Shown here: in pieces, positions 1 through 64,000 of the stretch
Layout: each line of letters starts with the position of its first letter
Position numbering within the stretch: position 1 is the stretch's first letter
Origin: an uncultured Bacteroidaceae bacterium
GTDB lineage: Bacteria > Bacteroidota > Bacteroidia > Bacteroidales > SM23-62
Direction: 5' to 3'
Length of the DNA stretch: 64,000 nucleotides
NCBI GenBank assembly: GCA_963777115.1
Contig: CAVZPP010000003.1
Coordinates: forward strand, 774,250-838,249
Translations under genes and position numbers: made by a program
The notes under the pieces: generated by a model
Told to the model about the DNA's origin: nothing
What the model saw: only the letters and a program-made list of their open reading frames with translations
Databases searched by the model: none

Positions 1-686
1 TAAAGTTCTGCAAGTATGCCCAGGTAGCGTATGTCATCAGGTGCGACCTCAACAAGCTTTTTCAATTCAATAATAGCATGATCGTAATTTTCCTGTTTTA
101 CATATATTTGCTCCTTCAGCATTGATACGGGCTCTGATATGCCTTTTTCTGCTTCAATACCATTCAGAATTTTTAAGGCTTTTGCCTCTTTTCCATTTTC
201 GGAGTATAGCAAGCTCAACTCATATTTTATTTCAATTTTATCAGGCCACTTAACAAGTATTTCTTCATAAACCATGGCGGCACTATCCGGAGCTTGAGTC
301 ATAATATACAACTGGGCCAGTTGTATTTTATACCAATAATTATCAGGATTAAGTTTGGTTGCCTGAACATTCAATTTTTTTGCATTTTCCAGTTGTCTCC
401 CGATCATATAGATCCCTGACAACTGAAAATATGCTACATCGCTTCCAGGATTTACCTCAATGCATTTTGAATATAAGGAAGCAGCCTGCTTAAAGTTTCC
501 GAATAATTTTTGCTTTGTCGCTTCTGTTAAAGCGTAAGTATATTCCCTCATCTGGCTTTCTGTAAGCACGGGGAGAGGGGGGGTAGCATCAACTAATTTT
601 TTCCCTCCCTGGCAGCCTGTCAGTGAGAGAATGGTCAATGTTACTAAAATGAATATTTTCCAACTCACGTAATTTCTGGTTTTCAT
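1..686 (-). CDS. TPR-repeat lipoprotein (3' end cut by window edge)
   Basis: The minus-strand frame is open from ATG at 684-686 to the window start, and is missing from the ORF track because it has no stop in the window. The translation MKTRNYVSWKIFILVTLTILSLTGCQGG... has a signal peptide and lipobox Cys. TPR-like helical repeats follow (AYFQLSGIYMIGRQLENAKK, YWYKIQLAQLYIM...). Confidence 0.7.
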   Translation of the reverse strand, partial: MKTRNYVSWKIFILVTLTILSLTGCQGGKKLVDATPPLPVLTESQMREYTYALTEATKQKLFGNFKQAASLYSKCIEVNPGSDVAYFQLSGIYMIGRQLENAKKLNVQATKLNPDNYWYKIQLAQLYIMTQAPDSAAMVYEEILVKWPDKIEIKYELSLLYSENGKEAKALKILNGIEAEKGISEPVSMLKEQIYVKQENYDHAIIELKKLVEVAPDDIRYLGILAEL

Positions 687-728
687 CGTTATTTCAACAA
701 CAATTAATCTACGTTTCAATGCACGAAC

Positions 729-1160
729 TTATTGTCCGGTATGCCCAAAGCCACCGATTCCTCTTTTTGTATCATTCAGGTTATCTACCTCCGTCCACTC
801 TACTAGTTCATGCCTGGCAATAATCATCTGGCATATTCTTTCTCCATCATTAATAATAAATGGTTGATCTGATAGATTAATTAAAATAATACCCACCTCC
901 CCCCTGTAATCAGCATCAATTGTCCCTGGAGTATTCAGCACTGTAACACCCTTTTTTAAGGCAAGTCCGCTTCTTGGGCGTATTTGCGCCTCATATTGCG
1001 GAGGAAGTTCCATAAATAATCCTGTTGGAATGAGTATTCTTTTTCCTGGTTTAAGCACCACAGCATCATCAAGGTTTGCTCTCAGGTCCATTCCGGCAGA
1101 AAATGCTGTGCTATATTCCGGCAATGGGTGCTTTGACTTGTTTACAATTTTCGCTCTCAT
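729..1160 (-). CDS. dut: dUTP diphosphatase
   Basis: 143 aa with dUTPase motifs [24 protein letters not shown] and a C-terminal [10 protein letters not shown]. Confidence 0.95.
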
Positions 1161-1169
1161 TATAATTTC

Positions 1170-2687
1170 CTATTTACTAAGGCTTTGAATGCTTTTTCTT
1201 TCATTAAAAACGACAATTATAATAAATCCTGCTAATATAGTTGTATTCACCATCATCTTCGGCATCATTTCCAGGTTATCCGTAAGCCCGGAAAGCAGAT
1301 AAACTATTAATCCAATCGCCATATACATTCCAATCCTTTTCAGTGGATATTGAATTCTGTAGTATTTCCTTCCCAGCAACCAGGAAACTATTACCATGGA
1401 GCTGTAACATGCTACATGCGCCCAGGCTGAGGCAGTATACCCATAAACTGGAACAAAGACCCAGTTCACAATAAACGTTATCACGGCTCCCATAATAGTA
1501 ATTATTGCACCATATTTTGTTAGGTTATTCAGTTTGTACCATACTGAAAGATTAAAAAACACTCCCAGTAAAAGATTTGCAAATAACACGACTGGAACTA
1601 TATGAAGTCCAGCATGAAATGATGATCCTATAAAATGCTTGAATACGTCCAGGTACAAATTTACAACCAGGAATATGATCATTCCGAATATAACAAAGAA
1701 CTTCATTACTTCGGCGAAAAGTTGTTTTGAATTCTTTTGATCTGCCTGTGCGAAAAAAAACGGTTCGCTTGCATACCTGAACATTTGAATAAACAGGGTC
1801 ATTAATACAGCGATTTTGTAATTAGCTCCATAAACGCCAAGCTGAGCCAGTGCATTGCTGGCATCTGGCAGCAAATGCTTTAATAAAACCCTGTCAAGTG
1901 CTTCATTTACAGTTCCGGCAAGACCGGCAATAAGCAAGGGATATGAATAGGCCATCATTTTTTTCCATAATCCAAAATGAAATTTAAGCCTCGCTTTAAA
2001 AATTGTTGTTGATAACAACAACAAAGAAACAAGGCTGGACAAAAGATTTGAAACAAACACATATCCCACTCCGATTTCCGGATCGTAAACTGCCTCAAGC
2101 CAGGCAGGGACAATACCTCCTTCATAAAGATTCGGGATAAAATACAGAAAGGAAAAATTGAGACCAATATTGATAGTAACGCTAATGATGCGAATAGTGG
2201 CAAATTTGATGGCTTTGTTCTCCCATCTGAGTTTCGCAAAAGGGATTGAAGTAAAAGCATCTATTCCAACGATTATTCCGATCCAGAGCACATATTCTGG
2301 ATGATCTCCATAATCAATAAGGGAGGCAATCTTTCCTGAGAATAATCCTGTGAGTAAGATAAACCCAAGGGAGGTAAAAAACAAGGAAATAACGCTGGTG
2401 CTAAATACCTTTTCCCCATCCTTGTTGAGCTGTGCATATCGAAAAAAACCAGTCTCCATGCCGTAGGTAAGTATAATTATCAGGAATACTACATAGGCAT
2501 AAAGTTCTGTTACAATTCCATATTCTCCCAGATTAAATACCCTCGTAAAAAAGGGAGTAAGTACAACATAGTTTAAAAGTCTCGGAACGACGGTCCCAAA
2601 ACCATATACTGCTGTTTGTCCAAATAGTTGTTTTATGGGATTCACTTGTCTGGGTAGATTATCCTCAAAGATATGCGGCGTCCACAT
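1170..2687 (-). CDS. polysaccharide/oligosaccharide flippase (MOP/Wzx-like) membrane protein
   Basis: 505 aa, hydrophobic throughout with about 12-14 TM segments. Layout is typical of Wzx/MurJ-type flippases. No catalytic motifs; the family was assigned from overall pattern only. Confidence 0.6.
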   Translation of the reverse strand: MWTPHIFEDNLPRQVNPIKQLFGQTAVYGFGTVVPRLLNYVVLTPFFTRVFNLGEYGIVTELYAYVVFLIIILTYGMETGFFRYAQLNKDGEKVFSTSVISLFFTSLGFILLTGLFSGKIASLIDYGDHPEYVLWIGIIVGIDAFTSIPFAKLRWENKAIKFATIRIISVTINIGLNFSFLYFIPNLYEGGIVPAWLEAVYDPEIGVGYVFVSNLLSSLVSLLLLSTTIFKARLKFHFGLWKKMMAYSYPLLIAGLAGTVNEALDRVLLKHLLPDASNALAQLGVYGANYKIAVLMTLFIQMFRYASEPFFFAQADQKNSKQLFAEVMKFFVIFGMIIFLVVNLYLDVFKHFIGSSFHAGLHIVPVVLFANLLLGVFFNLSVWYKLNNLTKYGAIITIMGAVITFIVNWVFVPVYGYTASAWAHVACYSSMVIVSWLLGRKYYRIQYPLKRIGMYMAIGLIVYLLSGLTDNLEMMPKMMVNTTILAGFIIIVVFNERKSIQSLSK

Positions 2688-2879
2688 ATTAAAGAATATT
2701 ACCCCTTTTTTTTAATTAACAATATCTTCAAGTGCCTCCGGTAATTACGGGTACATAAACACGAATCCTTCACTGACCGATCTTATCTTCCGATTGCCAG
2801 AAACCCATGGTCTATTATCTGCTATCAGAATCGTTTTCATATTCAAGCTAAATAATATAGTTTTGTGACAACAATTTAC

Positions 2880-3557
2880 ATGAAGATGATAAACAGATTA
2901 CAATACTATTTATTTTTTCTTTTCCTTTTGATATTGCCAGTCAACCTGTTTTCGCAACAGGCGGCATATACGGTTCTCATTGAAACAAGCAAGGGAAACA
3001 TGAAATGTATTCTTTATAAAGAAACCCCTATGCATGCTGACAACTTTGTAGAACTGTGCAATAAGGGTTTTTACGATGGACTTTTATTTCACAGGGTAAT
3101 TGAAGGCTTCATGATTCAGACCGGAGATCCAGACTCCCGTGATGCAAAAAAAGGTTCTATGTTAGGTTTCGGTGATTCCGGTTACACGATCCCTGGTGAA
3201 TTTAATCCCGATCTATACCACCGAAAGGGGGTCCTGGCTGCTGCAAGACAGGGAGATCAGGTAAATCCTGGTCGTGAATCAAATGGATCTCAATTTTATA
3301 TCATTCAGGGAAGTAAAATAACTGAGCTGGAATTGAATGGGATGGAGGCTAGCGGAGGACACATACCGTTCACCCAGGAACAAAAAATGTACTACACTAC
3401 GCTGGGCGGTGCCCCTCACCTTGATTATGCCTATACAGTCTTTGGAGAGGTTGTAGAAGGACTCGAGGTCATTGATGCCATTGCCTCTATGGCGACCGAC
3501 GAACGCAATAGGCCACTAGAAGATGTCAAAATCATCCGTATTACCGAGTTGAAGTAA
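2880..3557 (+). CDS. peptidyl-prolyl cis-trans isomerase, cyclophilin type, secreted
   Basis: Cyclophilin motifs FHRVIEGFMIQTGDP and GSQFYI, with an N-terminal signal peptide. ATG at 2880 is preferred over the GTG at 2865 used by the ORF track. Confidence 0.9.
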   Translation: MKMINRLQYYLFFLFLLILPVNLFSQQAAYTVLIETSKGNMKCILYKETPMHADNFVELCNKGFYDGLLFHRVIEGFMIQTGDPDSRDAKKGSMLGFGDSGYTIPGEFNPDLYHRKGVLAAARQGDQVNPGRESNGSQFYIIQGSKITELELNGMEASGGHIPFTQEQKMYYTTLGGAPHLDYAYTVFGEVVEGLEVIDAIASMATDERNRPLEDVKIIRITELK

Positions 3558-3563
3558 TTTATC

Positions 3564-3571
3564 TATTTTTG
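3564..3571 (+). promoter_or_regulatory. candidate Bacteroidota -7 promoter box (TAnnTTTG) upstream of pheS
   Basis: TATTTTTG matches the TAnnTTTG consensus and lies 17 nt upstream of the pheS ATG. Confidence 0.4.
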
Positions 3572-3587
3572 TCCATCATTTCACAGC

Positions 3588-4607
3588 ATGCTCGATCAAA
3601 TTGAAAAAATAAAAACCGAAATTCATTCTTTCCTTTCTGTATCTCCTGATGCTGCAGATGAATTCAGGCTGCGCTATCTCAGTAAAAAAGGCATTATCTC
3701 AGAGATGTTTGGGACATTTAAATCTCTTCCTTCTGAACAAAAGAAAGTTATTGGCCAGAAGATCAATGACCTCAAGCAGATGGCACAGAAAAAAATGGAC
3801 GAGCTAAAAGCTGCCGCAGAGGTATCTGATCAAAGACATGTCAAAGCCGATCTTACACGACCTGGCATGCAGATTGACCTGGGCGCCAGGCATCCTGTAT
3901 CAATCGTCAGACGCGAAATAATAGACATTTTCTCCAGGGTAGGTTTTGTAATATCTGAAGGTCCGGAAATTGAGGATGACTGGCATGTTTTTTCTGCCCT
4001 TAACTTCCCGCATGATCACCCTGCCAGAGACATGCAGGATACTTTCTTTATACGAAAGAATCCCGATATCCTTCTACGCACCCATACCTCTTCGGTTCAG
4101 GTAAGGGTGATGGAAAAACAACAACCCCCCATACGGACTATTTCCCCCGGAAGGGTTTTCCGGAATGAAGCGATTTCTGCACGCGCTCATTGTATTTTCC
4201 ACCAGGTTGAGGGATTGTATATAGATGAGGGGGTATCATTTGCGGATCTGCGTCAGGTGCTATTATATTTTGCCCGTGAGATGTTCGGACAAAAAACCGA
4301 GATAAGATTACGTCCTTCATTTTTTCCCTTTACAGAGCCATCTGCCGAAATGGATATTTCCTGCAGTATCTGTGGTGGCGAGGGCTGCAACGTTTGCAAA
4401 TACACCGGTTGGGTCGAAATAATGGGCTGTGGAATGGTTGACCCTAATGTACTTGAGAATTGTAAAATTGACTCTGAAAAATATACAGGTTATGCATTTG
4501 GCATGGGAATAGAACGTATCGCCATGTTAAAATACCAGGTAAATGATTTACGTCTATATTTTGAAAACGACAAAAGGTTTCTAGATCAATTCCGCTCTGC
4601 CTGGTAG
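3588..4607 (+). CDS. pheS: phenylalanine--tRNA ligase alpha subunit
   Basis: 339 aa with class II aaRS motifs (FRNEAISARAHCIFHQVEG, GYAFGMGIERIAMLKY). Confidence 0.95.
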   Translation: MLDQIEKIKTEIHSFLSVSPDAADEFRLRYLSKKGIISEMFGTFKSLPSEQKKVIGQKINDLKQMAQKKMDELKAAAEVSDQRHVKADLTRPGMQIDLGARHPVSIVRREIIDIFSRVGFVISEGPEIEDDWHVFSALNFPHDHPARDMQDTFFIRKNPDILLRTHTSSVQVRVMEKQQPPIRTISPGRVFRNEAISARAHCIFHQVEGLYIDEGVSFADLRQVLLYFAREMFGQKTEIRLRPSFFPFTEPSAEMDISCSICGGEGCNVCKYTGWVEIMGCGMVDPNVLENCKIDSEKYTGYAFGMGIERIAMLKYQVNDLRLYFENDKRFLDQFRSAW

Positions 4608-4613
4608 GTCTAT

Positions 4614-5036
4614 TTACAGTATTCTTATTTCATAATCAATGTCCATGGCCTGCTTATATGAGTAGCTCACCCCGCAATATTTATCCTGACTCATTTGCAC
4701 TGCTTTTTCCACCTTTTTCAGATCGATATCTTTCCCTCCAATCTCATAGATTATCTTCATCCTTGTGAAATGTTTGGGGTGTTCTTCTGTAAGGTCCCCC
4801 TCAATTAGAATATTCAGGCTATCGTACTTCACACGCATTTTGTTCATTAGTGAAACCAGATCCATCCCGGTGCAGCCAGCCAGGGCGACCATCATCAAAG
4901 GTTTTGGCTTAGGACCCTGGTCTTTTCCCCCGAATTCAGCATCGGCGTCTATAGCTATCTTAAATCCCGCAATATCGGCTTCAAAAGACATCCCGTCTTT
5001 CCATTGTACGTTGATTGTTTCCTTCTTCATTTTCAA
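4614..5036 (-). CDS. OsmC/Ohr family peroxiredoxin-like protein
   Basis: 140 aa with the OsmC pattern and two conserved Cys contexts (LAGCTGMD, DKYCGVS). Confidence 0.8.
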   Translation of the reverse strand: MKMKKETINVQWKDGMSFEADIAGFKIAIDADAEFGGKDQGPKPKPLMMVALAGCTGMDLVSLMNKMRVKYDSLNILIEGDLTEEHPKHFTRMKIIYEIGGKDIDLKKVEKAVQMSQDKYCGVSYSYKQAMDIDYEIRIL

Positions 5037-5121
5037 ATATTATTTATTCTCAAAGTTAGGGATAAATTGTATATTGTACAGCCAATTATTCCACTCATTG
5101 TTACAGGTTGATTAGAGGCGC

Positions 5122-5829
5122 ATGAAAAACCTTCAAACACTATCATGTGATGACGGATGCCTGGTCAGGCCAAACTCCATATTCAAACACCTGACCCAGG
5201 AAGAGCTCGACCTTGTTAAGCAAGAAAAGACCCTGGAGCAATATAAACGAGGCACTGTAATCTATCGGGAGAGCAGCCGCATCAATGGCTGTTATTGTCT
5301 TCAGCAGGGTATTGTTAAAGTTTTTAAAACTGGCATTGACGGCAAAGAACAAATCATTCGTTTTGCTCAGCCGGGAGATTTAATTGGGTTTCGTTCTGTG
5401 CTTAGCAATGAGCTTGCCTGCACGACTGCTGAGATTCTTGATGATGCTGTTACTTGCTACATTCCTTCAGAAACCCTTGTTTTTTTAGTCAAGAATAATG
5501 GTAATTTTTCCATGGAACTTATGCAGATTACCTGCAGGGAGCTGGGGGAAGCCAATGCCTACATCACTGACATTGCACAGAAAACCGTCAGAGAACGACT
5601 TGCGGAAATTCTGATTCATCTGAAAAATGATTTCGGCCTTGATGACAATAATATTCTACAAATTTCATTAACCCGGGAAGAGCTGGCTAATATAGTCGGA
5701 ACTGCAACGGAATCAGTTATCCGGCTTCTTTCAGAGTTCAAGCAGGACCAGTTAATTGAATTGAATGGAAGAAAGATTAGATTACTCGATGAGCCTGGTT
5801 TGATCAGGATAGGAAATCTTTACGAATAA
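5122..5829 (+). CDS. Crp/Fnr family transcriptional regulator
   Basis: 235 aa with a cNMP-binding-like beta-barrel region and a C-terminal HTH (TREELANIVGTATESVIRLL). Confidence 0.85.
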   Translation: MKNLQTLSCDDGCLVRPNSIFKHLTQEELDLVKQEKTLEQYKRGTVIYRESSRINGCYCLQQGIVKVFKTGIDGKEQIIRFAQPGDLIGFRSVLSNELACTTAEILDDAVTCYIPSETLVFLVKNNGNFSMELMQITCRELGEANAYITDIAQKTVRERLAEILIHLKNDFGLDDNNILQISLTREELANIVGTATESVIRLLSEFKQDQLIELNGRKIRLLDEPGLIRIGNLYE

Positions 5830-5831
5830 AC

Positions 5832-6854
5832 TTAAAATTGTATTTCCATATCTCCGAACAAGGGTTTTCCAAGGTGTTTGAAGGCTCTTTCCGTAACCTC
5901 TCTGCCCCTGGGTGTCCTTTTAATATATCCCTCCTTTATCAGAAATGGTTCGTAAACTTCTTCGATGGTTCCTCCGTCTTCTCCGACGGCAGTAGCAATC
6001 GTTGAAATTCCTACAGGGCCACCTTTGAATTTTTCAATTATTGTAGACAGTATTTTATTATCCATTTCATCCAGCCCGTGTTTATCAATATTCATTGCCT
6101 CCAGGGAATACTTTGTAATCTCCAGGTCTATTTTTCCGTTTCCTTTGACCTGGGCAAAATCCCTCACTCTTCGCAATAAAGCATTGGCTATTCTAGGCGT
6201 GCCTCTACTTCTGAATGCAAGTTCGCTGGCAGCTTTGTCCTTAATTTCTATCTGAAGTATTTCAGAGGATCTTTTAATAATCTTCTTCAAAACTTCTGCG
6301 TCATAGTATTCGAGTAAAAATTTAATGCCGAAACGGGCCCTGAGAGGACTTGTAAGCAATCCGGACCTGGTGGTAGCACCTATCAGAGTAAATGGATTCA
6401 GGCTCAGCTGAATGGACCTGGCGCTAGGACCTTTGTCAATCATCAGGTCAATGCGATAGTCTTCCATGGCTGAATACAAATATTCTTCAACCACCGGGGA
6501 AAGCCGATGTATTTCATCTATAAACAAAACATCAGATTCTTCGAGTCCGGTTAATATCCCGGCAAGATCTCCAGGTTTGTCAAGCACTGGCCCGGAGGTA
6601 ATCTTGAGATTAACTCCCATCTCATTGGTAATAATGTGTGCAAGTGTGGTTTTTCCCAGGCCCGGTGGTCCGTGGAGCAGAACATGATCGAGGGCTTCAT
6701 CTCTCTGGCGTGCTGCCTGGACAAATACCTTAAGGTTTTCGACCGTTTTAACCTGTCCCCTGAAATCCGAAAAGCTCAAAGGCCTTAACCTTTTCTCATA
6801 CTCCCGGTCCTGGTCGTTTAGTCCCTCGCTGTGTACCTCAAAATTATCTTCCAT
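5832..6854 (-). CDS. ruvB: Holliday junction branch migration DNA helicase RuvB
   Basis: 340 aa with Walker [19 protein letters not shown], and a RuvB C-terminal winged helix. Confidence 0.95.
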
Positions 6855-6866
6855 ATCTGGTTTTTC

Positions 6867-8489
6867 CTATTGGATCAAAATTCTTGAGCCTTCCGGAAGA
6901 TCAACTTTTACTCCGTTTACCCTTGTTTCAATATCGTTCTTAAATGTAATGGTCAGAAGCAGATTGCCCAGTTCATCATATTTTTTCCAGGTTTTTTCCC
7001 TGATTCCCATTACATAAAACCGTTCTTCTTTAAGATTCCCGTTTTCATAATAAAGTCTTTGTCTTCCATCCGGATTTCCCTGTATATAAAATCCCTCGAA
7101 TTTCAGTGTGCTTTCATTGTAGAAATATCTCCACTTTCCGTCTCGCAAGCCAGTGATGTATTTTCCAACTTCAACATGGTTTCCCACCCGGTAGTACCAT
7201 TCTCCTTCCTTTTCTCCCTCAATATAATCTCCCTCGGTAATTATTAATCCCTCCGGGGAATATTCAATCAGGCGGCCATCCTCTCTTCCGTTGAAAAAAT
7301 CTTCTTCACGAAGGGTACTGCCATCTTCATAATACCAGAGCCAAAGTCCGTGAGGCCGGCCAAGATTGTAGGTGCCCGTTTGTTCTATTTTTCCATTCCT
7401 TCTATAAAAGGTCCACTTGCCTGTTCGATAATTATCTTTATACTGTCCACTTGATTTCGTTTCTCCACCAGGGTAAAAATCTTTCCATATTCCCTGTTTT
7501 TTTCCTTCCTCATCCACAACTCCCTCAGCCGAAATTTTTCCATTGTTTTCATAGGTCTGTGATTGGATCACCCTTCCTTCTGAATTATAAGATCGGTGTA
7601 TACCAATGGGGGTGTTCTGTCTGTATGGACCACTTTTTACAAGGCGATTCTGCTCGTCATATTCATTGCGTATTTCAATGCTCTCCTCCTCGTCAATATC
7701 TTCTGCAACTACTTGTCCACCAATATACTTAAGAACCATTACCAGGTTACCTTTTTCATTAAACTCCTTGTAAAGTCCGTCCAGCATTCCATCCCTGTAA
7801 TCTTCTTCTTTTCTTACCTTTCCGTCAGGGTAAAATTCTTTCCATATTCCCTGTTTGTTTCCTTTATCATCGATCCTGTTTATTTCTTCTTTGTCCGTTA
7901 GATATCCGTTATGGTAATAAATAAGTGAGCGTACCACCCCATCCTGGCCATATTCTTTACTGAGGCCCTGGCGATTTCCGTTTACATATGAAGTTTCATT
8001 TTTTAGGCTTCCGTCTTCGTAATAATAGTATGAAATGCCTTCTCTTTTATCATTAACATACAGTTCCCGGGATTTAATCATCGCCTTATCCCTTCCTTCT
8101 TTCTGATTATCATAGCTATAAACTACATGGTAACCGTTCTTTTTTCCAAACATGTAGCTTATTTGCTGTAAAGTGTCTCCCTTATTATTATAAAAGGTCC
8201 ATATACTGTCCAATAAAAAATTAGTTCTTTTACCTTCTGATTTTTTTATTCCGGTAGCATAATAGGTGGTCCAATAACCATCTGGTTTTCCTTCCCTCAT
8301 TTCACCGACGCTTGACAGCTGGCCGCTTGGATAATAAAATTCTACATGTCCATTGTTGGGTATATCTTTCTGTGCATAGACCTGTATACCCATAACAGAA
8401 ACTAACAACAATAAAACCAACTTCCCGGCTATTCTATTCAATCTTTTCTTTTTTAGTAGATTAAATTCCAAGTTTTTTAGAGATTTCAA
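6867..8489 (-). CDS. secreted MORN-variant (YwqK-like) repeat protein
   Basis: 540 aa. A signal peptide is followed by many ~23-aa repeats of the form G-x-x-x-G-x-W-x-x-(Y/F)Y-x-x-G (e.g. GKPDGYWTTYYATG, GKWTFYRRNG, GEWYYRVGN). The 5' end overlaps the nadA stop by 29 nt. Confidence 0.8.
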   Translation of the reverse strand: MKSLKNLEFNLLKKKRLNRIAGKLVLLLLVSVMGIQVYAQKDIPNNGHVEFYYPSGQLSSVGEMREGKPDGYWTTYYATGIKKSEGKRTNFLLDSIWTFYNNKGDTLQQISYMFGKKNGYHVVYSYDNQKEGRDKAMIKSRELYVNDKREGISYYYYEDGSLKNETSYVNGNRQGLSKEYGQDGVVRSLIYYHNGYLTDKEEINRIDDKGNKQGIWKEFYPDGKVRKEEDYRDGMLDGLYKEFNEKGNLVMVLKYIGGQVVAEDIDEEESIEIRNEYDEQNRLVKSGPYRQNTPIGIHRSYNSEGRVIQSQTYENNGKISAEGVVDEEGKKQGIWKDFYPGGETKSSGQYKDNYRTGKWTFYRRNGKIEQTGTYNLGRPHGLWLWYYEDGSTLREEDFFNGREDGRLIEYSPEGLIITEGDYIEGEKEGEWYYRVGNHVEVGKYITGLRDGKWRYFYNESTLKFEGFYIQGNPDGRQRLYYENGNLKEERFYVMGIREKTWKKYDELGNLLLTITFKNDIETRVNGVKVDLPEGSRILIQ

Positions 8490-9459
8490 GCATTCTTTTA
8501 ATCGAATGTATTGCTTTAGCTTGAATATCCTTTGATACTAAAACCTCGGGCATTTCATATTTCAAACAATTATAAATCTTCTTTATTGTTATTAGTTTCA
8601 TGAAATTACAATCATTGCATGCGCATGTTGAGTCTTTCGGAGGAGCAGGAATAAATGTTTTTTTCGGATTTGCTTTTTTCATCTGATGAATTATTCCAGA
8701 TTCTGTTGCGACTATATACTTTTCTGATTTATCCTTCTTTGTGAAATTAAGCAAGGATTTAGTAGAGCCTATATGTTCTGCAACAAGCAAAATAGGCTTT
8801 TCGCATTCAGGATGAGCAATGATTACAGCATCCGGTTCTTTATTTTTTATTTCAAGAATTCTTTCGAGTGAAAATTCTTCATGTACATGACAAGCACCCT
8901 GCCAGATAACCATGTCACGACCAGTTACACTCTGTATATAATTGCCCAGATTTCTATCAGGAGCAAAAATAATTTTCTCTTTTTCAGGTAAGCTATCAAC
9001 TATTTGCATTGCATTCGAAGAAGTGCAAACAATGTCGGTTAAGGCTTTAATTTCTGCGCTTGTATTAACATAAGATATAACTGTGTGCCCGGGATATTTC
9101 TCAATGAAATTTTTAAACTCATCAGGGGGACAGGAATCTGCAAGGGAGCAACCTGCGTTAAGATCTGGAAGTAGCACCTTCTTTTCTGGAGAAAGTATTT
9201 TTGCAGTCTCTGCCATAAAGTGAACTCCTGCAAATAAAATAATATCTGCATCAGTATTTTCTGCCTGTTGAGAAAGTGCCAGGCTGTCACCAACAAAATC
9301 AGCAATATCCTGAATAGCACCTTCCTGGTAATAGTGAGCAAGTATTATTGCATTCTTTTCCTTTCTCATCCTGTTCACTTCAGCAATAATATCAATTCCT
9401 GAATCTATTTCCCTATTTATATAACCCTTATTCCTTATTTCTTCCCAGTTAACATTCAT
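8461..9459 (-). CDS. nadA: quinolinate synthase
   Basis: 332 aa. Full-length NadA-like pattern (ILAHYYQ, GVHFMAETAKIL, conserved Cys residues). Confidence 0.9.
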   Translation of the reverse strand: MNVNWEEIRNKGYINREIDSGIDIIAEVNRMRKEKNAIILAHYYQEGAIQDIADFVGDSLALSQQAENTDADIILFAGVHFMAETAKILSPEKKVLLPDLNAGCSLADSCPPDEFKNFIEKYPGHTVISYVNTSAEIKALTDIVCTSSNAMQIVDSLPEKEKIIFAPDRNLGNYIQSVTGRDMVIWQGACHVHEEFSLERILEIKNKEPDAVIIAHPECEKPILLVAEHIGSTKSLLNFTKKDKSEKYIVATESGIIHQMKKANPKKTFIPAPPKDSTCACNDCNFMKLITIKKIYNCLKYEMPEVLVSKDIQAKAIHSIKRMLEISKKLGI

Positions 9460-9952
9460 TATATTATTATATAGTAATATTTAAAATATATATGATAATG
9501 GTAATAGGCTGTTAATATTGTTACTAACTCCTATAATTTAAATAAATAAAATTTTACAAAATTTCATCTACAGGAAATTAACAACTTATTATCCGGCTAA
9601 ATAATTTTATGATAGATAATTATGACAAAATTAACAGTTGTTTATTAATTTATTAAAAATAACTCTTAATAATCGAGTAGCGTAATAATTGTTAATAGCC
9701 TGTTTGGCTTTTGATGGAAAAATGCTCGCTTAAAATTTTGAATTGATAATCATTTGAACAAATACAGGTAAATTTACATTTTGCAAGCATTTTTATTAAA
9801 ATAAATCACGATTAATTAACAAGAATTAAACAGGCAAACCTATTATATTGTTAGTATGCATATTAAATAGAGGATAATGGAAGTTTAATACTTTTAGGTA
9901 TTAAATAAATAATTTGTATAAATTTGGAAACAAATCAACAAATAACCGAATA

Positions 9953-10384
9953 ATGCTTTCCAACACCTCAAAGTACGCCATCAGGGCTGTTATTTATCTA
10001 GCCTTATATGCCGGAGAAGAAAAAAAGATTGGAATCAAACAAATATCTAAAGAACTGGATATTCCAACCCCTTTTCTTGGTAAAATATTACAAACCCTTG
10101 CAAAACATAAATTATTGTCGTCTACAAAAGGTCCTCACGGAGGTTTTGGTTTAGGCAAACCAGCTGAAGGGATAGCTCTTATTGAAATTGTTGACATAAT
10201 TGACGGACAGGATCTTTTTAAAAAATGCATGATCAGACTGGAAGACTGTAATGAAAAAGAACCTTGCTCAGCACATAATAAATACGGCGAAATACGACAA
10301 AGCCTGCTTACACTATTTCAGAAAGAAAAAATTTCTGATTTTGTAGATGAAATCAAGGAAGGAAACAATAAGATTAATCTTTAA
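9953..10384 (+). CDS. Rrf2 family transcriptional regulator
   Basis: The N-terminus MLSNTSKYAIRAVIYLA... is the Rrf2 HTH signature. ATG at 9953 is preferred over the TTG at 9914 in the ORF track. Confidence 0.85.
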   Translation: MLSNTSKYAIRAVIYLALYAGEEKKIGIKQISKELDIPTPFLGKILQTLAKHKLLSSTKGPHGGFGLGKPAEGIALIEIVDIIDGQDLFKKCMIRLEDCNEKEPCSAHNKYGEIRQSLLTLFQKEKISDFVDEIKEGNNKINL

Positions 10385-10754
10385 CTACTGATTTTTCCTT
10401 TATCCGGGACAGTATTAACACTGTCCCAATAGAAATTAAAATCCCAAGGAGATCGAATAATACATCTTTGAGTTCAGCTTTTCTGCCCAGACCTGTTATT
10501 TCTTGCAGGATCTCAATCAATATTCCAAAGAAAAAGCTGAGCATAATTGCCACAAAGTAAAATCGTTTAACCGGTTTTTTGGAAGCATTGCTTTTTTGCT
10601 GATTACGGACAAGAAACCAGGCCAAAACCGCGAACATGAATATATGGACAGCTTCGGAAAGGCAGGGTATGGATGGGGCATTAGACAAATTATTAGAAGG
10701 CATAAGAAAAACAATAACCATAAGGATCGCCCAAAATGCTGATTTCCAGAACAT
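10374..10754 (-). CDS. VanZ-like membrane protein
   Basis: Small 4-TM protein with a VanZ-type pattern (H-x3-F-x2-L in TM2; EILQ...GR.AELKDVLFDLLG). The start is uncertain: ATG at 10754 or at 10802. Confidence 0.6.
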   Translation of the reverse strand: MFWKSAFWAILMVIVFLMPSNNLSNAPSIPCLSEAVHIFMFAVLAWFLVRNQQKSNASKKPVKRFYFVAIMLSFFFGILIEILQEITGLGRKAELKDVLFDLLGILISIGTVLILSRIKEKSVVKD

Positions 10755-10861
10755 TATAAATCTATTATTAAAAAGCTTGTTGTACCTGCACATAAAAAAC
10801 ACTAAATTACCTATTCGTGGGAACGATGGGACAAAAATAGCTGCTTTATTGATATTATTTT

Positions 10862-13800
10862 ATGAGAAAGAGAATGAATGTAGCTGAAATGATGAACAAT
10901 CTCAACCGGGAAAAAATCCTTACCTGGTTTGATCTTGGTTTATACCTTGACCGGCTAAGAGAAAACAATCCTGTTCCCGGTAATGAATTTCATGGAAGTT
11001 ATGAAGATTTCAAAGGATATTTGAACAAACGTGCAATGGCCTTTGCCACGTTTCATTATTCAGTTGATGGCGTCACCATTGAAGTTGAGAAATACTCAAA
11101 AATATTCAAAAGAAGACTTCCAGGAATAGATATTCATTTTGTTTCAGGCGAATTTCTTCCTGAGGCAGAAAACATATTACAGGCCGGGGACAGGAAGTTT
11201 GAAATGAAGGAAATGAAGGGATTTGATGATTGGGATCTGTATGAAGATTTTTATATAACCAAACTTAAAAGAGGCAGCGCGGAATATAATTCACTGATAC
11301 TGAGATTATGGAAACAGGTAAAAAGGATATGTAAAAAACTTGGTGACTACGTTGAGAGAAATGATATCAGCCTGCTTTATGTACTTAATGTTTGTTCCAA
11401 TCCTGGAAATGTGGCATATGGCCTAGCTATTGTACTAATCTCCGAGTACCTTGGTATTCCTGTAATTAACAATAATCATGACTTTTATTGGGAGGGAGGA
11501 AACCGGCCGGTAGATATTAAGTATAATGGGGCTCCGAAGGGTCCGAGGGACTTCTTTTTTAAAAATTCAGACATTGGTGAGTTTTTCTCCATAATTGAGA
11601 TGTTATACCCATGGGAATCAAGAACATGGATAAACGTAAACATAAATACAGGACAATCCGATCACATCATTAAACAAAATGGCCATAATCCGGCAAATGT
11701 ATGCGAAATAGGTACTGCGGTTGATACAGATGTTTACACCAACATTACAAAGCGGGAAAAAATCAATGCATATATTCAATTTGAGAAAATATTAAGCAGG
11801 TATAAAAACACACTGGTTGGATATTCAGTAAAGGATGTTATTGAAAATAAGCTGGTTGATAAAAAGAATCCACGCCCGATTTTAATAGGAAACAAAACCA
11901 GGGTCCTCAATTATTATTCTGCAGAAAACATAATTTTTTTGCAACCCACCAGGATAATTTCCAGAAAACGAATAGAGGTAGGCTTCAACCTAATTCAAAT
12001 GTTTTTTACGAACCCTATATTCATTGATCATCTGGAGAAAAACGAAAATTTAAAATTGTCTTTACTCATTACAGGTCCCATTGCAAAAGGGCAATATGAA
12101 TATTTTGAAAGACTGATAAATCGATTTGATGAATTAGTCGATAAGCTAAACCCCGAATACAGGGACCGGATCTTTCTTGCTTGTATTTTCAGCGAACTGG
12201 ACAGAAAATCATTTAAGAAACGATTTGAAAATCCTGTTGGTATACCCGAGCTGTATAATATAGCCTCTCTCGTTCTTTTGCCAAGTAAAACGGAGGGCAG
12301 GGGACTACCAATAATTGAAGCAACGGCCTGTGGAACGCCAATCATTTGCCGGAGATATGAACCGATGAATGTTTATAAAGAGGTTATAGGGGAGCATCTT
12401 GATGAGCAGGACCGACTTAAGGTGACAGAATTTGACGGAAAAAACATTAAAACTAAACACATCCGAGAAATTATCGACAGAATCTTTTTTCCAAATAAAT
12501 ATGTTGACGAAATTCTGCACAACCACAAGGCAGTTTTGAAAAGGTATAGCCTGTATTCCCTTGATGGCAATTTGTCACAGATTTGTCACCAGCTTTATTC
12601 ACAGCTTCTTCCGAACCGTGACTCAATGAATCTAACCAAAGAAGCAATGGATGAGTTTGATAAATTAGTAAATTTTCAAAATGAAGATCTGGATTCCCTG
12701 ATAAAAACAAAAAACAGAAATTATTTGCCCGGTTATGGCAAACTTTCCTACATGTTGCTGATCAAATCTCTGATTGATCCAAGTTTTTTCAGAGTTGAAC
12801 AACAGATATTCAAAGGAATGGCACTAAATTTTGCCAGGGAAATTATCACAAGAGATCCTCATCATAAAAACATTCCAGAAAAGAAAACAACGGCTTTTTA
12901 TAATGCTGTAGATAATATATTTCACTATCGGAACGGAGAAACCACCATCAGGCACGACCATTCCATGTCCTACAGGCACCGGAACAAAAACTATTATCCC
13001 TACCAGGATTATACTATCCAGGAACTTACAGGAGTGATCAACCTGTTGTATAATAAAATATTAAAACCCCGCATAAGTATACATATTGAAGAAAGTCCGC
13101 ATTTTTTCACGGACTGGAACCTAGCGCTTTCCCAGCTAACTGCATCCCCAATACTGGCCATTGACGATCGCTATAAGCTGATTGAGAAAATGCATCAAAA
13201 TCTGCCAATAGCATATTTCCCGGGTGCATATCTGAAATATGAACTTGAATTTTTTGCCCTGCAATCGATTCGCTCAAGGTTGGGATTAAAGATAGAAGAA
13301 GAATTAACTGAAAAAGCTCTTGAGGAAGCCGGAGTCAAAGTTGCTCCTGTTTTTGTGTTTGCTCAAAACAGACCCATTGTCCGGCAACTGAATAAGGTGG
13401 AAATTGTAGACTACATACAAAAAGGCAGAAATGACGAATTAAAACTGCTCTATACCAAACGGATCATCAGGATTGTGTCGACAGAACAGCTAAGTGTAGG
13501 GATTCATTTTCCGCAACTTGGGGCCAAAGCATTAAAAACATTGCTCAGAATACAGAAACAGGGAGGTTACATTATCAGCAATCGAAGGAATGCCACTGTC
13601 ATGACAGACATTATTTCAATAGACAGATTTCATATAGGCAAGGTATCAAGCATGATTACCGCCAGCATTCTTGGAATTCCCATAGATAGTGGATTTATTC
13701 AGTTTGTACCAGCAGGAGTTCGCGCGACACTTAACTTTCCGACACCCACCCAGACAGCCAGGGAGCTTAGCGAAACACTGAAAAGCGACCTTTACAAAAG

Positions 13801-15037
13801 TCTTTGCAAACGCATGGGTGAAAAGAAAGTGCTGGAGGAAATACAGAAAGATGCCGAAGCAGGAGGATCCCCGGTCAAACAGGTCCTTGAAAAACTCGGT
13901 GGAGAAGGAGATGCTCTAACAGGGATCGAATCAAGGAATGTAAGCGGGGTTTACAGGGATGAGGAACCGTGGAGCGGAGTAATTGCAAACACGGGGAACG
14001 CCGGACAAGGAAAAACATGGAAGTTTGTCGCTGTTTCCGCAAACGGTAAGCCCAAGAAAGTAACAACATTTTGTAATGAATTCGAAAATGACTATAAAAT
14101 ATCACCCGCGATTGCATGGAATGGGGGATATATCCTGAATCCCGAACTGGTGGGTAAACTGGGTCTGCCCGAAACATATATAGGTTCACCCCTGGGGATG
14201 ATTATTTCAGACCACAGGGTGTTGTCTCCTCCGCTATTTAATAAAGCGGCAATGCTCATAAATTCTGACGGATCAATAAAAATTCAAAGGGTAAATAGTT
14301 CCGGAGGTTTTGAGATTTTTGACAAGGATTTCCGGATTCCTTTTCCTCCGGAATCTTATAACAATTTGAATACTGATATTCCCCTGGCATACTTCGATCT
14401 ATTAGGTGATTTGAAAGAAGTTCCAACAAAGGGAAGGGTAATTGTTAGATTGGCCGGAGCAAGAGTAAAAGAGGTGATAGACGATGTTGAGAATGTCAGG
14501 GTGATTCCTGTCGGGTTGACATTGTCTTTCAGGAGAGATATGTTTCCAGAGGGACTGATCATCCCCGGAAGGGATTTGGGATTTACTCTCAATGGACTGG
14601 AGGATATCGAACATGCCGTAGAGGCGGGGCCCATGTTGCTATCCGGTGGAAAACTAAACATTAATATGAAAACCGAGGGCTGGAAAACCAGAAACTCAAT
14701 AATTACCCAGGCTGCGAGACTTGATTATACCGACATGAGAGGTCCCAAGATCGCCGTTGGAATCAACCGTGATGGAAATCTTTCGGTATTAACCATTAAC
14801 GGTAGATTGAGAGAATCCGTTGGCGCAACCCACCAGGATATGGCAGAGATTTTACAAAAATTTGAAATGGTTGATGCTATGGGTTTTGACCCAGGGGGAA
14901 GTAGCACGCTTGTGGTCGGGGGGGAAACTAAAAACATTTCGCCCTATAATCATGAATACGAGAAAAATATATATTCCCTTCCTCCGGAACCAAGGGCCGT
15001 TTCCAATGCTGTGATTGGATACCTTGCTAAAAGATAA
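10862..15037 (+). CDS. 1391-aa fusion protein: N-terminal GT4-like glycosyltransferase, unknown middle region, C-terminal phosphodiester-glycosidase (NAGPA/DUF2233-like) domain
   Basis: Uninterrupted ORF with no signal peptide. The N-terminal third has a retaining-GT-B/GT4 signature (LLPSKTEGRGLPIIEATACGTPII) and is paralogous to the 429-aa GT at 16167-17456. The C-terminal ~300 aa carry phosphodiester-glycosidase-like motifs (RGPKIAVGINRDGNLSVLTINGR, AMGFDPGGSSTLVV). Confidence 0.75.
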   Translation: MRKRMNVAEMMNNLNREKILTWFDLGLYLDRLRENNPVPGNEFHGSYEDFKGYLNKRAMAFATFHYSVDGVTIEVEKYSKIFKRRLPGIDIHFVSGEFLPEAENILQAGDRKFEMKEMKGFDDWDLYEDFYITKLKRGSAEYNSLILRLWKQVKRICKKLGDYVERNDISLLYVLNVCSNPGNVAYGLAIVLISEYLGIPVINNNHDFYWEGGNRPVDIKYNGAPKGPRDFFFKNSDIGEFFSIIEMLYPWESRTWINVNINTGQSDHIIKQNGHNPANVCEIGTAVDTDVYTNITKREKINAYIQFEKILSRYKNTLVGYSVKDVIENKLVDKKNPRPILIGNKTRVLNYYSAENIIFLQPTRIISRKRIEVGFNLIQMFFTNPIFIDHLEKNENLKLSLLITGPIAKGQYEYFERLINRFDELVDKLNPEYRDRIFLACIFSELDRKSFKKRFENPVGIPELYNIASLVLLPSKTEGRGLPIIEATACGTPIICRRYEPMNVYKEVIGEHLDEQDRLKVTEFDGKNIKTKHIREIIDRIFFPNKYVDEILHNHKAVLKRYSLYSLDGNLSQICHQLYSQLLPNRDSMNLTKEAMDEFDKLVNFQNEDLDSLIKTKNRNYLPGYGKLSYMLLIKSLIDPSFFRVEQQIFKGMALNFAREIITRDPHHKNIPEKKTTAFYNAVDNIFHYRNGETTIRHDHSMSYRHRNKNYYPYQDYTIQELTGVINLLYNKILKPRISIHIEESPHFFTDWNLALSQLTASPILAIDDRYKLIEKMHQNLPIAYFPGAYLKYELEFFALQSIRSRLGLKIEEELTEKALEEAGVKVAPVFVFAQNRPIVRQLNKVEIVDYIQKGRNDELKLLYTKRIIRIVSTEQLSVGIHFPQLGAKALKTLLRIQKQGGYIISNRRNATVMTDIISIDRFHIGKVSSMITASILGIPIDSGFIQFVPAGVRATLNFPTPTQTARELSETLKSDLYKSLCKRMGEKKVLEEIQKDAEAGGSPVKQVLEKLGGEGDALTGIESRNVSGVYRDEEPWSGVIANTGNAGQGKTWKFVAVSANGKPKKVTTFCNEFENDYKISPAIAWNGGYILNPELVGKLGLPETYIGSPLGMIISDHRVLSPPLFNKAAMLINSDGSIKIQRVNSSGGFEIFDKDFRIPFPPESYNNLNTDIPLAYFDLLGDLKEVPTKGRVIVRLAGARVKEVIDDVENVRVIPVGLTLSFRRDMFPEGLIIPGRDLGFTLNGLEDIEHAVEAGPMLLSGGKLNINMKTEGWKTRNSIITQAARLDYTDMRGPKIAVGINRDGNLSVLTINGRLRESVGATHQDMAEILQKFEMVDAMGFDPGGSSTLVVGGETKNISPYNHEYEKNIYSLPPEPRAVSNAVIGYLAKR

Positions 15038-15041
15038 TAAT

Positions 15042-16166
15042 ATGGCAGGCCTGTATGTCCATATTCCCTTCTGCCGGGCCGCCTGTAGTTATTGTGATTT
15101 TCACTTCAGTGTTTCAATGGAAAATATTGCTCCAATGCAGGAGGCAATAAAAAAAGAAATAATCACAGAAAAGGATTTTCTTGAAGGAGAAAGCCTTGCA
15201 ACCATATACTTTGGGGGAGGAACCCCTTCAGTTCTGGCCCCTGAAGATATCGCTCTTTTGCTTGAAACAATACGGCAGAATTATTCTGTTGATATAAACC
15301 CCGAAATTACCCTCGAAGCAAATCCAGACGACCTTACTACGGATTACCTTACTGCGCTGAAAAACCATGGGATTAACAGACTTAGCATAGGGGTCCAGTC
15401 CTTTCATGATGAAGATCTCGTATTGATGAATCGAAAGCACAATTCCATGCAAGCTATCGCCTGCGTTGAATTAGCTGTAAACGCAGGAATTGACAATTTT
15501 AGCCTGGATCTAATATATGGCATGCCGGAAATGAGCAATGATAAATGGGAGAAAAACCTGGAAATAGCGATGAATTTAAATCCTCCACACCTGGCCGCCT
15601 ATCATCTTAGTTATGAACCCGGGACAGTACTGGACTATCTAAGAAAGAAAAAAAAGATAACACCTGTAAATGAGAATAAAAGCCTGGATCATTATAATAT
15701 CCTTACTGAGTTGATGGAAAACAAGGGATATGAACATTATGAAATCTCAAATTTTGCACTACCGGGAGCTATTTCAAAGCACAATTCCGCATACTGGAAA
15801 GGAGAAAAATATTTGGGTGTCGGTCCCTCTGCACATTCATATAACGGACAATCCAGGAGGTGGAACATATCCAAAAACACAAGTTACATAAGGGGTATAA
15901 TGAATGAACAAAAGGTGTATGATGAGGAAATTCTTGATGAAGTAAGCCATCTGCATGATTATCTCCTGACCTCGCTGAGAACCATGTGGGGTGCCGATTT
16001 ATTATACTTAAAGCATAAGTGGGGTGCGGAATATTATGACCATGTTTTACAAAAGGCTCAATCCTATATTCAAACTGGCAAGGTTTTAAATATTGAGGGA
16101 AAGTTAATGCTTACCAGTGAAGGAATGTTTATTGCAGACCATATTATATCGGAACTATTCCTGTGA
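15042..16166 (+). CDS. hemW: radical SAM family heme chaperone HemW / HemN-like
   Basis: GLYVHIPFCRAACSYCDF carries the CxxxCxxC radical-SAM motif, followed by a HemN-type C-terminal domain. ATG at 15042 avoids overlap with the upstream ORF. Confidence 0.85.
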   Translation: MAGLYVHIPFCRAACSYCDFHFSVSMENIAPMQEAIKKEIITEKDFLEGESLATIYFGGGTPSVLAPEDIALLLETIRQNYSVDINPEITLEANPDDLTTDYLTALKNHGINRLSIGVQSFHDEDLVLMNRKHNSMQAIACVELAVNAGIDNFSLDLIYGMPEMSNDKWEKNLEIAMNLNPPHLAAYHLSYEPGTVLDYLRKKKKITPVNENKSLDHYNILTELMENKGYEHYEISNFALPGAISKHNSAYWKGEKYLGVGPSAHSYNGQSRRWNISKNTSYIRGIMNEQKVYDEEILDEVSHLHDYLLTSLRTMWGADLLYLKHKWGAEYYDHVLQKAQSYIQTGKVLNIEGKLMLTSEGMFIADHIISELFL

Positions 16167-17456
16167 TCAGACAGAATTCAAGGCTTTTTCAATCAGCTCA
16201 TCCAGTTTTTCCTGAAGCGTATCGTAGGAGAAGAGCTTTTTACCAAGATTGAAATTATACTCTGCTGTTTCACGGTTTAATTGCTCATCATAAATAACTT
16301 TTTTCATTTCTTCCAGGGCATCCGGAGTTATTACATTGTCCTCGAGCATTACAGCACGAAAACCTTTGCTTCCAATATCCGGCCAGTAAACGGGCTTGTA
16401 ATTATTGACAAAAATCGGCCTTTTTGCAAGTACTGCTTCAACAAAGGCATTTCCAAATCCCTCATATGTGCTGAAATAAGTACATGCCCTGGCCCTTGCA
16501 TAGGCATCCGAAAGAGAATAACCACATTCCTCGTTCCCAGGGGTCTTTTTGCCCTTGTTGTGAAAACAATGATATGAAAAACGCACCCTTTCTCCCAGCT
16601 TCAGGTCATGGATATGGTGAACAAGTTCGTTATAATATTTGCTTCCCTCGTCATCGGCATAATTGCCTGTAATGATCAGCTTGATCTTTTCATCCTCAAG
16701 CTGGTGAACAAGATTTATTGCGGCTTCAATTCCCTTGCGCCTTACTACACGGGTAATCTGGAATAGCAGAATATCATCTTCTTGGTAACCGAGTACTCTA
16801 TTGATATTTTTATTGTGCTCATTCTTAACACCGTAGGGAATATCGAAATCCATAACATTGGGCACATTAACAGACTCCCTGCCGAATCGTTCTCTTAAAG
16901 TATCCTGTGCATGAGAATTAATAACTGCATGAACATTATGCAACCTCATAGGAAAATGAGATTCTACATATTCATTAATTTCATTATGAGGAGATTGATA
17001 ACGATCACCCCTTTCCCAGGCAAAGTCGTGATCATGAGTAATGGCAGGAATACCCGTTTTATTCACAGCATTTTTTATTGCCAATCCCATTTCAAGATGT
17101 GAAGGCAAGCAGGAGGCATTTTCAGATATAATCAATTCTATCTTTTTTTCCTGCATCCAGGAAAGGATCTTTTTGTAAATAATTTTACTGTAAAGATCAA
17201 TATGGTCAATCAGCTCAGAGGGATTAGTTTCCGGGTAGAAAAATGCCTTTTTCTGGCTCCAGAAACTTTCGGGTGAAAAAAATGACATTTCCGGAACAAG
17301 TGTTTCGCTGTTGCCTTCCATTGGCCTCTCCTCATATTGACCGGAAAGAATAAAAATTTCATGACCCATGCGCTGCATAACATCAATCCATTTTTCAGTT
17401 TCAAGAGCAACTCCGTCAACCCCGCCTATACGTCCGATAATAATACCAATCCTCAT
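16167..17456 (-). CDS. GT4-family glycosyltransferase (free-standing paralog of the N-terminus of the 1391-aa protein)
   Basis: 429 aa. Shared motifs with 10862-15037: GGVDGVALETEKW vs SVDGVTIEVEKY; THDHDFAWERG vs NNNHDFYWEGG; STYEGFGNAFVEAVLAKRPIF vs SKTEGRGLPIIEATACGTPII. Confidence 0.8.
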   Translation of the reverse strand: MRIGIIIGRIGGVDGVALETEKWIDVMQRMGHEIFILSGQYEERPMEGNSETLVPEMSFFSPESFWSQKKAFFYPETNPSELIDHIDLYSKIIYKKILSWMQEKKIELIISENASCLPSHLEMGLAIKNAVNKTGIPAITHDHDFAWERGDRYQSPHNEINEYVESHFPMRLHNVHAVINSHAQDTLRERFGRESVNVPNVMDFDIPYGVKNEHNKNINRVLGYQEDDILLFQITRVVRRKGIEAAINLVHQLEDEKIKLIITGNYADDEGSKYYNELVHHIHDLKLGERVRFSYHCFHNKGKKTPGNEECGYSLSDAYARARACTYFSTYEGFGNAFVEAVLAKRPIFVNNYKPVYWPDIGSKGFRAVMLEDNVITPDALEEMKKVIYDEQLNRETAEYNFNLGKKLFSYDTLQEKLDELIEKALNSV

Positions 17457-17476
17457 AGTTATAAATTATGATTTTT

Positions 17477-18373
17477 TTATTTTAGAGCGAAACTGCTAGA
17501 CCCAATTTCGTTACCATCTGCATAAAGCACAAGGCTGTATTGACCGGGCACCAATTGATTGCCATCATTTTGCCAGAAAATGCACATGTCAACATCAACA
17601 TTCTCATAACTTACCTGCCGGCTGGCAGTATATAGAGTTTGCTCCCCCTCAAATTCGAAGTAATTAACCCCGGCTGTAAGAATCACATCATCAGGCCTTG
17701 AAATACGCATATAAATGATTTTGGGACCAGCTTCAAGGATGGGATTCTCTCTTAAGGTAAAGCATGTTCGTAGCCTGATAGCCTTATCATATCGATCAGT
17801 TTCACGGCCTTTTTCATTTCTTAGTGCTACCACCACGATATTTGTTGCATTCAAAACAGAAGCCATTTCCACTTTGCTGCTAAGCTCATCTTTGGCCTGA
17901 GTTAGCTCCTTCCTTTCACTCTCTGCTCTTCTGAGTTGTTGACGGGCCTGCAGGTTTTCAGCCCGGAGTTCCTGGTTAGCCGTATTCAGGGAATCGATTT
18001 GTACGACGTAGGACCTTAAAACCTTACGTATTGTTTGCAATTCCTTTTCGTACATACGTATCTTATAAACATTATTTGCGTTTACCTTAAGCAGTCTTTC
18101 AATACGTTCCTGTTCTGCCTGAAGCTTTACGTTCATAGTGTCATTTTCAGATTTAAGGGAATCATATTCGACAAAAATTTCCATTAATTCTGTTTCCAGA
18201 TTATCTTTTTGCCGGTTCAGTTCGGTCTTTTCTTCTTCTGATTCAACCTTTAATTCATAATAGGTATACCCTAGATACCCAACCGTACAAACCAGTGCAA
18301 TAACAAGTATAATAAGAAATACAGGCTTTTTTTTCCTTGGCTTTTCATGAAAAATCTCTGTTTTTTGATCCAT
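17477..18373 (-). CDS. membrane-anchored coiled-coil protein, unknown function
   Basis: 298 aa with an N-terminal TM helix (VFLIILVIALVCTVGYLGY), ~150 aa of heptad-rich coiled coil, and a C-terminal beta-rich domain. It lies 20 nt upstream of the GT4 gene on the same strand. Confidence 0.6.
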   Translation of the reverse strand: MDQKTEIFHEKPRKKKPVFLIILVIALVCTVGYLGYTYYELKVESEEEKTELNRQKDNLETELMEIFVEYDSLKSENDTMNVKLQAEQERIERLLKVNANNVYKIRMYEKELQTIRKVLRSYVVQIDSLNTANQELRAENLQARQQLRRAESERKELTQAKDELSSKVEMASVLNATNIVVVALRNEKGRETDRYDKAIRLRTCFTLRENPILEAGPKIIYMRISRPDDVILTAGVNYFEFEGEQTLYTASRQVSYENVDVDMCIFWQNDGNQLVPGQYSLVLYADGNEIGSSSFALK

Positions 18374-18512
18374 AAGTTATTGATTGGTTTATGTTTAAAG
18401 GACAAATGTACAAATCTTTGGTATAGAACGTTTGAATAGTGGATATTTATTATCAGGCGACCAATAAACAGTAAAAAACCCGTCAGATTTGATATTTACT
18501 GGATTTATATTA

Positions 18513-18520
18513 TATATTTG
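18513..18520 (+). promoter_or_regulatory. candidate -7 promoter box (TAnnTTTG) for the RRM gene
   Basis: TATATTTG lies 23 nt upstream of the ATG. A TTG sits about 21 nt further upstream (18489-18491), at the expected -33 spacing. Confidence 0.4.
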
Positions 18521-18543
18521 ACGTTTGAACAAATTTTTTTAAA

Positions 18544-18795
18544 ATGAACATTTACGCAGGAAATCTCAATTACAACCTTTCGGAAGAAGATCTAGAAAAA
18601 GTATTCGGAGAATACGGAGAAGTAACTTCCGTAAAAATCATCAGAGACAAGTACACAGACCAAAGCAAAGGTTTTGGTTTCATAGAAATGGCTGATGATG
18701 CTGCTGCACAGAAAGCCATCGATGAACTCAATGGCACAGAAGTTAAAGGCAGGGAGCTACGTGTAAACCAGGCCAGACCTCCACGGGAACAGTAA
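18544..18795 (+). CDS. RNA-binding protein (single RRM domain)
   Basis: 83 aa with RNP2 NIYAGNL and RNP1 KGFGFIEM. Confidence 0.9.
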   Translation: MNIYAGNLNYNLSEEDLEKVFGEYGEVTSVKIIRDKYTDQSKGFGFIEMADDAAAQKAIDELNGTEVKGRELRVNQARPPREQ

Positions 18796-18911
18796 TACCC
18801 CCACCAGCCCCACAATACCTGAACTGTTTGAAGAAACATGAAAGGCTGGGTTAACACCTTCGGGTTGTCTGACCTGCCTTTATGTGCTATATGGTGTAGA
18901 TGGACTGGTAC

Positions 18912-19337
18912 TCAGGAGGTATTCAGTTCAAAAAGATGTCCCTCAGCCATATAAAACAGGAAAACCCTGTTAAATCCAGTCCCGAAACACCAATTTATTA
19001 GCTTATTGTGAAGGTTATACCGGGGCTTAATGGTTATATCCCAAACATATAGGATCAACCAGTATTCCTGTAATCTTTTTCGTTTATATAATCCAAGTTT
19101 TTCATCTTTTGATGACAGACAAGCAGAAATATTTTCAAAAGAAAATAGATCTGAATATGGCTGGTTGAGATTCAGACGAGTAAGCTCAATACCGATTTTG
19201 TGCCTGGGACCAAGACTTAGTATGAAGTCTGGTGATTCAGATGCTTTCAACACACCTTTAGGGAAATCGGGGTACAGGTCCCGGAATAATTCCAGGATTA
19301 CAGTCTCATGTTTTTTTTTATCGTTCAAAATATCCAT
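18912..19337 (-). CDS. hypothetical protein, possible PD-(D/E)XK-like fold
   Basis: 141 aa with no recognisable family. The spacing SESPDFIL ... IGIELTRL resembles a D...(D/E)xK-type nuclease core, but the Lys position is T/R. The start overlaps the stop of the upstream J-domain gene by 13 nt. Confidence 0.45.
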   Translation of the reverse strand: MDILNDKKKHETVILELFRDLYPDFPKGVLKASESPDFILSLGPRHKIGIELTRLNLNQPYSDLFSFENISACLSSKDEKLGLYKRKRLQEYWLILYVWDITIKPRYNLHNKLINWCFGTGFNRVFLFYMAEGHLFELNTS

Positions 19338-20524
19338 CTTAATAAGGGACTGATGACTGAAAGTACAGGGAGTTCCATGTATAGCTGGTATTGTTTATAA
19401 AAGAGCTTATCAAGAGGGGGGTATTGCCGGGTAACAGGAACAAATAATTTGTCTTTGGATATGAAGCGCAGTAAGGCTTCCAGCATGGGATCGAAAAAAA
19501 GAAAAATGAAAGCATAGGATCCGAAAAATCCAATTATCAAAACCCAGACGAAGAATTTAATGAGCATACCATATGAAATAAGATAAGATACTTTTGGCCG
19601 GGTACCGCTTACCAAAAGCAATAGAGCAGAGGCAGTACCCCCAAGAATCAAACCTATGGGCAGACTAAACCGGGCAAATGATCCATAGGAGATAAAGATC
19701 AGGCTAAGCACAAGCACAATAATTTTTATAATGGATGCCATGGAGTGAATAATAAAAGCCTTACGACTCCTTGGGATCCGGATGATCTGTTGTTCCCTTC
19801 TGGATCCTGCTTGCCTTCCGTATATGGCCCCGAAGGTTTGGGTCTGCATGCTCAGGATTCGAAAAAGATGTATTTTATATGGATAAATCATAGCCTTTTG
19901 CCCCTCGCAGTAAAAACATTCAGTCTTCGTCTTTTTTGAAGATTCTTGCCAGATCTTTCCAAGATCGTACAGGTGATAATAGAAAGTATCAATCCGGAAA
20001 TAATTCTTCCAGTTATACACAATAAAAATCAATATAATCAGGGCAAAAAGCCAGAACATAACATAACCAGAAGGAACAGCAAACTCCTCGTTGATAAGAG
20101 GCAGAGCAATAAAGAATCCGATTACTGGAAAAGCAAGGACACGCATTATGTACCGGAGAATTAAAATAAGATCATGCCATCCGCTTTTTTTAAATGCTTC
20201 CTGTTCCTTCCTGAAATTCTCATATTTCATCCTGGCAAAATGTTCTGCACTTTCCTTTGCTTCTCTCCGGGCCTTTGCATACTGGGCACGCATATAGGCC
20301 GAATCGGTTCCTCTTTTACGGTGAATATTATACTCATGCAAATCCTTGTTCATCAGGATTTCATAAGCTTCAGTGATCTCAATAAACCGCAGATGTGCAT
20401 CAGGGGAACCATTAATATCAGGGTGAAATTTTTTTGCCATGTTACGATAGGCCCGTTTAATTTCCGCCTCACCTGCGTCTCTGCTGATTTCCAGGACTTT
20501 ATGATAGTCTTTATGTTTGGACAT
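19325..20524 (-). CDS. J-domain (DnaJ-like) polytopic membrane protein
   Basis: From ATG at 20524: MSKHKDYHKVLEISRDAGEAEIKRAYRNMAKKFHPDIN carries the HPD motif. About 6 TM segments follow. The ORF-track N-terminal extension to 20716 overlaps the divergent acyl-CoA ligase gene and is rejected. Confidence 0.8.
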   Translation of the reverse strand: MSKHKDYHKVLEISRDAGEAEIKRAYRNMAKKFHPDINGSPDAHLRFIEITEAYEILMNKDLHEYNIHRKRGTDSAYMRAQYAKARREAKESAEHFARMKYENFRKEQEAFKKSGWHDLILILRYIMRVLAFPVIGFFIALPLINEEFAVPSGYVMFWLFALIILIFIVYNWKNYFRIDTFYYHLYDLGKIWQESSKKTKTECFYCEGQKAMIYPYKIHLFRILSMQTQTFGAIYGRQAGSRREQQIIRIPRSRKAFIIHSMASIIKIIVLVLSLIFISYGSFARFSLPIGLILGGTASALLLLVSGTRPKVSYLISYGMLIKFFVWVLIIGFFGSYAFIFLFFDPMLEALLRFISKDKLFVPVTRQYPPLDKLFYKQYQLYMELPVLSVISPLLRWIF

Positions 20525-20596
20525 GGCAATTAAAGGTAGAAAAAATATACCCAGCTGATAAAATTCTAGTATTTTTGACCCACAACAATAAAAATT

Positions 20597-22240
20597 ATGA
20601 ATAAACAGGAAATATTGACCTTTCCTTCGATGTTCGGAAAGATTGTAGAAAAGCACGGTGATTCGAATGCTATGTCCTTTGTAGGAGAAAAACCACTGAG
20701 CTACAAGGAAGTTCAAAAACAGATCGCATCGGTTATTGCTTTACTTGAAAGTCTGGGGATACAGCCGGGAGATAAGGTGGCCATTCTGAGTACCAATATG
20801 CCCAACTGGGGAATTGCATATTTTGCAATAAGTTTTATGGGTTCTGTTGTCGTTCCTCTGCTGCCAGATTTTATGCCCGGAGAGATAGGGAACATCCTGG
20901 AACATTCAGGCAGCAAAGCAATTTTTGTGTCTTCTGGACTTCAGCAAAAGTTAAATGACATTTCTGCTGGGGAATTAAAACATAAAATCCAGATTGAGGA
21001 TTTTATGTTATTGTCTGAAGGTCCTGGTAAAACAGTATATGATGTTTCTTCCAGTCCAGTCAAAACATATGAAGTAAATGAAGAAGATCTTGCTGCAATA
21101 ATATATACTTCAGGCACAACAGGATCCTCCAAGGGAGTAATGTTGACCCATAAAAATATATGTTCAAATGTAGTAGGATGCCGGCTTCTGCATCCGGTTG
21201 GGGCAACGGACCGGTTTATTTCCATATTACCCCTTTCCCACTCGCTGGAAAATACGGTAGGTTTTGTTTTCCCTATCATGCACGGGGCATGTATTTACTA
21301 TATGCAGAAGCCACCTTCTCCTTCTGTTCTTATGCCTGCACTCAAAGAAATAAAACCCACTGTCATGTTGTCGGTTCCAATGATTATTGAGAAGATATAT
21401 TTTCAAAAAATATTGCCAACACTTCAGCAGAAAACAATCACTCGCAATCTATTGAAGGTTCCTTTCATGAGAAAGGTCCTTCACCGCGTAGCAGGAAAGA
21501 AATTAATGGACACTTTCGGTGGGGAAATTGAGTTTTTCGGCATAGGCGGGGCTAAATTAAATTCAACCGTTGAACAATTTCTCATTGAAGCAGGCTTTCC
21601 ATATGCCATTGGATACGGTTTGACAGAAACAGCGCCATTACTTGCAGGTGCAGTGCCCGGTAAAACTAAGCTAGGGTCTACGGGACTGGTCGCTGATGGA
21701 GTGGAACTTAAGATCAATGATCCTGATCCAAATACAGGGGAAGGAGAAATATGGGCAAAAGGACCGAACATTATGAAAGGATATTACCAGGAGCCGGAAC
21801 TAACAAAGGAGGTGTTAACCGAAGACGGATGGTTCCGTACCGGAGACCTTGGTATTATTGATGACAATCACATGATTTTTATTAAGGGAAGGCTGAAAAA
21901 CATGATCGTGGGATCAAGCGGTGAAAATGTATATCCCGAAGAGATAGAATTTGTAATAAATAATTTCAAACATGTTGAGGAATCACTGGTTGTCGAAAAG
22001 AAAGGAAAACTGGTTGCCCTGGTGCATGTAAACCTGGAGGAAATTGAGCAGGCCTATCAGCACCTGAAAGAAGAAGTACATAATCTCGTTGAGGAGAAAA
22101 CAGAGGAGATCCTCAAGGATGTAAAGAAATATGTGAATGAGAGAGTCAATAAATTCTCACAGATAAATTCAGTAGTTCTTCAAAGCCTCCCTTTCCAAAA
22201 GACTGCAACAAAAAAAATCAAGCGCTATCTATACAAATAA
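20597..22240 (+). CDS. long-chain fatty acid--CoA ligase (AMP-binding family)
   Basis: 547 aa with AMP-binding motifs IIYTSGTTGSSKGVMLTH, GYGLTET and FRTGDLG. Confidence 0.9.
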   Translation: MNKQEILTFPSMFGKIVEKHGDSNAMSFVGEKPLSYKEVQKQIASVIALLESLGIQPGDKVAILSTNMPNWGIAYFAISFMGSVVVPLLPDFMPGEIGNILEHSGSKAIFVSSGLQQKLNDISAGELKHKIQIEDFMLLSEGPGKTVYDVSSSPVKTYEVNEEDLAAIIYTSGTTGSSKGVMLTHKNICSNVVGCRLLHPVGATDRFISILPLSHSLENTVGFVFPIMHGACIYYMQKPPSPSVLMPALKEIKPTVMLSVPMIIEKIYFQKILPTLQQKTITRNLLKVPFMRKVLHRVAGKKLMDTFGGEIEFFGIGGAKLNSTVEQFLIEAGFPYAIGYGLTETAPLLAGAVPGKTKLGSTGLVADGVELKINDPDPNTGEGEIWAKGPNIMKGYYQEPELTKEVLTEDGWFRTGDLGIIDDNHMIFIKGRLKNMIVGSSGENVYPEEIEFVINNFKHVEESLVVEKKGKLVALVHVNLEEIEQAYQHLKEEVHNLVEEKTEEILKDVKKYVNERVNKFSQINSVVLQSLPFQKTATKKIKRYLYK

Positions 22241-22291
22241 TCCAGAGAATTCAGATTTGGATTTTTAGTTTGCAAAATTGAACATTACAGC

Positions 22292-23347
22292 ATGCAGGAT
22301 ATTAGCCTCTTCGCTGGACTAATTACCTCCCTTGCCATTAGCCTTATTGCTATCCCCAGCATTGTAAAGGTTGCTATAGGAAAAGGCCTTTATGGCATAG
22401 ACCGGAAAAACAGAGAGAAAGGAAAGAAAGTGCCAACACTTGGGGGATTGGCAATATTTGCAGGGGTAATGGTTTCGCTGAATCTTTTTGCAGATGTTTC
22501 TGTCTTTCCAGAACTTCCATACATAACCGCTGCTGCTATTGGACTATTTTTCATTGGACTCAAGGATGATATTCTGGTAACTGCCCCCTGGTGGAAATTA
22601 CTGGGACAGATACTCGTTGCCCTGGTTATTTGCATACCAGGCAAATTAATAATACCGGATACAGGAAGTTTAATAGGACTCTACCCCTCCGGTAAAACGG
22701 TAGAAATTCTGATAACTGTTTTTGTTATTATTACCATCATGAACAGCTATAACCTAATTGATGGTATTGATGGACTGGCAGCTGGGATAGGTATTCTATC
22801 TTCCTTGATATTGGGGATAACATTCTGGCGTGCCGGATTACAGTCCTGGGCCCTTATGTCTGCTGCAATTACGGGAAGCCTGGCCGGATTTGCATGGTAT
22901 AATGTTATCAGCCGCCGGAGAAAAATCTACATGGGAGACACAGGATCTTTACTCATAGGATTTTTATTATCCATAATGGCCGTGCGGTTCCTGAATATTG
23001 ATAAACCCCAGGGTCTTTTTATGCAAATACAGACGCCTTTGGCTCTTGTTATTTCTGTTTTTTTCATTCCATTGTTTGATACGATGAGAATAATTATTAT
23101 CAGGATATTGAAGGGACATTCCCCCTTACGACCGGACCGGATGCATATCCACTACCACCTGGTTGACATGGGACTGACGCACATACAGGCCACAGGTATA
23201 TTGGTGGGAATAAACCTGGTGATAATAATTATTGTAGTCGTATTTCAGGAACTGGGAGAGCGGGTCCTTTTGGGAATATTATTGTTGACGGCAACCTTAT
23301 TGTCCCTTTTACCTGGAGTAGGCAGAAAAAGAAATAAGAGTCTCTAA
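22292..23347 (+). CDS. polyprenyl-phosphate sugar-1-phosphate transferase (MraY/WecA family)
   Basis: 351 aa, polytopic, with NLIDGIDGLAAG and MGDTGSL motifs. Confidence 0.85.
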   Translation: MQDISLFAGLITSLAISLIAIPSIVKVAIGKGLYGIDRKNREKGKKVPTLGGLAIFAGVMVSLNLFADVSVFPELPYITAAAIGLFFIGLKDDILVTAPWWKLLGQILVALVICIPGKLIIPDTGSLIGLYPSGKTVEILITVFVIITIMNSYNLIDGIDGLAAGIGILSSLILGITFWRAGLQSWALMSAAITGSLAGFAWYNVISRRRKIYMGDTGSLLIGFLLSIMAVRFLNIDKPQGLFMQIQTPLALVISVFFIPLFDTMRIIIIRILKGHSPLRPDRMHIHYHLVDMGLTHIQATGILVGINLVIIIIVVVFQELGERVLLGILLLTATLLSLLPGVGRKRNKSL

Positions 23348-23352
23348 AAATT

Positions 23353-24369
23353 TTAAGCATGCATGTCCATGAAAAATTTCGCTGTTTCCTCAATGGATTT
23401 TTGTACAGGTTTAAATTTCATACCCGTAGCCTCGCTGATTTTCTGATTTGAAAACCGGGCCTTCCTTCTGGCTGATATAGCCGTGTCACGTGTTATCATG
23501 CGCTTTTTGCCGCTGATTTTGCTAAGCAGCCAATCTGCTCTCCACCCCAGAGAAGTCAGAAAAGGAGTGGCATGAATTCCAGGCGGTTTTTTTCCAAGAC
23601 AGGAAGCCATCATACTCAAGACCGCTTGAAAGGAAAGGTTTTCAGCTGAAACCGTATATCGCTCTCCCTGAAAATCCCCCTCCATGAGTAGCGTCATGGC
23701 CTGGATTACATCACGAATGTCTACATAACCGGTAATTCCTTTTGTATAAAACTTCATCCCCCTCCAAACAGCAGTGAACAAATACGAAGAACTCCTGTTC
23801 CAGTCCCCTGGCCCGATTATAATCGAGGGATTGACAATGACTGCATTTAAGCCTTCCGCAATTCCCCTCCAGACCTCCATTTCGGAGTTGAATTTACTTA
23901 TGGAATACAGGGAACGTTCTTTAGAATATGTCCATAAAATATCCTCAGTGATATTTTCTTCCTTCGGGGAATCCCCAAGTGCTGAGGTTGAGCTGACAAA
24001 ACAAAGCTTTTTAATATTCTTTTCAAGACAAGCATTTACTACATTGGCTGTTCCCCCAACATTATTATCCATCAGCCGGATTCGCTCTCCGGGTATAAAG
24101 GAAACATCTGCAGCAGTATGATATACATATTCTATATCATTCAGGACCTCAAAAATCGAATCAATATCTGTTATATCGCCAGCAACCCATTCTATCCTGT
24201 TATACCGTTCTTCAGGATTTTCAAGATACAGGGAAAAGATGTCATAAACCTGCCGAAGGTTTGACTCAGGACGATGGATGGCTCTGACCAGGTTGTGTTT
24301 ACCTGTAAGCTCAAGAAGGAGATGACTTCCTACCAAACCAGTACCTCCTGTTACAAGTATCATTAGCAA
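23353..24369 (-). CDS. NAD-dependent epimerase/dehydratase (extended SDR)
   Basis: Rossmann motif VTGGTGLVGSHL and a YSISK catalytic Y-x3-K. Confidence 0.85.
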   Translation of the reverse strand: MLMILVTGGTGLVGSHLLLELTGKHNLVRAIHRPESNLRQVYDIFSLYLENPEERYNRIEWVAGDITDIDSIFEVLNDIEYVYHTAADVSFIPGERIRLMDNNVGGTANVVNACLEKNIKKLCFVSSTSALGDSPKEENITEDILWTYSKERSLYSISKFNSEMEVWRGIAEGLNAVIVNPSIIIGPGDWNRSSSYLFTAVWRGMKFYTKGITGYVDIRDVIQAMTLLMEGDFQGERYTVSAENLSFQAVLSMMASCLGKKPPGIHATPFLTSLGWRADWLLSKISGKKRMITRDTAISARRKARFSNQKISEATGMKFKPVQKSIEETAKFFMDMHA

Positions 24370-24467
24370 TCTTTTTGAAGAGCCAGTTAAATTATAAAAA
24401 AATAGATCAGGGGGAACTGATTTTTAAGGTTTTTATGGATTAAGTAAAAACTAATCCAAGGCAAGAT

Positions 24468-24812
24468 ATGAAAACAGACAACATCTATGACTTTTCCATC
24501 TCAATGGTAGCTGGACTGGGTGCAACAGTGGAAGAAACTGCTGACACTACTGATTTCCCCCGCTTTCTTATGATACGGCGCGAATTGAACCATTTTTTAC
24601 TGAACCTGAATTACAGCAATCGGGCAGAAGGAGCCGGACAGCAAATTCATTTTTTGTTTTTGGCCCTCGAACATCTTGAAAACGTAGATAAAGAAATCCG
24701 AATTACAGGAGCCTCCCAGGAAATGATGTCCCAGGAAAGAATTCATGACAAAATAAGAAGTCTGAAAATCCTGATCCTAAAATATATTAAACACCTGACA
24801 GGGGAGGCTTAG
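24468..24812 (+). CDS. hypothetical protein
   Basis: 114-aa ORF filling an otherwise empty gap. No recognisable motif. Confidence 0.35.
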   Translation: MKTDNIYDFSISMVAGLGATVEETADTTDFPRFLMIRRELNHFLLNLNYSNRAEGAGQQIHFLFLALEHLENVDKEIRITGASQEMMSQERIHDKIRSLKILILKYIKHLTGEA

Positions 24813-24833
24813 CCCAGGCTTTTTTCATTGATC

Positions 24834-25433
24834 TTAAATTTTGCCGAGCTGCTTTAGTATTTTTGCAATATACTTTCCAATAATATCAAACTCAATATTG
24901 ACAACTGTACCTGGCTTAAACTCGTGAAAATTTGTCACCTCGTGTGTATAGGGAATGATGGCAACCTGGAAAGTATTTGCACGTGAGTTAACGACTGTCA
25001 GGCTGACACCGTTTACTGAAACAGACCCCTTTTCAACAGTAAGGTGTTCTTCCATAAGGGGCTCATATTCAAAGGTGTAATACCAGCTTCCTTCTGATTC
25101 CTTAACCTCAGTGCATACTGCTGTAAGATCTACGTGCCCCTGCACCATATGTCCATCGAGCCTTCCGTCAGCTCTTACACTTCTTTCGAGGTTTACTTTA
25201 GTGCCGGGCAGCCAGCTACCAAGGTTTGTTTTCAGAAGTGTTTCCTGTATGGCCGTGACAGTATAGTCCCCCTTATCTACTTTAACAACAGTAAGGCAAA
25301 CGCCATCATGAGCAACGCTCTGGTCTATGTCAAGTTCAGACAGGAATGAACAATTCAGACTGAAATGAATGTTTTCCTGATCTTTTTCTATCCGTGTTAC
25401 GGTTGCTGTTTCTTCAACAATTCCTGAAAACAT
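24834..25433 (-). CDS. ribE: riboflavin synthase
   Basis: MFSGIVEE... start, two lumazine-binding repeats, and GHVD. Confidence 0.95.
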   Translation of the reverse strand: MFSGIVEETATVTRIEKDQENIHFSLNCSFLSELDIDQSVAHDGVCLTVVKVDKGDYTVTAIQETLLKTNLGSWLPGTKVNLERSVRADGRLDGHMVQGHVDLTAVCTEVKESEGSWYYTFEYEPLMEEHLTVEKGSVSVNGVSLTVVNSRANTFQVAIIPYTHEVTNFHEFKPGTVVNIEFDIIGKYIAKILKQLGKI

Positions 25434-25544
25434 AATTTGATGTATTAATTTTATACGAAATTAGTATTAAATCTTTTTTTCGGGAGAGATTCCTTCATTT
25501 CTTTCTACAGGCCAACCACCACCCTGTCTATCCGAAATAATTAT

Positions 25545-25552
25545 TATCTTTG
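25545..25552 (+). promoter_or_regulatory. candidate -7 promoter box (TAnnTTTG) for ileS
   Basis: TATCTTTG lies 36 nt upstream of the ileS ATG. Confidence 0.4.
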
Positions 25553-25587
25553 TCGCTTTCTGAAAACGAGGTAAAAAACAAGTCTAC

Positions 25588-28500
25588 ATGAGCACGAAAT
25601 TTCCTGAATATAAGGGACTTGATCTTTCGAAGATAAACAGGGAAATTGTTCAAATCTGGAAGGACAATAAGACTTTCGAGCAAAGCATTGAAATACGGAA
25701 AAATGCACCGGAATTTATTTTTTTTGAGGGACCACCATCAGCAAATGGGATGCCCGGCATCCACCATGTTATTTCCCGGACCATAAAAGATGCATTCTGC
25801 AGGTATAAAACCCAGAAAGGTTTCCTCGTTAATCGTAAAGCCGGATGGGACACTCATGGACTGCCCATTGAGCTTGCTGTAGAAAAGGCCAGAGGAATTA
25901 CCAAGGAAGATATCGGGAAAAAGATTTCAGTAGCTGAATATAATAGGATATGCCGGGAGGAAGTGATGAAATATACCCGGGAATGGGAGGAAGTTACAGA
26001 CCGCATGGGATACTGGGTCAATTTGAGGGAACCCTACATCACCTATGAAAATAAATACATAGAAACTCTCTGGCACCTTCTGAAACGGCTTCATGAAAAG
26101 GATCTTCTCTATAAAGGATATACCATCCAGCCCTATTCTCCTGCTGCCGGCACTGGGCTGTCCAGCCATGAACTTAATCAGCCAGGTTGCTACAGAGATG
26201 TTAAAGACACGACCATTGTTGCTCTTTTTAAACTAAACAGGGAAAAGAGTTCAGAATTTCTTTTTGCTAAAACAGACACGGATGTTTTTATTCTGGCATG
26301 GACCACTACACCATGGACACTTCCATCGAATACGGCCCTGGCGATGGGACCCAAAATGGAATATGTTTCTGTTAAAACATTTAATCCCTATACAGGAGAT
26401 CCCATATGCGTTATTCTGGCCAAGGCATTACTACATACTTTTTTCCCACAGGAAAATGAAAATTTGGATTGGGAAGAATACAAACAGGGGAATAAAAATA
26501 TTCCGTATAAAATATTGTCCGAGTACAAGGGAAATCAGTTTGAGGGTCTTGAATACGAACAACTCATTAACTGGGTGAAACCACGCAAGCCAGCATTCAG
26601 AGTTCTAATGGGTGATTTTGTTACAACAGAAGAGGGAACCGGAATAGTACACATAGCCCCAACATTTGGTGCGGATGACTATCGCATTGCCCAAAAGTAT
26701 AACATTCCCTCGTTGGTTGTGGTGGACAATGAAGGAGAGACACAGCCCCTTGTTGATAAGCGCGGAAGATTCTACAGGTTGGGAGATCTTGATGAAGAAT
26801 TTATAGGGGATTTTGTTAACCAGGATAGTTATGGTGATTTTGCAGGAAAATTCGTTAAAAACGAATATGATGAAACTATTCCCGAGGGGAGCGAATCTAC
26901 TGATGTTAAAATAGCAGTCAGCCTGAAACAGAACAAGAAAGCTTTCCAGATAGCCAAATATACACATAGCTATCCCCATTGCTGGAGGACGGACAAACCG
27001 GTTCTGTATTATCCAATGTCTTCCTGGTTTATCAGGACCACAAGGGTAAAAGACAGGCTCATTGAATTGAATAATACAATTAACTGGAAACCCACATCGA
27101 CTGGAGTCGGAAGATTTGGAAAATGGTTAGAGAATCTGGTGGACTGGAACCTATCGCGTACAAGATTCTGGGGCACCCCCCTGCCAATTTGGATGAGCGA
27201 AGACAGGCAAGAATTAAAATGCATAGGTTCTGTTGAGGAGCTTAAATTGGAAATTGAAAAAGCGGTTGCCTCAGGTATTATGGACAGCAATCCCCTGGAA
27301 AACTTCATCCCCGGCGATAATTCTGCAGAGAACTACGAGAATTTTGATCTGCACCGACCTTTTGTTGACGATATTAAGCTTGTTTCTGATACAGGAAAAA
27401 TTCTGCACCGGGAAGCAGACCTGATTGATGTATGGTTTGATTCCGGGGCCATGCCTTATGCCCAGTGGCATTATCCTTTCGAAAGAAAAAATGAATTCGA
27501 CAAATTATTTCCGGCTGATTTTATTTCTGAGGGTGTTGACCAGACAAGAGGATGGTTTTTCACTCTTCATGCAATTGCCACTATGATATCCGATTCAGTT
27601 TCTTTTAAAAACATTATTTCCCATGGTTTGGTACTGGACAAAAGGGGAAATAAAATGTCAAAACGACTCGGTAATACGGTTGATCCCTTTGAGACTATTG
27701 AAAAATTCGGTGCCGACCCCCTGAGGTGGTATATGATGACCAATTCACAGCCCTGGGATAACCTTAAATTCGATATTGATGGGGTGGATGAGGTAAAACG
27801 GAAATTCTTCGCAACGCTATATAATACCTATTCATTTTTTGCACTTTACGCGAATGTTGATGGTTTTACATATACTAAAGGAGAAGTTCCGGTAAACGAA
27901 AGACCGGAAATCGACCGCTGGATAATTTCCCTGCTCAACTCCCTTATCAGGGAAGTGGATATGCAAATGGATGATTATGAGCCCACCAGGGCAGGCAGGG
28001 CCATCCAGGAGTTTGTTGTGGAACACCTGAGCAATTGGTATGTCAGACTTAACAGAAAAAGATTCTGGGGGGGCGAATTTACAACTGATAAAAGAGCCGC
28101 CTATCAGACATTGTATACCTGCCTTGAAACGGTTTCCCAATTAATGGCACCGCTGGCACCGTTTTATTCAGAACGGCTTTTCGCAGACCTTAACCAGGCT
28201 ACTCAGAAACATACCATAGGATCTGTACACCTTTGCGACTTCCCATCCCATAACCCTGATTTTATTGACAAAGACCTTGAGGAAAGGATGGATATTGCAC
28301 AAAGAATTTCATCCATGGTTCTGGGCTTAAGAAGAAAAGTTAACATTAAGGTAAGGCAACCTTTGAATAAATTAATGATTCCCGTACTTAACAATGGATT
28401 TCAGCATAAGGTTGAAGCAGTAAAAGACCTTATTCTGACGGAAATAAACGTAAAAGAGATAGAGTTTCTTACAGATACCAGCGGAATCCTTGTTAAAAAG

Positions 28501-29031
28501 ATTAAAGCAAATTTTAAATCTCTGGGTCCCAGGTTTGGAAAACTAATGAAACAAATTGCCAGGGAGGTTCAGGAAATGACCCAGGAAGATATTGCCCTAT
28601 TTGAGAAAGAAGAAAAATGGAAACTTGATATTTCCGGTGAGGAAGTCCTTCTACAACCTGAAGATGTTGAAATCACCACCGAGGACATTCCGGGATGGTT
28701 GGTCTCGAGTGATTCCAGCCTGACTGTTGCCCTGGACGTTACCATCACGGAAGAGTTGCGGCAAGAAGGGATTGCCCGGGAATTTATTAACCGGATTCAA
28801 AATTACCGGAAAGAGAGCGGGTTTGAAGTCACTGACAAGATAAATGTCCTTATAGTGAAAGAGGATTCCCTGAATGAGGCGATCATAAAACATAAGGAAT
28901 ATATCGGCACTCAGACCCTTGCCAGGGAGGTAAATCTTGTGGAAGAACTGGACACAAAAACTGCCAAAAAAATTGAATTGGAAGAAGATGTTCAGACCTG
29001 GTTAAAAATCGACAAAGTCCCTGAAATTTAA
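25588..29031 (+). CDS. ileS: isoleucine--tRNA ligase
   Basis: 1147 aa, class I aaRS, with PSANGMPGIHHV (HIGH region), KMSKRLGN (KMSKS) and the WTTTPWTLPSN editing region. Confidence 0.97.
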   Translation: MSTKFPEYKGLDLSKINREIVQIWKDNKTFEQSIEIRKNAPEFIFFEGPPSANGMPGIHHVISRTIKDAFCRYKTQKGFLVNRKAGWDTHGLPIELAVEKARGITKEDIGKKISVAEYNRICREEVMKYTREWEEVTDRMGYWVNLREPYITYENKYIETLWHLLKRLHEKDLLYKGYTIQPYSPAAGTGLSSHELNQPGCYRDVKDTTIVALFKLNREKSSEFLFAKTDTDVFILAWTTTPWTLPSNTALAMGPKMEYVSVKTFNPYTGDPICVILAKALLHTFFPQENENLDWEEYKQGNKNIPYKILSEYKGNQFEGLEYEQLINWVKPRKPAFRVLMGDFVTTEEGTGIVHIAPTFGADDYRIAQKYNIPSLVVVDNEGETQPLVDKRGRFYRLGDLDEEFIGDFVNQDSYGDFAGKFVKNEYDETIPEGSESTDVKIAVSLKQNKKAFQIAKYTHSYPHCWRTDKPVLYYPMSSWFIRTTRVKDRLIELNNTINWKPTSTGVGRFGKWLENLVDWNLSRTRFWGTPLPIWMSEDRQELKCIGSVEELKLEIEKAVASGIMDSNPLENFIPGDNSAENYENFDLHRPFVDDIKLVSDTGKILHREADLIDVWFDSGAMPYAQWHYPFERKNEFDKLFPADFISEGVDQTRGWFFTLHAIATMISDSVSFKNIISHGLVLDKRGNKMSKRLGNTVDPFETIEKFGADPLRWYMMTNSQPWDNLKFDIDGVDEVKRKFFATLYNTYSFFALYANVDGFTYTKGEVPVNERPEIDRWIISLLNSLIREVDMQMDDYEPTRAGRAIQEFVVEHLSNWYVRLNRKRFWGGEFTTDKRAAYQTLYTCLETVSQLMAPLAPFYSERLFADLNQATQKHTIGSVHLCDFPSHNPDFIDKDLEERMDIAQRISSMVLGLRRKVNIKVRQPLNKLMIPVLNNGFQHKVEAVKDLILTEINVKEIEFLTDTSGILVKKIKANFKSLGPRFGKLMKQIAREVQEMTQEDIALFEKEEKWKLDISGEEVLLQPEDVEITTEDIPGWLVSSDSSLTVALDVTITEELRQEGIAREFINRIQNYRKESGFEVTDKINVLIVKEDSLNEAIIKHKEYIGTQTLAREVNLVEELDTKTAKKIELEEDVQTWLKIDKVPEI

Positions 29032-29059
29032 TAACATATTTACGTATATTTATTTTTCT

Positions 29060-29067
29060 TATATTTG
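29060..29067 (+). promoter_or_regulatory. candidate -7 promoter box (TAnnTTTG)
   Basis: TATATTTG lies 17 nt upstream of the dksA-like ATG. Confidence 0.35.
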
Positions 29068-29083
29068 GCAAAATTTACGAGTC

Positions 29084-29458
29084 ATGGGAGAAAAGACAAG
29101 ATATTCAGATGCGGAGCTGGGAGAATTTAAACAGATAATACTGGATAAGCTCGAAAAGGCTAGAAACGACTACGAACTTCTAAAGGAAGCTATTACCCAC
29201 GGAGAAAGCAATGACACGGAGGATACTTCCCCGACCTTTAAGGTTCTTGAAGAAGGTGCTGCAACACTGTCAAAAGAGGAAGCAGGAAAACTTGCTCAGA
29301 GACAACAAAAATTCATACAACACTTACAGGGTGCTTTGGTGAGGATTGAGAATAAAACTTACGGGATCTGCAGGGCAACCGGAGTACTAATCAAGCCTGA
29401 ACGCTTGAGGGCTGTCCCTCACGCCACCCTGAGCATAGAAGCCAAACAAAATCAATAA
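29084..29458 (+). CDS. DksA/TraR family protein with degenerate zinc finger
   Basis: 124 aa with a coiled-coil region and a C-terminal TYGICRATGVLIKPERLRAVPHATLSIEAK. Only 1 of the 4 canonical finger Cys is present. Conserved position between ileS and lspA. Confidence 0.8.
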   Translation: MGEKTRYSDAELGEFKQIILDKLEKARNDYELLKEAITHGESNDTEDTSPTFKVLEEGAATLSKEEAGKLAQRQQKFIQHLQGALVRIENKTYGICRATGVLIKPERLRAVPHATLSIEAKQNQ

Positions 29459-29500
29459 GCAGCCAATCAGATCGGATTCGCCCGGTCTATTTATTACTTC

Positions 29501-30181
29501 ATGTCAATTACCAAAAAAGCCATATTTCTTATCATTATTATCCTGGTGATTGATCAGATCGTTAAGATTCTGGTTAAGACAAATATGACTATTGGAGAAG
29601 AGATCCATGTAATTGGCAATTGGTTCATCCTTCATTTTACCGAGAATAACGGAATGGCTTTTGGAATGGATCTGCCAGGGAATCATGGAAAAACCATCCT
29701 TTCCATTTTCAGGCTGATTGCCATTACCGCCATAGGTTTTTATCTACGATACCTCATTAAGCTGAAAGCGCACAAAGGACTCATATACTCAGTTGCGTTG
29801 ATACTGGCGGGAGCGGCCGGAAATATTATCGACTCTCTTTTTTACGGAATCCTGTTCAATGACAGCTGGGGCAGGGTGGCAACTTTCCTGCCGGAAGGAG
29901 GGGGTTATGCAACTTTCCTGCAAGGCAAGGTGGTTGATTTGTTTTACTTTCCTGTCATCAGGGGTGTATGGCCGGACTGGTTTCCATGGTGGGGAGGAAG
30001 CAGCCTAATTTTTTTCCGTCCCGTATTCAATATCGCAGACTCATCTATTACAATTGGGGTTTCCTTAATCCTTATATGGCAAAAGACATTTTTCTCAGAA
30101 GAGATCTTTCCAGGGAAAAAATCTGAAAATGAAGCTGAGGCAACAGACAATACCAGCACTCCAGAAACAGCGGCTTCTTAA
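29501..30181 (+). CDS. lspA: lipoprotein signal peptidase (signal peptidase II)
   Basis: 4-TM protein with NNGMAFGM and FNIADSSITIG motifs. It has an extra C-terminal acidic tail. Confidence 0.9.
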   Translation: MSITKKAIFLIIIILVIDQIVKILVKTNMTIGEEIHVIGNWFILHFTENNGMAFGMDLPGNHGKTILSIFRLIAITAIGFYLRYLIKLKAHKGLIYSVALILAGAAGNIIDSLFYGILFNDSWGRVATFLPEGGGYATFLQGKVVDLFYFPVIRGVWPDWFPWWGGSSLIFFRPVFNIADSSITIGVSLILIWQKTFFSEEIFPGKKSENEAEATDNTSTPETAAS

Positions 30182-32343
30182 ACCAGTCGGAAGTCAAGCT
30201 GTCTGCGGGCCAGGTTGGCACGCGCAACTTCAACCCTGACTTCATCACCCAACTGAAATTGCTTTCCTGTTTTCTTGCCCACAAGGCGGAAGTTGTCTTC
30301 ATCATAATCGTAGAAATCATCTGTCAGGTCACGCATCGGAACCATTCCTTCGCATTTGCACCCAACCAGCTCTACGTATACTCCCCATTCTGTAACCCCG
30401 GAGATAACGCCGTCAAAGATTTCTCCAATCTTATCGCTTAGGAACTCAACCTGTTTGTATTTAATGGATGCCCATTCAGCTTTCATCGCTTTTCTTTCCC
30501 TCTCGGATGAATGTTTGCACCTGGCCTCATATTTCTGCTGGCTTTTTGATTCCCCTCCTTTCAGGTAGTGGTCAAGCAGACGATGCACCATGATGTCTGG
30601 GTAGCGACGGATAGGGGAAGTAAAATGGGAATAATAAGGGAATGACAGTCCATAGTGACCAATGTTCGAAGTTGAGTATTCAGCCTTGGCCATAGTCCGT
30701 ATCGCCAGTCCCTCGACCATATTCTGCTCTTTTTTACCCCTAACCTCTTCCATCAGGCGGTTAATGGAACCGGAAATCCTTTTCTGTCCGCTTGTCTGAA
30801 TGCTGTACCCCAGCCTCTTGATAAAATAGGCAAAGGCCTCCAGCTTTTGACTGTTCGGCTTATCATGGATCCTGTAGATAAAGGTTTTGGGCTTAGTCTT
30901 AGGGGCATCATTTGACTTGGTATCAGCATTTACATGTGTGCCTGCAGGTTTGCCTATAAATTCCGCCACACGTTTATTGGCAAGCAGCATGAATTCCTCG
31001 ATGAGCTGGTTGGACTCTTTATTTTCCTTGTAGTATACTCCTGTGGGATACCCCGTTTCATCAATATGAAATTTCACCTCCACACGATCAAAGGAAAATG
31101 ATCCTTCCCGGAACCTTTTCTTGCGTAGTAATTGTGCCAGGGCATGTAACTGAAGTATTTCATCTTTTAGATCACCTTCTTTGGATTCAATAACCTCCTG
31201 TGCCTCTTCGTAAGTAAACCTCCTGTCAGAAAAAATTACCGTTCGTCCGAACCATTGTTTTACAACAGAAGCTTCAGCATTTAATTCAAAAACAGCCGAA
31301 TAGCAAAGTTTTTCCTCCCTGGGACGCAAAGAGCAAACAAGATTTGATAACTTTTCAGGTAGCATGGGAACCACCCTGTCAACCAGGTAAACAGAAGTAG
31401 CCCTATCATAAGCTTCCTGGTCCAACAAGCCTTTGGGCTGAACATAATGGCTGACATCTGCAATGTGTACACCAACCTCCCAGTTTCCATTTTTCAGCTG
31501 TTGCAGGGAAAGGGCATCATCAAAATCTTTTGCATCTGCCGGGTCTATGGTAAAAGTCAGAATATTTCGGAAGTCCCTTCGTTCAGCATAATCTTTTTCA
31601 GTTATCTCCACCGGAAGAGTTGCGGCGGCATCCTCTACTTCTTGTGGGAATTTGGAAGCCAATTCGAATTCAGCGAGAATGGCGTGCATTTCCACATCGT
31701 TTTCTCCCGGATCTCCCAGAACTTCAATAATTTCCCCGACAGGGTTTTTTGAATCCTTTTGCCACTCGGTAATCTTCCCAATGGCTTTCTGTCCGTTCCT
31801 GACCCCATTGAGCTTATCGGGTGGAATAAAAAGATCGAAGGGCATTTCCTTGCTGTCTGGGTTCAGGAATGCCCAGTGTTTGGAAACCTCCACAATACCT
31901 ACAAAAGTTTTACGGGCCCTCTCTATAACCTCTACCACTTCCCCCTCGATTCTCTTTCCTTTTCGCCTGGCATACATATATACCTTGACATAATCCCCGT
32001 TCAGTGCATGATTCAGGTTATTTCTTGAGATAAATACATCTTCTTCAATAGCATCCGAAAGGATAAAGGCGTATCCGAACTGGGTCATATCGACAGTTCC
32101 AAAAATATAACCACCCTTGGATTTGAGTTTGAATTTACCGGGATATACTTCTATAAGTTCCTCTTTTCCCGATAGGTGTTCAAGGATTGGGATAATTTGC
32201 CGTTTGGTGGATACATCGTTGATTTTCAGCTTTTTGGCCAGCTGTTTGTAATTGAAGGTCTGGCTGGGGAAATTGGTGAATACATCCAGTACGGAATTAA
32301 CCAGGGCATCCCGCCCTTTCTGCTTGTTGCTTTTTCTGGCCAT
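30178..32343 (-). CDS. rnr: ribonuclease R
   Basis: 721 aa with cold-shock-like N-terminal domains, an RNB catalytic domain (TIDPADAKDFDDALS) and a C-terminal S1 domain. Confidence 0.95.
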   Translation of the reverse strand: MARKSNKQKGRDALVNSVLDVFTNFPSQTFNYKQLAKKLKINDVSTKRQIIPILEHLSGKEELIEVYPGKFKLKSKGGYIFGTVDMTQFGYAFILSDAIEEDVFISRNNLNHALNGDYVKVYMYARRKGKRIEGEVVEVIERARKTFVGIVEVSKHWAFLNPDSKEMPFDLFIPPDKLNGVRNGQKAIGKITEWQKDSKNPVGEIIEVLGDPGENDVEMHAILAEFELASKFPQEVEDAAATLPVEITEKDYAERRDFRNILTFTIDPADAKDFDDALSLQQLKNGNWEVGVHIADVSHYVQPKGLLDQEAYDRATSVYLVDRVVPMLPEKLSNLVCSLRPREEKLCYSAVFELNAEASVVKQWFGRTVIFSDRRFTYEEAQEVIESKEGDLKDEILQLHALAQLLRKKRFREGSFSFDRVEVKFHIDETGYPTGVYYKENKESNQLIEEFMLLANKRVAEFIGKPAGTHVNADTKSNDAPKTKPKTFIYRIHDKPNSQKLEAFAYFIKRLGYSIQTSGQKRISGSINRLMEEVRGKKEQNMVEGLAIRTMAKAEYSTSNIGHYGLSFPYYSHFTSPIRRYPDIMVHRLLDHYLKGGESKSQQKYEARCKHSSERERKAMKAEWASIKYKQVEFLSDKIGEIFDGVISGVTEWGVYVELVGCKCEGMVPMRDLTDDFYDYDEDNFRLVGKKTGKQFQLGDEVRVEVARANLARRQLDFRLV

Positions 32344-32430
32344 ATAGATATTATCTGATTCAGGAAAGTTAAGAATTATTTAAGGTCTTATTGTTAACTT
32401 TACTATCTGAATACCACATTTAAATACACT

Positions 32431-33903
32431 ATGGACAAGGTTCTTCAGATCTATAATACACTGAGCAGGAAAAAGGAAGACTTTACCCCACTTCATCCCC
32501 CCATGGTGGGAATGTATGTTTGTGGTCCCACTGTTTACGGTCCCCCTCACCTGGGACATGCACGCCCGGCAATTACCTTTGATGTGGTTTTCAGGTACCT
32601 TAAATACCTTGGATATAAAGTGAGGTATGTTAGGAATATTACTGATGTGGGACACCTGGAGCAGGACCAGGACTTCGGAGAAGATAAAATTTCAAAAAAA
32701 GCCAGGCTGGAACAGCTGGAGCCCATGGAGGTAGTACAGCAGTACACCAATGAGTACCGCATGAGAATGATGCAACTGAATGTGCTTCCTCCCAGTATTG
32801 AACCTTCTGCTTCCGGCCATATACCTGAGCAACAGGATCTGGTTGAAAGAATACTTGAAAAGGGATATGCGTATCAAAAAGGGGGATCCGTCTATTTTGA
32901 TGTTGAAAAATACAGCAGGGACCACCATTATGGAAAATTGTCGGGGCGAAAAATTGAAGACCTTCTTTCCAATACACGGGATCTGGAAAAACAGGATGAA
33001 AAGAAATCCCCCCTCGATTTTGCCATATGGAAGAATGCTGATCCCGAGCACCTGATGAGATGGAAATCTCCCTGGGGAGAAGGATTCCCAGGGTGGCACC
33101 TGGAATGCTCGGTAATGAGCTCAAGATATCTGGGAGAGGTATTTGATATTCATGGAGGTGGACTGGATCTGTTGTTTCCTCACCATGAATGTGAAATAGC
33201 CCAGACAGTTGCAGGCTATGGCAAAGAATCAGTACAGTACTGGATGCATAATAATATGATTACCCTGAATGGACAAAAAATGGGAAAATCTCTTGGAAAT
33301 GCAATTAATCTTGAGGAGTTCTTTACAGGAGAACACGAATTGCTCGAGAAGGGATACTCTCCAATGTGCATCAGATTCTTTATGCTTCAGGCACACTACC
33401 GCTCTACACTTGATTTTTCTAACGAGGCATTGGTGGCGGCTGAAAAGGGACTTGAACGACTGTTCGAAGGAGTTATAAATCTGGATAAAATATCTCCAAT
33501 GAGGGAGAGCGGAATAGATGTGGGAAAAACAGAAGGTGGATTTATGAAGGCCATGAACGACGATTTTAATTCTCCTGTTGCCATTGCCCATCTTTTTGAC
33601 GGGATAAAAATCATAAACGGTGTTCTTGCTGGCAATGGCTCCTTCTCCGAAACGGATCTTAAGAAATGGAAATCATTCTACAGGCTGGCTGTTAATGATA
33701 TTCTTGGATTGAAACCGCCTGAAGCAACAAGCGGTAAAAATTCTTTGAATGACAGCCTTATAAAATTACTTCTGCAGATGAGAATCGATGCAAGGCAAAA
33801 CAAGGATTTTGAACTGGCTGACAGGATTCGTGATGAAATGATCCAGTTGGGCATAGAGGTAAAAGACACAAAGGACGGTTTTGAATGGAAACTCACAAAA
33901 TGA
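32431..33903 (+). CDS. cysS: cysteine--tRNA ligase
   Basis: 490 aa with HLGHAR (HIGH), KMGKSLGN (KMSKS) and WHLECS. Confidence 0.97.
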
Positions 33904-35633
33904 CTGTCACTGTTGGAAAGACAAGTCTTGGCCACGGCCATCCTGTTCTTATTCAATCCATGTGCAGTGTTTCCACCCTTGATACAGAAGCATGCGTTGA
34001 TCAATGCATACGGATTTTTGAGGCTGGAGCTGGACTGGCACGAATAACAGCAAGAAACATTAAAGAGGCCAAAAATCTTGGAAATATCCGCCGGGAACTT
34101 TCCCTTAAAGGATACCAGCAACCCATTTCCGCAGATGTCCATTTTAATCCATCCATCGCCATTGAAGCAGCCAGGCTTGTTGAGAAAGTCAGGATTAATC
34201 CAGGAAATTTTGCCAGCAGCGAAATCGAGTCCCATTTCATCCCCTTTCTCAATATTTGCAGGGAACACAACACTGCCATCCGGATAGGGGTTAACCATGG
34301 TTCTCTTTCAGACAGGATTCTTGAAAAATACGGAGACACTCCCGAAGGGATGGTTGAGTCAGCCCTGGAATACTTAAGAATTTGTAAAAGGGAAAAATTT
34401 AACAATGTGGTTGTTTCCCTGAAATCCAGCAACACCCGCATTATGGTTTATTCCAACCGACTGATGGCAGAAAAGATGAAGGAGGAAAAACTGGTTTATC
34501 CCCTGCACCTGGGGGTAACCGAGGCTGGGGATGGAGAAGATGGACGTATTCGCTCGGCTGTTGGAATTGGGACCCTTCTGGGAGAGGGACTTGGAGATAC
34601 CATCCGCGTATCCCTGACGGAAGACCCGGAACTGGAAGTACCGGTTGCCAGAAAACTACTGCAAGCCACGGAATACAGAAAGGCAAAAAGGAGAACAAAT
34701 GTAACTGACTATAATCGAAGGGAGACAGTCCAATGTGAGACTATAGGAGGAAACCAGGCGCCTGTAGTTATTGCGGGACTTGACCTGGAGGATATAGAGA
34801 AAGTCTCTCAGACTGGCTCACCGGAGCCTGATTTTTATTTTGTTCCCGATCACCATCTCCTGGATGATCTGCCTGGAGGGAAGCAATTTATTTTAAATGC
34901 AGAAGCCTGGATATTGGATAATTATCCTTCAGACCGGTTTTTTCCGCTTTTTGATCTGAGGGGAATCAGGACAATCGGAAAGACATCTGAAGCCTTGAAT
35001 TTTGTCCTGATCAGGGCCGGAGAAATTGAAGAAGCAAAGGAGCTTTTGGAAAAGGAAAACAATCCATGTTGCCTGGTTTATATGCATGATACAGACTCAT
35101 CGGAGGCATTTCTTGAATGGATAAATGAACCGGGATTCAAATATCCGCTGATCATTCAGTCCACCTTCAAAGAACACGACAGGGAAATGTTCCAACTTTC
35201 TGCGGCTTCCGAACTGGCCTGGTACTTTCTGGATGGTTATGCGGATGGCATCTGGCTGGATAATGCATTTTCCGGAATGCCTGTTCCCTCGATAACGGCC
35301 TTCAAGATACTTCAGGCAAGCCGTTCCCGAATGACGGAAACAGAATACATTGCATGTCCATCTTGCGGCAGAACACTTTTCGACATCAAGGATACCCTGG
35401 CCAGGGTGCGGACAGCTACTTCCCACCTTAAACATCTAAAAATTGCTGTAATGGGATGCATTGTTAATGGTCCGGGAGAAATGGCAGATGCGGATTACGG
35501 GTACGTAGGATCTGCTAAAGGGAAGGTAAGCCTCTATCGTCAAAAGGATATAGTGAAGAAAAACATTGATGAAAAGGATGCGGTGAAGGAATTAACGGAT
35601 TTGATTAAGGAGAACGGAGATTGGTATGATTGA
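33900..35633 (+). CDS. ispG: 4-hydroxy-3-methylbut-2-en-1-yl diphosphate synthase, long form
   Basis: GcpE TIM-barrel N-terminus, a ~200-aa inserted domain, and C-terminal Fe-S ligands (CPSCGR ... GCIVNGPGE). ATG at 33900 forms an ATGA overlap with the cysS stop. Confidence 0.93.
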
Positions 35634-36246
35634 AACCAAAGGCATTAAAAATATTATCCTTGACCTTGGGGGCGTAATCCTGGAACTGGATGTCGAAAGC
35701 ACAATTCGTGAGTTTCAGAAATTGGGATTCCCGACCCTGCAAGATGCAGATATTATTCTTTCCAAATATCCCTTCTTCCTCGAGTTTGAAACAGGGAGGC
35801 TTACTTCCGAAGAATTTGTAGAGAAGGTACTCGAAACCTCCAATGATCAAGTATCAGAAGAACAGGTATTGGATGCCTGGAATGCAATGATCAGGGGATT
35901 CAGACCGGAAAGCATCCAGCTCTTGAAGAATCTTCGAAAAAAATACCGCCTGTTCCTCCTGAGTAATACCAACGCTATTCACGAGATTTGCTACAACTCT
36001 CAGCTGAAAAAGGAACACGGAATTGAAAACCTGGATAAGATTTTTGAGACAGTATATTATTCTCATGATCTTAAAATGCGGAAACCGGATGCAGAAATTT
36101 TCAGCTATGTTTTAAGGGATGCTGATCTGAAGGCAGAAGAATGTCTTTATATTGATGACACCCTTGTACATATCGAATCTGCCCAATCACTTGGCATTCA
36201 TGCTTATCATCTGAAGCCGCCGGAACGTATTACGGATATATTATGA
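35626..36246 (+). CDS. HAD superfamily hydrolase (subfamily IA)
   Basis: IILDLGGVIL (DxG variant of motif I), SNTN (motif II), and IDD near the C-terminus. The start overlaps the ispG stop by 8 nt. Confidence 0.8.
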   Translation: MIETKGIKNIILDLGGVILELDVESTIREFQKLGFPTLQDADIILSKYPFFLEFETGRLTSEEFVEKVLETSNDQVSEEQVLDAWNAMIRGFRPESIQLLKNLRKKYRLFLLSNTNAIHEICYNSQLKKEHGIENLDKIFETVYYSHDLKMRKPDAEIFSYVLRDADLKAEECLYIDDTLVHIESAQSLGIHAYHLKPPERITDIL

Positions 36247-37346
36247 TTGTTGAAGGAAAACCATACCAGGCCATATGGCCGGATCCTTTGATTCCTGGTC
36301 TTATTAAAATAATTGATCAGAACCATTTGCCATTTGAATTCAGGATTGAGGAACTTACCTCCTCCGGACAGGTTGTAGATGCCATCCGAACAATGAAGGT
36401 TCGGGGGGCTCCGCTGATCGGTGTTGCCGGGGCATTTGGAATATATCTGGCCTGCCTGGAATCAAAGGAAGCGGGAGATCGGGAGAAATATATTTTGGAG
36501 CAAGCCGGGATTATTCGCGCTGCACGACCGACGGCAGTGAACCTGGCCTGGGCAGTTGACAGGATAATGGAAAACCTGGAAGGAAGAACCGATCATGAAG
36601 ACATTGTTGAAGTAGCTTTTCAGGAAGCAGCCGGAATAATGGAGGAAGAAACCGAATCATGCCTGAGTATAGGGCAACATGGGCTAGATCTTATAAGGGA
36701 TATCAGCAGGAAAAAGAACGGTGCCCCGGTGAACATTCTTACTCATTGTAATGCTGGCTGGCTGGCATGTGTGGATTATGGAACTGCAACGGCTCCAATT
36801 TACCTGTCCCACGACGAAGGAATTCCCGTACATGTATGGGTAGATGAGACAAGACCAAGGAACCAGGGGGCCAGGCTTACTGCCTGGGAATTAGGACAAC
36901 ATGGAGTTCCACATACCGTTGTGGTTGACAATGCGGGAGGATATCTGATGCAAAAAGGAGATGTAGACATCGTCATTGTGGGCAGCGATCGAACTACCCG
37001 GCAAGGGGATGTAGCGAATAAGATAGGAACCTACCTGAAGGCTCTTGCTGCAAATGATAATGATATTCCTTTTTATGTAGCACTACCTTCCTCAAGCATT
37101 GATTTTTCTATTCATAATGGAATTGATGAAATCCCTGTAGAGGAAAGAGATGAATCCGAGGTCAGAAGCATGGAAGGAATGAGCGAAGGAAGAATTAGTG
37201 AGATAAAAATAATACCTGATTTCAGTCCCGTTTCAAACTTTGGATTCGATATTACTCCTGCGAGGCTTGTAACCGGACTGATAACAGAAAGAGGAATTTG
37301 CAGGGCGGAAGAGAAAGAAATTCTTAAGCTATTCCCAGAAAAATAA
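36243..37346 (+). CDS. mtnA: S-methyl-5-thioribose-1-phosphate isomerase
   Basis: 367 aa, eIF-2B alpha/beta/delta-like, with RGAPLIG, THCNAG and VGSDRTTRQGDVANKIGTY. ATGA overlap with the HAD gene. Confidence 0.9.
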   Translation: MIVEGKPYQAIWPDPLIPGLIKIIDQNHLPFEFRIEELTSSGQVVDAIRTMKVRGAPLIGVAGAFGIYLACLESKEAGDREKYILEQAGIIRAARPTAVNLAWAVDRIMENLEGRTDHEDIVEVAFQEAAGIMEEETESCLSIGQHGLDLIRDISRKKNGAPVNILTHCNAGWLACVDYGTATAPIYLSHDEGIPVHVWVDETRPRNQGARLTAWELGQHGVPHTVVVDNAGGYLMQKGDVDIVIVGSDRTTRQGDVANKIGTYLKALAANDNDIPFYVALPSSSIDFSIHNGIDEIPVEERDESEVRSMEGMSEGRISEIKIIPDFSPVSNFGFDITPARLVTGLITERGICRAEEKEILKLFPEK

Positions 37347-37349
37347 AGT

Positions 37350-38099
37350 ATGAAACTGGCAGTTATCTCGGATATTCATTCAGATTTCCCAAGCCTTGAA
37401 AAGGCTATAAGGAAAATTAAAAACTCCGGGATTGACCAGATATTATGCCTTGGAGATATTGTTGGCTACAGCTATCACTATGCGGATTACCTTGAAGGAA
37501 GGGACCCGAATGATTGTATCAAATTAGTTCAGGAAAACTGCAGCTATGTCATCTGTGGGAACCATGATCTTCATGCCGTCCGGAAACTCCAATCCAATCA
37601 CGAGGATTTTAATATACCGACAAACTGGTATGAATTGGATCTGGGGGAACGTATTATGATCTCAGATAACCGCTTCTGGCTGTATGAGGATGAGCTGGAT
37701 GAAACACTTAACGAAACATCAAAGGCCTTCTTAATGCAATTACCTGAACAATTGGTGATAGAGGATAAAAAATTCAAAATCCTGGCCACCCATTTTGTTT
37801 CGCCTGATATAACCGGGCACATGAAAAGTTTTCCGGCTAAACTGGAAGATTTCAAGGAACATATTGACCTGGTAAAAAGAAACAAATGCCTTGTTGGGCT
37901 GGCCGGACATGCGCATCCTGAGGGCTATGCCCAGGTTTCTAAAAAGGCGTTCGGGCTGAATTATTTCAGGCCGGCAAAACTTATTAAGCGCCCCCAGGTA
38001 ATTATCGTTCCAGCGATCACCCGCAGCCCAAAATCAAGGAATGGCTACTTGATCCTGGACACTGAAAAATATTCTTTTGAAGCTATACCTTTAGACTAA
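37350..38099 (+). CDS. metallophosphoesterase
   Basis: Calcineurin-like phosphoesterase motifs ISDIHS, GDIVGY, GNHD and GHAH. Confidence 0.8.
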   Translation: MKLAVISDIHSDFPSLEKAIRKIKNSGIDQILCLGDIVGYSYHYADYLEGRDPNDCIKLVQENCSYVICGNHDLHAVRKLQSNHEDFNIPTNWYELDLGERIMISDNRFWLYEDELDETLNETSKAFLMQLPEQLVIEDKKFKILATHFVSPDITGHMKSFPAKLEDFKEHIDLVKRNKCLVGLAGHAHPEGYAQVSKKAFGLNYFRPAKLIKRPQVIIVPAITRSPKSRNGYLILDTEKYSFEAIPLD

Positions 38100-38109
38100 T
38101 ATTCCAATC

Positions 38110-40149
38110 ATGCGAATAACAAAACCATTCATTAGAAAGTATCTGCTTCCTGTATCGTTCATGGTGGTAGTATTTCTTACAACCATTATTTCTGCGGTCA
38201 TGACAGATATATCACCCGGCACATGGCGGTTTTATGTATTAGTATTTGTTTTGGCCTTGATTACATTTTTACTGTTCATCTTACTCAGGCAGGTTTTGGC
38301 CGATGAGGCTCTGCGACAGACAGCTGCAGAGCGCCTTGAAACAGCAGATGAAAAATACAAATCACTCCTTGAAACATCAGCAGAGGGGGTTCTTATGATT
38401 CTGAATCATAAAATCGAATATGCAAATATCGTATTCCTGGCTATGAGTGGGTATACACAAAAAGAGCTCAAGGGTATGAGATTCGAAGACCTGATAATCG
38501 GAATGCATGAGTCCAGTCTGAAACTGGATAATCTCTTGCATGACATGGGAGAAGCTGGACGAACCCTGACTATTGAAGCAAGAATCTTTTGTAAACGCGG
38601 AGATTTGAGGGATGTAGTCCTGCTCTTGTCCAGGATCGAGATCAACAAAAAGGAGGGCTGTATTTTAATCTCAAAGGATATGTCGGGGAGAGAAAGGATT
38701 GAGCAGGAATCTATGCACCTCAAAAATGAACTGCATTCTTCCATTTTGATGATGAACTTGCCTATCTCCTCATTTACAAAGGAATACATTTCCTGTGACA
38801 TGGACACTAGCATTCATCAGGCCGCTTCACTTATGCATAGGAAGGGACATAATGCCATCATCATAACAAAGAATGAAAATGTTCCTGTTGGAATAATGAC
38901 CGACAAAGATCTTCGAAGCAGGGTTGTCTCCCAGGAAATGGATATAAAACAGCCGGTTTTCGAAATTATGAGCTCTCCACTGGTACGAATTTCTGACCAG
39001 GCCCTTATATATGAGGGAATTCTACAGGTAAAGGAAAACGCTATTTCCCATTTGGTTGTCGAGGATAAAAACGGCAATATTATAGGGATATTCAGCAGAA
39101 AAGACATGCTGGAGGTGCAGCATAACTCTATTTCCTACCTAATTAAAGCTGTTGAATCAGCAGAATCTGTTGAGTCACTGAAAGGGATTCATAACAGGAT
39201 TCCCGTACTGGTGAAAATACTGATGGAAAGCGGTGCCCGAATTCAGAATGTGACATATATGATTAGCACCATTGCCGACGCAATTACACATAGATTGGTT
39301 GAATTTGCTATTGAGGAGATGGGTGAGCCACCAGCCAAATTTGCCTTTATGGCCCTCGGAAGCGAAGGAAGACGCGAGCAGACACTGGTCACCGATCAGG
39401 ACAATGCGATTGTTTTTGAAGATGTTCCGAATGATAAATTTTCTGAAGCAAATAAGTATTTTCTTTATTTCGGTAAAAAAATTAACCTCTGGCTTGATAA
39501 GATAGGATACCAGTATTGTAAAGGTGAAATAATGGCGGGTAATCCCCAATGGTGTCAACCATTATCCAGGTGGCAGAATTATTTTACAAACTGGATTGAG
39601 GAAAAATCTGAAGATGGAGTACTGGGAGTTGCTGTATTTTTTGATTTCAGGATTGTATATGGTGACAAACAGTTTGCAAAAGAATTACGTCAACATATCC
39701 AGAAAACTATATCAGGCAATGAAATGATTTTTTCTTTCCTGGCAAAAGAGGTATCAGAGTATAAAATCCCGCTCAATATTTTTAATGATTCTGTGAACAA
39801 TCTCACAGAATCAATAAATATTAAGAATGCAATTTCCCCCGTTGTTGGTTTTTTGCGAATTTATTCACTTCAGAATAAAATGTCCGAGGGCAACAGTTTA
39901 CAACGCTTGGAAAAACTACTACGCATGAATATATTACCGGAAAATGAGTGCCAGGAATTGGAAAACATATATTGCAGACTGATGGAGGTTCGGTTTCGCA
40001 CTCAGGTGAATGCGATTCTTTCAAACAGGGCGCCGGACAATATTGTCGAATTGGGTGAACTTACCCCAATGGAACAGACACTGATCCAAAAAGCCTTTTC
40101 GGAGATTGTACGTTTTCAGGAAATGGTTGTGGCCGACTTTAGCTCTTGA
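38110..40149 (+). CDS. membrane-anchored PAS / CBS-pair / DUF294-type putative nucleotidyltransferase signalling protein
   Basis: 679 aa. It has two N-terminal TM helices, a PAS-like segment (SLLETSAEGVLMILNHKIEYAN) and tandem CBS domains. The nucleotidyltransferase core is ALGSEGRREQTLVTDQDNAIVF, followed by a DUF294_C-like helical end. Confidence 0.75.
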   Translation: MRITKPFIRKYLLPVSFMVVVFLTTIISAVMTDISPGTWRFYVLVFVLALITFLLFILLRQVLADEALRQTAAERLETADEKYKSLLETSAEGVLMILNHKIEYANIVFLAMSGYTQKELKGMRFEDLIIGMHESSLKLDNLLHDMGEAGRTLTIEARIFCKRGDLRDVVLLLSRIEINKKEGCILISKDMSGRERIEQESMHLKNELHSSILMMNLPISSFTKEYISCDMDTSIHQAASLMHRKGHNAIIITKNENVPVGIMTDKDLRSRVVSQEMDIKQPVFEIMSSPLVRISDQALIYEGILQVKENAISHLVVEDKNGNIIGIFSRKDMLEVQHNSISYLIKAVESAESVESLKGIHNRIPVLVKILMESGARIQNVTYMISTIADAITHRLVEFAIEEMGEPPAKFAFMALGSEGRREQTLVTDQDNAIVFEDVPNDKFSEANKYFLYFGKKINLWLDKIGYQYCKGEIMAGNPQWCQPLSRWQNYFTNWIEEKSEDGVLGVAVFFDFRIVYGDKQFAKELRQHIQKTISGNEMIFSFLAKEVSEYKIPLNIFNDSVNNLTESINIKNAISPVVGFLRIYSLQNKMSEGNSLQRLEKLLRMNILPENECQELENIYCRLMEVRFRTQVNAILSNRAPDNIVELGELTPMEQTLIQKAFSEIVRFQEMVVADFSS

Positions 40150-40201
40150 CATCTGATAGAGAAAAGCGTAACTTTATCTGGAAGCCAACTCTCCGACCAA
40201 G

Positions 40202-40894
40202 ATGAAAATAGATATTTCAAAATATCTAACCCAGCGATACATTGAATCCCTGGAAAACCAGGATTTTGAAGGTCCGGTAATTACAATAGCCCGGGAATTC
40301 AGCTGTCCGGCGAAAAAAATCGCATCCAGACTTACTACCCGCCTAAACAGCATTAAGAGCTCCAAAGCGAAAAGCATCCCATGGAGATGGATAAACAAGG
40401 AAATTCTTTCTGAATCTGCCAAAGAATTAAATCTTGATCCAGCTGATATTGACTATGTTTTCAAGTATGAGAAAAAGAATTTTTTTGATGATATATTGTC
40501 TTCGCAGTCCAACAAATATTATAAGAGTGATCGAAAAATCCGCAGTACCATAGCAAAGGTTATCCGAAATATTTCTTCAGAGGGAAATGTAATCATTATT
40601 GGAAGGGGAGGGGTTGCCCTAACCCGGGAGGTGGAAAGATCCCTTCATGTTATGCTTGAGGCCCCCCTTGAGTGGAGGGCTGCCAGAGTAGCCCAGAAGT
40701 ATTGCATGACAGAAAAAGAAGCTGCAAAATTTGCCATCAATATTGATAACAAAAGAAGGGAATTCAGGGAATACTTTCATGGCAAAGAGACTGATTATAC
40801 CCGATTTGATATAACATACAACGTAATGACACTGAGTCAGGATGAAATTGCTGAAAGCATTATCAGCCTGATGCAAGTCCGCAATTTGATTTAA
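40202..40894 (+). CDS. cytidylate kinase-like family protein
   Basis: 230 aa. VITIAREFSCPAKKIA occupies the P-loop-equivalent region, which is degenerate as is typical of this family. A GRGG lid-like motif is present. Confidence 0.65.
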   Translation: MKIDISKYLTQRYIESLENQDFEGPVITIAREFSCPAKKIASRLTTRLNSIKSSKAKSIPWRWINKEILSESAKELNLDPADIDYVFKYEKKNFFDDILSSQSNKYYKSDRKIRSTIAKVIRNISSEGNVIIIGRGGVALTREVERSLHVMLEAPLEWRAARVAQKYCMTEKEAAKFAINIDNKRREFREYFHGKETDYTRFDITYNVMTLSQDEIAESIISLMQVRNLI

Positions 40895-40942
40895 AATTCC
40901 TTATTTTTATTTGTTTTTCATTCCTGATCGCCGGACCATATT

Positions 40943-41839
40943 ATGAACAAAAACGGATTGAGAGTTGTATTATCTCTGTGCAGCATTGTATTTATTCTAG
41001 CAGGATGCAAGTCTGAGACAAAGACAGATTCAACTGGGAAAGATCCTGTTGACCTGGCTGAATTCAAAGAAACCAGCATTGCCGAGTCCAGGTCCATTTC
41101 CTATGAAATGACCCTGCCTGTTAAGATGGCCGGACTGTTTGACCATGTGGGTGCTGATTTTTTCCCGGAATTTCTGAACCCGGCTGATCAGTTTGGCAAA
41201 TACAACAAGTCCGTTAAGATTGCATTAAACCTTGGTGTTTTCGGGGTTGATCTCAGTTATGTAAAAATGTTCAGCCAGCACCAACGATCCGTAGCATATT
41301 TGAACGCAATCCATCGACTGGCAGGGGACATGGGAATCCCCAGGGAAATTTATGGGGATGTTCTTGAAAACATGGAGTTTTTTGTGACCAACAAAGACAG
41401 CCTTTCCATGGTGGCAATGGACCTGTATCAGACTACTGATGAATATTTAAGAAAGGATGGACAGGAGGGAGCTGCTTCACTTGTTGCCATGGGTGGATGG
41501 ATTGAGTCCATGTATATAGCCACCCGGATATGGGAAATGGATCGTGGTAACCTGGCATTACAGGACAAAATTGCCGAGCAGAAGTATTCCCTTAACAGCC
41601 TGATTGCACTCATGAATAATTATCACGCCGATCTTGATTTGGCCGAATATTTACTTATGCTGAAAAACCTGAGAAGAACCTATGATAAATTCCAGTTGTA
41701 CTATAAGCAAGGAGATGTTCAGGTAGACACCAGCAGCAAAACCATTTCAGCCGGCGGTTACTACATTAATATTACTCCTGATCAGATGGAAGAGATCTCG
41801 GATAAGATTGAAAACCTGAGAACACTCATCATTCATTAA
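40943..41839 (+). CDS. lipoprotein, unknown function
   Basis: The signal peptide with lipobox (FILAGC) is clear. The rest is helical with no recognised family. Confidence 0.6.
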   Translation: MNKNGLRVVLSLCSIVFILAGCKSETKTDSTGKDPVDLAEFKETSIAESRSISYEMTLPVKMAGLFDHVGADFFPEFLNPADQFGKYNKSVKIALNLGVFGVDLSYVKMFSQHQRSVAYLNAIHRLAGDMGIPREIYGDVLENMEFFVTNKDSLSMVAMDLYQTTDEYLRKDGQEGAASLVAMGGWIESMYIATRIWEMDRGNLALQDKIAEQKYSLNSLIALMNNYHADLDLAEYLLMLKNLRRTYDKFQLYYKQGDVQVDTSSKTISAGGYYINITPDQMEEISDKIENLRTLIIH

Positions 41840-43322
41840 AAGTCAACTTAAAATAATTGTAAGATTTCATTCGTAAAAGGGGAATGATCATCTCATTATT
41901 CAGCATGTCATAGTTCTGACGGGGCAGAGGAGTCTTCATTCTTTTTTTTGTCTTCCGGTAAACAATGCTGCCTGTCATCTCTCCCATGGGACCGAGCCCA
42001 ACAACTCTTAGTATGGCCTTGTCATTGGGATGAAATGGTTTCAGGCGGTCTTCAGGAGATATAAATTCATTTTTGTAACTATCGTTGAATATCATGTAAA
42101 TTCTGTCGGTATACCAGGGGGCATGAACGCTGTACGAGGAATGATTGAAATGGGATGAGGGCTCAATGTTCTGTCGTTTTGGGATTACCCGGACCCAGTT
42201 AAGTCTACCGCCCACACTAAAATTTGCTGCAATGATATTCTGATAAGTATCATAATTCTGGTCAAATTGATTTTCCGCCAGCATGATGAAGTCTCCATTA
42301 TTTCTTCGAATCAATTGCCGTATTCTGAAATCAAATAACTCCTTAGGTTCTTTTTTGGGATCCTTGGCAAGGGCTTCGGTTAGAAACCAGGGTTCAAATT
42401 CATACATTCTCTGGTTTTGAAATACCCCCAATTTATTATCCAGCTCAAAGTAAAAAATACCGTCAACCATGCTACGAAAGTGAGTCGGTGAGTAAAAACC
42501 CACACAAACAAGCCGATGATTAATGTCGGGCTCGATCTGAACTCCACGAATATATAGTTCTGGTAGTTCCAGGGAGTAGGTGTTAACGTATTTCCCGTTT
42601 TCGGTGACAGCCACCATATGATAGCGGTTTTTAGTGTCATCCCAGATACTTCTTAAATTCTGGTCATCGAGCAGACTTATAAAATACACATCACCATCGT
42701 CACTGACTTTAATAATGGACTGCCTGGGCGGTCGACCGGGATAGATGATTCTTTGCTCTGCTTCCCACTCAAGTGTTAAACCCTCCCCGAACAGTAAAAA
42801 ATGCACATCCTGAATATTTTTACTCAGTACGTCAAGCCTACTGAAAACCAATAGCTTATTTTCCTTTCTCGACAATTTCAGTCCAAAATCTGATCCCCAT
42901 CCGGCCAGATTTGGCACATTCATCAGGAGGCGGTCGTCATTGTTCTGGAGTAGGGTTTTCTTATCTATGGTTTCTACGAAAAGCAGCATACGTTTCATCC
43001 TTTCCTCTGTAGAAAACATGTAGATCGAATCATGAAAATGATACAATCCAATAAGTTTCCTTCCCCTTAATCCCATCTGCAGGTCAAGATGCTTCCGGCG
43101 AACAGTTCTGAATTTGGTGTCAAGGAATTCAACAGCAGGCCTGTAGTCATAAGAATATACATAATAGCCGGTTTCGTCATGTCCGAAAATCTCAGGTACC
43201 TGGATATTGTTAGCCATATTCAGCTCCGGACCAGAATAGACTTCGATTGGGCTTTTGGCTGGCTGAGAGTAAGTTGAGAGAGAAATAAGCAACAACAATA
43301 CAGGTAGTGAAAAGATTTTCAT
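41829..43322 (-). CDS. secreted protein, unknown function
   Basis: 497 aa with a signal peptide (MKIFSLPVLLLLISLSTYSQ) and beta-rich composition. Convergent 11-nt overlap with the preceding gene. Confidence 0.6.
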   Translation of the reverse strand: MKIFSLPVLLLLISLSTYSQPAKSPIEVYSGPELNMANNIQVPEIFGHDETGYYVYSYDYRPAVEFLDTKFRTVRRKHLDLQMGLRGRKLIGLYHFHDSIYMFSTEERMKRMLLFVETIDKKTLLQNNDDRLLMNVPNLAGWGSDFGLKLSRKENKLLVFSRLDVLSKNIQDVHFLLFGEGLTLEWEAEQRIIYPGRPPRQSIIKVSDDGDVYFISLLDDQNLRSIWDDTKNRYHMVAVTENGKYVNTYSLELPELYIRGVQIEPDINHRLVCVGFYSPTHFRSMVDGIFYFELDNKLGVFQNQRMYEFEPWFLTEALAKDPKKEPKELFDFRIRQLIRRNNGDFIMLAENQFDQNYDTYQNIIAANFSVGGRLNWVRVIPKRQNIEPSSHFNHSSYSVHAPWYTDRIYMIFNDSYKNEFISPEDRLKPFHPNDKAILRVVGLGPMGEMTGSIVYRKTKKRMKTPLPRQNYDMLNNEMIIPLLRMKSYNYFKLTFNE

Positions 43323-43430
43323 ATCCAGATGTATTTATTTTGACCCATCCTTTGTGTCTCAAAAATAATGCCCTAAATCCTTATCAACAAAGAAAATCAC
43401 GAAACCCTTGAAAATTAACACCCAAATAGC

Positions 43431-43438
43431 TATTTTTG
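43431..43438 (+). promoter_or_regulatory. candidate promoter for the tRNA gene (-7 TAnnTTTG with -33 TTG)
   Basis: TATTTTTG at 43431-43438, with TTG at 43408-43410 (20-nt spacer). It lies about 80 nt upstream of tRNA position 1. Confidence 0.4.
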
Positions 43439-43517
43439 CGCCCACGTCCAAAATCATTCCGGGCACACACACACTCCCTTTACCCCATAATGGTGAAACC
43501 TACACACATGCATTCTC

Positions 43518-43591
43518 GGGCCCATAGCTCAGTTGGTTAGAGCATCTGACTCATAATCAGGGGGTCGCTGGTTCGAGCCCAGCTGGGCCCA
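43518..43591 (+). tRNA. tRNA with CAU anticodon (elongator Met or lysidine-type Ile2; acceptor stem favours Ile2)
   Basis: Manual cloverleaf fold gives acceptor GGGCCCA/TGGGCCC, D arm GCTC-AGTTGGTTA-GAGC, anticodon arm TCTGA-CTCATAA-TCAGG, and T arm GCTGG-TTCGAGC-CCAGC. G1:C72 rules out an initiator. C4:G69 and C5:G68 match the known TilS determinants of E. coli tRNA-Ile2. Confidence 0.9.
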
Positions 43592-43603
43592 CTTAATAAT
43601 CAA

Positions 43604-43636
43604 CCACTTACAATTCATTTTGTAGGTGGTTTTTTC
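43604..43636 (+). terminator. rho-independent terminator after the tRNA
   Basis: 9-bp stem CCACTTACA / TGTAGGTGG with one G-U pair, a 8-nt loop, then a T6 run. Confidence 0.7.
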
Positions 43637-43674
43637 TTTGGCGCCAGTTTCTTGCCAGGATTTGGGTGATGAGG

Positions 43675-44157
43675 TTAGTGTTGTGGACCTAATAACTTAG
43701 AACACGCAGAAGATAACTCATTAAGATTTTTTTTCATCCCTTCGTGAAGGTTAGTAGAAAACTTCTTCTTCAATAACCTAGGAAACAAGCCCTGCAACGA
43801 TTCCTCCACATATACCATTGTTCCTCCGTCTTTTCCTTCAAACTGCCAGTTATGTATGGCTTTGGCTCCAAATGTTTTTCCAGTCCACCCTATGGCTTGA
43901 TGCTCATTAACTGTATGAAGCTCTGAGATAAATCCTATACCTCCCGCTTTCCATTTAAATGTTGTTCCTTCTTCCAATTCACCCAGTAATTCTGCTTGAG
44001 AAACATCTAATTGCCATTCTGGCCATTGGTTAATATTGCTGATAATTTGCCATACTATTTCTGGTCTGGCAGGGATAAAAACTTGTTGCTTCTCAACAAC
44101 AGGCGAATTTTCATTTATTGACTTTTTCATCTTTGTTGGAATTAAATTCATTATCAA
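43675..44157 (-). CDS. SRPBCC (polyketide cyclase/START-like) family protein
   Basis: 160 aa. IPARPEIVWQIISNINQWPEW is a typical SRPBCC N-terminal strand-helix. Size and pattern fit. Confidence 0.7.
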   Translation of the reverse strand: MIMNLIPTKMKKSINENSPVVEKQQVFIPARPEIVWQIISNINQWPEWQLDVSQAELLGELEEGTTFKWKAGGIGFISELHTVNEHQAIGWTGKTFGAKAIHNWQFEGKDGGTMVYVEESLQGLFPRLLKKKFSTNLHEGMKKNLNELSSACSKLLGPQH

Positions 44158-44256
44158 TATCGAAAGTACAGTATATAACTTTGATTATGCACAGTCTGGA
44201 ATTGCACCAATGGAGCAGGAACGATTCAATAATAAAACCGTAATGAACTGCATAAT

Positions 44257-45110
44257 TTAGACAGATTCATATTCCTTTTCATAAAGAGGTACAATAATTT
44301 GATTATCCATCCTATTAGCCGATTCAGGATCATGAGATGGAAGGTAGACAGTAGGGAATTTCTTGGTGAATTCCTGGATCTTTACAAGTGTATCCTCAGA
44401 ATCATCGGTACCCACTCCATCTGGTATCCCATTTATCATATTGTCTCTCTGAATAGGAGGCGTCCCCGGCCAGGAAATAATAAATACCGTCCATTTTCAC
44501 GATCACTGACATATGTGTAGCTACATGACCTGGGGTAGCCACTATCATAATCGAACCATCATTTGTTAACGATAGCGACTTTTCAAATGGGCCAAATGGT
44601 TGGTTTTTTAAACTTATCAATGTTGGTTTTAGCCATTTTGGCCATCTATGAGGTAGGTAACCACCCATGATACCTGTTAAACCGCTGGCTGAATTAAACT
44701 CATCTTTCTCAATAAGAAATTCAGAATTTGGAAAGTGATGCATTCCGCCCGCATGATCTGTATGTAAATGGGTCATTATTACTTTTCCTACATCTTTCTC
44801 AGGATCAATCCCCATCTTTGAAAGTTGTGGGCCAATTTCCTCTTCGGGTTTTACATCGAATTGTACGGCCATGGAATAATATGGGTGCCATTTGGGCAGA
44901 TAGCCTTTAGTGCCTGTTTTATGCGTTTCTCCGGTATCCACTACAAATATAGCCTTCATCGTGTTCAATTAACCAGGCATAGATTGGCAACCAATCTGAC
45001 CATTGTTTATCAAAAAAGACTTTGGTTAGTTTTGGGGCCATTCCATTCGCCTTGCTAATTTGATTCAGTTTTACTTTGACTCTTCCTGTTTTTATTCTAT
45101 GAATTTTCAT
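44257..45110 (-). pseudogene. MBL-fold N-acyl-homoserine-lactonase-like hydrolase, two frameshifts
   Basis: Three consecutive ORF pieces in different frames reconstitute one protein: ...LPIYAWLIEHDEGYI / FVVDTGE...MTHLHTDHAGG...FLAGDASYSERQ / INGIPDGVG...TVYLPSHDPE. The frameshifts lie near 44950-44960 and 44436-44445. Confidence 0.8.
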
Positions 45111-45131
45111 ATCACTTTAATTTATTGATGA

Positions 45132-45725
45132 TTAATTCTTCTTATTTCTAACTAAGGCTCCTTCAAGAAAGATCTTTGATATTTCTGCATACAGATCTTG
45201 ATTTGTATAATTGACCTTGTTAAACTGATCCGCATCGACAGTCATTTCCGTAAGGTTGAAATACACTTTCATTAAGATTTCAAGATCAATGTCTTTTCTT
45301 ACTGCTCCTTCAATCACGCCATCATTGAATAGTTTTCTGTAGTAGGTATCAATACGATATTCTCTTCCTTTTTCATAATATTCCCAGATTTCCGGAGTGT
45401 AGAGTTTTAAATCTTGAAGAAACTCCTCATTGATCTCAGTCAGGGTGTTTTTGGTAAATTCAACTACAGAATTCAATTTTCCACAAAAGGATAAATCATT
45501 ATCATTGATAATATCTTCAAGACGGTTATTAATTTCATTGTTAAGTTGATCGATGACAGCTTTAATAAGATCTTCCTTGGTTTGATAATACTTGTAAATT
45601 GTGCTCTTGCTGGTTCGCAAATCCTTGACGATACTATCAATGGACATCCGATTAAATCCATACCTGAGAAATTTGCTTCTAGCTACAGCCAGTATCCTTT
45701 GGTTTTGGTCTTCACTCTTTTTCAT
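45132..45725 (-). CDS. TetR/AcrR family transcriptional regulator
   Basis: 197 aa with the N-terminal HTH RILAVARSKFLRYGFNRMSIDSIVKDLRTSKSTIYKYY. Confidence 0.9.
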   Translation of the reverse strand: MKKSEDQNQRILAVARSKFLRYGFNRMSIDSIVKDLRTSKSTIYKYYQTKEDLIKAVIDQLNNEINNRLEDIINDNDLSFCGKLNSVVEFTKNTLTEINEEFLQDLKLYTPEIWEYYEKGREYRIDTYYRKLFNDGVIEGAVRKDIDLEILMKVYFNLTEMTVDADQFNKVNYTNQDLYAEISKIFLEGALVRNKKN

Positions 45726-45739
45726 GTTGAATAGCGCTA

Positions 45740-46198
45740 TTAAATATGAACAGACCTTCCATCTGGCAGAATCGTCTTCCCGTTTTCTAATAAATCCTTT
45801 AGATTATGCAGGTTATTGGATACCGCTGTTTTCATCTTGTTTTTAAGCAATCTTTCAAGTATTACAGGTGAACCTGTATCAACTTCAAATGTGTCATCAA
45901 GATGTGTCTGATCGTTTACCTGATTCAATTTGAATGTCCTCCTAAATTTAGGACTTGAATTATCTATGGTTTCAATAGCAATAAGACCCGGAGGATTATA
46001 TTCAATAACTTTAAACTTCTGCTGATCATTTTTTCGAATTTGATGGTAGATTGTTCCTGGTCCATCAATATTTGCAGAGACCTTCTTTACACTCTTCACA
46101 TAATAATTCCACAAGGGTACGTTTTCAAATTGCTCGATAAACTTGAATGTATCTTCAATTGATTTATTAATCTTTAGCTCGTTCTTAATCTGTATCAT
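45740..46198 (-). CDS. SRPBCC family protein
   Basis: 152 aa with a START/SRPBCC-like pattern (INKSIEDTFKFIEQFENVPLWNYY). First gene of the minus-strand operon. Confidence 0.65.
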   Translation of the reverse strand: MIQIKNELKINKSIEDTFKFIEQFENVPLWNYYVKSVKKVSANIDGPGTIYHQIRKNDQQKFKVIEYNPPGLIAIETIDNSSPKFRRTFKLNQVNDQTHLDDTFEVDTGSPVILERLLKNKMKTAVSNNLHNLKDLLENGKTILPDGRSVHI

Positions 46199-46216
46199 GA
46201 GTCATATTTTTAATAT

Positions 46217-46249
46217 GTACTAATAGTACTAAATACGTATTAACAGTAC
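46217..46249. promoter_or_regulatory. palindromic operator-like sites upstream of the SRPBCC-TetR operon
   Basis: GTACTA-A-TAGTAC (46217-46229) is a perfect 6+1+6 palindrome. AATACGTATT (46232-46241) is a perfect 10-bp palindrome, and a third GTAC lies at 46246-46249. All are 19-51 nt upstream of the operon start codon. Confidence 0.5.
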
Positions 46250-46518
46250 AAATATAATAAACAATATATTATAAATCAATTGATTATCACTATTTTACAC
46301 GGCCTTATTTAAAAACAATTTGTTTAACTTATAGTATAACAAGCGAATACAGAAATCACTATTTATATAAAAGATCTCTGGTTACATACTATGGGGTGAT
46401 TACCCTCAGCATTTTGCAAGGGTTAATCGATACAAGACAGGATAGAGTCCCAGTGAATACAGATAATCGGATTAATTGCGCAAATGGCTAAAAAACAGGC
46501 ATTTAGGAATTATTGCTA

Positions 46519-46573
46519 ACTCATAATCAGGGGGTCGCTGGTTCGAGCCCAGCTGGGCCCACTTAATAATCAA
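46519..46573 (+). repeat. direct repeat: 3' 43 nt of the tRNA(CAU) plus 12 nt of downstream sequence (att-like)
   Basis: Identical to 43549-43603 (ACTCATAATCAGGGGGTCGCTGGTTCGAGCCCAGCTGGGCCCA+CTTAATAATCAA). No tRNA 5' half lies upstream. Confidence 0.9.
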
Positions 46574-46609
46574 GGAGTTACAACGTAAAAATTGTGACTC
46601 CTTTTTTTT
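46574..46609 (+). terminator. rho-independent terminator-like hairpin after tRNA fragment 2
   Basis: 10-bp stem GGAGTTACAA / TTGTGACTCC with one G-U pair, an 8-nt loop, then T8. Confidence 0.6.
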
Positions 46610-46688
46610 CGCCAGTTTGGTGCCAGGATTTAAGTATGAGATAGGTGGGAATTGACACCATTTATCATGTCATAGGCCCAGAAGAGGA

Positions 46689-46850
46689 TTACAGTTGCGT
46701 TACATCATCATTATCATCAAATGGTGCATCATAATGTACATCGCAGCCATTAGGACATCTCCAGACAATTTGAGTTTTTTTTGAGTCAGGTACTTTTTCC
46801 TGATGTTGAATCATAGTCGTACCACATACATTGCAAGATCTTTTTTTCAT
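46689..46850 (-). CDS. 53-aa zinc-ribbon protein (below ORF-track size cutoff)
   Basis: Manual translation gives MKKRSCNVCGTTMIQHQEKVPDSKKTQIVWRCPNGCDVHYDAPFDDNDDVTQL. It has CxxC...CxxxC spacing and an acidic tail. It is the only ORF in a 490-bp gap. Confidence 0.45.
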   Translation of the reverse strand: MKKRSCNVCGTTMIQHQEKVPDSKKTQIVWRCPNGCDVHYDAPFDDNDDVTQL

Positions 46851-47095
46851 TCTGTTATACTTGTTAATTCAATACAAGAAACATCATCAGACTGGTTTTT
46901 AACACTATAAAGCTAGGATGTTTTAGAATAATGTCAAATTCTGATACTGAATCCTTCCAATGAATTCCTTACTCAATCGGAGAGTTTGGTGGTAGAAAAG
47001 ACCATTCTACAAGTCATGATCTTCCCGATAATCCGTATTTTTATGGACCCCACTTGCGGGAGAATAACAGTGAATCATCGGGAAACTTACCGGAA

Positions 47096-47608
47096 ATGAA
47101 ATACGCACTTGTATGTGGTAAAAAAACAGAGGCCTCAAAAGGAGCCAAAGGTGTTTGTCCTAGTTGTGGATCTGAATTAATTGCCAAATGTGGTCAAGTA
47201 AAGGTGAATCATTGGGCACATAAGGGAACTCGGAATTGTGATCCTTGGTGGGAAAATGAAACGGAATGGCATCGAGAGTGGAAAGGACATTTCCCCACTG
47301 ATTGGCAAGAAGTGGTTCATAAATCAGATACAGGCGAAAAACATATCGCCGATGTAAAAACTGAACAGGGTTGGGTCCTGGAATTTCAACACTCATTTCT
47401 AAACCCGGAAGAACGCCTTTCGCGGAATACATTTTACCCCAAATTAGTATGGGTCGTCGATGGTCTTAGAAGACAGAGGGATCAGCAGCAGTTTCAAAAG
47501 ATATTGGAGGAAAGTGCAGTCATAAACCAAAAACCTCTTATCCGAAAAGTCAACTTTCCGGATGAATGTAGTGTAAATCTTCAGCCTAATCTGGACAGAT
47601 TGGTTTAA
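47096..47608 (+). pseudogene. CoiA-like competence-family nuclease, 3'-truncated by IS insertion
   Basis: MKYALVCGKKTEASKGAKGVCPSCGSELIAKCGQVKVNHWAHK has the CoiA N-terminal zinc-ribbon/H-x-A-H pattern. WH.EWK and HIADV...VLEFQHS form the nuclease core. The native sequence stops at ...KVNFPDE, and the last 13 codons read into the IS left end. Confidence 0.7.
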
Positions 47609-47657
47609 AAATTAAGAGATAGAATTCTTAAATTTCTAACCATTAAAAGTACAGAAA

Positions 47658-48009
47658 ATGAATCAAAAGAAACAGACCGCAGAATCCAAGGTCAAAGAGA
47701 TCCGCAGACACACCAGGAAAAAGTACTCAGCAGAAGAGAAAATCAGAATCGTTATTGAAGGACTTAGAGGTGAAGTCAGTATTGCAGAGTTATGTCGCAG
47801 GGAGGGAATCAATGCCAACTTGTATTACAACTGGAGCAAGGACTTTCTGGAAGCTGGCAAGAAGACGATTAGCTGGTGATATCAAACGGGAAGCCACCAC
47901 ATCGGAGGTACATTACCTGAAAAACGAGAACAATGAACTCAAGCAGCTTGTTGCAGAATTAAGTCTTGAGCTGCGCAAGAATAAAAAAAACACCACTGGT
48001 TCCGAGTAA
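47658..48009 (+). pseudogene. IS3-family transposase OrfA (HTH_Tnp_1 type), one frameshift
   Basis: ...INANLYYNWSKDFLEAGKK|RLAGDIKREATTSEVHYLKNENNELKQLVAELSLE is continuous only if one A is removed near 47861-47866 (GGCAAGAAGACGATTAGCTGGTGAT). Confidence 0.8.
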
Positions 48010-48020
48010 ACTACAGGTAT

Positions 48021-48993
48021 ATGAGACGCAGTGCAAGTGAGAAACTTGAGATCATACGGATCGTTGAAGGCTCAGAACTGGGAGTCAAACGTACCCTGGA
48101 AGAACTGGGCATCAATCGAAGTACATTCTACGAGTGGTATCGTAATTACCTTGAATCATGGTTTAGAAGGCTTAAAACCAAAGGTTCCTGTCAGGAAGAC
48201 TTTTTGGAACAAGATCCCTGAGAAAGAGCGCAACAAGGTTGTTGAATTTGCTCTTGAGAGGCCTGAATTATCACCCAGGGAACTGGCCTGTCATATTACC
48301 GATAATAAGGGCTGGTTCATTAGTGAATCCAGTGTATATCGGATACTGAAACAGCGAGGACTGATTACAAGTCCTGCCTGGATCGTCATGGCAGCGGCTG
48401 ATGAGTTTAAAGACAAAACCAGTCATATCCATCAGCAATGGCAGACTGATTTCACCTACTTTAAGATCATTGGCTGGGGATGGTATTATCTGGCTACTAT
48501 CATGGATGATTACTCCCGATATATCATTACCTGGGAGTTGTGCAGTAATATGGAAACCGATGATGCAAAACGTGTTGTTGGAGAAGCTATTCTGGAATCT
48601 GGTATTAACAAGGACCAACGCCCCAGGTTGCTAACTGATAATGGATCTTGTTATATCTCAGGTGAGTTTAAGAAGTTCATTGATGAAGTAGATCTTGGGC
48701 ATGTACAGGGAGCTCCTTATCATCCTCAAACTCAGGGAAAAATTGAGCGCTATCATCGAACAATGAAGAATGTGGTGAAGCTGGAAAATTACTTTTTCCC
48801 TGACCAATTAAGGGCAGCCCTTGAATCTTTTGTTCATTACTACAATAATGAGCGATACCATGAATCTCTTGAAAATATGACTCCTGCTGATGTATACTTT
48901 GGCAGGGCAAAGCAGATTAAATCGTACAGACATCACATCAAAATGAAAACCCTAAAAGAAAGGAGGAAGATCAACAAAAAAATGTTAGCTTGA
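48021..48993 (+). pseudogene. IS3-family transposase OrfB (HTH + DDE rve integrase core), one frameshift
   Basis: MRRSASEKLEIIRIVEGSELGVKRTLEELGINRSTFYEWYRNYLE is in one frame. HGLEGLKPK...WQTDFTYFKIIGWGWYYLATIMDDYSRYI...TDNGSCYIS...ERYHRTMK is in another. The shift lies near 48150-48160. Confidence 0.85.
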
Positions 48994-49096
48994 TACTATT
49001 GAATTATTGAAAACTCTGCTGAGTTTACAACAATCCAACAGTTCATAATCACATCAAAATCAAGTAATTTGAAAAAGTGAAAACTATCTCTTAACT

Positions 49097-49741
49097 TTAG
49101 GTAACAATTTGTCCAGGAGTATTAGACTTTAAACAAGCATAACCCAATCCACCTCCCTCAAAATATAGGTACTGGTACCCTGAAGAATCAATTGAACCCT
49201 GAACTACTTTATTTTCATCTCTAAGACTTCTGGATTCAGTATCCGGCAGATCCGGATCAGAAATAATTGTTCCATCGCCAAACTTGAATGGTCCTTCAGG
49301 AACATATACCATTTCAATCCCAAACACCTTAAAATCCGGATGGATTATAATTTCCGGATTTAGCGTTACGTTCAAAGTAATATTCGTCACCGGTACATTT
49401 CCAGTAAAATCATTTTCATTTCTAATGAAAATGCCCACACTGTCTTCTTCGGTAATGATTTCCAGATCCCCTTCAGCTATTCCTCCTGTGATTGAAGCAG
49501 GTTCCCAGGCTATTCCATTGTCAGGACGGTATTTCACAAATACCCAGACCGCATCATGAAATCGTTCGGTCTGGCGCCAGGAATTTTTCCAGGAAACATC
49601 GAACGAGACCTGGGTATAATCAGCATTTGGTGTCACATTTGTGATTTCTAATCCGTTGCCCAGAAGGCTGGAGCATGGGAGGGATAATAAAAGGATCAGT
49701 GGTACGATTGTTTTCATTGGATTCTTGAATTTATTATGCAT
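49097..49741 (-). CDS. truncated paralog of the SUMF1-like protein (signal peptide, N-terminal domain and first ~60 aa of the FGE-like domain)
   Basis: Residues 28-149 align colinearly with residues 21-142 of the 513-aa protein at 53251-54792 (GNGLEITNVTPN...HDAVWVF.KYRPDNGI.WE...HPDFKVFGIEMVYVPE). Similarity continues weakly to CLKSNTPGQIV vs CMKYPITQGQFV, then stops 64 bp from the IS right end. Confidence 0.6.
   Translation of the reverse strand: MHNKFKNPMKTIVPLILLLSLPCSSLLGNGLEITNVTPNADYTQVSFDVSWKNSWRQTERFHDAVWVFVKYRPDNGIAWEPASITGGIAEGDLEIITEEDSVGIFIRNENDFTGNVPVTNITLNVTLNPEIIIHPDFKVFGIEMVYVPEGPFKFGDGTIISDPDLPDTESRSLRDENKVVQGSIDSSGYQYLYFEGGGLGYACLKSNTPGQIVT
49295..49660 (-). repeat. dispersed duplication, copy 1 (N-terminal domain coding segment)
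   Basis: Nucleotide-level similarity to 54367-54732, including a near-identical core CATCATGAAA(T/C)CGTTCGGTCTGGCGCCA. Confidence 0.8.
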
Positions 49742-49756
49742 TTGGATGGGTTTTAA

Positions 49757-52700
49757 TCAATAGTGCACGATGATTTTACTTTGATGTATTTTTTCACTAC
49801 CGGTTTCCCTGAACCGCACAACATATACGCCGGGGTCAAGCCTTCCGGCCAGTTGAACTGTTATTCTTTCTTCATCTCTTACATTGAGTTCATATGTTGT
49901 TCTTCCATTCATGTCTATGAATTTCAGACGGCCTTGTTTGACTCTTTCAGGAAATGTAATATTCAGAGGACCACCGGTAACAGGATTCGGGTAAAGCTGC
50001 AGATCGCTCAGGCGATTTATCTCCTTAACTTCTGAAACGACCTTTGGATTCAGGTACTCAGCGTTTGAGTATCCGTCTCCCATTCCGCCACCGTAAATAT
50101 TAAATGTGTTCTGGTTAACCAAATGTTCCAGGCTGTAACCATCTCCGCTTCCGCCTTCATAGATGGAAAAGGTTTCAGCATTGGTAAAGCCTTGATTTAC
50201 ATAGCCATCTCCGGAACCGCCGGGGTAAATGCTGAATTCGGCAGGATTCACAAAATTCCTCCTGGCATATCCATCGTCCCTGCCCCCTGAGTATATATTA
50301 AATACATTGGTATTCAAATGATTAACATACGAGTAACCATCACCCCTACCTCCGGAATATATTTCAAATGAATTTGAATTAGTGTATTTGTCAATATTAT
50401 AACCATCTCCGGCACCTCCGCTGTAACCAGACAAAGCGGTGATGGTAACATTGATATCATCAAAAGACGCACAACCTCCCCGGGTGATAAGATCCAGTGT
50501 GTAATATCCGCTGCTATAAACATTGATGCTACCGAGGCTGTCTCCGGTGCTCCAATCATAAGTGTAATAAGGATCAGCTGGTGCAATAAGGGATATACCG
50601 CCAATCAGGCTGGTATCATTGCCAAGTGAAAAATTCAGTGGCTCTTCAAAGATCACGGAGACGGAGTCTGTCATAGATCCTCCGAATTTTGTAAGGGCAT
50701 GAAGAGAATACGTGCCGGAAGTTGTTACCATCAGGGTATCATTGGTACTCCCGGTATTCCATTGATATTCCATAAAACCCGAAGGTACAGTAAGTATAGT
50801 GGTATCTTCCTTACAATCATACAATGTATTCGGTAAAGCAATGGGATCAAACTCACATATCCGGGGCAGAGAATCGAATTCAAAAGCGGCGATGCCGTAG
50901 CTTACCGAGTTCCCGGCATGTGTAAATCCTCCCACAATAAATAATTCATTAGCTAGCAACACAAGACCATTTATTTCAGTATGGTAGGTGGAGGCTGGAC
51001 TCGCTGCTCCATCAATACCCCCTCCTACGGGCCAGATTTCGCAACCATCGTACATTGCAAGATTCAGTATATCAACGCCGTTAACAGAGGTGAATTGCCC
51101 TCCCAGGTAAACAATGCTGTCATTCATGACATGGATGGAATGTATCTCGCGTTGTTTGCCGCTTGCACCCTGTTCAAATTCGGCAAATGGGAACCATCTT
51201 TCACCGTTCCATGATCCCATACCGGCACTTTCCACCCTTGATCCATCTCCATTATAGAGATTCTGAAATCGACCGGCAACAATTATGTTTCCTGTATGGG
51301 GATCCCTGTCAATGTCCATTACCTGACCTTGTATCCCGTTCCCAACACTGAACCAGTTTCCATCCACATATTTTGCTATTGCTCTGCAGGCTGTATTCCC
51401 ATCGATGGATGAGAAATTTCCACCCACGTATATAGCTGAATCCCCATCGTTAAAGACAACAGGAATTTCACTCGCTCCTGCATCCCCCAATGACTGCCAG
51501 GTACTGCCATTATACAATGCCATGTTTGTTGCACTGGTGCCGTCTACCTGGTTGAAATAACCCGTGATGACAGGGTTTCCCTGGTAAAGGTCAATGTCTC
51601 TCACCCAAGAGGAAGAACCGGGCGTTCTTGTGACGCCGCTTCCAAATCCCTGCCACTGTCCCGTGCTGAGATCCAACATGGCCAGATTAATAGCTGTGAC
51701 ATCACCAGCCTGGGTGAATCTTCCTCCAACGTAGAGGGTATCCCCCTGAAGATGCAGGGCATAAACTGTAACCCAGGAGTATCCTCTTGACAAACCTCCG
51801 GCCAGATCAGACCATTCCCTGGTAAGCGGATCGAAGATGGCAAGACCTTTGGCGGGCCCGCCGTCAAATCCGGAAAATGAACCACCTACAATCAGTTTAT
51901 CATTCCATTTCACCGCATCATAAATAATGGAATTATCACTCCATATGCCTTTGCCCAATGCGTCCCATTGCTGGCCGTCCCATGCCGCCAGATTATTGGC
52001 CAGACCGGTACCAGCCTCATCAAAAACACCCCCTGTATAAATACTGTTCTGAAAGCGCTGAATGGCATTCACGCTCAAGTGATCCCCCCGCAAGCCCCCG
52101 TTGAGGGTATCGCCAAGCCATTTATCTGCTACAGGATCATAAATCCCGATCCCGTTTCCAACGGTGGCAAAAGTATCTGCAGAATAATAAGTCTCCTGAT
52201 GATTGAAATTACCTCCTACATAGAGCTTATTGTTAACAGTGTCTTTGGTAATAGTATTTACATCAAAACTATGGCCTCCCCGCTGGCCAATCCCGCCAAT
52301 GATGGTCCAGGATATGCCGTCAAAGACAGCAAAACCACGATTTACTTCTGAGGGCATGGTGCTATTGGTCCCAAATTTTCCTCCGGCATACATCCGGTCG
52401 CCTGCGGCATCGTAGTAAAGTGATTGAACCGTGGAGGATTGGGCATCTGCTGATGGCCAGGGCTTGTATATGAGTCCTCCTCCGGCTTCTTTCCATTCTC
52501 CGATGGATGGGTCCCAGATGGCGACACTGTTTATATTTACGCTGTCGGATTTGACATCGTAAATATTGATAGATCCACCCACAAACAACTCATCATCTGC
52601 ATTACTTTCCAATGCATATACAATACTTTCAGTGTTAAAAATACTTCCTACGCCTCCGCCGACATCCGACCATTCCAGTGTATTAATATTCAGGGCTGCT

Positions 52701-53251
52701 ACTTTGTAAACATCCAGTGTGGAAGAGTCGGGTTGTGTCACGCGGTCTAAACCCCTGCCTCCGGCATAGAGGGTATCCCCGATCATCTCCAGGGCCAAAA
52801 TCCGAAAAGCATTGATACCGTTCGAGATGGATTCAAAGGATTCCGTGCTTATATTCCAGCGAATTAGATTTTCAGAAGGAACATATGATCCATCTGAATT
52901 GTATGCACCTTTAAAAAACCCGGCAATGTATAACATACCGTCATTTCCCATGATCATGGTTTCCAGGTAACCCCGTCCGCAGGAAGGGCAATGAAAGTTA
53001 CCTCCAAGTTTTTCATACCGTACACCGTCCCAGCGGACAAATTGTCTTTTCCCCGGATCGCCCCCAAACTCACCGGCCCAGGAATTGTTAATGATGTAGA
53101 GGTAATTCTCATCCGCCACCATGGCAGTGATATCTCCCTGGCTGATGCCCGGCATCATAAATTCAGTACTCCAAATGCCATCAAGCTGGGCATATATGGG
53201 AGTTATGCCGGAGAACCAAATCAATATGAAAAGAATTCTGACTAACTTCAT
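49757..53251 (-). CDS. 1164-aa secreted beta-propeller repeat protein with T9SS C-terminal sorting domain
   Basis: A signal peptide is followed by 12 or more repeats of the (L/I)(Y/F)(V/A)GG.F....G type (LYAGGRG, LFVGGSI, MYAGGKF, LYVGGNF, IYTGGVF, LIVGGSF, LYVGGRF, IYVGGNF...). Two Y.W(N/S)TG Ig-like modules and six 21-aa GGxGDGY repeats follow. The C-terminus LQLYPNPVTGGPLNITF...KIIVHY is typical of T9SS type A CTDs. Confidence 0.85.
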   Translation of the reverse strand: MKLVRILFILIWFSGITPIYAQLDGIWSTEFMMPGISQGDITAMVADENYLYIINNSWAGEFGGDPGKRQFVRWDGVRYEKLGGNFHCPSCGRGYLETMIMGNDGMLYIAGFFKGAYNSDGSYVPSENLIRWNISTESFESISNGINAFRILALEMIGDTLYAGGRGLDRVTQPDSSTLDVYKVAALNINTLEWSDVGGGVGSIFNTESIVYALESNADDELFVGGSINIYDVKSDSVNINSVAIWDPSIGEWKEAGGGLIYKPWPSADAQSSTVQSLYYDAAGDRMYAGGKFGTNSTMPSEVNRGFAVFDGISWTIIGGIGQRGGHSFDVNTITKDTVNNKLYVGGNFNHQETYYSADTFATVGNGIGIYDPVADKWLGDTLNGGLRGDHLSVNAIQRFQNSIYTGGVFDEAGTGLANNLAAWDGQQWDALGKGIWSDNSIIYDAVKWNDKLIVGGSFSGFDGGPAKGLAIFDPLTREWSDLAGGLSRGYSWVTVYALHLQGDTLYVGGRFTQAGDVTAINLAMLDLSTGQWQGFGSGVTRTPGSSSWVRDIDLYQGNPVITGYFNQVDGTSATNMALYNGSTWQSLGDAGASEIPVVFNDGDSAIYVGGNFSSIDGNTACRAIAKYVDGNWFSVGNGIQGQVMDIDRDPHTGNIIVAGRFQNLYNGDGSRVESAGMGSWNGERWFPFAEFEQGASGKQREIHSIHVMNDSIVYLGGQFTSVNGVDILNLAMYDGCEIWPVGGGIDGAASPASTYHTEINGLVLLANELFIVGGFTHAGNSVSYGIAAFEFDSLPRICEFDPIALPNTLYDCKEDTTILTVPSGFMEYQWNTGSTNDTLMVTTSGTYSLHALTKFGGSMTDSVSVIFEEPLNFSLGNDTSLIGGISLIAPADPYYTYDWSTGDSLGSINVYSSGYYTLDLITRGGCASFDDINVTITALSGYSGGAGDGYNIDKYTNSNSFEIYSGGRGDGYSYVNHLNTNVFNIYSGGRDDGYARRNFVNPAEFSIYPGGSGDGYVNQGFTNAETFSIYEGGSGDGYSLEHLVNQNTFNIYGGGMGDGYSNAEYLNPKVVSEVKEINRLSDLQLYPNPVTGGPLNITFPERVKQGRLKFIDMNGRTTYELNVRDEERITVQLAGRLDPGVYVVRFRETGSEKIHQSKIIVHY
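50042..50431 (-). repeat. six tandem 63-bp coding repeats (21-aa unit F.IY.GG.GDGY........N...)
   Basis: YSGGAGDGYNIDKYTNSNSFEI / YSGGRGDGYSYVNHLNTNVFNI / YSGGRDDGYARRNFVNPAEFSI / YPGGSGDGYVNQGFTNAETFSI / YEGGSGDGYSLEHLVNQNTFNI / YGGGMGDGYSNAEYLNPKV. Confidence 0.85.
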
Positions 53252-54792
53252 TAGCGTATGCCTCTGCCGGATACGTACATGTCGACTCTTGTTTTCCCAT
53301 AACTAGGGTGTTGAATGTCCCTGTAAAAAAGAAGTGCTTTAATTTCGGATACATTCGTTTTAAGCAACCAGAGGTGATGCAATGTAATTCGGGGCCCATT
53401 CTTATATGTTAAAGCTCTCTCGGTGAGAAGGTATGGGATGACCGGATCCCCGTTCCCCAGATAGAGATGATGTCCCGAACTATAATAAGATATCGATTCA
53501 ATGGACAAGACCAATTCTTTTCCATTTCCACTCAGGTCAGAAATGCCCCAGAAGGATTTTCCGGAGGAGGAACGATTATCCCCCGGGTCAGCTGATATTC
53601 CTGCACGATAGTATAGTGGATGCTGTTCACCTATTTTGTGCCAGAATCTGGGTGGCAGTTCTGTAGTGACTGAAAATCTCTCATCGGTAGTACCTGCATC
53701 AATCAGAGACGGAGGTTGAATAGAATGTGAATGTCCCCACGCATATTCATTTTTTACGGGTTTCATCGGTCCCCTGCAAGCTTTTTCATACTGCATTTCA
53801 TTCATCGGCGCCAATCCGGACCAGAACAGAAATGAAAGCATTGGGTAGATGAATGCCGAATCATATGCAGGGGATGCAAAATTGAAATTTAACACAATAT
53901 CCTTACCATCATTTGGTTCATTGAAAATTCCATTGCGATTCAGGTCATTAACAAACAGAACCGGGCTGTTTGTGGTCGTATCATCCGTTGTAATGTACAC
54001 TCCCTGACGGTAATTACGTGAGGTATCATGAATAAATTGGTTTTGATTATAATGATTGAAAATATCTCTGCCCAGGGCTGTTCTTTGATCCTGCTCCGTC
54101 AGACAATTCAGAAAATCTACAAACTGACCCTGGGTAATCGGATATTTCATACAGTAGAAATCAGAATATCCTGTTGACATTGCAGAGGAAGGGATTACAA
54201 AATCTTCCTCATGCATGCCTTGATCATTGAAAAATTCCAAGGTCACCTTTTCACTGTCTATAAACTGACTTATATGCGACGAGTCGCGGAAAAGGGAGAA
54301 GTATTCATTATTTTTATCCACAATTTTTCTGTTGATTGCACTGTTGTCTCCATAGTAAAAACCTTCTTCAGGAACATATACCATTTCAATTCCGAATACC
54401 TTGAAGTCGGGGTGAATGGCAATTGCCCGATCCAGTGAAACATCCACCGTGACATTGGTTGCAGTCACATCTCCTGTGAAATCTGCCGCGTTCCGCAGGA
54501 ATATGCCCACACTGTCTTGCTGGGAGATCACTTCGAGATTACCATTTGTTGCACCGCCGGTCAAGTGTGCATGTTCCCATCGTATTCCATTGTCGGGCCG
54601 GTATTTGATAAACACCCATACTGCATCATGAAACCGTTCGGTCTGGCGCCACGAGTTTTCCCAGGAAATGTCAAAGCTAAGTTGCGAGTAATCTTCATTG
54701 GGAGTAACATTTGTTATTTCAAGTCCGTTGCCGTAGGAATGAACTAAAAATGACAAAAGTCCCGCTATCGCTAAATATTTTTTGAAATTCAT
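53251..54792 (-). CDS. secreted SUMF1/FGE-sulfatase-fold (GldJ/GldK-like) protein with a novel ~120-aa N-terminal domain
   Basis: 513 aa with a signal peptide and no lipobox. FGE-fold landmarks appear in order: FGIEMVYVPEEGFYYGD, FYCMKYPITQGQFVDFL, WSGLAPMNEMQYEKACRG, YAWGH, SFWGISDLSGNGKELV, and a terminal SGRGIR. Its stop shares one base with the ATG of the downstream 1164-aa gene (TAATG). Confidence 0.7.
   Translation of the reverse strand: MNFKKYLAIAGLLSFLVHSYGNGLEITNVTPNEDYSQLSFDISWENSWRQTERFHDAVWVFIKYRPDNGIRWEHAHLTGGATNGNLEVISQQDSVGIFLRNAADFTGDVTATNVTVDVSLDRAIAIHPDFKVFGIEMVYVPEEGFYYGDNSAINRKIVDKNNEYFSLFRDSSHISQFIDSEKVTLEFFNDQGMHEEDFVIPSSAMSTGYSDFYCMKYPITQGQFVDFLNCLTEQDQRTALGRDIFNHYNQNQFIHDTSRNYRQGVYITTDDTTTNSPVLFVNDLNRNGIFNEPNDGKDIVLNFNFASPAYDSAFIYPMLSFLFWSGLAPMNEMQYEKACRGPMKPVKNEYAWGHSHSIQPPSLIDAGTTDERFSVTTELPPRFWHKIGEQHPLYYRAGISADPGDNRSSSGKSFWGISDLSGNGKELVLSIESISYYSSGHHLYLGNGDPVIPYLLTERALTYKNGPRITLHHLWLLKTNVSEIKALLFYRDIQHPSYGKTRVDMYVSGRGIR
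54367..54732 (-). repeat. dispersed duplication, copy 2 (N-terminal domain coding segment)
   Basis: Partner of 49295-49660. See that entry. Confidence 0.8.
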
Positions 54793-54974
54793 TTTGGATA
54801 AAAATTTGTTTTAGACGCAAATATAACATCATGCTAGAAGGTAAAATTGGAAAAAACGGACAAAAAGACTCAAAACTCTTAAATAGCTTCCTGGTACGTG
54901 CGATTTCTTATTTTTTTGCCTGATTCTGCTTCAAAAACCTGGTTTAATTATACAGGGGAGAGAGTTAAATATAT

Positions 54975-55800
54975 CAGGACCTGACAGAGCCAAGATAACT
55001 TTTTAGAAAGGAATGACCACTTTCAAGGAACTCTGTTGGAGATTGTCCCAGGTAGTTTTTAAAATCGTTAATAAAATGGGGCTGGTCGTAGTATCCGTTT
55101 TCAAGCATCAGGTTCTAATAAGCGGTCTTATTCCCACTTCGTATGGCTTCGAAAACCGAATTAAACTGAATGATTTTACAATATTTTTTAGGACTGATGC
55201 CAATTACCTGACTGAATACCCTTCGGAGCTGTCTTTCACTAACATTAACGCTTGAAGCCAGTTCACTCATCCGAATATTGCCATTCTTTCTCAAAATAAT
55301 ATCCAGGGCATCATCGAGTACATTATTAGGATTTATATCAGGAAGACGCTCAATCAAAACTTCCTGCATTAATTCGGCCAGTTTAAGGGGATCATCGACG
55401 GATGACAAACGTTGACGTAATTGTTTGGCTATCACAGGGATTTTTTACTTTCAGAAAGATACCACTATCCGTAATCTCTCTACCATTAGTATTAAAGAAA
55501 TAACTCATACTGGTAGGAAGCATTTCCAGTCCCACATGTAAGTAATCTCCGTTGAGGGTGAAATAGGGAAATTCTTTATCAAGCTGGCCGACAAGATATA
55601 ATTGCTCATCGGATTCAATTATCAAATTGCTGTAATTTATCCTGATCGGGAAACGGCTGTAGGTAAAAATATGAAAAACCTGTTGGTACAATTGGGATGA
55701 TTTCGTTATTTAGGCCAGAGGCAGTAGTAATCAGTATGCTTCTTACATGATTCGTAATGGCTTCATGCGGAGGATGCACTTCAATTTTTAATTTTTCCAT
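54975..55800 (-). pseudogene. AraC family transcriptional regulator, two frameshifts plus an in-frame TAG
   Basis: The N-terminal part is split across three frames (55615-55800, 55392-55691, 55115-55435). The HTH region ...MSELASSVNVSERQLRRVFSQVIGISPKKY...SGNKTAY*NLMLENGYYDQPHFINDFKNYLGQSPTEF is interrupted by TAG at 55115-55117. Confidence 0.8.
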
Positions 55801-56141
55801 GTGACAACTTTTACTATTTGGACCAGGTTTTGATCAGAATTTCCGTTCACAAGATAAAAGTATATTTACAGGCTTCTATAATACTCCCCATTTCCTTTAA
55901 CAAAGGCCACATTTGCTAAGTTAAACAATTGATTGTTTTGAGTTGCTTTTTTACAGAAGGATAATAAAAAAGGTGCCAGTTTTTTCGCCAGTATTCCTGC
56001 AAATCCATGTAAACCAGTGTAAAATTTTACATAAAATGAACAGTTAATTTTATTGATAAAAACACATAAATCCCTGTAAATGTTGAAGATAACCTCAAAT
56101 AATCCGATTTTTTCGGACCGAATAATATATCGAAAAAAGGA

Positions 56142-56185
56142 GACTCATAATCAGGGGGTCGCTGGTTCGAGCCCAGCTGGGCCCA
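56142..56185 (+). repeat. direct repeat: 3' 44 nt of the tRNA(CAU) (att-like, distal boundary)
   Basis: Identical to 43548-43591. The upstream sequence is unrelated to the tRNA 5' half, and the downstream sequence differs from copies 1 and 2. Confidence 0.9.
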
Positions 56186-56195
56186 CAGTTGATAA

Positions 56196-56234
56196 CCAAC
56201 CACTTGGAGTAATTTCCAGCTGGTTGGTTTTTTT
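56196..56234 (+). terminator. rho-independent terminator-like hairpin after tRNA fragment 3
   Basis: Stem CCAACCACTTGG / CCAGCTGGTTGG (10 of 12 paired), 8-nt loop, then T7. Confidence 0.6.
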
Positions 56235-56451
56235 GTTGGTATAAACCAATGAATAAACATTGTGTGAGGTAGCTGAATAATTTATATGCCGGTGCTCATT
56301 AAGCAAACCTAAGAGAATAATCGACGTAGCCTTCTTTAATATACCTGAGTGAGTCGGGAATATTGCTTCGTATAAAAATGGGACTGCCTGCATGTGCGAC
56401 AGTCCCATTTAAAATTATAAGATTTATATTATTGAATACCTGTAGAGTAAT

Positions 56452-57888
56452 TTACTTGACCAGGATCTTATTTACATTATCACCAACTTTTAGCAGGTAA
56501 ATCCCCTTCTCATAATTCTCAACATTCAGCATCATTCTGTGGCTTTTAACAACCCCTGATTCCACTGTCTGTCCAATCATGTTCATCATCCTGTACTCCG
56601 CATTAAGAGGAGCATTTTCAATGGTCAACTTTCCGGATACAGGATTTGGATAAGCTGTAAATCCAATGCTGACGGGATTTTTAACATTTGTTCCGCTGCC
56701 ACCGCCTACAAGGTCCTGCCATTGTAGGTAGGGACGTGTTTCACCATCAACAGTACCCATTTTCCAGGTACTGGTGAAATCCCAACCGACAAATTTAGCC
56801 TCTACTGCAAAATCAGCAGTAGTCAAACCAACAACATTCGCAGCATTGTCGCCCGAGAAAACACCGACGTCATCTCCGTATTTTTCGTTATCCCAGTAAG
56901 AGGATGTAATGGCTATAGCTCCTGTACTGCCGGCAAAGTTGCCAACTTCCGTTCCATCAACCAATCCGACTGTATAACAATTTTCAATTGCTGCTTCAGC
57001 AGTTTCGCCATTTGTCCTGCCTAATATTCCGCCTGCTTCTTCATAAGCAGTAATTTTGGATACCGTATAGCAGTTTTTTATTGTGGTTGATGTTTCGTGC
57101 TGGCCAACTATGCCGCCTACCCTTCTCTGTACCTCGGTTGCTGCATGTGCAGTAACAAAGGATACACATTCAGAAATGTCTGCAAATCCAGCTCTTCCGG
57201 CAATACCTCCTACATAAAGATTATTCTCGAGAGCATCGCCATCCATTAAAGTGGAGAGGCCATAAAATGTAGCTTCCACCCAAACTCGTCTGATAACGTC
57301 CCTGTTATCTTCTGTTGTATAGGTGGCACGGCCAACCAGGGCGGAAGCAATCGCTCCCTGTTGAAGTGCACGGTAATTCAAGATTCGCAGGTTTTCGATT
57401 GTTGCACCTTCAAGATTTGCAAACATAGCCGTCTTGTTCTCATGAAAGCTACAGTACATATTCGATATGGTATGGTACTGTCCGTCGAAAGTTCCTCCGA
57501 ATCTCTGGTCGTCACCCATGGCGTCAGACCAGGTCCCTATTGGGTACCATCCGTAACTGTCAGCCGAATTGGCAAAGTCAACTATACCATCATTATTCCA
57601 GTCTACTTTGGATGAATCAGGATCAAAGGTAATATCTGCAGCAAGGCGATAATTCCCCAGCATTTTATCTCCGATACCTCCAAAATCCGGTGTACCGTCG
57701 TTATCAGCGTCCAGACTAACTGTATCTCCCAGCCAGATAAGGTCCTCCGGGGTGTCAATATCCCAGTAGTCCACTGATCCCTCAGTTACTTTTTGTAATT
57801 GGTGAGGAGTTTGTCCAAGTAGAATTGTACTACCCAGCAATATGAATGCTGTAATTAAAAGAGTAATAGTAGTTTTCATATTTTTCAT
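56452..57888 (-). CDS. secreted GLUG-motif repeat protein with T9SS C-terminal sorting domain
   Basis: 478 aa with a signal peptide, Asp-rich Ca-binding-like loops (DADNDGTPD, DWNNDGIVD) and GLUG-type motifs (VGGIAGR, VGGIVGQ, AGGILGR). The C-terminus is AYPNPVSGKLTIEN...GIYLLKVGDNVNKILVK. Confidence 0.8.
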   Translation of the reverse strand: MKNMKTTITLLITAFILLGSTILLGQTPHQLQKVTEGSVDYWDIDTPEDLIWLGDTVSLDADNDGTPDFGGIGDKMLGNYRLAADITFDPDSSKVDWNNDGIVDFANSADSYGWYPIGTWSDAMGDDQRFGGTFDGQYHTISNMYCSFHENKTAMFANLEGATIENLRILNYRALQQGAIASALVGRATYTTEDNRDVIRRVWVEATFYGLSTLMDGDALENNLYVGGIAGRAGFADISECVSFVTAHAATEVQRRVGGIVGQHETSTTIKNCYTVSKITAYEEAGGILGRTNGETAEAAIENCYTVGLVDGTEVGNFAGSTGAIAITSSYWDNEKYGDDVGVFSGDNAANVVGLTTADFAVEAKFVGWDFTSTWKMGTVDGETRPYLQWQDLVGGGSGTNVKNPVSIGFTAYPNPVSGKLTIENAPLNAEYRMMNMIGQTVESGVVKSHRMMLNVENYEKGIYLLKVGDNVNKILVK

Positions 57889-58088
57889 ATTTTTGGTGAA
57901 TAATTTGAGAATAAGAATGTTATAACCTTATAATAGGTAAAAAATCTTAACTTTCAAAATTAACCAGCGTAATTCTATTCTATTTCTATCTTAGTTGTCA
58001 GATTTACAAGCCATTAATGAGTATTTACCATTCCTCAAAATGGATATCTTTACAATTCAATCTTGCAGTGTAAATGTACTTAAAAGGC

Positions 58089-59717
58089 CTAGTAGTAACC
58101 AGGATTCTGTTCCATAACCGCCCCGGTATTGGCATCGATAACCCCCTGGGGAATCGGGAAAAGATCATTGTGTTCAAAAATGTCAATTCCAACGCCTTCT
58201 ATTCTTGGATTATATTTCACAGTCCATTCCACAAAGACTCCATTCCGGTTAAGATGATACTTTCTGTGCTCTTCGCTGGCCAATTCCCTTGATCTTTCCT
58301 TCAGGATGAATTCAATGTTTACATCTGCTGCCGTAATGGTGGATGCATTTGACCTGCTCCTTATGGCGTTCAGATAGGGGACTGCTTCATCACTTTTTCC
58401 ATCCTTAAACAATGCTTCTGCCAGAATAAGATATGTATTGGCAAGCCTGAGATACATCTCAGATTCCCAGGATATAGGTCGATCAGCATTCTCGAAGATC
58501 TCAGGATCAATATATTCCCATTTGCGCACCCATGGCCAGGTAAAGTTGTCTTCCAGATCAGAATCCTTACTGTAGTTCATGTTGGTCCATTCAACCGTGT
58601 CAAGGACACTTGGCTGTCCAGGTCTGGGGTACAGGTAAAACTTTTTGACTGCATACTCTGAATACCGGTCGTCGAAGGATTCATACCAGCCAAAGGCGGA
58701 ATCTGTAATTGCAGCCCTGCAGCGGCCCCTGCCACCATTATAGAAATACACTGTGTCGGCATCAAGTTTTTTCAATACGGGTCCCTTGGAACTATAGGCC
58801 TGCCACATATTTTTCAGACCCCCATCACGTGACCCGACAATGGATTCATGAGCATTGTTGAATGTCCACAGAACTTCCAGGTTACCGTCTTCACGGCTGT
58901 CATTTGAAAACAGGTCCATAAAAGGCACCCCAGGGTTTGAGGCATTTTTGCCGAATCGTGTGGTCATCAGTTGATATTCACCACTTTCTATCACTCTTTT
59001 TGCTTCAGTCTCTGATTCTGCAAACCTTCCCTGAAGCAGGTACAGTTCTGCCAGGTAATGGCTGGCAACTGCTGAATTCGGAAACCCTGTTTCCTCCACC
59101 ATCGCCAGGTTGTCACGTGCAAAAATCCAATCCTCTTCCATGAGTTTATGAATATCCGCAACAGGGGCTCTATCCCAGTCATTTCGGTAATTCGAACCGT
59201 TTACCTCTTCCTTGTTCAGGGGCACCGGCCCCCATGAATTGGTCAGATGCCGATATGCCCATGCCCTGATTAGCCTGGCCGTTCCAATAATATAACCTTT
59301 ATTCCTTGCCGCTCCTTCTTCGTTTCCCTGCCAGTCAATATCATCCGCGTTGGCCCTGTTGATGATCATATTGGCAGTATTGATAACCTCGTATAGCCAG
59401 GAGAAACTATTCTCCAGGACTTTGGTCTCAGGATTCAACAGGCCATAGTCATTAAAACAATTATGAACGCCGGCAGTGTTATTACCAAAACCCATGTCCG
59501 TACCAATTTTCCAGATGGCAGCATGGCATTCGTGATCATTGGTTGTTTCAAGCCTTACCCGGTCCATCAGTCCATAGATACCATTGGTAAAGCCTTCATA
59601 TGATATATAAAGGTTCTCAGCAAAGATGTCATCTCTCGGAAATTCTTTTAAAAACTTATCTTCGTTGCAGGAAGCAATAAATAGAAAGATTCCAAGAATG
59701 AATATTATTTTTTTCAT
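58089..59717 (-). CDS. susD: RagB/SusD family nutrient-binding outer-membrane lipoprotein
   Basis: 542 aa with lipobox FIASC and a SusD-like TPR core (RLIRAWAYRHLTNSWGPVPL). It lies directly downstream of the SusC-like gene. Confidence 0.9.
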   Translation of the reverse strand: MKKIIFILGIFLFIASCNEDKFLKEFPRDDIFAENLYISYEGFTNGIYGLMDRVRLETTNDHECHAAIWKIGTDMGFGNNTAGVHNCFNDYGLLNPETKVLENSFSWLYEVINTANMIINRANADDIDWQGNEEGAARNKGYIIGTARLIRAWAYRHLTNSWGPVPLNKEEVNGSNYRNDWDRAPVADIHKLMEEDWIFARDNLAMVEETGFPNSAVASHYLAELYLLQGRFAESETEAKRVIESGEYQLMTTRFGKNASNPGVPFMDLFSNDSREDGNLEVLWTFNNAHESIVGSRDGGLKNMWQAYSSKGPVLKKLDADTVYFYNGGRGRCRAAITDSAFGWYESFDDRYSEYAVKKFYLYPRPGQPSVLDTVEWTNMNYSKDSDLEDNFTWPWVRKWEYIDPEIFENADRPISWESEMYLRLANTYLILAEALFKDGKSDEAVPYLNAIRSRSNASTITAADVNIEFILKERSRELASEEHRKYHLNRNGVFVEWTVKYNPRIEGVGIDIFEHNDLFPIPQGVIDANTGAVMEQNPGYY

Positions 59718-59736
59718 GATATATATTTTTTGTTGA

Positions 59737-62735
59737 TTAGAAACTAACCTTCAGTCCCAGCAAAACCTGGAGTGTTTGTGGTACGCTCAGTTGATCCTTG
59801 AATTCAGGATCCAGTCCCTCCCATTTGGTGAACGTGTACAGGTTTTTAATGTTGACGTAAAACTCCAGTTGTTTTAGACCAATTCCCATGTTTCCAAGAG
59901 TCTTGTCAGAGAGTCTGTAACTAAGGTTCACGTCCTGCAGCCTTAGGAAACTGGCATTCCTGTAGAAATCAATGCCCAGGTAGTTAACATCTTCACTGGA
60001 AGGGGCACTTCTTGGATATTCGTTACTCTTATTCTCAGGAGTCCAGTAAGGAACAGGGTACCTGTTTCTCCTGAAATCGCTGTCTCCCGTCTTAAGTAAT
60101 TCATTTTTTTTATTAATTCCAACCACTGAGTAAAGAAAGAAACTGAACTTAAACCCCTTATAAGTAAAGGTATTGGTCAGGCCGGCAACAAAATCTGGTA
60201 TTTCCTGACCTTGTATGATCCTGTCATCGGCAGAAATAATCGAATCTCCGTTTGCATCCAGAACACGAATATCCCCGGCCCTTACCCTACCCTGGGGAGT
60301 ACCGATGCTATCTGTCTGCCAGATGCCATCAAATGCATAATCAAAGTCAACATCAATGGGTTGCCCAATGAACCATTTATTATCTACATCATCTATATAC
60401 TCGCCATTCTCATCGGTCAGTCCAACATTGAGAATTTTATTTTTGTAATGAGATAAGTTAAAGTCAGTTCTCCAGGTAAAGCCTCCCCTGGAAACATTGA
60501 TGGACGTTAATTGTATTTCAATTCCCTTGTTCTGGGTTGCACCTATGTTCTGGGTGATCTCGGTAGCCCCGTTAATGTCAGAGATTGATTTATCCAGCAA
60601 AAGGTCCGTTGTTTCCGACTGGTAAACATCAACCAATCCCCTGAGCCTGTTCCTGAACATATTAAAATCGAGTCCAGCATTAAAAGATGTTGTTGGTTCC
60701 CATCCCAGGGTTGGATCGCCTATTTTATTGGGATAAAAACCGACCAGGGGAACTTTGTTATAATTCACATAAAAATTCTTAGACATATTTGGAAGGGTCG
60801 AGTAGGGCGATACGGCTTCATTACCATTAACGCCATAGGAGAGTCTGAGTTTTAAAACAGATATGGGGTCAATGTTTTCCATAAAACTCTCGTTTGCAAT
60901 GTTCCAGCCTACAGCAAAAGAAGGAAATACTCCGAATTTAGTGTCGTCACCAAAGGCTGAGAATCCATCTCTTCGAACGGTAAATGTAGCCAGGTAGCGG
61001 CTGTCAAATGAGTAATTAGCCCGGAACATCTGGGAGAGATGCTGTGCTTCAGAAAAGCTGGTACTTGGTTCAATTAAAGTCCCCTGTGCGGCCTGATAAT
61101 AAGTCATCACATCATTGGGATAACCATTTCCAAAAATATCATGGCCCTCATTCCATTCTTTCTGTGCGCTGTAAAGTGCAGTTATAAAGATTTTATGTCG
61201 TCCAAATTCCCTTGAGTAACTGATAATATTTTCAATCAGCCAGTCTTCGTCGTAATCATTTTCTACTGTCAGTTCTCCATTTGCCATTAGTCCCTCATAA
61301 GTATCCCTTCCTATGTATTCCTCGAACAAACCAGAATTAAAATTATAACCCGTATTCAATTTATAAGTAAGTCCTTTTAAGAAGGGAAATTCAAACAGAA
61401 GATAATTATTTGTTATGATACGTCTGTTTATATCGCTTTGAATATAAAGGGTCTTTCGCATTGGGTTTTTGCCGTAACTGTCTTCCCAGGTCTGAATTCT
61501 GTAGGTTCCGTCATCATTATAAGGAATTCCAAGTGGATTCGAGCTATGGGCATCATCGAAATCTGCACGGTTGCCGCTTCTGTCATAATAACCATACTGG
61601 GTGCTCGTTCCAAATGTTATCCATTTGTTCATTTTATGATCCAGGTTGATACGGAAAAGATATCGATCAAAAATATCGTTAACAGAAATGCCCTGAATGG
61701 CTGTGTAGGAAGCGTTTATGTAATACTGGGTTCTTTCAGTCCCCCGCTGATCGACAGGTTGTGAAGTTGTCTTTTTCCGGTCTGTGTGGCCATGCCAAGC
61801 CAATCTGTGTCACGGCCTGTTGCATATCCTTCGTCTTCAATGGGTGTCGTGGTTTCCCCTCGTTCTTGTTTCAACTCATAGAATGTTTTTGCATCATAAT
61901 ATTCAGGTACACTTATCATTTTATCCAATCCAAAACTGCCATTGTAGGTGACGGTCATCTTGCCTGCCTCTCCTCTCTTGGTAGAAATCAGTATAACTCC
62001 ATTGGCGCCCCTTGATCCATAGATCGCGGCTGCTGAAGCATCCTTTAATATTTCCATGGATGAAATATCCTCTGGATTCAACTCAGACATATTGCCGACA
62101 TATTCAATACCATCAACAATAACCAGGGGATTGTTTGAAGCGGAAATTGAATTTTGTCCCCTGATTAATATGTTGTTGGAATTACCTTCGGCATTGGATT
62201 CACTGTGTGATACCGTAAGTCCGGCCATACTGCCCTGTAACATTTGTTCAAGGTTGTGGCTGGGCCTGCTTTCCATTATATCCTGGCCAATCGAAACCAC
62301 AGCCCCGGTAATATCACTCTTTTTCTGTGATCCGTAACCTACAACAATGACTTCATCCAGCCCGATTATTTCCTGTTCAAGAGCACAATCTATGGTGGTC
62401 TGGTTATTGACAGGGATTTCCTGTGTTCTCATTCCTACAAAAGAGAACACCAGGATAGCGTTACCATTAGTAACGTTTAAGTTATAATTACCATCCAGAT
62501 CGCTAATGGTGCCATTCATTTCTCCACCGGGGGGCTCCTTTTCAATAATGGTGACTCCTGGGATCGATTCTCCTGATTTTCCTGTAACCGTTCCGCTGAC
62601 TGTTACCTGCGCAAAGGATGCCATGCTGAATGATAGCATCAGGAGGGCAGGTAAGATTAACGCCGGAACTTTCATTTGTAGTTTCTGACTCTTTTTTAAA
62701 AATTCAGTTTGTTTCATAGGTTTAGAATTAATCAT
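59737..62735 (-). pseudogene. susC: SusC/RagA TonB-dependent outer-membrane transporter, single frameshift in a G5 run
   Basis: The N-terminal ORF (61716-62735) carries a signal peptide, carboxypeptidase-regulatory-like domain and plug (VVGYGSQKKSDITGAV), and ends ...HNLSISGG. The barrel ORF (59737-61803) continues TERTQYYINASY in the +1 frame. The junction is GGGGG on the coding strand (plus-strand CCCCC, 61741-61745). Confidence 0.8.
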
Positions 62736-63307
62736 TAAAAATGATTCTTGTTTTGCTTATTAATTTTGGCTCATGGATTACTGGTTCTCAGATTTTTGTT
62801 TGTGAATCTTTTTTTGTGTCACGACTTGAAGATATACTGTTCTTGTCATAAGAGTTGAGATTTGAAAAACCTAACCTAAGCTAGTGTTTTTTTTTCTAAA
62901 CAACACAGCCTGAATGAATTATATTGACAATAGCTGAGAGCCTTGCGAGTAATGATATTATAATTTTAAAATCAAGCGTTCAAATTTACCCGGCTCTCTA
63001 TGATACTTCTTCCTGTCTTTTATATATAAGAAGGATACTGTGATAGCAAAGAGTAATCCTTGGACGAGGGTTTCAGACTGTCCCAATATTGCGGATTCCT
63101 ACCCTGGATATACAATTCTTTTTCCTCTGGAGAAATGTTATCGACGTAGGCTGTATCTATGATCAGAAAGATGTTTGATTTGTGCCGTCGCAACATATCT
63201 CATCTTTTTTGTCCCAAACTCAATCCTGAGTATCTCCTGATCAAAGATGAAAAATTAATGTTTAACTTAACATTGCGGAATTAGATAATTAACTATTACC
63301 AAATTTT

Positions 63308-64000
63308 ATGAGAAAGATTAGTTTTATCACCTGTTTATTTTCCTTACTGCTTAGTTTGCCGAACCAATTGTTTTCGCAAAAAGCATTTCCTGAAGCGGAA
63401 GGGGCCGGAGCTTATACTGTCGGTGGAAGGAATGGCAGCATTTACCATGTAAGCAATCTGAACAAAACTGGTCCCGGAAGTCTGGCTGATGCAGTCAGTA
63501 AATCAAACCGCATCATTGTATTTGATGTATCAGGGGTTATTGATATGAACCGGACCGATTTGGATGTTACAGGAAGCAATTTAACGATTGCCGGGCAGAC
63601 TGCTCCCGGTGACGGGATATGGGTAAAAAATACCGAGGTTAAAATCTCTGGAAGCGAAATTATTATGCGAAATCTCAGGTTCAGTCACGGTTATTGGGGG
63701 CAGTCGGCACACGGTGATGTAATAAACTTTAGTAAAGTGAACCATGTCATCCTGGATCATATCTCGGCATTTTGGGGTACGGATGAAACAGTCTCCCCTT
63801 TTGACAAAATTGATAGTATAACCGTTCAGTATTGCCTGATGGCAGAGGGACTGAATTTTTTTGACCCGGTCAATACTCCGCCATTGCATGGATTTGGTGG
63901 TATCATAGGGAGTGAGAGTGGGGGTACTATTACCATGCACCATTTGCTCTGGTCTCATTTCAGCAGAAGATGCCCAAGGTTTTCTGGAGATAAAAAGGGT
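63308..64000 (+). CDS. pectate lyase (PL1-like), 3' end beyond window
   Basis: The frame is open from ATG at 63308 to the window end and is missing from the ORF track because it has no stop. The translation is MRKISFITCLFSLLLSLPNQLFSQKAFPEAEGAGAYTVGGRNGSIYHVSNLNKTGPGSLADAV...LTIAGQTAPGDGIWV...MRNLRF, a typical Bacteroidota pectate lyase N-terminus and beta-helix. Confidence 0.8.
   Translation, partial: MRKISFITCLFSLLLSLPNQLFSQKAFPEAEGAGAYTVGGRNGSIYHVSNLNKTGPGSLADAVSKSNRIIVFDVSGVIDMNRTDLDVTGSNLTIAGQTAPGDGIWVKNTEVKISGSEIIMRNLRFSHGYWGQSAHGDVINFSKVNHVILDHISAFWGTDETVSPFDKIDSITVQYCLMAEGLNFFDPVNTPPLHGFGGIIGSESGGTITMHHLLWSHFSRRCPRFSGDKKG

Follow-up and report, generated by a model that had tools for sequence, protein, structure and literature searches.

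A conserved GT4, DUF89-like and NAGPA-like fusion protein of predicted cytoplasmic location and its convergent GT4 paralog in Bacteroidota

The locus, its family and its neighbourhood

The window, a stretch of 64,000 nucleotides from the genome of an uncultured Bacteroidaceae bacterium, harbours a giant open reading frame, a hemW-like gene and, on the opposite strand, a free-standing GT4 glycosyltransferase gene (Table 1); all three reading frames of a preliminary description of this DNA are confirmed with their boundaries. The database copy of the giant protein, P0001, has 1387 aa and probably starts at the ATG at codon 5 of the reading frame. The true start of hemW is likely the ATG at 15042, only 5 nt past the stop codon of the giant gene, so that the two genes are probably co-transcribed, while the 429-aa GT4, convergent with hemW, belongs to a separate transcript.

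Table 1. Features of the locus; positions refer to the window, residues to the 1391-aa reading frame.
Feature	Positions	Strand	Basis or remark
Giant ORF, 1391 aa, GT4 - DUF89-like - NAGPA-like fusion	10862..15037	+	ORF call, Pfam, homologue search
N-terminal extension of ~60 aa, no signal peptide	10862..11041	+	Absent from 429-aa paralog
GT4 (GT-B) glycosyltransferase domain, about aa 61-575	11042..12586	+	VDGV 11063-11074, HDF 11477-11485; Pfam, fold
EX7E motif EGRGLPIIE (E478...E486), GT4 catalytic/donor-binding signature	12293..12319	+	Both Glu in 155/157 family members
DUF89/ARMT1-fold domain, about aa 600-1030 (~430 aa)	12659..13951	+	Foldseek, profile alignment; catalytic triad absent
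DHSMSYRHR (D699-R707), family-specific invariant acidic/basic loop	12956..12982	+	D699 in 157/157
FPGA (F786-A789), in place of DUF89 'T-D-N' Asp nucleophile and Asn metal ligand	13217..13228	+	Gly788-Ala789 instead
NAGPA-type (PF09992) phosphodiester-glycosidase-fold domain, about aa 1040-1391 (~350 aa)	13979..15034	+	Pfam, fold
NGRLRES (N1313-S1319), invariant basic motif	14798..14818	+	R1315 and S1319 in 157/157
DPGGS (D1343-S1347), counterpart of NAGPA DGGGS sugar-phosphate loop, second-position Gly to Pro	14888..14902	+	DPGGS in 149/156 family members
R1378, counterpart of NAGPA Arg316	14993..14995	+	PEPRAVSNAV aligns with CPRRVSTVV; Arg 151/157, Lys 3
hemW-like radical-SAM gene	15015..16166	+	TIGR00539 HemW 275.8 bits, cut-off 205.4
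Free-standing 429-aa GT4 paralog	16167..17456	-	Pfam, sub-threshold full-length MggS match, EX7E 16437-16463

The giant protein has 806 homologues among database proteins and matches in 391 species genomes. Among the best 120 of these proteins and the best 80 of these genomes, the homologues are near-full-length unless a contig end intervenes, and all near-complete relatives examined share the layout of about 1390 aa. The family occurs in hundreds of anaerobic Bacteroidota species, including the cultured Marinifilum fragile and Ancylomarina longa and a complete chromosome (OY762280.1), and is scattered in Myxococcota, Bdellovibrionota (Oligoflexia), KSB1 and Chlorobiota, with divergent homologues of about 1390-1440 aa in Myxococcota, Oligoflexia and KSB1. 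Identity is about 55% across the Bacteroidales matches listed, and relatives exist in at least four other phyla. The host genomes are mostly uncultured and largely sediment-derived, many of them from marine, cold-seep or vent sites, with non-marine samples also represented. Existing labels read "hypothetical", "glycosyltransferase" or "phosphodiester glycosidase family protein", and the literature searches returned neither a description of the GT4 - DUF89-like - NAGPA architecture nor a characterised member.

Nothing except its unusual length would suggest that the giant ORF is an assembly chimera or a gene-calling artefact joining separate genes, and such an origin is hardly conceivable. A check for a chimera, set beforehand, finds the same architecture in hundreds of independent assemblies, with a frame of 1380-1440 aa recurring also in isolates and in a closed chromosome, and the base composition is even along the whole gene. 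The 868-aa P0124, which looks like a 'split' form, turned out to be truncated by the end of its contig. The gene is genuine and vertically conserved.

The block MORN-nadA-Rrf2-giant-hemW-GT4-coiled-coil is syntenic across Bacteroidales. In roughly 45 of 80 loci, the giant gene and the GT4 paralog lie less than 6 kb apart; in one locus (L029) a two-component system sits between hemW and GT4, and about a dozen others have a similar gap of 3-4 kb. In distant phyla, the giant gene is present without a hemW or GT4 neighbour, the paralog is missing near it in Marinifilum, Ancylomarina, Myxococcota and Oligoflexia, and the distant-phyla neighbourhoods examined provide no pathway clue. Nor do nucleotide-sugar, phosphatase or transporter genes adjoin the giant gene in the loci examined. 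The linkage of the two GT4 genes is conserved synteny within Bacteroidales and not an operon. The arrangement of two GT4s flanking hemW, to which attention had been drawn, is real, but gives no clear functional sign; it reflects general Bacteroidales synteny that is absent in distant phyla. The giant protein may nevertheless cooperate with the neighbouring 429-aa GT4.

Domain architecture of the giant protein

The N-terminal extension carries a strongly conserved helix motif, TWFDLGxxxD (T21-D30). The giant protein has no signal peptide or transmembrane segment, in agreement with the preliminary description; its sole hydrophobic 19-mer (aa 184-202, Kyte-Doolittle 1.91) aligns with the 429-aa paralog and is one of the core helices within the Rossmann fold of the GT4. 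It is accordingly predicted, from its sequence, to be cytoplasmic. A cytoplasmic step in the synthesis of an envelope glycan (cell wall, LPS or EPS) would fit the JGI label 'glycosyltransferase involved in cell wall biosynthesis' and the association with surface glycans common to many GT4s and most bacterial NAGPA-domain proteins. This role is very doubtful, however, as the protein has no membrane anchor, a polysaccharide cluster, flippase or polymerase is absent nearby in all loci examined, and the nearest GT4 relatives use soluble acceptors.

Residues 68-502 of the giant protein and residues 13-356 of the 429-aa protein share 24% identity (E 5e-17), which bears out the earlier suggestion of two related GT4s, as do the motifs quoted for them: VDGV (aa 68-71 in the giant, 13-16 in the 429-aa protein), HDFxWE (206-211 and 143-148) and EX7E, which in the 429-aa protein reads EGFGNAFVE (332-340; E332, E340). 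Pfam Glycos_transf_1 (PF00534, cut-off 26.4) is matched with 39.1 and 47.4 bits, respectively. This supports that the two are paralogs of the same GT4 subgroup. Residue conservation was counted in 157 family members (156 for the DPGGS loop), and the EX7E motif, R364/K369 and H206-D207 are kept in at least 149 of the 157, so far as such conservation tells apparently the signature of an active retaining glycosyltransferase.

The middle part, described earlier as ~500 aa of unrecognised sequence, has to be reassigned, as Foldseek and profile comparison recognise a DUF89/ARMT1-fold domain composed of a helical N-subdomain and a Rossmann-like alpha/beta subdomain. Structural matches are 2g8l (6.5e-7), 1xfi (3e-6) and 2ffj (6.5e-5), all with probability 1.0, and the profile of the domain also matches 2g8l (E 1.6e-4). 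Pfam PF01937 (ARMT1-like_dom) has no match in the giant protein even at E<=10; it is matched in 3 of 17 aligned family members, and the Myxococcota relative P0181 reaches 37.8 bits (cut-off 25). The two-subdomain fold is common to the metal-dependent 'damage-control' phosphatases PH1575 (2g8l), At2g17340 (1xfi), yeast YMR027W and Schizosaccharomyces pombe Duf89/Duf8901, the metal site of which consists of an Asp nucleophile, an Asn and a second Asp (PMC9062747). This triad is not kept: a gap-free HMM alignment to PH1575, in which the upstream I-D-D motif and its spacing to the first Rossmann strand agree, places G788-A789 at the D-N dyad and PIVRQLN at INDAT, so that the Asp nucleophile, the Asn ligand and the second metal Asp give way to G788, A789 and V840-Q842. 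Residue 788 is Gly in 146 of the 157 family members and Asp in four.

Instead, the domain possesses other invariant residues than the phosphatases, namely DHSxxYRHR, MTD916 and R954; besides D699, T718 is found in 157/157 and D916 in 155/157 family members. The DHSMSYRHR loop, which falls in a flexible stretch of the structure model (pLDDT <50), is a candidate phosphate- or anion-binding lid. The middle domain clearly exemplifies a DUF89 phosphatase fold that has lost its metal site yet stays under strong constraint. As the triad including the nucleophile is missing, it is probably a ligand-binding pseudo-phosphatase, most likely a module that recognises or holds a phosphorylated or anionic ligand rather than a phosphatase.

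The C-terminal part had been likened to NAGPA, the mannose-6-phosphate 'uncovering enzyme', and this holds for fold and position, but the domain extends over about 350 aa and not over the last ~150 aa only. It opens at AWNGGY (WNGGY encoded by 14117-14131) and contains both DPGGSSTLVV and VGINRDGNLSVLTINGR. PF09992 matches aa 1247-1384 with 67.9 bits (E 1.6e-18, cut-off 25), and Foldseek retrieves, all with probability 1.0, the bacterial PF09992/DUF2233 homologues 5h3k (Slr0280; 5.4e-19), 6ozd (1e-13) and 3ohg (6e-9) and the animal NAGPA structures (6pk*/6u11; about 1e-10). D1343, S1347 and R1378 align to NAGPA D286, S290 and R316, of which the Asp and Arg have catalytic roles in the human enzyme (PMC13474241); D1343 is kept in 153 of the 157 family members. 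Judged by this alignment, the Asp and Arg on which cleavage of a glycosyl-1-O-phosphate bond depends are still present in the domain. NGRLRES appears to line up by position with the phosphate-contacting segment around human T260.

In contrast to NAGPA and its bacterial homologues, which are lumenal or exported, the domain is predicted to reside in the cytoplasm, is fused to GT4 and DUF89-like domains and differs by insertions of about 80 aa relative to animal NAGPA, by the arginines R1315 and R1317 and by DPGGS instead of DGGGS. The DGGGS loop is described as strictly invariant, mutations there abolish NAGPA activity, and the backbone NH of the Gly replaced here contacts the N-acetyl group of GlcNAc (PMC13474241). 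Among 22 other NAGPA-domain hits scanned, DGGGS occurs in six, several of which have hydrophobic, signal-like N-termini. The altered pocket loop suggests that the sugar is not GlcNAc, or that it is bound in a different manner.

A Pro in a loop reported as invariant and mutation-intolerant also means that the domain could be non-catalytic. Together with the loss of the DUF89 triad this points to a protein in which the GT4 alone is catalytic and the two other domains are degenerate, regulatory or substrate-binding appendages. Such a division of labour is rather unlikely, as more than 95% of the members, across five phyla, keep the catalytic NAGPA Asp, Ser and Arg along with many residues around them, although these would stay conserved for binding, too.

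Related systems and possible function

The best curated family for both GT4s is mannosylglucosylglycerate synthase MggS (NF041101), a GT4 Leloir transferase of Petrotoga mobilis and Thermotoga maritima that uses GDP-mannose and glucosylglycerate. As both GT4s here, MggS is soluble with an EX7E motif, and the 429-aa protein aligns with it end to end (residues 1-421 on 1-430 of 431; 218.2 bits, E 1.6e-64), while the giant protein, with about 815 residues more, scores 52.4 bits; both values are far under the curated cut-off of 640 bits, and an MggS equivalog is rejected for either protein. To our knowledge, MggS is the only characterised member of this GT4 subgroup, and it glycosylates a small soluble acceptor.

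Glycoside solutes are made by synthase/phosphatase pairs, which the combination of a GT4 and a phosphatase fold mirrors. The giant protein might make and process a phosphorylated glycoside to which the 429-aa GT4 adds a second sugar, giving sediment Bacteroidales an osmolyte or thermolyte (for the MGG pathway, see PMC3736172). The shared MggS match, full-length for the 429-aa protein, the proximity of the two genes in roughly 45 of 80 loci and the many marine, cold-seep or vent sediment sources agree with such a solute. It is nonetheless an improbable product in view of the sub-threshold MggS scores, the absent phosphatase triad, the convergent orientation of the paralog, which belongs to a block of general synteny and does not accompany the giant gene in several groups, and the occurrence of the family in non-marine samples.

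On the fold level, the nearest neighbours of the giant's GT4 model are soluble small-molecule GT4s, namely GlgM, sucrose-phosphate synthase (SPS; 2r60, 8vrf), MshA and BshA (E 3.5e-14 to 1e-11, probability 1.0), with GlgM 6tvp on top (E 3.5e-14); this ranking is nearly flat, and it is soft, as the N-terminal model is of low confidence (pLDDT 64.6). SPS consists of a GT4 and a C-terminal SPP-like domain of phosphatase fold, which in many species is inactive. It thereby offers a precedent for a phosphatase fold that need not be catalytic on the same chain as a GT4 using a sugar-phosphate, but its phosphatase fold is HAD and not DUF89, it has no NAGPA domain, and a specific sequence relationship beyond the GT4 is not detectable.

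GlgM is the GT4 maltose-1-phosphate synthase of the GlgM/GlgE alpha-glucan pathway (ADP-glucose and glucose-1-phosphate to maltose-1-phosphate), in which GlgE is a maltosyltransferase with a sugar-1-phosphate donor. To make a sugar-1-phosphate and then break C1-O-P would fit a GT4 and NAGPA-fold pair, by analogy only; GlgE belongs to GH13 and has no relationship to the NAGPA fold. Along these lines, the GT4 would make a glycosyl-1-phosphate, the pseudo-DUF89 domain could hold the phosphosugar, and the cytoplasmic NAGPA fold would be a phosphate-leaving-group glycosyl transferase or phosphorylase, building an oligo-/polysaccharide or solute, rather than a hydrolase. Besides the top rank of GlgM, the extra invariant arginines R1315 and R1317 beside the phosphate site are compatible with this transfer, as is NAGPA's cleavage of C1-O-P with retention by a proposed SNi-like mechanism as in retaining glycosyltransferases (PMC13474241). 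Transfer is still quite unlikely, as the structural ranking is nearly flat in a low-confidence model and glucan-metabolism genes are not adjacent in the loci examined. Also counting against it, we know of no PF09992 member with transferase activity.

The reading that we prefer, with a probability of about 0.4, is a cytoplasmic three-domain enzyme that acts on a soluble sugar-phosphate metabolite in a "make-and-cleave" fashion. The GT4 domain would use an NDP-sugar to glycosylate an acceptor that is phosphorylated or acidic, the pseudo-DUF89 domain would recognise or hold the phosphorylated or anionic ligand, and the NAGPA-like domain would cleave, or transfer from, a sugar-1-phosphate linkage in the GT4 product or its precursor, if substrates and order of steps are as we infer. 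The DUF89-fold identity thereby extends the make-and-trim idea of the preliminary description by a third module, related to phosphate, while the loss of the triad removes a canonical phosphatase step from the options.

While the GT4, DUF89 and NAGPA folds are each known, their combination was not found described in the literature searched. With the giant protein, the uncovering-enzyme fold would for the first time be placed in the cytoplasm, with DPGGS as a natural variant of a loop thought invariant. If the phosphate-leaving-group transfer were true, it would represent an unrecognised GlgM/GlgE-like route to a glycan or solute. The cultured hosts Marinifilum and Ancylomarina make the protein experimentally tractable, and its substrate could reveal a new phosphosugar metabolite, solute or glycan of sediment Bacteroidota and would also inform the debated NAGPA mechanism.

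Locus layout and distribution of the fusion

The ORF map places the giant gene, which encodes a GT4-DUF89-like-NAGPA-like fusion, the hemW-like gene and the free-standing GT4 paralog where the preliminary description had put them. The mechanically called hemW ORF begins at a TTG and shares its first 23 nt with the giant gene. The probable true start is ATG 15042, where the conserved N-terminal sequence of HemW, MAGLYVHIPFC, begins. As this ATG lies only 5 nt beyond the stop codon of the giant gene, co-transcription of the two genes is suggested.

Features of the window around the giant gene, with ORF sizes and profile scores (window positions)
Feature	Position	Strand	Properties
MORN-repeat protein	6867-8489	-	540 aa; signal-like N-terminus; almost wholly MORN-type repeats (YxxGxxxGxW...)
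Rrf2-family regulator	9914-10384	+	three-Cys cluster CMIRLEDCNEKEPC
VanZ-like protein	10374-10802	-	small membrane protein between Rrf2 and giant
Giant	10862-15037	+	1391 aa
hemW-like radical-SAM ORF	15015-16166	+	383 aa; TIGR00539, 275.8 bits (cut-off 205.4)
GT4 paralog	16167-17456	-	429 aa
J-domain ORF	19325-20716	-	463 aa; J-domain, then several hydrophobic segments; called from TTG
AMP-ligase-like ORF	20597-22240	+	divergent from J-domain ORF
tRNA gene	43518-43591	+	only Rfam match at gathering threshold across the 64-kb window

An assembly chimera, considered possible at the outset, is ruled out by the distribution of the ~1390-aa layout across homologues and species genomes. A protein search retrieved 806 homologues; nearly all of the best 120 measure 1382-1419 aa and have the same Pfam pair, with identities down to 54%, and an exhaustive HMMER scan with residues 560-1391 recovered full-length relatives (~1380-1460 aa) down to about 28% identity. 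On scanning one genome per species, 391 species carry the gene; the best 80 of these are Bacteroidales/Marinilabiliales-type genomes, among them the closed chromosome OY762280.1, the cultured Ancylomarina longa, Marinifilum fragile and further Marinifilum strains, as well as MAGs labelled Chlorobiota. Divergent named members, all annotated as hypothetical, occur in Myxococcota, Oligoflexia and candidate division KSB1. Base composition is uniform along the giant gene.

In those near-complete relatives that were inspected, the fused form is the normal state. A candidate free-standing split form, the 868-aa database protein P0124, is cut by a contig end. A genuinely shorter, distant relative, the 724-aa P0201 (locus L084, 857-3031), lacks the GT4 domain, a GT4 neighbour and the D-x-G-G-S loop, and matches only giant residues 826-1390, that is the C-terminal half of the DUF89-like domain and the NAGPA-like domain, at 26% identity. 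P0201 is a different architecture on the same DUF89-like plus NAGPA-like two-domain unit.

With respect to regulation, 48 of the 80 related loci (for example L003, 7061-7483) have the Rrf2 gene upstream of, and co-oriented with, the giant gene, and giant-hemW may be under redox or Fe-S-linked control. The VanZ-like gene is detectable in only 7/80 loci, and the MORN gene keeps its synteny with nadA and the giant in 43/80. Further downstream in the window, the extended 5' end of the J-domain ORF overlaps the start of the AMP-ligase-like ORF by ~120 nt, its real start probably being the internal MSKHKDYHKVLEI... at the J-domain.

The glycosyltransferase domain and its free-standing paralog

The GT4 variant which the preliminary description had read in both proteins is borne out by Pfam Glycos_transf_1 matches in the giant (aa 391-501) and in the 429-aa protein, by BLASTP (giant 68-502 against 13-356, 24% identity, E 5e-17) and by the VDGV, HDFxWE and EX7E motifs, which are in register. 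In the giant, EX7E (E478/E486), R364/K369 and H206-D207 are conserved in the family. The best NCBIfam match of both GT4s is NF041101, mannosylglucosylglycerate synthase (MggS), with a match of 218 bits that spans the whole 429-aa protein, but as both proteins stay far below the 640-bit equivalog cut-off, they are paralogs inside an MggS-like GT4 subgroup and not MggS itself. The family of the 429-aa GT4 is highly conserved (68-87% identity among the 120 matches listed), with generic annotations only. A defence-system role, raised by weak Pfam 'GT4-conflict' matches, was dismissed upon a PADLOC search giving no match.

The genomic pairing of the two GT4s around hemW stands as part of a conserved block in the Bacteroidales loci, where tblastn of the window proteins against 80 loci recovers the MORN-repeat protein, nadA, Rrf2, giant, hemW, GT4 and a coiled-coil protein. 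hemW is found in 63 loci, mostly directly downstream of the giant gene, and roughly 45/80 have, no more than 6 kb away, a true ortholog of the 429-aa GT4, with 63-84% identity. In locus L029 the genes of a multi-PAS histidine kinase (842 aa) and a response regulator (120 aa) are inserted between hemW and GT4 (13271-16158), and a comparable gap of 3-4 kb separates the two in about a dozen further loci. The giant occurs without a nearby GT4 in Marinifilum, Ancylomarina, Myxococcota and Oligoflexia; in the latter two hemW is likewise absent from the vicinity, and the neighbours are only unrelated housekeeping genes that give no pathway clue. As the GT4 gene is convergent, synteny extends just as much to the housekeeping genes on either side, and these taxa have no GT4 near the giant gene, the pairing reflects inherited synteny and paralogy rather than demonstrated functional coupling. 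A compatible-solute pathway operated jointly with the MggS-like paralog, to which the common NF041101 match and the Bacteroidales synteny would point, is unlikely in the light of the sub-threshold scores and the giants without a GT4 nearby.

The model of residues 1-591 comes nearest to GlgM, sucrose-phosphate synthase, MshA, BshA and TreT, a ranking that is unreliable at the low confidence of this N-terminal model (pLDDT 64.6), and consequently no donor or acceptor has been derived from it. All of these are GT4 enzymes whose acceptors are small, soluble and in many cases phosphorylated. Resemblance to GlgM would also fit a GlgM/GlgE-like transglycosylation route, which given the unreliable ranking is quite unlikely.

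A DUF89-like middle domain without its triad and a NAGPA-like C-terminus

The middle ~500 aa had been described as unrecognised, and in the window protein the region indeed has no Pfam match. Nevertheless, PF01937 (ARMT1-like/DUF89) is matched by distant family members, namely the Myxococcota protein P0181 (E 1.6e-9, 37.8 bits, cut-off 25) and, in a separate count, 3/17 aligned members, and Foldseek with residues 575-1391 as modelled by AlphaFold2 (pLDDT 76.5, pTM 0.74) retrieves DUF89 structures with probability 1.0 (PH1575 2g8l 6.5e-7; At2g17340 1xfi 3e-6; AF1104 2ffj 6.5e-5), so that the region has a DUF89 fold.

In DUF89 enzymes the metal is held by an aspartate nucleophile, the adjacent asparagine and a second aspartate, and catalysis passes through an aspartyl-phosphate intermediate (PMC9062747). 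The middle-domain profile aligns without gaps to PH1575 and shares an I-D-D motif, but 18 residues further T-D-N of PH1575 is replaced by P-G-A (P787-G788-A789) and the second metal-Asp motif INDAT by PIVRQLN; position 788 is Gly in 146/157 family members and Asp in only 4/157. With the triad absent, a canonical phosphatase role is rejected. Unlike the Bacteroidales clade, P0181 (L081, 4849-9150) keeps D-G-A-G-E and N-D-I-T (FCDGAGE...FD, FENDIT), which explains its Pfam match and suggests that the phosphatase domain was active in the ancestor and degenerated afterwards. The domain has invariant residues of its own (D699 and T718 in 157/157, D916 in 155/157), along with a conserved DHSxxYRHR loop and R954. 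We conclude that it is a strongly constrained pseudo-phosphatase, for which the simplest role would be to bind a ligand that is phosphorylated or anionic.

The C-terminal assignment to the NAGPA (mannose-6-phosphate uncovering enzyme) type holds both by profile (PF09992, aa 1247-1384, E 1.6e-18) and by fold, with Foldseek matches at probability 1.0 to 5h3k (5e-19), 6ozd, animal NAGPA (~1e-10) and 3ohg. This family is defined by an invariant DGGGS loop, with D286 and R316 essential and the G287 backbone amide touching the GlcNAc N-acetyl group; the C1-O-P glycosidic bond is broken with retention, by a mechanism that may be SNi-like (PMC13474241). D1343, S1347 and R1378 of the giant align with D286, S290 and R316 and are kept in >95% of members, the loop being DPGGS in 149/156. 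With proline at this position there is no amide to read the N-acetyl group, so the sugar or its mode of binding may differ, or catalysis may possibly have been lost. Two extra invariant arginines, R1315 and R1317, would by position sit in the segment matching the phosphate-contacting region. That the giant is a GT4 with two non-catalytic appendages would agree with the missing DUF89 triad and the loop proline, but seems improbable with the aligned catalytic residues so widely kept.

The same search gave 22 other NAGPA-domain proteins that were scanned for the loop; 6 have DGGGS, several of them with hydrophobic, signal-like N-termini. In the giant the hydropathy scan found neither signal peptide nor membrane segment, as had been proposed, its sole hydrophobic window being a Rossmann-core helix common to the paralog; the protein is thus predicted to be cytoplasmic. 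A cytoplasmic step of envelope glycan synthesis is very unlikely for a protein that has no membrane anchor and whose nearest GT4 relatives act on soluble acceptors.

Proposed handling of a soluble sugar-phosphate

The giant combines three folds, of which the GT4 and the NAGPA-type appear to have intact active sites and the DUF89 a degenerate one. We infer, at a probability of about 0.4, that the giant handles a soluble sugar-phosphate, whereby the GT4 domain would use an NDP-sugar to build a glycoside, the pseudo-DUF89 domain would recognise a phosphate-bearing ligand and the NAGPA-type domain would break, or transfer from, a sugar-1-phosphate bond.

The three domains are members or derivatives of known families, but the GT4-DUF89-NAGPA architecture was not found in the literature searched on phosphodiester glycosidases (including bacterial ones, DUF2233 and Slr0280), where the fusion, a cytoplasmic NAGPA fold, the DPGGS loop and a triad-less DUF89 domain are undescribed and no family member is characterised. 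The giant is a real and widespread protein with broad vertical conservation, and it is tractable in cultured Marinifilaceae.

Follow-up and report, generated by a model that had tools for sequence, protein, structure and literature searches.

The 64,000-nt stretch of DNA analyzed here (the window) raises the question of how two adjacent islands came to lie between copies of a tRNA 3′ half with no recombinase in either of them, and whether such islands can still move. The answer was sought in the anatomy of the array, in the distribution of its end sequences among other genomes, and in the integrases found beside these ends.

Anatomy of the array at the tRNA(CAU) gene

A single tRNA gene was found in the window by ARAGORN, namely an intact tRNA-Met(cat) on the + strand (43518 to 43592, CCA not encoded), which matches the Rfam tRNA model RF00005 at 43518 to 43591 with 72 bits and forms the attL side of the array. 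A 42-nt core of this gene, CTCATAATCAGGGGGTCGCTGGTTCGAGCCCAGCTGGGCCCA, has exact matches starting at positions 43550, 46520, and 56144, with an expected number of chance copies of 0.00 (100 shuffles); if the shared A before and the shared C after the core are added, the block of identity comprises 44 nt. Starting with the final base of the 5′ strand of the anticodon stem, it continues through the anticodon loop up to the discriminator base plus one. As defined by exact-match search and alignment, all three copies are located on the + strand. Copy 1 (43549 to 43592) lies within the tRNA gene and extends from the anticodon loop to its 3′ end, copy 2 (46519 to 46562) is a tRNA 3′ half lacking the 5′ half, and copy 3 (56142 to 56186) is the presumed original 3′ half of the gene, now displaced; here the 44-nt block occupies 56143 to 56186, and one extra base is shared from 56142. 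Upstream of copies 2 and 3, no resemblance to the 5′ half of the tRNA is seen. A fourth copy was not detected in the window with up to three mismatches allowed, and searches with half-cores returned the identical three sites. A hairpin and then a T-run come after every copy; two hairpins were located by a consensus scan (43602 to 43631 and 46572 to 46603), and the third (56194 to 56229, T-run at 56230 to 56236) was read directly from the sequence. In a preliminary description of this DNA, a complete tRNA and three exact copies of its 3′ half had been reported, with coordinates that proved right to within 1 nt; the absence of the 5′ half from the repeats and the hairpin with T-run after each of them were confirmed by the alignment and the hairpin scan. 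Three exact 44-nt tRNA 3′ repeats with the 5′ half present in copy 1 only are what is expected of tRNA-associated islands, and the proposal that the locus is the footprint of two tandem site-specific integrations into the 3′ segment of the tRNA gene is supported.

Between the repeats, no tyrosine or serine recombinase, excisionase, or relaxase was detected by Pfam searches of ORFs of at least 60 aa, PHROGs, tblastn, or a custom integrase HMM, so that the lack of a recombinase noted earlier stands and no divergent enzyme surfaced. Nor was a tyrosine integrase found in the whole 64 kb, where tblastn with four integrases gave a best E value of 0.16 and the custom HMM, applied to 1,348 stop-to-stop segments of at least 25 aa, one of 0.7. 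Remnants of conjugation, mobilization, integrase, or relaxase genes were not detected in the islands, and among the 120 of 520 homologs listed for the integrase Int-A (see below), none is placed on the 848,884-nt contig of the window. A 53-aa zinc-ribbon ORF (46689 to 46850) was considered as a recombinase and rejected, its match to Zn_ribbon_recom (E = 0.005) being below the cutoff. The att site is thus not accompanied by the integrase that tRNA-integrating islands carry themselves; integration and transfer genes are missing from both islands, as they are from cis-mobilizable elements of the CIME type.

Island 1 (43593 to 46518, 2.9 kb), bounded by core copies 1 and 2, consists of a left end termed LE-A, a cargo of four genes, and a right end of another type. 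LE-A copy 1 (43593 to 43680, + strand) comprises CTTAATAATCAA, the terminator hairpin at 43602 to 43631, the T-run, and GCCAG-N6-GCCAG at 43643 to 43658, and is 90 to 96% identical to left ends in the loci L008, L022, L052, L089, L093, and L126. The cargo, G4 (43675 to 46198), is encoded on the − strand and, according to Pfam, comprises an SRPBCC gene (43675 to 44157), a metallo-β-lactamase-fold pseudogene in three pieces (44257 to 45110), a TetR gene (45132 to 45725), and a second SRPBCC gene (45740 to 46198). The block from 43697 to 46369 shows 86 to 90% identity to L123 to L126, and the cargo is 90% identical to that of L123, compared with 78% for a conserved upstream gene. The four-gene cargo recurs in other genomes elsewhere within arrays at the same tRNA gene; in L126, it occupies another array position and has another left end. 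In the right end of the island (46370 to 46518, + strand), there are no GCCAG repeats and no similarity to the right end of island 2 described below, and only the last approximately 7 nt (..TTGCTAA) resemble right ends in L024 and L055. Island 1 is a mosaic of a family left end and a non-family right end.

Island 2 (46563 to 56141, 9.6 kb) is a complete, integrase-less member of the family defined by LE-A and by the right end RE-A. Its LE-A copy (46563 to 46670, + strand) follows the design of copy 1, with the hairpin at 46572 to 46603, whose stem differs from that of copy 1 by compensatory changes, and GCCAG-N6-GCCAG at 46611 to 46626; homology between the left ends of the two islands extends for about 90 nt, and these ends are the only sequence that the islands share. 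A CoiA_N-like ORF of 184 aa (47054 to 47608, + strand; Pfam PF25164, E = 3e-9) ends at the left inverted repeat of an IS3-family insertion sequence (47608 to 49098, + strand; Pfam and sequence) that has 20-nt terminal inverted repeats, a split orfA, and an orfB (rve) at 48031 to 48993. The ORF is truncated by this element and its remainder is lost, which is consistent with an IS-mediated deletion. As stated before, the broken IS3 is the sole transposase, and it possesses inverted repeats of its own; an IS3 composite transposon was rejected, since the single IS copy lies inside island 2 and does not bracket the cargo. The latter (49097 to 54792, − strand; Pfam) encodes three proteins of 214, 1,164, and 513 aa, and the N-terminal domain shared in this cargo corresponds to the DNA repeat D1; the 1,164-aa protein is a β-propeller with a T9SS sorting tail, and the 513-aa protein is weakly similar to the FGE-sulfatase family (Pfam). 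By its SusD and T9SS genes, and also by its relatives, the source organism is Bacteroidales-like. An AraC-type regulator pseudogene follows at 55115 to 55800 (− strand), visible in the ORF list as overlapping pieces, with Pfam matches to HTH_AraC/HTH_18 on 55115 to 55435. RE-A itself (55967 to 56141, + strand, 175 nt) contains GCCAG-N7-GCCAG at 55975 to 55991, the palindrome TGTAAAATTTTACA, and the terminal sequence ...TTCGGACCGAATAATATATCGAAAAAAGGAGA. Island 2 has hence kept both cores exact and both conserved arms with their GCCAG repeats, whereas island 1 has the left arm only. The pseudogenes in both islands (MBL-fold, AraC, the CoiA-like ORF, and the broken IS3) point to long residence and decay.

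Beyond copy 3, the flank LE-C (56187 to 56287, + strand), with its hairpin at 56194 to 56229 and T-run, was recognized by its similarity to the DNA following the tRNA gene in relatives; it is 88 to 95% identical to the flank after an intact tRNA in L121/L122, L017, L025/L123, L031, L040, and L051. L121/L122 are also syntenic with the window upstream of the tRNA gene (70 to 73% nucleotide identity), and L120 has a different flank after the tRNA. The possibility that LE-C begins a third island was considered; with intact tRNAs in front of it in seven related loci, and with no fourth core in the window, it is treated as a native-type flank. It also follows tRNA fragments and bounds a TetR/efflux unit in L055. 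Empty sites, a search for which had been suggested earlier, were seen in relatives: in L121/L122 and five other loci, the tRNA gene is joined directly to a flank of the type starting at 56187. Occupancy thus differs among the relatives, which are related to the present genome at the species level or beyond, and the arrangement is not a fixed one common to all of them.

The LE-A/RE-A family and its integrases

Judged by similarity of its end sequences, the LE-A/RE-A (Int-A) element family, which was defined in the present analysis and of which full-text searching found no description in the literature, is widespread in Bacteroidales. Its left end consists of a CTTAATAATCAA-type spacer, a hairpin containing TTACA, a T-run, and GCCAG-N6-GCCAGGAT, and both islands conform to it; its right end comprises 175 nt, begins with GCCAGTTTTTTCGCCAG, and stops at the core, a pattern found in island 2 and not in island 1. 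In 28 left-end variants, 8 of the 12 predicted hairpin pairs show double compensatory changes, so the hairpin is maintained and the terminator is element-borne and under selection. The motif GCCAG-N5-8-GCCAG occurs four times in the window, compared with 0.21 expected occurrences, and three of these sites, all on the + strand, belong to the two LE-A copies and RE-A. Although noncoding, RE-A is 82 to 93% identical across more than 20 genome loci of different Bacteroidales species, whereas the best similarity of the protein-coding flanks to any of these loci does not exceed 78%. The GCCAG repeat marks an abrupt onset of homology; upstream of this point, the cargo is unrelated. The genome set was retrieved by the core alone and is unbiased in this respect; the median identity of 86% across 71 full-length metagenome matches partly reflects ascertainment, since these were fetched by the RE-A pattern.

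In 31 other RE-A cassettes bounded on both sides (0.4 to 6.6 kb, with unrelated cargo), no integrase was found, a result to be read with the size of the loci (up to 15 kb), by which large integrase-bearing elements are undersampled among the complete cassettes. A single integrase remnant abutting cassette ends was seen, 91 aa long, in L159. The Pfam scan of the cargo, covering 46 of the 62 nonoverlapping ORFs of the 31 cassettes, gave matches that include Fic, AAA_14/DUF4143, AraC, NmrA, SDR, and one IS4 transposase. The same Fic cassette (92 to 94% identity) is present in L093, L132/L149, and L178 beside unrelated neighbors, and an AbiE-like pair is common to L113 and L168. Direct signs of excision were not seen, and circular contigs, as recognizable by terminal direct repeats, were not found among the contigs examined; L200 is a true array, its two RE-A copies being 87% identical. 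A phage or plasmid origin was rejected, since neither the core nor the RE-A pattern had matches in viral contigs and the plasmid and phage collections yielded tRNA similarity only.

Three larger RE-A elements encode a tyrosine integrase, Int-A, which lies upstream of RE-A; on the three contigs, 1.2, 1.7, and 14 kb of cargo but no att core separate the two. Int-A is linked to RE-A, and the cargo is reshuffled among genomes. In close homologs on other contigs, an HTH_17 excisionase-like gene abuts the integrase gene just upstream. Int-A shares 45 to 51% identity with Int-1, the integrase of a family of elements at the same core (L003, L032, and L088) that show the same layout and have GCCAG(G) repeats approximately 107 to 123 nt before the core (read in L003) and, after the core, a hairpin followed by two to three GCCAGGTTT repeats. 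The L003 integrase is supported by Pfam. In this locus, a small cassette directly adjoins the Int-1 element, i.e., accretion has occurred, and L172 likewise displays accretion beside an integrase-bearing element. Conjugation genes were not seen in the integrase-bearing relatives. For the Int-A homologs L218 to L222, neither a core nor GCCAG repeats, a tRNA, or an att site was recognized in the stretches examined, and consequently no complete autonomous element could be delimited there.

Proposed origin of the array and possible mobility of the islands

On balance, we favor the reading that the tandem array arose by two tyrosine-integrase insertions at the tRNA(CAU) gene and that island 2 is a nonautonomous element movable by Int-A in trans or in cis. 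The islands are best read as nonautonomous, CIME-like integrative elements, mobilizable in trans or by accretion. In this model, both crossovers would have taken place in the anticodon loop, and each incoming circle would have brought its own tRNA 3′ half together with its own terminator hairpin, as a consequence of which the tRNA gene would stay intact while the previous 3′ half is pushed to the right. The split att site by which the family is defined comprises approximately 310 bp, namely RE-A, the tRNA 3′ half, and LE-A. The GCCAG direct repeats on both arms sit where arm-type sites of an integrase would be expected, and both their position and the analogy with such sites suggest that they are bound by the integrase. 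As island 2 has this split attachment site with GCCAG repeats on both arms, it is predicted to be a complete attL/attR substrate, and the islands may be mobile to the present day. Movement of island 2 would require an integrase of the Int-A type, probably together with an HTH_17 excisionase partner, and the enzyme could come either from another place in the genome, acting in trans, or in cis from a related element that integrates alongside. For island 1, which has a family left end only, separate excision is probably impossible; since LE-A at the tRNA gene and RE-A before copy 3 bracket both islands, however, the two could exit jointly as one composite of 12.6 kb. The preliminary description had left the choice between decayed remnants and satellite-type elements mobilized by a recombinase encoded elsewhere. 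The latter part gains ground, at least for island 2, because this island keeps both att arms of a family with integrase-bearing larger members, which speaks for a nonautonomous element served in trans. A satellite in the phage sense is unsupported: a PICI-like element was rejected, given that no integrase, replication, packaging, or interference genes were found (Pfam, PHROGs), that viral contigs gave no matches, and that the phage collection showed tRNA similarity only.

Possible, if unlikely in our assessment, is that the islands are inert scars, i.e., once-autonomous elements whose integrase modules were deleted and which now drift as fixed chromosomal DNA that is not mobilized. The pseudogenes in both islands, the IS3-truncated ORF with its lost remainder, the missing RE-A arm of island 1, and the absence of an integrase from the 64 kb would all agree with this, and degraded elements and scattered partial tRNAs are a common fate elsewhere (bioRxiv 10.1101/2020.12.28.424599; CIME definition, PMC5704250). 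Decay of this kind does not readily account for the intactness of both island 2 arms, including both GCCAG repeat pairs, for an RE-A that is better conserved across species than the coding flanks, or for cassettes that all end at the same sharp boundaries with no abutting integrase remnant except the 91-aa one in L159; moreover, the same cassette types occur beside unrelated neighbors. Somewhat more doubtful still is the bolder view that the portable module of approximately 310 bp, with the terminator that accompanies its tRNA 3′ half, turns any cargo into a cassette, so that Bacteroidales would keep integron-like arrays of cassettes without a recombinase at a tRNA(CAU) gene, served in trans by Int-A or Int-1 integrases of rarer master elements or by an unlinked chromosomal integrase. 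If this were true, the cassettes would form a distinct, actively propagating nonautonomous class rather than occasional decay products.

An assembly artifact, in which contigs of different organisms were joined at the 44-nt core so that no single genome contains the tandem array, is improbable. It is true that the window belongs to a contig (848,884 nt) from a genome of the uncultured type, that many co-occurring Bacteroidales share the identical core, which has exact matches in at least 118 genome stretches, and that the only independent contig with an identical right flank (L001, Logan), which carries the 478-aa right-flank gene, ends right at the core and is uninformative on occupancy. Against this, dozens of independent assemblies (among them L003, L008, L022, L134, L165, L194, and L200) contain arrays built alike, in which one contig spans RE-A, core, and left end; the junction types fit a simple integration model in which the native LE-C flank comes last on the right, and the GC content shows no sharp break (0.34 to 0.49 in the islands and about 0.38 to 0.46 in the flanks). 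Least credible of all is an origin of the repeats in segmental duplication, homologous recombination of the tRNA 3′ region, or IS3 activity, with no site-specific recombinase involved. The IS3 inside island 2 might suggest it, but this is a single copy delimited by inverted repeats of its own (47608 and 49098), and it bounds neither island. The repeat starts exactly at the anticodon loop, like att sites of the integrase type, conserved arms flank the core in many genomes beside tyrosine integrases, and the islands have no sequence in common beyond their left ends.

If movement of island 2 and its relatives in trans is real, a short att module would suffice to spread arbitrary cargo among Bacteroidales at no recombinase cost, and one tRNA gene would serve as a docking place for cassettes in the manner of an integron. 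Genes for regulators, secreted proteins, efflux, and toxin systems of the Fic and AbiE types are among the cargo seen. Such movement would also help to explain integrase-free variable regions beside tRNA genes in metagenome-assembled genomes, and annotators would gain a signature for delimiting islands, consisting of arms with GCCAG repeats and a tRNA half. If the cassettes are no more than scars, the locus documents earlier integrations and is nothing unusual.

Comparison with known systems

The small passenger cassettes of this family probably rely on the integrase of larger relatives, an arrangement of a known kind. CIMEs have [quoted passage not shown] and they and their tandem accretion have been described for ICESt1/ICESt3 of Streptococcus thermophilus (PMC5704250). 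The present islands resemble them in their tandem position at the 3′ end of a target gene, in the att repeats between them, and in being potentially mobilizable beside an integrase-bearing relative, such neighbors being seen in L003 and L172. They differ in the host phylum, Bacteroidota, and in the target, tRNA(CAU). Furthermore, no conjugation or mobilization genes or remnants of these are present, and hence there is no evidence of derivation from an ICE or IME. Instead of isolated decayed copies, the integrase-less forms constitute a large family with conserved sequence and exchanged cargo. In Prochlorococcus, tycheposons are defined by an integrase and a replication module (bioRxiv 10.1101/2020.12.28.424599). 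The islands of that organism likewise contain partial tRNA copies between elements, and most of their material has no integrase, but whereas the nonelement material “lacks clear boundaries” (bioRxiv 10.1101/2020.12.28.424599), the cassettes described here are sharply delimited by conserved ends that bear arms on both sides.

With integrons, the family shares small units of mixed function that lack a recombinase and have a conserved recombination site each, as well as the frequency of toxin-antitoxin and Fic-type genes as cargo. It differs in having no attC-type folded site and no adjacent IntI/attI/Pc platform; its recombination site consists of a double-stranded core of tRNA origin flanked by arms, and the cargo lies on both strands. 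Owing to the tRNA-derived site, the cargo orientation, and the absence of an integrase from the window, an integron cassette array was rejected.

NBU1 is a Bacteroides integrative mobilizable element whose integrase, IntN1, inserts it in the 3′ end of a tRNA-Leu gene, and elements of the NBU type have their own integrase and mobilization gene. The similarities concern the Bacteroidota host, a tyrosine integrase of approximately 400 aa whose N terminus forms an arm-binding or SAM-like domain, and the use of a tRNA gene 3′ end as the target, at an att site that includes arm sequences. Unlike NBU1, the islands carry neither an integrase nor a mobilization gene, and their 44-nt core starts at the anticodon loop instead of being a short 3′-terminal one. 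The pseudo-SCC/SCC composite islands at rlmH (orfX) in staphylococci depend on serine recombinases (Ccr), a protein-coding target, and short repeats without arm-type sites. Recombinase-less cassettes, direct repeats of the site, and tandem insertion at the 3′ end of one gene are features that they have in common with the array described here, and pseudo-SCC elements can be excised by a recombinase supplied from another cassette.

The tRNA gene and its repeated 3' block

ARAGORN, with Rfam in agreement, identified the window's single tRNA as a tRNA-Met(cat) at 43518-43592 on the plus strand. A window-wide match search placed the 42-nt sequence CTCATAATCAGGGGGTCGCTGGTTCGAGCCCAGCTGGGCCCA exactly at 43550, 46520, and 56144; no fourth copy was found in the window at up to three mismatches, half-core searches were concordant, and the number of copies expected from shuffles was 0.00. 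Inclusion of the common flanking A and C extends the identity block to 44 nt (core copies 1 to 3 at 43549-43592, 46519-46562, and 56143-56186), reaching from the final base ahead of the anticodon loop to one base beyond the discriminator. At copies 2 and 3, the position of the tRNA 5' half is occupied by unrelated sequence. A hairpin and a T-run follow all three copies; the hairpins behind copies 1 and 2 (43602-43631 and 46572-46603) were detected by a scan and that behind copy 3 (56194-56229) by direct reading. These results confirmed the preliminary description, which had reported three repeats of a tRNA(CAU) 3' half, the 5' half being present in the first only, each with a hairpin and T-run behind it.

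The Rfam family RF04354 (Plastid-ycf2 5'UTR) matched, below the gathering threshold, the antisense (minus strand) of the tRNA at 43518-43592 with 52 bits and that of fragment 2 at 46478-46562 with 30 bits. Plastid trnI-CAU adjoins ycf2. In the tRNA at 43518-43592, the pairs C4-G69 and C5-G68 of the acceptor stem agree with the determinants for TilS. Because of these matches, this adjacency, and these pairs, the gene may encode tRNA-Ile2(CAU) instead of tRNA-Met. The two genes directly 5' of the tRNA (40943-43322) encode proteins of 298 and 497 aa without a Pfam domain. They are a conserved hypothetical gene pair, syntenic with the tRNA in the related loci L116, L120, and L121/L122; for the 497-aa protein, 42 homologs were found.

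Gene content of the two islands

Island 1 (43593-46518, 2.9 kb) carries, in order, an SRPBCC gene, a metallo-beta-lactamase-fold gene in three broken ORFs, a TetR gene, and a second SRPBCC gene. In island 2 (46563-56141, 9.6 kb), a cysteine-rich Zn-ribbon ORF of 53 aa (46689-46850, minus strand; CNVCG...CPNGC) directly follows the family left end, LE-A. The island also contains a CoiA_N-like ORF cut short by an insertion sequence; an element of the IS3 family at 47608-49098, whose orfA is split and whose inverted repeats measure 20 nt; genes for three proteins, of 214 aa, 1164 aa (a T9SS beta-propeller protein), and 513 aa; and an AraC regulator in fragments. The pseudogenes and the truncation associated with the insertion sequence argue that the array copy in the source genome is not young. 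Both T9SS sorting domains and SusD occur in the window, and the host is Bacteroidales-like.

The other 33 ORFs of at least 60 aa between the repeats matched no recombinase, excisionase, or relaxase family, and a PHROGs search of the islands returned nothing relevant. Across the 64 kb, tblastn with four Bacteroidales integrases, Pfam-confirmed or homologous and taken from related loci, detected no tyrosine integrase (best E = 0.16), nor did a hidden Markov model of nine integrases match any of 1348 stop-to-stop segments of at least 25 aa (best E = 0.7). The islands are thus free of a recombinase, as had been proposed, by family scans of the ORFs, PHROGs, tblastn, and the model.

The Zn-ribbon ORF showed weak sub-threshold matches to Zn_ribbon_recom and Ntox47 and is not kept in other cassettes. 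A 300-nt direct repeat of 70% identity connects 49275-49574 and 54347-54646, and the 214-aa and 513-aa proteins share a domain at their N termini, roughly 150 aa long, that comprises a signal peptide and then GNGLEITNVTPN...; the 214-aa gene may be a truncated paralogue. Pieces resembling the IS3-family element (47731-49099) lie in or beside cassettes of five unrelated metagenome loci (L127, L157, L165, L188, and L198), and the element may insert preferentially into cassette arrays.

Family ends, cassettes, and integrase-bearing relatives

About 90 nt past the tRNA are common to copies 1 and 2. This left end, LE-A, consists of CTTAATAATCAA, a hairpin, a T-run, and GCCAG-N6-GCCAG, and the hairpin stems of the two copies differ by compensatory changes. 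The right end, RE-A, comprises the 175 nt ahead of copy 3 (55967-56141) and starts with GCCAG-N7-GCCAG. Four occurrences of the pattern GCCAG-N5-8-GCCAG were counted in the window, where 0.21 would be expected, and three of them are the LE-A and RE-A sites. The fourth, of the form GCCAG-N7-GCCAG (GCCAGATTATTGGCCAG, 51987-52003, within the 1164-aa gene), is probably a chance match, since its flanks have no LE or RE similarity.

When contigs from a one-genome-per-species set were scanned with only the 42-nt core as query, 118 stretches were returned. Of their 122 core copies, 90 are intact tRNAs and 32 fragments or edge cases; all related loci are Bacteroidales or Bacteroidota MAGs. Among these core-scan loci, LE-A follows many tRNAs or fragments, and RE-A precedes about half of the true fragments with 82-93% identity to the window. 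In every case, RE-A homology starts at the GCCAG repeat, preceded by unrelated cargo DNA; no coding sequence shared by the window and a core-scan locus exceeds 78% identity. Over 28 variants of the left-end hairpin, 8 of the 12 predicted pairs show double compensatory changes, and the outer stem covaries freely while the inner TTACA/TGTA segment is invariant (alignment A4). Judged from this sequence variation, the terminator with which the element provides the tRNA gene is under selection, and TTACA...TGTA may be a protein-binding site inside it, e.g., a core-proximal integrase or host-factor site.

For 32 RE-A copies, that of the window included, the same locus contains an upstream tRNA 3' boundary, which makes each the end of a complete unit. 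The units measure 0.4-9.6 kb, island 2 being the largest. None of the 32 units contains an integrase (0/32), in a collection of loci of up to 15 kb, where large elements are therefore under-represented, whose metagenome set was chosen by RE-A itself. A Pfam scan of 46 of the 62 non-overlapping ORFs of at least 100 aa from the 31 non-window cassettes gave matches including Fic, AAA_14/DUF4143, AraC, NmrA, SDR, and one IS4 transposase; AbiE-like pairs were identified by eye, one of them common to L113 and L168.

In other genomes, integrase genes adjoin fragments of the 42-nt core. Those of L003, L019, and L080 contain Phage_int_SAM_5 and Phage_integrase domains, two of the three also Arm-DNA-bind_5. 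The Int-1 group of tyrosine integrases (L003, L032, and L088, with a remnant in L058) belongs to elements whose ends share the LE-A/RE-A design: two GCCAG(G) repeats about 107-123 nt ahead of the core (read in L003) and, after the core, a hairpin and two to three GCCAGGTTT repeats. A metagenome scan with the RE-A pattern produced 80 loci. On three contigs, integrases of the second group, Int-A, lie upstream of RE-A with no core between, separated from it by 1.2 kb (L172), 1.7 kb (L190), and 14 kb (Ga0164313_10002797, comprising L221 and L146) of cargo. Int-A and Int-1 are 45-51% identical, and the Int-A proteins of L172 and L190 are 97.5% identical in the C-terminal 120 aa. In close homologs, an HTH_17 excisionase-like ORF is located directly upstream of Int-A, a family of 520 proteins at E <= 1e-60. 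As a family pattern, many recombinase-less cassettes with few integrase-bearing masters are moderately interesting.

Site occupancy and proposed history

In L121 and L122, where upstream synteny is conserved, the flank continuing directly from the intact tRNA shares 90.5% identity with window 56142-56257, and no second core lies within 10 kb. A flanking protein of these loci is 68% identical to that of the window in amino acids, and about 13 kb align with 70-73% nt identity. The same junction occurs in L017, L025, L031, L040, and L051, so that the empty site sought, the tRNA joined to the sequence from 56186 onward, was found at the between-species level only. Two- or three-cassette arrays are common (e.g., L008, L022, L134, L165, L194, and L200), and in L003 an Int-1 element is followed immediately by a 2.8-kb cassette. 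The same cassette type appears beside unrelated neighbours, as with a Fic cassette 92-94% identical in L093, L132/L149, and L178.

Sequence comparison shows island 1 to be a mosaic. The loci L123-L126 match its cargo block (43697-46369) at 86-90% identity. In the window, GCCAG repeats are absent from the island's right end (46370-46518), which does not resemble RE-A. In L123, the four-gene block stands behind an intact tRNA and LE-C, the native-type flank (56187 onward in the window), and is 90% identical to that of the window, versus 78% for the conserved upstream gene. L126 has the order core, LE-A, Fic/AAA_14 cassette, RE-A, variant fragment, LE-C, four-gene block, second variant fragment. 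The block is thus flanked by tRNA pieces in no fewer than two genomes, with differing array positions and left ends.

The interpretation of tRNA-targeted integration, twice in tandem and without an integrase, is supported. In the simplest history, of three stages, the site would originally have comprised tRNA, LE-C, and chromosome; insertion of island 2 would then have placed LE-A, cargo, and RE-A behind the tRNA, and island 1 would have entered either at the tRNA itself or, if the order was the opposite, at an internal core. By analogy with characterised tyrosine integrases, the crossover may be placed in the anticodon loop and the GCCAG repeats regarded as putative arm-type sites. An Int-A-type integrase and excisionase from elsewhere would still find a full attL/attR substrate in island 2; island 1 alone lacks a right arm, but the 12.6-kb composite is framed by LE-A and RE-A. 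We lean towards islands that are non-autonomous but still mobilisable, and consider it rather doubtful that they are inert scars. An assembly chimera of the array and an origin independent of a recombinase are both minor alternatives.

The islands are analogous to pseudo-SCC cassettes. Integron, IS3 composite transposon, and phage satellite were rejected because tests for the defining features of each were negative. A limited literature search found no description of the LE-A/RE-A Bacteroidales family. The locus belongs to an already known kind of element; it matches the stacked elements and partial tRNAs of Prochlorococcus islands (bioRxiv 10.1101/2020.12.28.424599).

Often, a partial tRNA piece (22-nt T-arm/acceptor) lies about 150-200 nt past a complete fragment, with another left end behind it (core on plus strand: L003 4546-4641, L006 1766-1874, L055 5868-5976, L084 226-315, and L108 5586-691), which suggests either a second event class with T-loop crossover or very small inserted units. 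In some fragments, the T-arm is swapped for a 40-110-nt hairpin-containing insert (L126 reverse-complemented, ~3056-3140 and ~6066-6130; core on plus strand, L093 from ~2244, L113 from ~2992, and L082 from ~4502); the insert TTTTCAGTCTnTCCTCCGGAGTCCAAAGGACAAAGGAGGAA is common to both fragments bounding the L126 four-gene block. Just downstream of the intact tRNA in L004, L028, L038, L041, L085, L111, and L118, a hairpin and, behind it, GCTGG(G/T)CTCGAAGCCnCCCTGCAnTCTGGCCCCTC make up a recurrent flank that resembles an old and degenerate copy of the tRNA T-arm/acceptor, possibly an ancient att scar kept across many MAGs.

Follow-up and report, generated by a model that had tools for sequence, protein, structure and literature searches.

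A secreted protein with a predicted divergent FGE-type fold is encoded beside a repeat-bearing T9SS cargo in an uncultured Bacteroidaceae bacterium and may recognise its repeats

The DNA analysed here (a stretch of 64,000 nt, hereafter the window) carries three co-directional minus-strand genes, all of which are present as open reading frames, as an earlier note on this DNA had described them. They raise the question of what a secreted protein related to FGE/SUMF1 does beside the gene of a T9SS cargo. Gene A (53251..54792; ORF and translation) encodes this 513-aa protein, gene B (49757..53251) a 1164-aa T9SS cargo bearing a repeat array and gene C (49097..49741), 15 nt beyond B, a 214-aa truncated paralogue of A. 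The stop codon of A (TAA) and the start codon of B (ATG) have one base in common ('...cgc taatg aag...'), and this overlap, already seen in the earlier note, would fit co-translation, as would the spacing of typically 4 nt between A homologues and their partners elsewhere.

Protein A begins with a type I signal peptide, followed by a domain of about 115 aa (residues 22-135; 54388..54729, minus strand) that is modelled as a beta-sandwich with pLDDT >90. This domain did not match any Pfam or NCBIfam model, in agreement with its earlier description as unrecognised; it is family-specific and conserves the motif FDISWENSWR...HDAVWVFxKY, with W44, W48, D56 and W59 invariant. The remainder (residues 136-513; 53254..54387, minus strand) is a divergent FGE-type, C-type-lectin-like domain. 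The Pfam FGE-sulfatase match on A itself is subthreshold (21 bits vs 23.3, E 3e-4, aa 210-281), many homologues exceed the threshold, and the A-family profile reaches solved FGE structures with an E-value of 4e-5, the motifs MVYVPxGxF, FYCMKYxITQ, EYEKACRG, EYAWG and LSGN aligning to FGE. The whole model has a pLDDT of 77.7 and a pTM of 0.84, with the C-terminal 80 residues or so modelled poorly, and since a Foldseek search of it against the PDB recovered no FGE structures, the fold is assigned from sequence profiles. The alignment check suggested in the earlier note revealed that the FGE catalytic Cys pair is absent from the family. In addition, its C-terminal (FGE) part has no conserved Cys or His column, and the invariant residues are those of the structural motifs of the fold together with the Trp and Asp of the N-domain. 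Signal peptides in the family are of type I (...A|NNLxIxN), a sorting domain is absent and a lipobox is rare; A itself is not a lipoprotein. As judged from these profiles and alignments, A is a secreted soluble protein with a divergent FGE fold from which the active site of FGE has been lost.

Protein B consists of four regions, all on the minus strand. Residues ~25-800 (50852..53179) are confidently modelled as tandem beta-propellers, with a Rax2-type match (E 6e-20), conserved GGxF columns and about 13-14 GGxF blades, of which at least 12 had been claimed; their Foldseek matches are to proteins with two propellers, namely the BT4673 sensor domain and GH74 enzymes. The two Ig-like modules of the earlier note correspond to two small beta modules at residues ~810-925 (50477..50824), whose repeated YxWxTG...GxYxL...GC motif is conserved in orthologues but whose beta strands are modelled with low to moderate confidence (pLDDT 45-86). 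Then come six 22-residue repeats, FxIYxGGxGDGYxxxxhxNxxx (residues 938-1075; 50027..50440), in which GGxGDGY occurs exactly six times, as expected, starting at aa 945, 967, 989, 1011, 1033 and 1055 (span 945-1061); this is the sole such array in the window. The C-terminus (residues 1086-1162; 49766..49996) is a T9SS type A sorting domain by TIGR04183 (29.3 bits vs a curated cut-off of 23) and PF18962, modelled as a confident beta-sandwich. Between its confidently modelled flanking domains, the array has a pLDDT of 25-35 and no secondary structure, the disorder prediction drawing on five orthologues that cover the region. Judged from the model it looks like a linear motif, although repeats needing Ca2+ to fold, as in RTX proteins, can give the same appearance of disorder. 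There are five full-length B orthologues, and at the four loci read (L001-L003 and L209) an A homologue is encoded immediately upstream of them (4/4); the fifth, P0125, was left out of this count, its locus not being among those read.

Gene C encodes a signal peptide, the N-domain and the first part of the FGE domain, and it shares 59% identity with A residues 21-193 (E 2e-70), which bears out its description as a truncated paralogue. Its stop codon lies inside a terminal inverted repeat of an IS3-family insertion sequence (47608..49098, plus strand; 20-nt inverted repeats at 47608-47627 and 49079-49098, orfB product with rve/rve_3/HTH_32 domains), and the remainder of C is not found elsewhere in the window. 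The intact pair in the window is that of A and B; C is what remains of a second copy of A, destroyed by the IS3 insertion. Directly upstream of A there is an AraC-family regulator pseudogene (54975..55800, minus strand), broken by stops and frameshifts, with an HTH_AraC/HTH_18 match on the fragment 55115-55435; intact 266-aa AraC genes flank the A-B cassette at L001-L003. The only tRNA gene of the window, an intact tRNA-Met (CAT; 43518..43592, plus strand), is the source of a 44-nt 3' segment with exact copies at 46519..46562 (inner) and 56143..56186 (outer), both on the plus strand. These direct repeats bracket the cluster in a segment of 9.6 kb and no integrase is present. The tRNA-flanked setting of the claimed island was thus confirmed, but the pairing is not island-specific, since clustering at 90% identity leaves at least 1150 homologues of A.

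Across genomes, the check set by the earlier note, the pairing of A with its neighbour proved to be conserved, and the constant partner of A is the repeat array, not the propeller, the passenger or the T9SS cargo as such. At least one [YF]xGGxxDG[FY] motif was found in a same-strand neighbour of the A homologue at 61 of 69 FCB-group (Bacteroidota and allied) genome loci, and arrays of at least three repeats at 32 of them. When 78 non-redundant genome loci having a downstream same-strand ORF were considered, the looser pattern [FYW..]xGGxxxG was present in 50 of these ORFs, against a background of 71/1127. Arrays of at least three repeats were found in 2 of 1745 non-adjacent ORFs, both less than 3 kb from an A homologue. 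The reverse search, which used a DNA pattern matching two copies of the motif, gave 120 metagenome loci, 74 of them with in-frame arrays, and 59 of these 74 had a same-strand A homologue (HMM E<1e-5), upstream in 50/59 and at a gap of -150 to +236 nt in 57/59. The other 15 array loci lacked an A homologue, and at 13 of these the upstream flank is shorter than 1 kb. When proteins were searched with nothing but the repeat, a single one was recovered, encoded 3 nt downstream from an A homologue. The adjacency of A and the array is near-obligate in both directions.

In Bacteroidota the partner is usually a T9SS cargo, and the sorting domains are mostly of type A. The passenger domains are propellers, PKD and Ig_7 modules, or none, the minimal partners (L016, with five repeats, and L048) consisting of signal peptide, repeats and sorting domain alone. 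The dedicated partnership claimed by the earlier note therefore stands as regards a conserved secreted neighbour but not as regards a giant propeller cargo. Tandem A paralogues lie beside multiple array genes at L092, L114 and L119, and the second A copy lost from the window matches this A-array-A-array kind of locus. The repeat consensus is h-[YF]-x-G-G-x-x-D-G-[FY], spaced by 20-28 residues; in 651 repeat units position 0 was Y/F in 97% (Tyr 49%, Phe 48%) and the Asp was kept in 88%, far tighter than the search pattern demanded. A conserved Asn/Gln follows later in the unit, arrays have 3-29 units with poorly conserved spacers, and the repeat did not match any Pfam or NCBIfam model.

These features recall two kinds of repeat protein. 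The period, the alternating hydrophobics before the Gly-rich turn and the later Asn/Gln resemble the repeats of curli CsgA (for example, 'YQYGGGNSA'), and the richness in D-G and G-G is like that of Ca2+-binding turns, so that the array could be a functional-amyloid or Ca2+-dependent beta-solenoid subunit and A a periplasmic anti-aggregation or nucleation factor. However, AlphaFold yields no solenoid, no csgB/E/F/G-like genes recur nearby, the period varies between arrays and the 9-residue period of RTX repeats is not seen in the array. We consider this explanation very improbable.

The profile of the A N-domain finds 1393 representative proteins at 50% identity, nearly all of which are 460-530 aa long and carry the domain at residues ~20-140, and the pair formed by A and the repeat protein occurs in hundreds of environmental bacteria. 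The family is also found in MAGs classified as Verrucomicrobiota, Planctomycetota, Omnitrophota and Kiritimatiellia, phyla that are not known to have a T9SS; partner signal is weak in the PVC and Omnitrophota loci, none of the 14 having an array of at least three repeats.

The earlier note had called A GldJ-like. Like PorK, GldK and GldJ, A is an extracytoplasmic FGE-type protein of Bacteroidota with both catalytic cysteines missing (PMC12421860), and it occurs there beside T9SS cargo, so it could be a gliding or T9SS machinery part of this type whose place beside B reflects chance or no more than co-regulation. Membership tests largely refuted this. No NCBIfam model, GldJ and GldK included, matched A at E<=1; PorK, GldK and GldJ are lipoproteins of the T9SS/gliding apparatus, unlike A, which alone has the N-terminal beta-sandwich. 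The genes of PorK and GldK lie in the gldKLMN/porKLMN operon and their conserved partner is PorN/GldN, whereas gene A adjoins a variable cargo gene and is paired with a short linear repeat; gene A has no linkage to gldL/M/N-type or other T9SS core genes, and the neighbours of the cassette that were profiled have other functions. In addition, the A family, unlike those proteins, extends to the phyla named above, and an adjacency that is near-obligate both ways is not incidental. The chance that A is such a machinery part appears negligible.

We give a probability of about one half to the reading in which A recognises the linear repeats of its neighbour and serves, without catalysis, as its docking or holding partner. 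Both proteins would first cross the inner membrane; A would then recognise the repeat motifs of the cognate neighbour in their unfolded state, as FGE engages the linear CxPxR motif, and, as in PorK, whose FGE groove has turned into a protein-protein interface, it would keep, escort or organise the repeat-tagged protein before or after export. Inactive FGE grooves acting as docking hubs have a precedent in PorK, GldK and GldJ, and in PorK the former substrate groove serves as a protein-protein docking surface (PMC12421860), which would make it the best functional analogy for A. Against docking count the absence of a sorting domain from A, which would have to stay with a cargo that leaves through the T9SS, and the weak partner signal among PVC and Omnitrophota members. 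A may be the anchoring or maturation factor proposed in the earlier note, whose overall idea is partly supported.

An enzyme-substrate pair would produce an identical gene-neighbourhood signal. By analogy with FGE, which modifies CxPxR in unfolded sulfatases, A might modify the repeat post-translationally (at G-G, D-G or the flanking aromatic) in the unfolded array before export. Tight one-to-one, same-strand and often overlapping genes are typical of a modifying enzyme and its substrate, a short, linear, strongly conserved and repeated motif resembles a site that is recognised or modified, the array is predicted to lack structure, and true enzymes of the superfamily (FGE, EgtB) are remote matches of the A-family profile. 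However, the family lacks the Cu-binding Cys pair and conserves no His, Cys or other obvious set of metal-binding or catalytic residues, and its alignments show no sign of catalysis, even if the missing residues may leave room for catalysis via other residues or a bound cofactor. The free swapping of Tyr and Phe argues against Tyr chemistry, and no cofactor-supplying or redox partner gene recurs nearby, the recurrent genes being regulators only. A resembles FGE/SUMF1 in fold, in its location beyond the cytoplasmic membrane and, as proposed, in recognising a short linear motif while the client is unfolded; it differs in its lost Cys pair, subthreshold Pfam score and extra N-terminal domain. As the earlier note had implied, no sulfatase was found among the genes profiled next to the cassette; no CxPxR client of A was identified, and [YF]xGGxxDG[FY], unlike the motif of FGE, contains no Cys or Ser to oxidise. 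Catalysis by A is thus conceivable but rather unlikely.

The array could also be a multivalent docking strip, comparable to scaffoldin, with one A per repeat, the T9SS-anchored partner being the anchor that displays lectin-like A domains and A the functional surface molecule. The minimal partners, the arrays of up to 29 repeats, the lack of an export or anchoring signal of A's own and the known use of the FGE-type C-type-lectin fold as a ligand-binding scaffold, as in the Treponema TvpA-type DGR variable proteins, would agree with this. A shares with those proteins the fold as a proposed pure binding scaffold but, unlike them, pairs with a repeat protein, and neither a template/variable repeat pair around the cluster nor a reverse transcriptase among the genes profiled beside it was found. 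The N-domain has cohesin-like structural matches (Foldseek; 2vo8, probability 0.96, TM 0.42), but these are weak. Furthermore, piggy-back export by the T9SS of a protein without a sorting domain is not established, one-to-one gene dosage would not obviously supply many A per array, and the position of the array with respect to the anchor varies, being N-terminal in most partners and C-terminal in B. Such display is doubtful.

A further parallel to A is found in PorP/SprF-like proteins, such as SprF with SprB, which are also encoded beside individual T9SS cargo genes and are needed for the handling or anchoring of their type B CTD cargo. Sitting in the outer membrane as beta-barrels, these proteins recognise type B sorting domains, whereas A is a predicted soluble FGE-fold protein, its partners mostly have type A sorting domains and the element proposed to be recognised is the repeat array outside the sorting domain. 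No papers on the repeat or on the A N-domain were found, and A-B appears to be one instance of a widespread, apparently undescribed two-gene cassette, in which A and the repeat-tagged protein probably form a dedicated recognition pair.

The three ORFs of the cluster are co-directional on the minus strand, gene A at 53251-54792 (513 aa), gene B at 49757-53251 (1164 aa) and gene C at 49097-49741 (214 aa), and the earlier note had described them correctly in every detail that could be checked. One base is common to the TAA stop codon of A and the ATG start codon of B ('...cgctaatgaag...'), and 15 nt separate B from C. With an N-terminal signal peptide (MKLVRILFILIWFSGITPIYAQ, as read from the sequence) and a C-terminal type A sorting domain above threshold (TIGR04183, 29.3 versus a cut-off of 23; PF18962, E = 6e-6, aa 1086-1162), which is a confident beta-sandwich in the model, B is a T9SS type A cargo. 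Pfam detected a Rax2-type propeller in it (6e-20), about 13-14 GGxF blades were counted, and the AlphaFold model of residues 25-800 confidently gives tandem propellers, similar to those of two-propeller proteins, among them GH74 enzymes and the BT4673 sensor domain. Residues ~810-925 form two small beta modules of low to moderate model confidence, and residues 945-1061 hold six GGxGDGY motifs at a period of exactly 22 residues, the second and third reading GGRGDGY and GGRDDGY. C shares 59% identity with residues 21-193 of A. Since its end lies within an IS3-family element, in the terminal inverted repeat on the right, and no remainder of it was found anywhere in the window, C is a second copy truncated by insertion and deletion. 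This element (47608-49098) has imperfect inverted repeats of 20 nt (47608-47627 and 49079-49098) and two ORFs (47755-48009 and 48031-48993, the latter with rve domains), and it lies between the truncated C and a CoiA_N-like ORF (47054-47608).

The earlier note had proposed a dedicated coupling between A and its propeller cargo. Three long contigs carry the closest A homologues (40-43% identity), and on each of them the next gene encodes a protein of ~1140-1170 aa with Rax2 and sorting domains; this is also the case in the isolate Croceimicrobium hydrocarbonivorans (CP060139.1, 1054890-1059879). Downstream of more distant homologues (~33% identity) lie small proteins that have no Pfam match and share the C-terminal repeat motif of B ('YEGGAGGGYS', 'YSGGLNEGYA', 'YIGGSNDGYS'), and for this reason the question turned from the propeller cargo to the repeat. 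Inspection of the neighbours gave [YF]xGGxxDG, with a variable last position, as the real core; most arrays are not matched by GG..[DEN]G[YH]. In the forward direction, 80 loci were retrieved from genomes with the family alignment as the query. The motif [FYW..]xGGxxxG was present in the downstream same-strand ORF at 50 of the 78 non-redundant loci that have such an ORF, against a background of 71 among 1127 other ORFs of at least 150 aa, and chains of at least three motifs were found in the adjacent ORF of ~31 loci versus 2 of 1745 non-adjacent ORFs. These two lay 1.5 kb and 2.7 kb from an A homologue, one of them after a tandem second A gene, and at two further loci (L058 and L064) the array was immediately upstream of A instead. 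A motif-bearing same-strand neighbour was present in 61 of 69 FCB-type loci, 32 of them with three or more repeats, and arrays of at least three repeats were absent from all 14 PVC/Omnitrophota loci.

For the reverse test, metagenomes were scanned with a degenerate DNA pattern representing two motif copies, which, among the loci examined earlier, matched nothing but true arrays. In-frame arrays of at least three repeats were present in 74 of the 120 stretches retrieved, and 59 of these 74 carried an A homologue on the same strand (family-alignment HMM, E<1e-5). The gap between both genes was -150 to +236 nt in 57 of the 59 pairs, and A was upstream in 50. The arrays without A numbered 15; 13 of them have less than 1 kb of upstream flank, so that only two testable arrays lack an A neighbour. 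A protein search with the repeat region of B alone returned a single protein, P0121, because the query is short and of low complexity and yields poor E-values against 5.8 billion sequences; 3 nt separate its start from the end of a 468-aa A homologue (28% identity, E = 2e-50). In the 64-kb window no ORF other than B bears an array. The interpretation of the earlier note holds in part: there is a dedicated partner, but its dedication is to the repeat tag and not to the propeller cargo. Nor is the pairing confined to this island, as the system is widespread.

Protein A has a type I signal peptide, cleaved between ...VHSYG and NGLEITN, and its model (pLDDT 77.7, pTM 0.84) shows a confident N-terminal beta-sandwich, an FGE-type domain and a poorly defined C-terminal part of ~80 residues. 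The N-terminal domain, of ~115 residues, gave no Pfam or NCBIfam match. Its residues W44, W48, D56 and W59 are invariant in the family, as are the structural motifs of the FGE fold. A profile of this domain matched 1393 representative proteins among 1.84 billion, nearly all of 460-530 aa with the domain at residues ~20-140, which indicates that it is specific to the A family; the few long proteins checked were tandem or extended FGE-domain proteins. After this domain, A has the FGE-sulfatase motifs MVYVPxGxF, FYCMKYxITQ, EYEKACRG, EYAWG and LSGN. PF03781 was sub-threshold on A alone (21 bits versus 23.3, E = 3e-4, aa 210-281 only) and is present in most of the at least 1150 homologues detected, and a 52-sequence family profile matched solved FGE structures (E = 4e-5) over the EWEyxCRG motif only. 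When the A model was compared with the PDB in Foldseek, FGE structures were not recovered, and all matches were weak ones of beta-sandwiches to the N-terminal domain. Judging from its sequence, a D/N-rich loop, DLNxNGxxNE, looks like a putative Ca2+ site. The names that the family bears in public annotation are generic or wrong: 'SUMF1/EgtB/PvdO family nonheme iron enzyme', 'formylglycine-generating enzyme required for sulfatase activity' or 'hypothetical'.

Catalytic FGE/SUMF1 enzymes bind copper through a C-terminal Cys pair, whereas beyond residue 339 A contains no Cys at all. The C-terminal part of the 52-sequence alignment has neither a Cys pair nor any column with Cys at 30% or more, and the FGE part of the family has no conserved His or Cys column. 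Neither was a sulfatase found among the genes profiled beside the cassette; the conserved neighbour of A is the repeat protein, which has no CxPxR. The lack of catalytic cysteines in an FGE-like fold is shared with GldJ, GldK and PorK, the known non-sulfatase members in T9SS and gliding machineries. However, these carry a lipoprotein signal, whereas A has a type I signal peptide without a lipobox; the family consensus is likewise of type I (...A before the cleavage site, NNLxIxN after it), a lipobox-like string occurs in only 8 of 120 homologues, and a sorting domain was never found in A-family members. An NCBIfam scan of A, including the GldJ and GldK models, gave 0 families at E<=1. Linkage to gldL/M/N (porL/M/N) was not seen either, as the profiled neighbours in the window are the IS3 element, an AraC pseudogene, a Glug/CTD protein and SusC/D, and around A homologues only regulators recur. 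Despite the common fold, a role of A as a core component of the gliding or T9SS machinery is practically ruled out. The poorly conserved C-terminus of A also raised the idea of a variable protein of a diversity-generating (DGR) system, which was rejected, since there is no template repeat and none of the profiled genes is a reverse transcriptase; long direct repeats between 43000 and 56500 were only the A/C paralogy (300 nt, 70%) and tRNA fragments.

The repeat was characterized on 105 array proteins with 651 units. Its first position is Y (49%) or F (48%), followed by x-G-G-x-x-D(88%)-G and then by F (55%) or Y (17%), frequencies much tighter than the search pattern required. The arrays have a period of 20-28 residues and comprise 3-29 units (median 5). 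In most partners the array starts directly at the signal-peptide cleavage site ('...AQ' before it, 'YNGG...' after it), and in B and its orthologues it stands just before the sorting domain. The passengers are varied and include propellers, PKD domains only and dockerin-like ends; a Flavobacterium partner of 1038 aa has PKD plus nine Ig_7 modules, and the 206-aa partner at locus L016 consists of a signal peptide, five repeats and a type A sorting domain, with nothing else. Very long arrays, of up to 29 repeats in an 853-aa ORF, were observed at some metagenome loci (L162, 3523-6081). A variant repeat, F-x-G-G-x-G-R-G-D-V, in which the Asp is shifted by one position and RGD tripeptides result, was found at L075 (7017-8177) and L022, adjoining an A homologue in a Flavobacteriales MAG. 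Besides this GxGRGD type, the variants of the motif include DG-aromatic and DG-small with Cys spacers.

The repeats have no model in Pfam or NCBIfam. In the model of B, the array has a pLDDT of 25-35 and no secondary structure between confident domains, which weakly points to a string of linear motifs and not to a folded domain, as only five orthologues inform this region. A rival explanation, in which the array is an amyloid or a Ca2+-dependent solenoid and A its chaperone, appears very improbable; the motif is GGxxDG[FY] and does not show the GGxGxDxUx nonapeptides of RTX beta-rolls at a 9-residue period, nor did any Pfam match fall on the array. The Bacteroidota O-glycosylation site (D-[ST]-x) was also considered for the repeat and rejected, as its Asp is followed by an invariant Gly.

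The pairing observed is near-obligate and bidirectional, on the same strand and often overlapping, and it joins a secreted FGE-fold protein devoid of the active site to a linear repeat motif in its secreted neighbour. We infer from it that A recognises the repeat motif directly. We favour, with a probability of about 0.5, that A would be a non-catalytic docking or escort factor for the motif. This preference has three reasons: the copper site of FGE has been lost without a replacement, Tyr and Phe exchange freely at the aromatic positions of the motif, and in PorK, GldK and GldJ the substrate groove of the FGE fold can become a protein interface (PMC12421860). The main rival is that A modifies the motif by a novel reaction. 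The gene-neighbourhood signal is exactly that of an enzyme-substrate pair and FGE acts on linear motifs of unfolded clients, but the lost copper site and the free Tyr/Phe exchange speak against such a reaction, and we regard it as rather unlikely.

All-against-all clustering of the neighbours around the homologue loci gave only three recurrent elements, namely A paralogues (16 extra copies, in tandem arrangements), the partner and an upstream co-directional pair of regulators; no recurrent enzyme, cofactor-supplying gene or outer-membrane partner was found in it. The regulator pair, of ~640 aa plus ~216 aa, is present at 14-16 genome loci (L005, L043, L051 and L026, among others). At L005 (3260-5850) it is a TPR/HisKA_3 sensor kinase with a Response_reg/GerE (LuxR-type) regulator, and the identity of the pair at the other loci is assigned by protein sizes and by this annotation. 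This hints at a signal-dependent expression of the cassette; AraC or LytTR regulators are present at other loci. L005, from Phnomibacter sp. MR, also has a 596-aa protein without Pfam match directly upstream of the A homologue (6052-7842). Metagenome loci L092 and L114 contain two arrays and two A genes, a layout that matches that of A-B-C in the window before the IS insertion. Multiplied cassettes at metagenome loci (L119, 1-3366; L092; L114) take the form of either A-array-A-array or two to three A paralogues in tandem, each 720-830 aa long.

Directly upstream of A in the window there is an AraC-family regulator pseudogene (54975-55800, minus strand) with stops and frameshifts across at least three frames. 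The closest orthologous loci have an intact AraC gene of 266 aa just after the B orthologue, and this change of position suggests a rearrangement and the loss of local regulation in the window. The only tRNA of the window, tRNA-Met (43518-43592), is intact, and exact copies of its last 44 nt (43549-43592) are found on the same strand at 46519-46562 and 56143-56186, the first of which has a further ~70 nt of downstream flank in common with the tRNA gene itself. Between these repeats lie two segments in tandem, of 3.0 kb and 9.6 kb, with the cassette in the longer one. Among the ORFs profiled between the repeats there was no integrase, only the IS3 transposase (rve), and the side of the outer repeat holds only the AraC pseudogene. 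The repeats may therefore be what is left of integrations that took place one after another at the tRNA. The tRNA-flanked island proposed in the earlier note is a reasonable reading given the direct repeats of the tRNA 3' end, although the segment looks decayed. Just outside the outer repeat lies a 478-aa protein (56452-57888, minus strand) that combines a GLUG motif with a T9SS type A sorting domain and in which no [YF]xGGxxDG repeats were found. Further on, a SusD-like gene (58089-59717, minus strand) adjoins a SusC-like TonB-dependent receptor, apparently split into overlapping ORFs at 61716-62735 (Plug, CarboxypepD_reg) and 59737-61803 (688 aa, no Pfam match), which could be due to a frameshift, a pseudogene or a sequencing error.

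In a broader frame, the cassette could be, though this is less likely than not, a portable tag-and-reader system of FCB-group bacteria that had not been recognised before, in which any secreted protein could carry a string of [YF]xGGxxDG[FY] tags and an FGE-fold protein would read them, either modifying them or docking on them multivalently. The former would be a new post-translational modification of a Gly/Asp-rich motif, by a mechanism unlike that of known FGE-family enzymes, and the latter would give a scaffoldin-like surface array exported via the T9SS. Taken as a rival to escort, such multivalent display of A on a T9SS-anchored strip of repeats seems improbable.

Bacteroidota genomes abound in FGE-fold proteins that have no sulfatase partner, and annotation routinely gives these a wrong name, either 'SUMF1/EgtB/PvdO nonheme iron enzyme' or 'formylglycine-generating enzyme'. 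A full-text literature search on the motif strings and on FGE-fold/SUMF1 proteins with T9SS cargo returned only the work on PorK, GldK and GldJ, in which this pairing is not described. What is new is a large FGE-fold subfamily (>1000 clusters) tied to a previously unannotated linear repeat of a secreted neighbour, which provides the A family with a concrete and testable client, and two sequence features, the N-terminal beta-sandwich and the repeat, are newly defined outside Pfam and NCBIfam. The FGE fold would here have been repurposed for a non-sulfatase client, with a client motif that is concrete and accessible to experiments. Experiments on the cassette are possible, as it is carried by the cultured Croceimicrobium hydrocarbonivorans, Flavobacterium dankookense DSM 25687, Epilithonimonas hominis DSM 22165, Brumimicrobium salinarum and Phnomibacter sp. 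MR. If A were an enzyme, it would bring new chemistry to the FGE superfamily. If docking or escort is true, this would be the second FGE groove turned into a protein interface, after PorK-PorN, and a new principle of cargo-specific handling in T9SS organisms.
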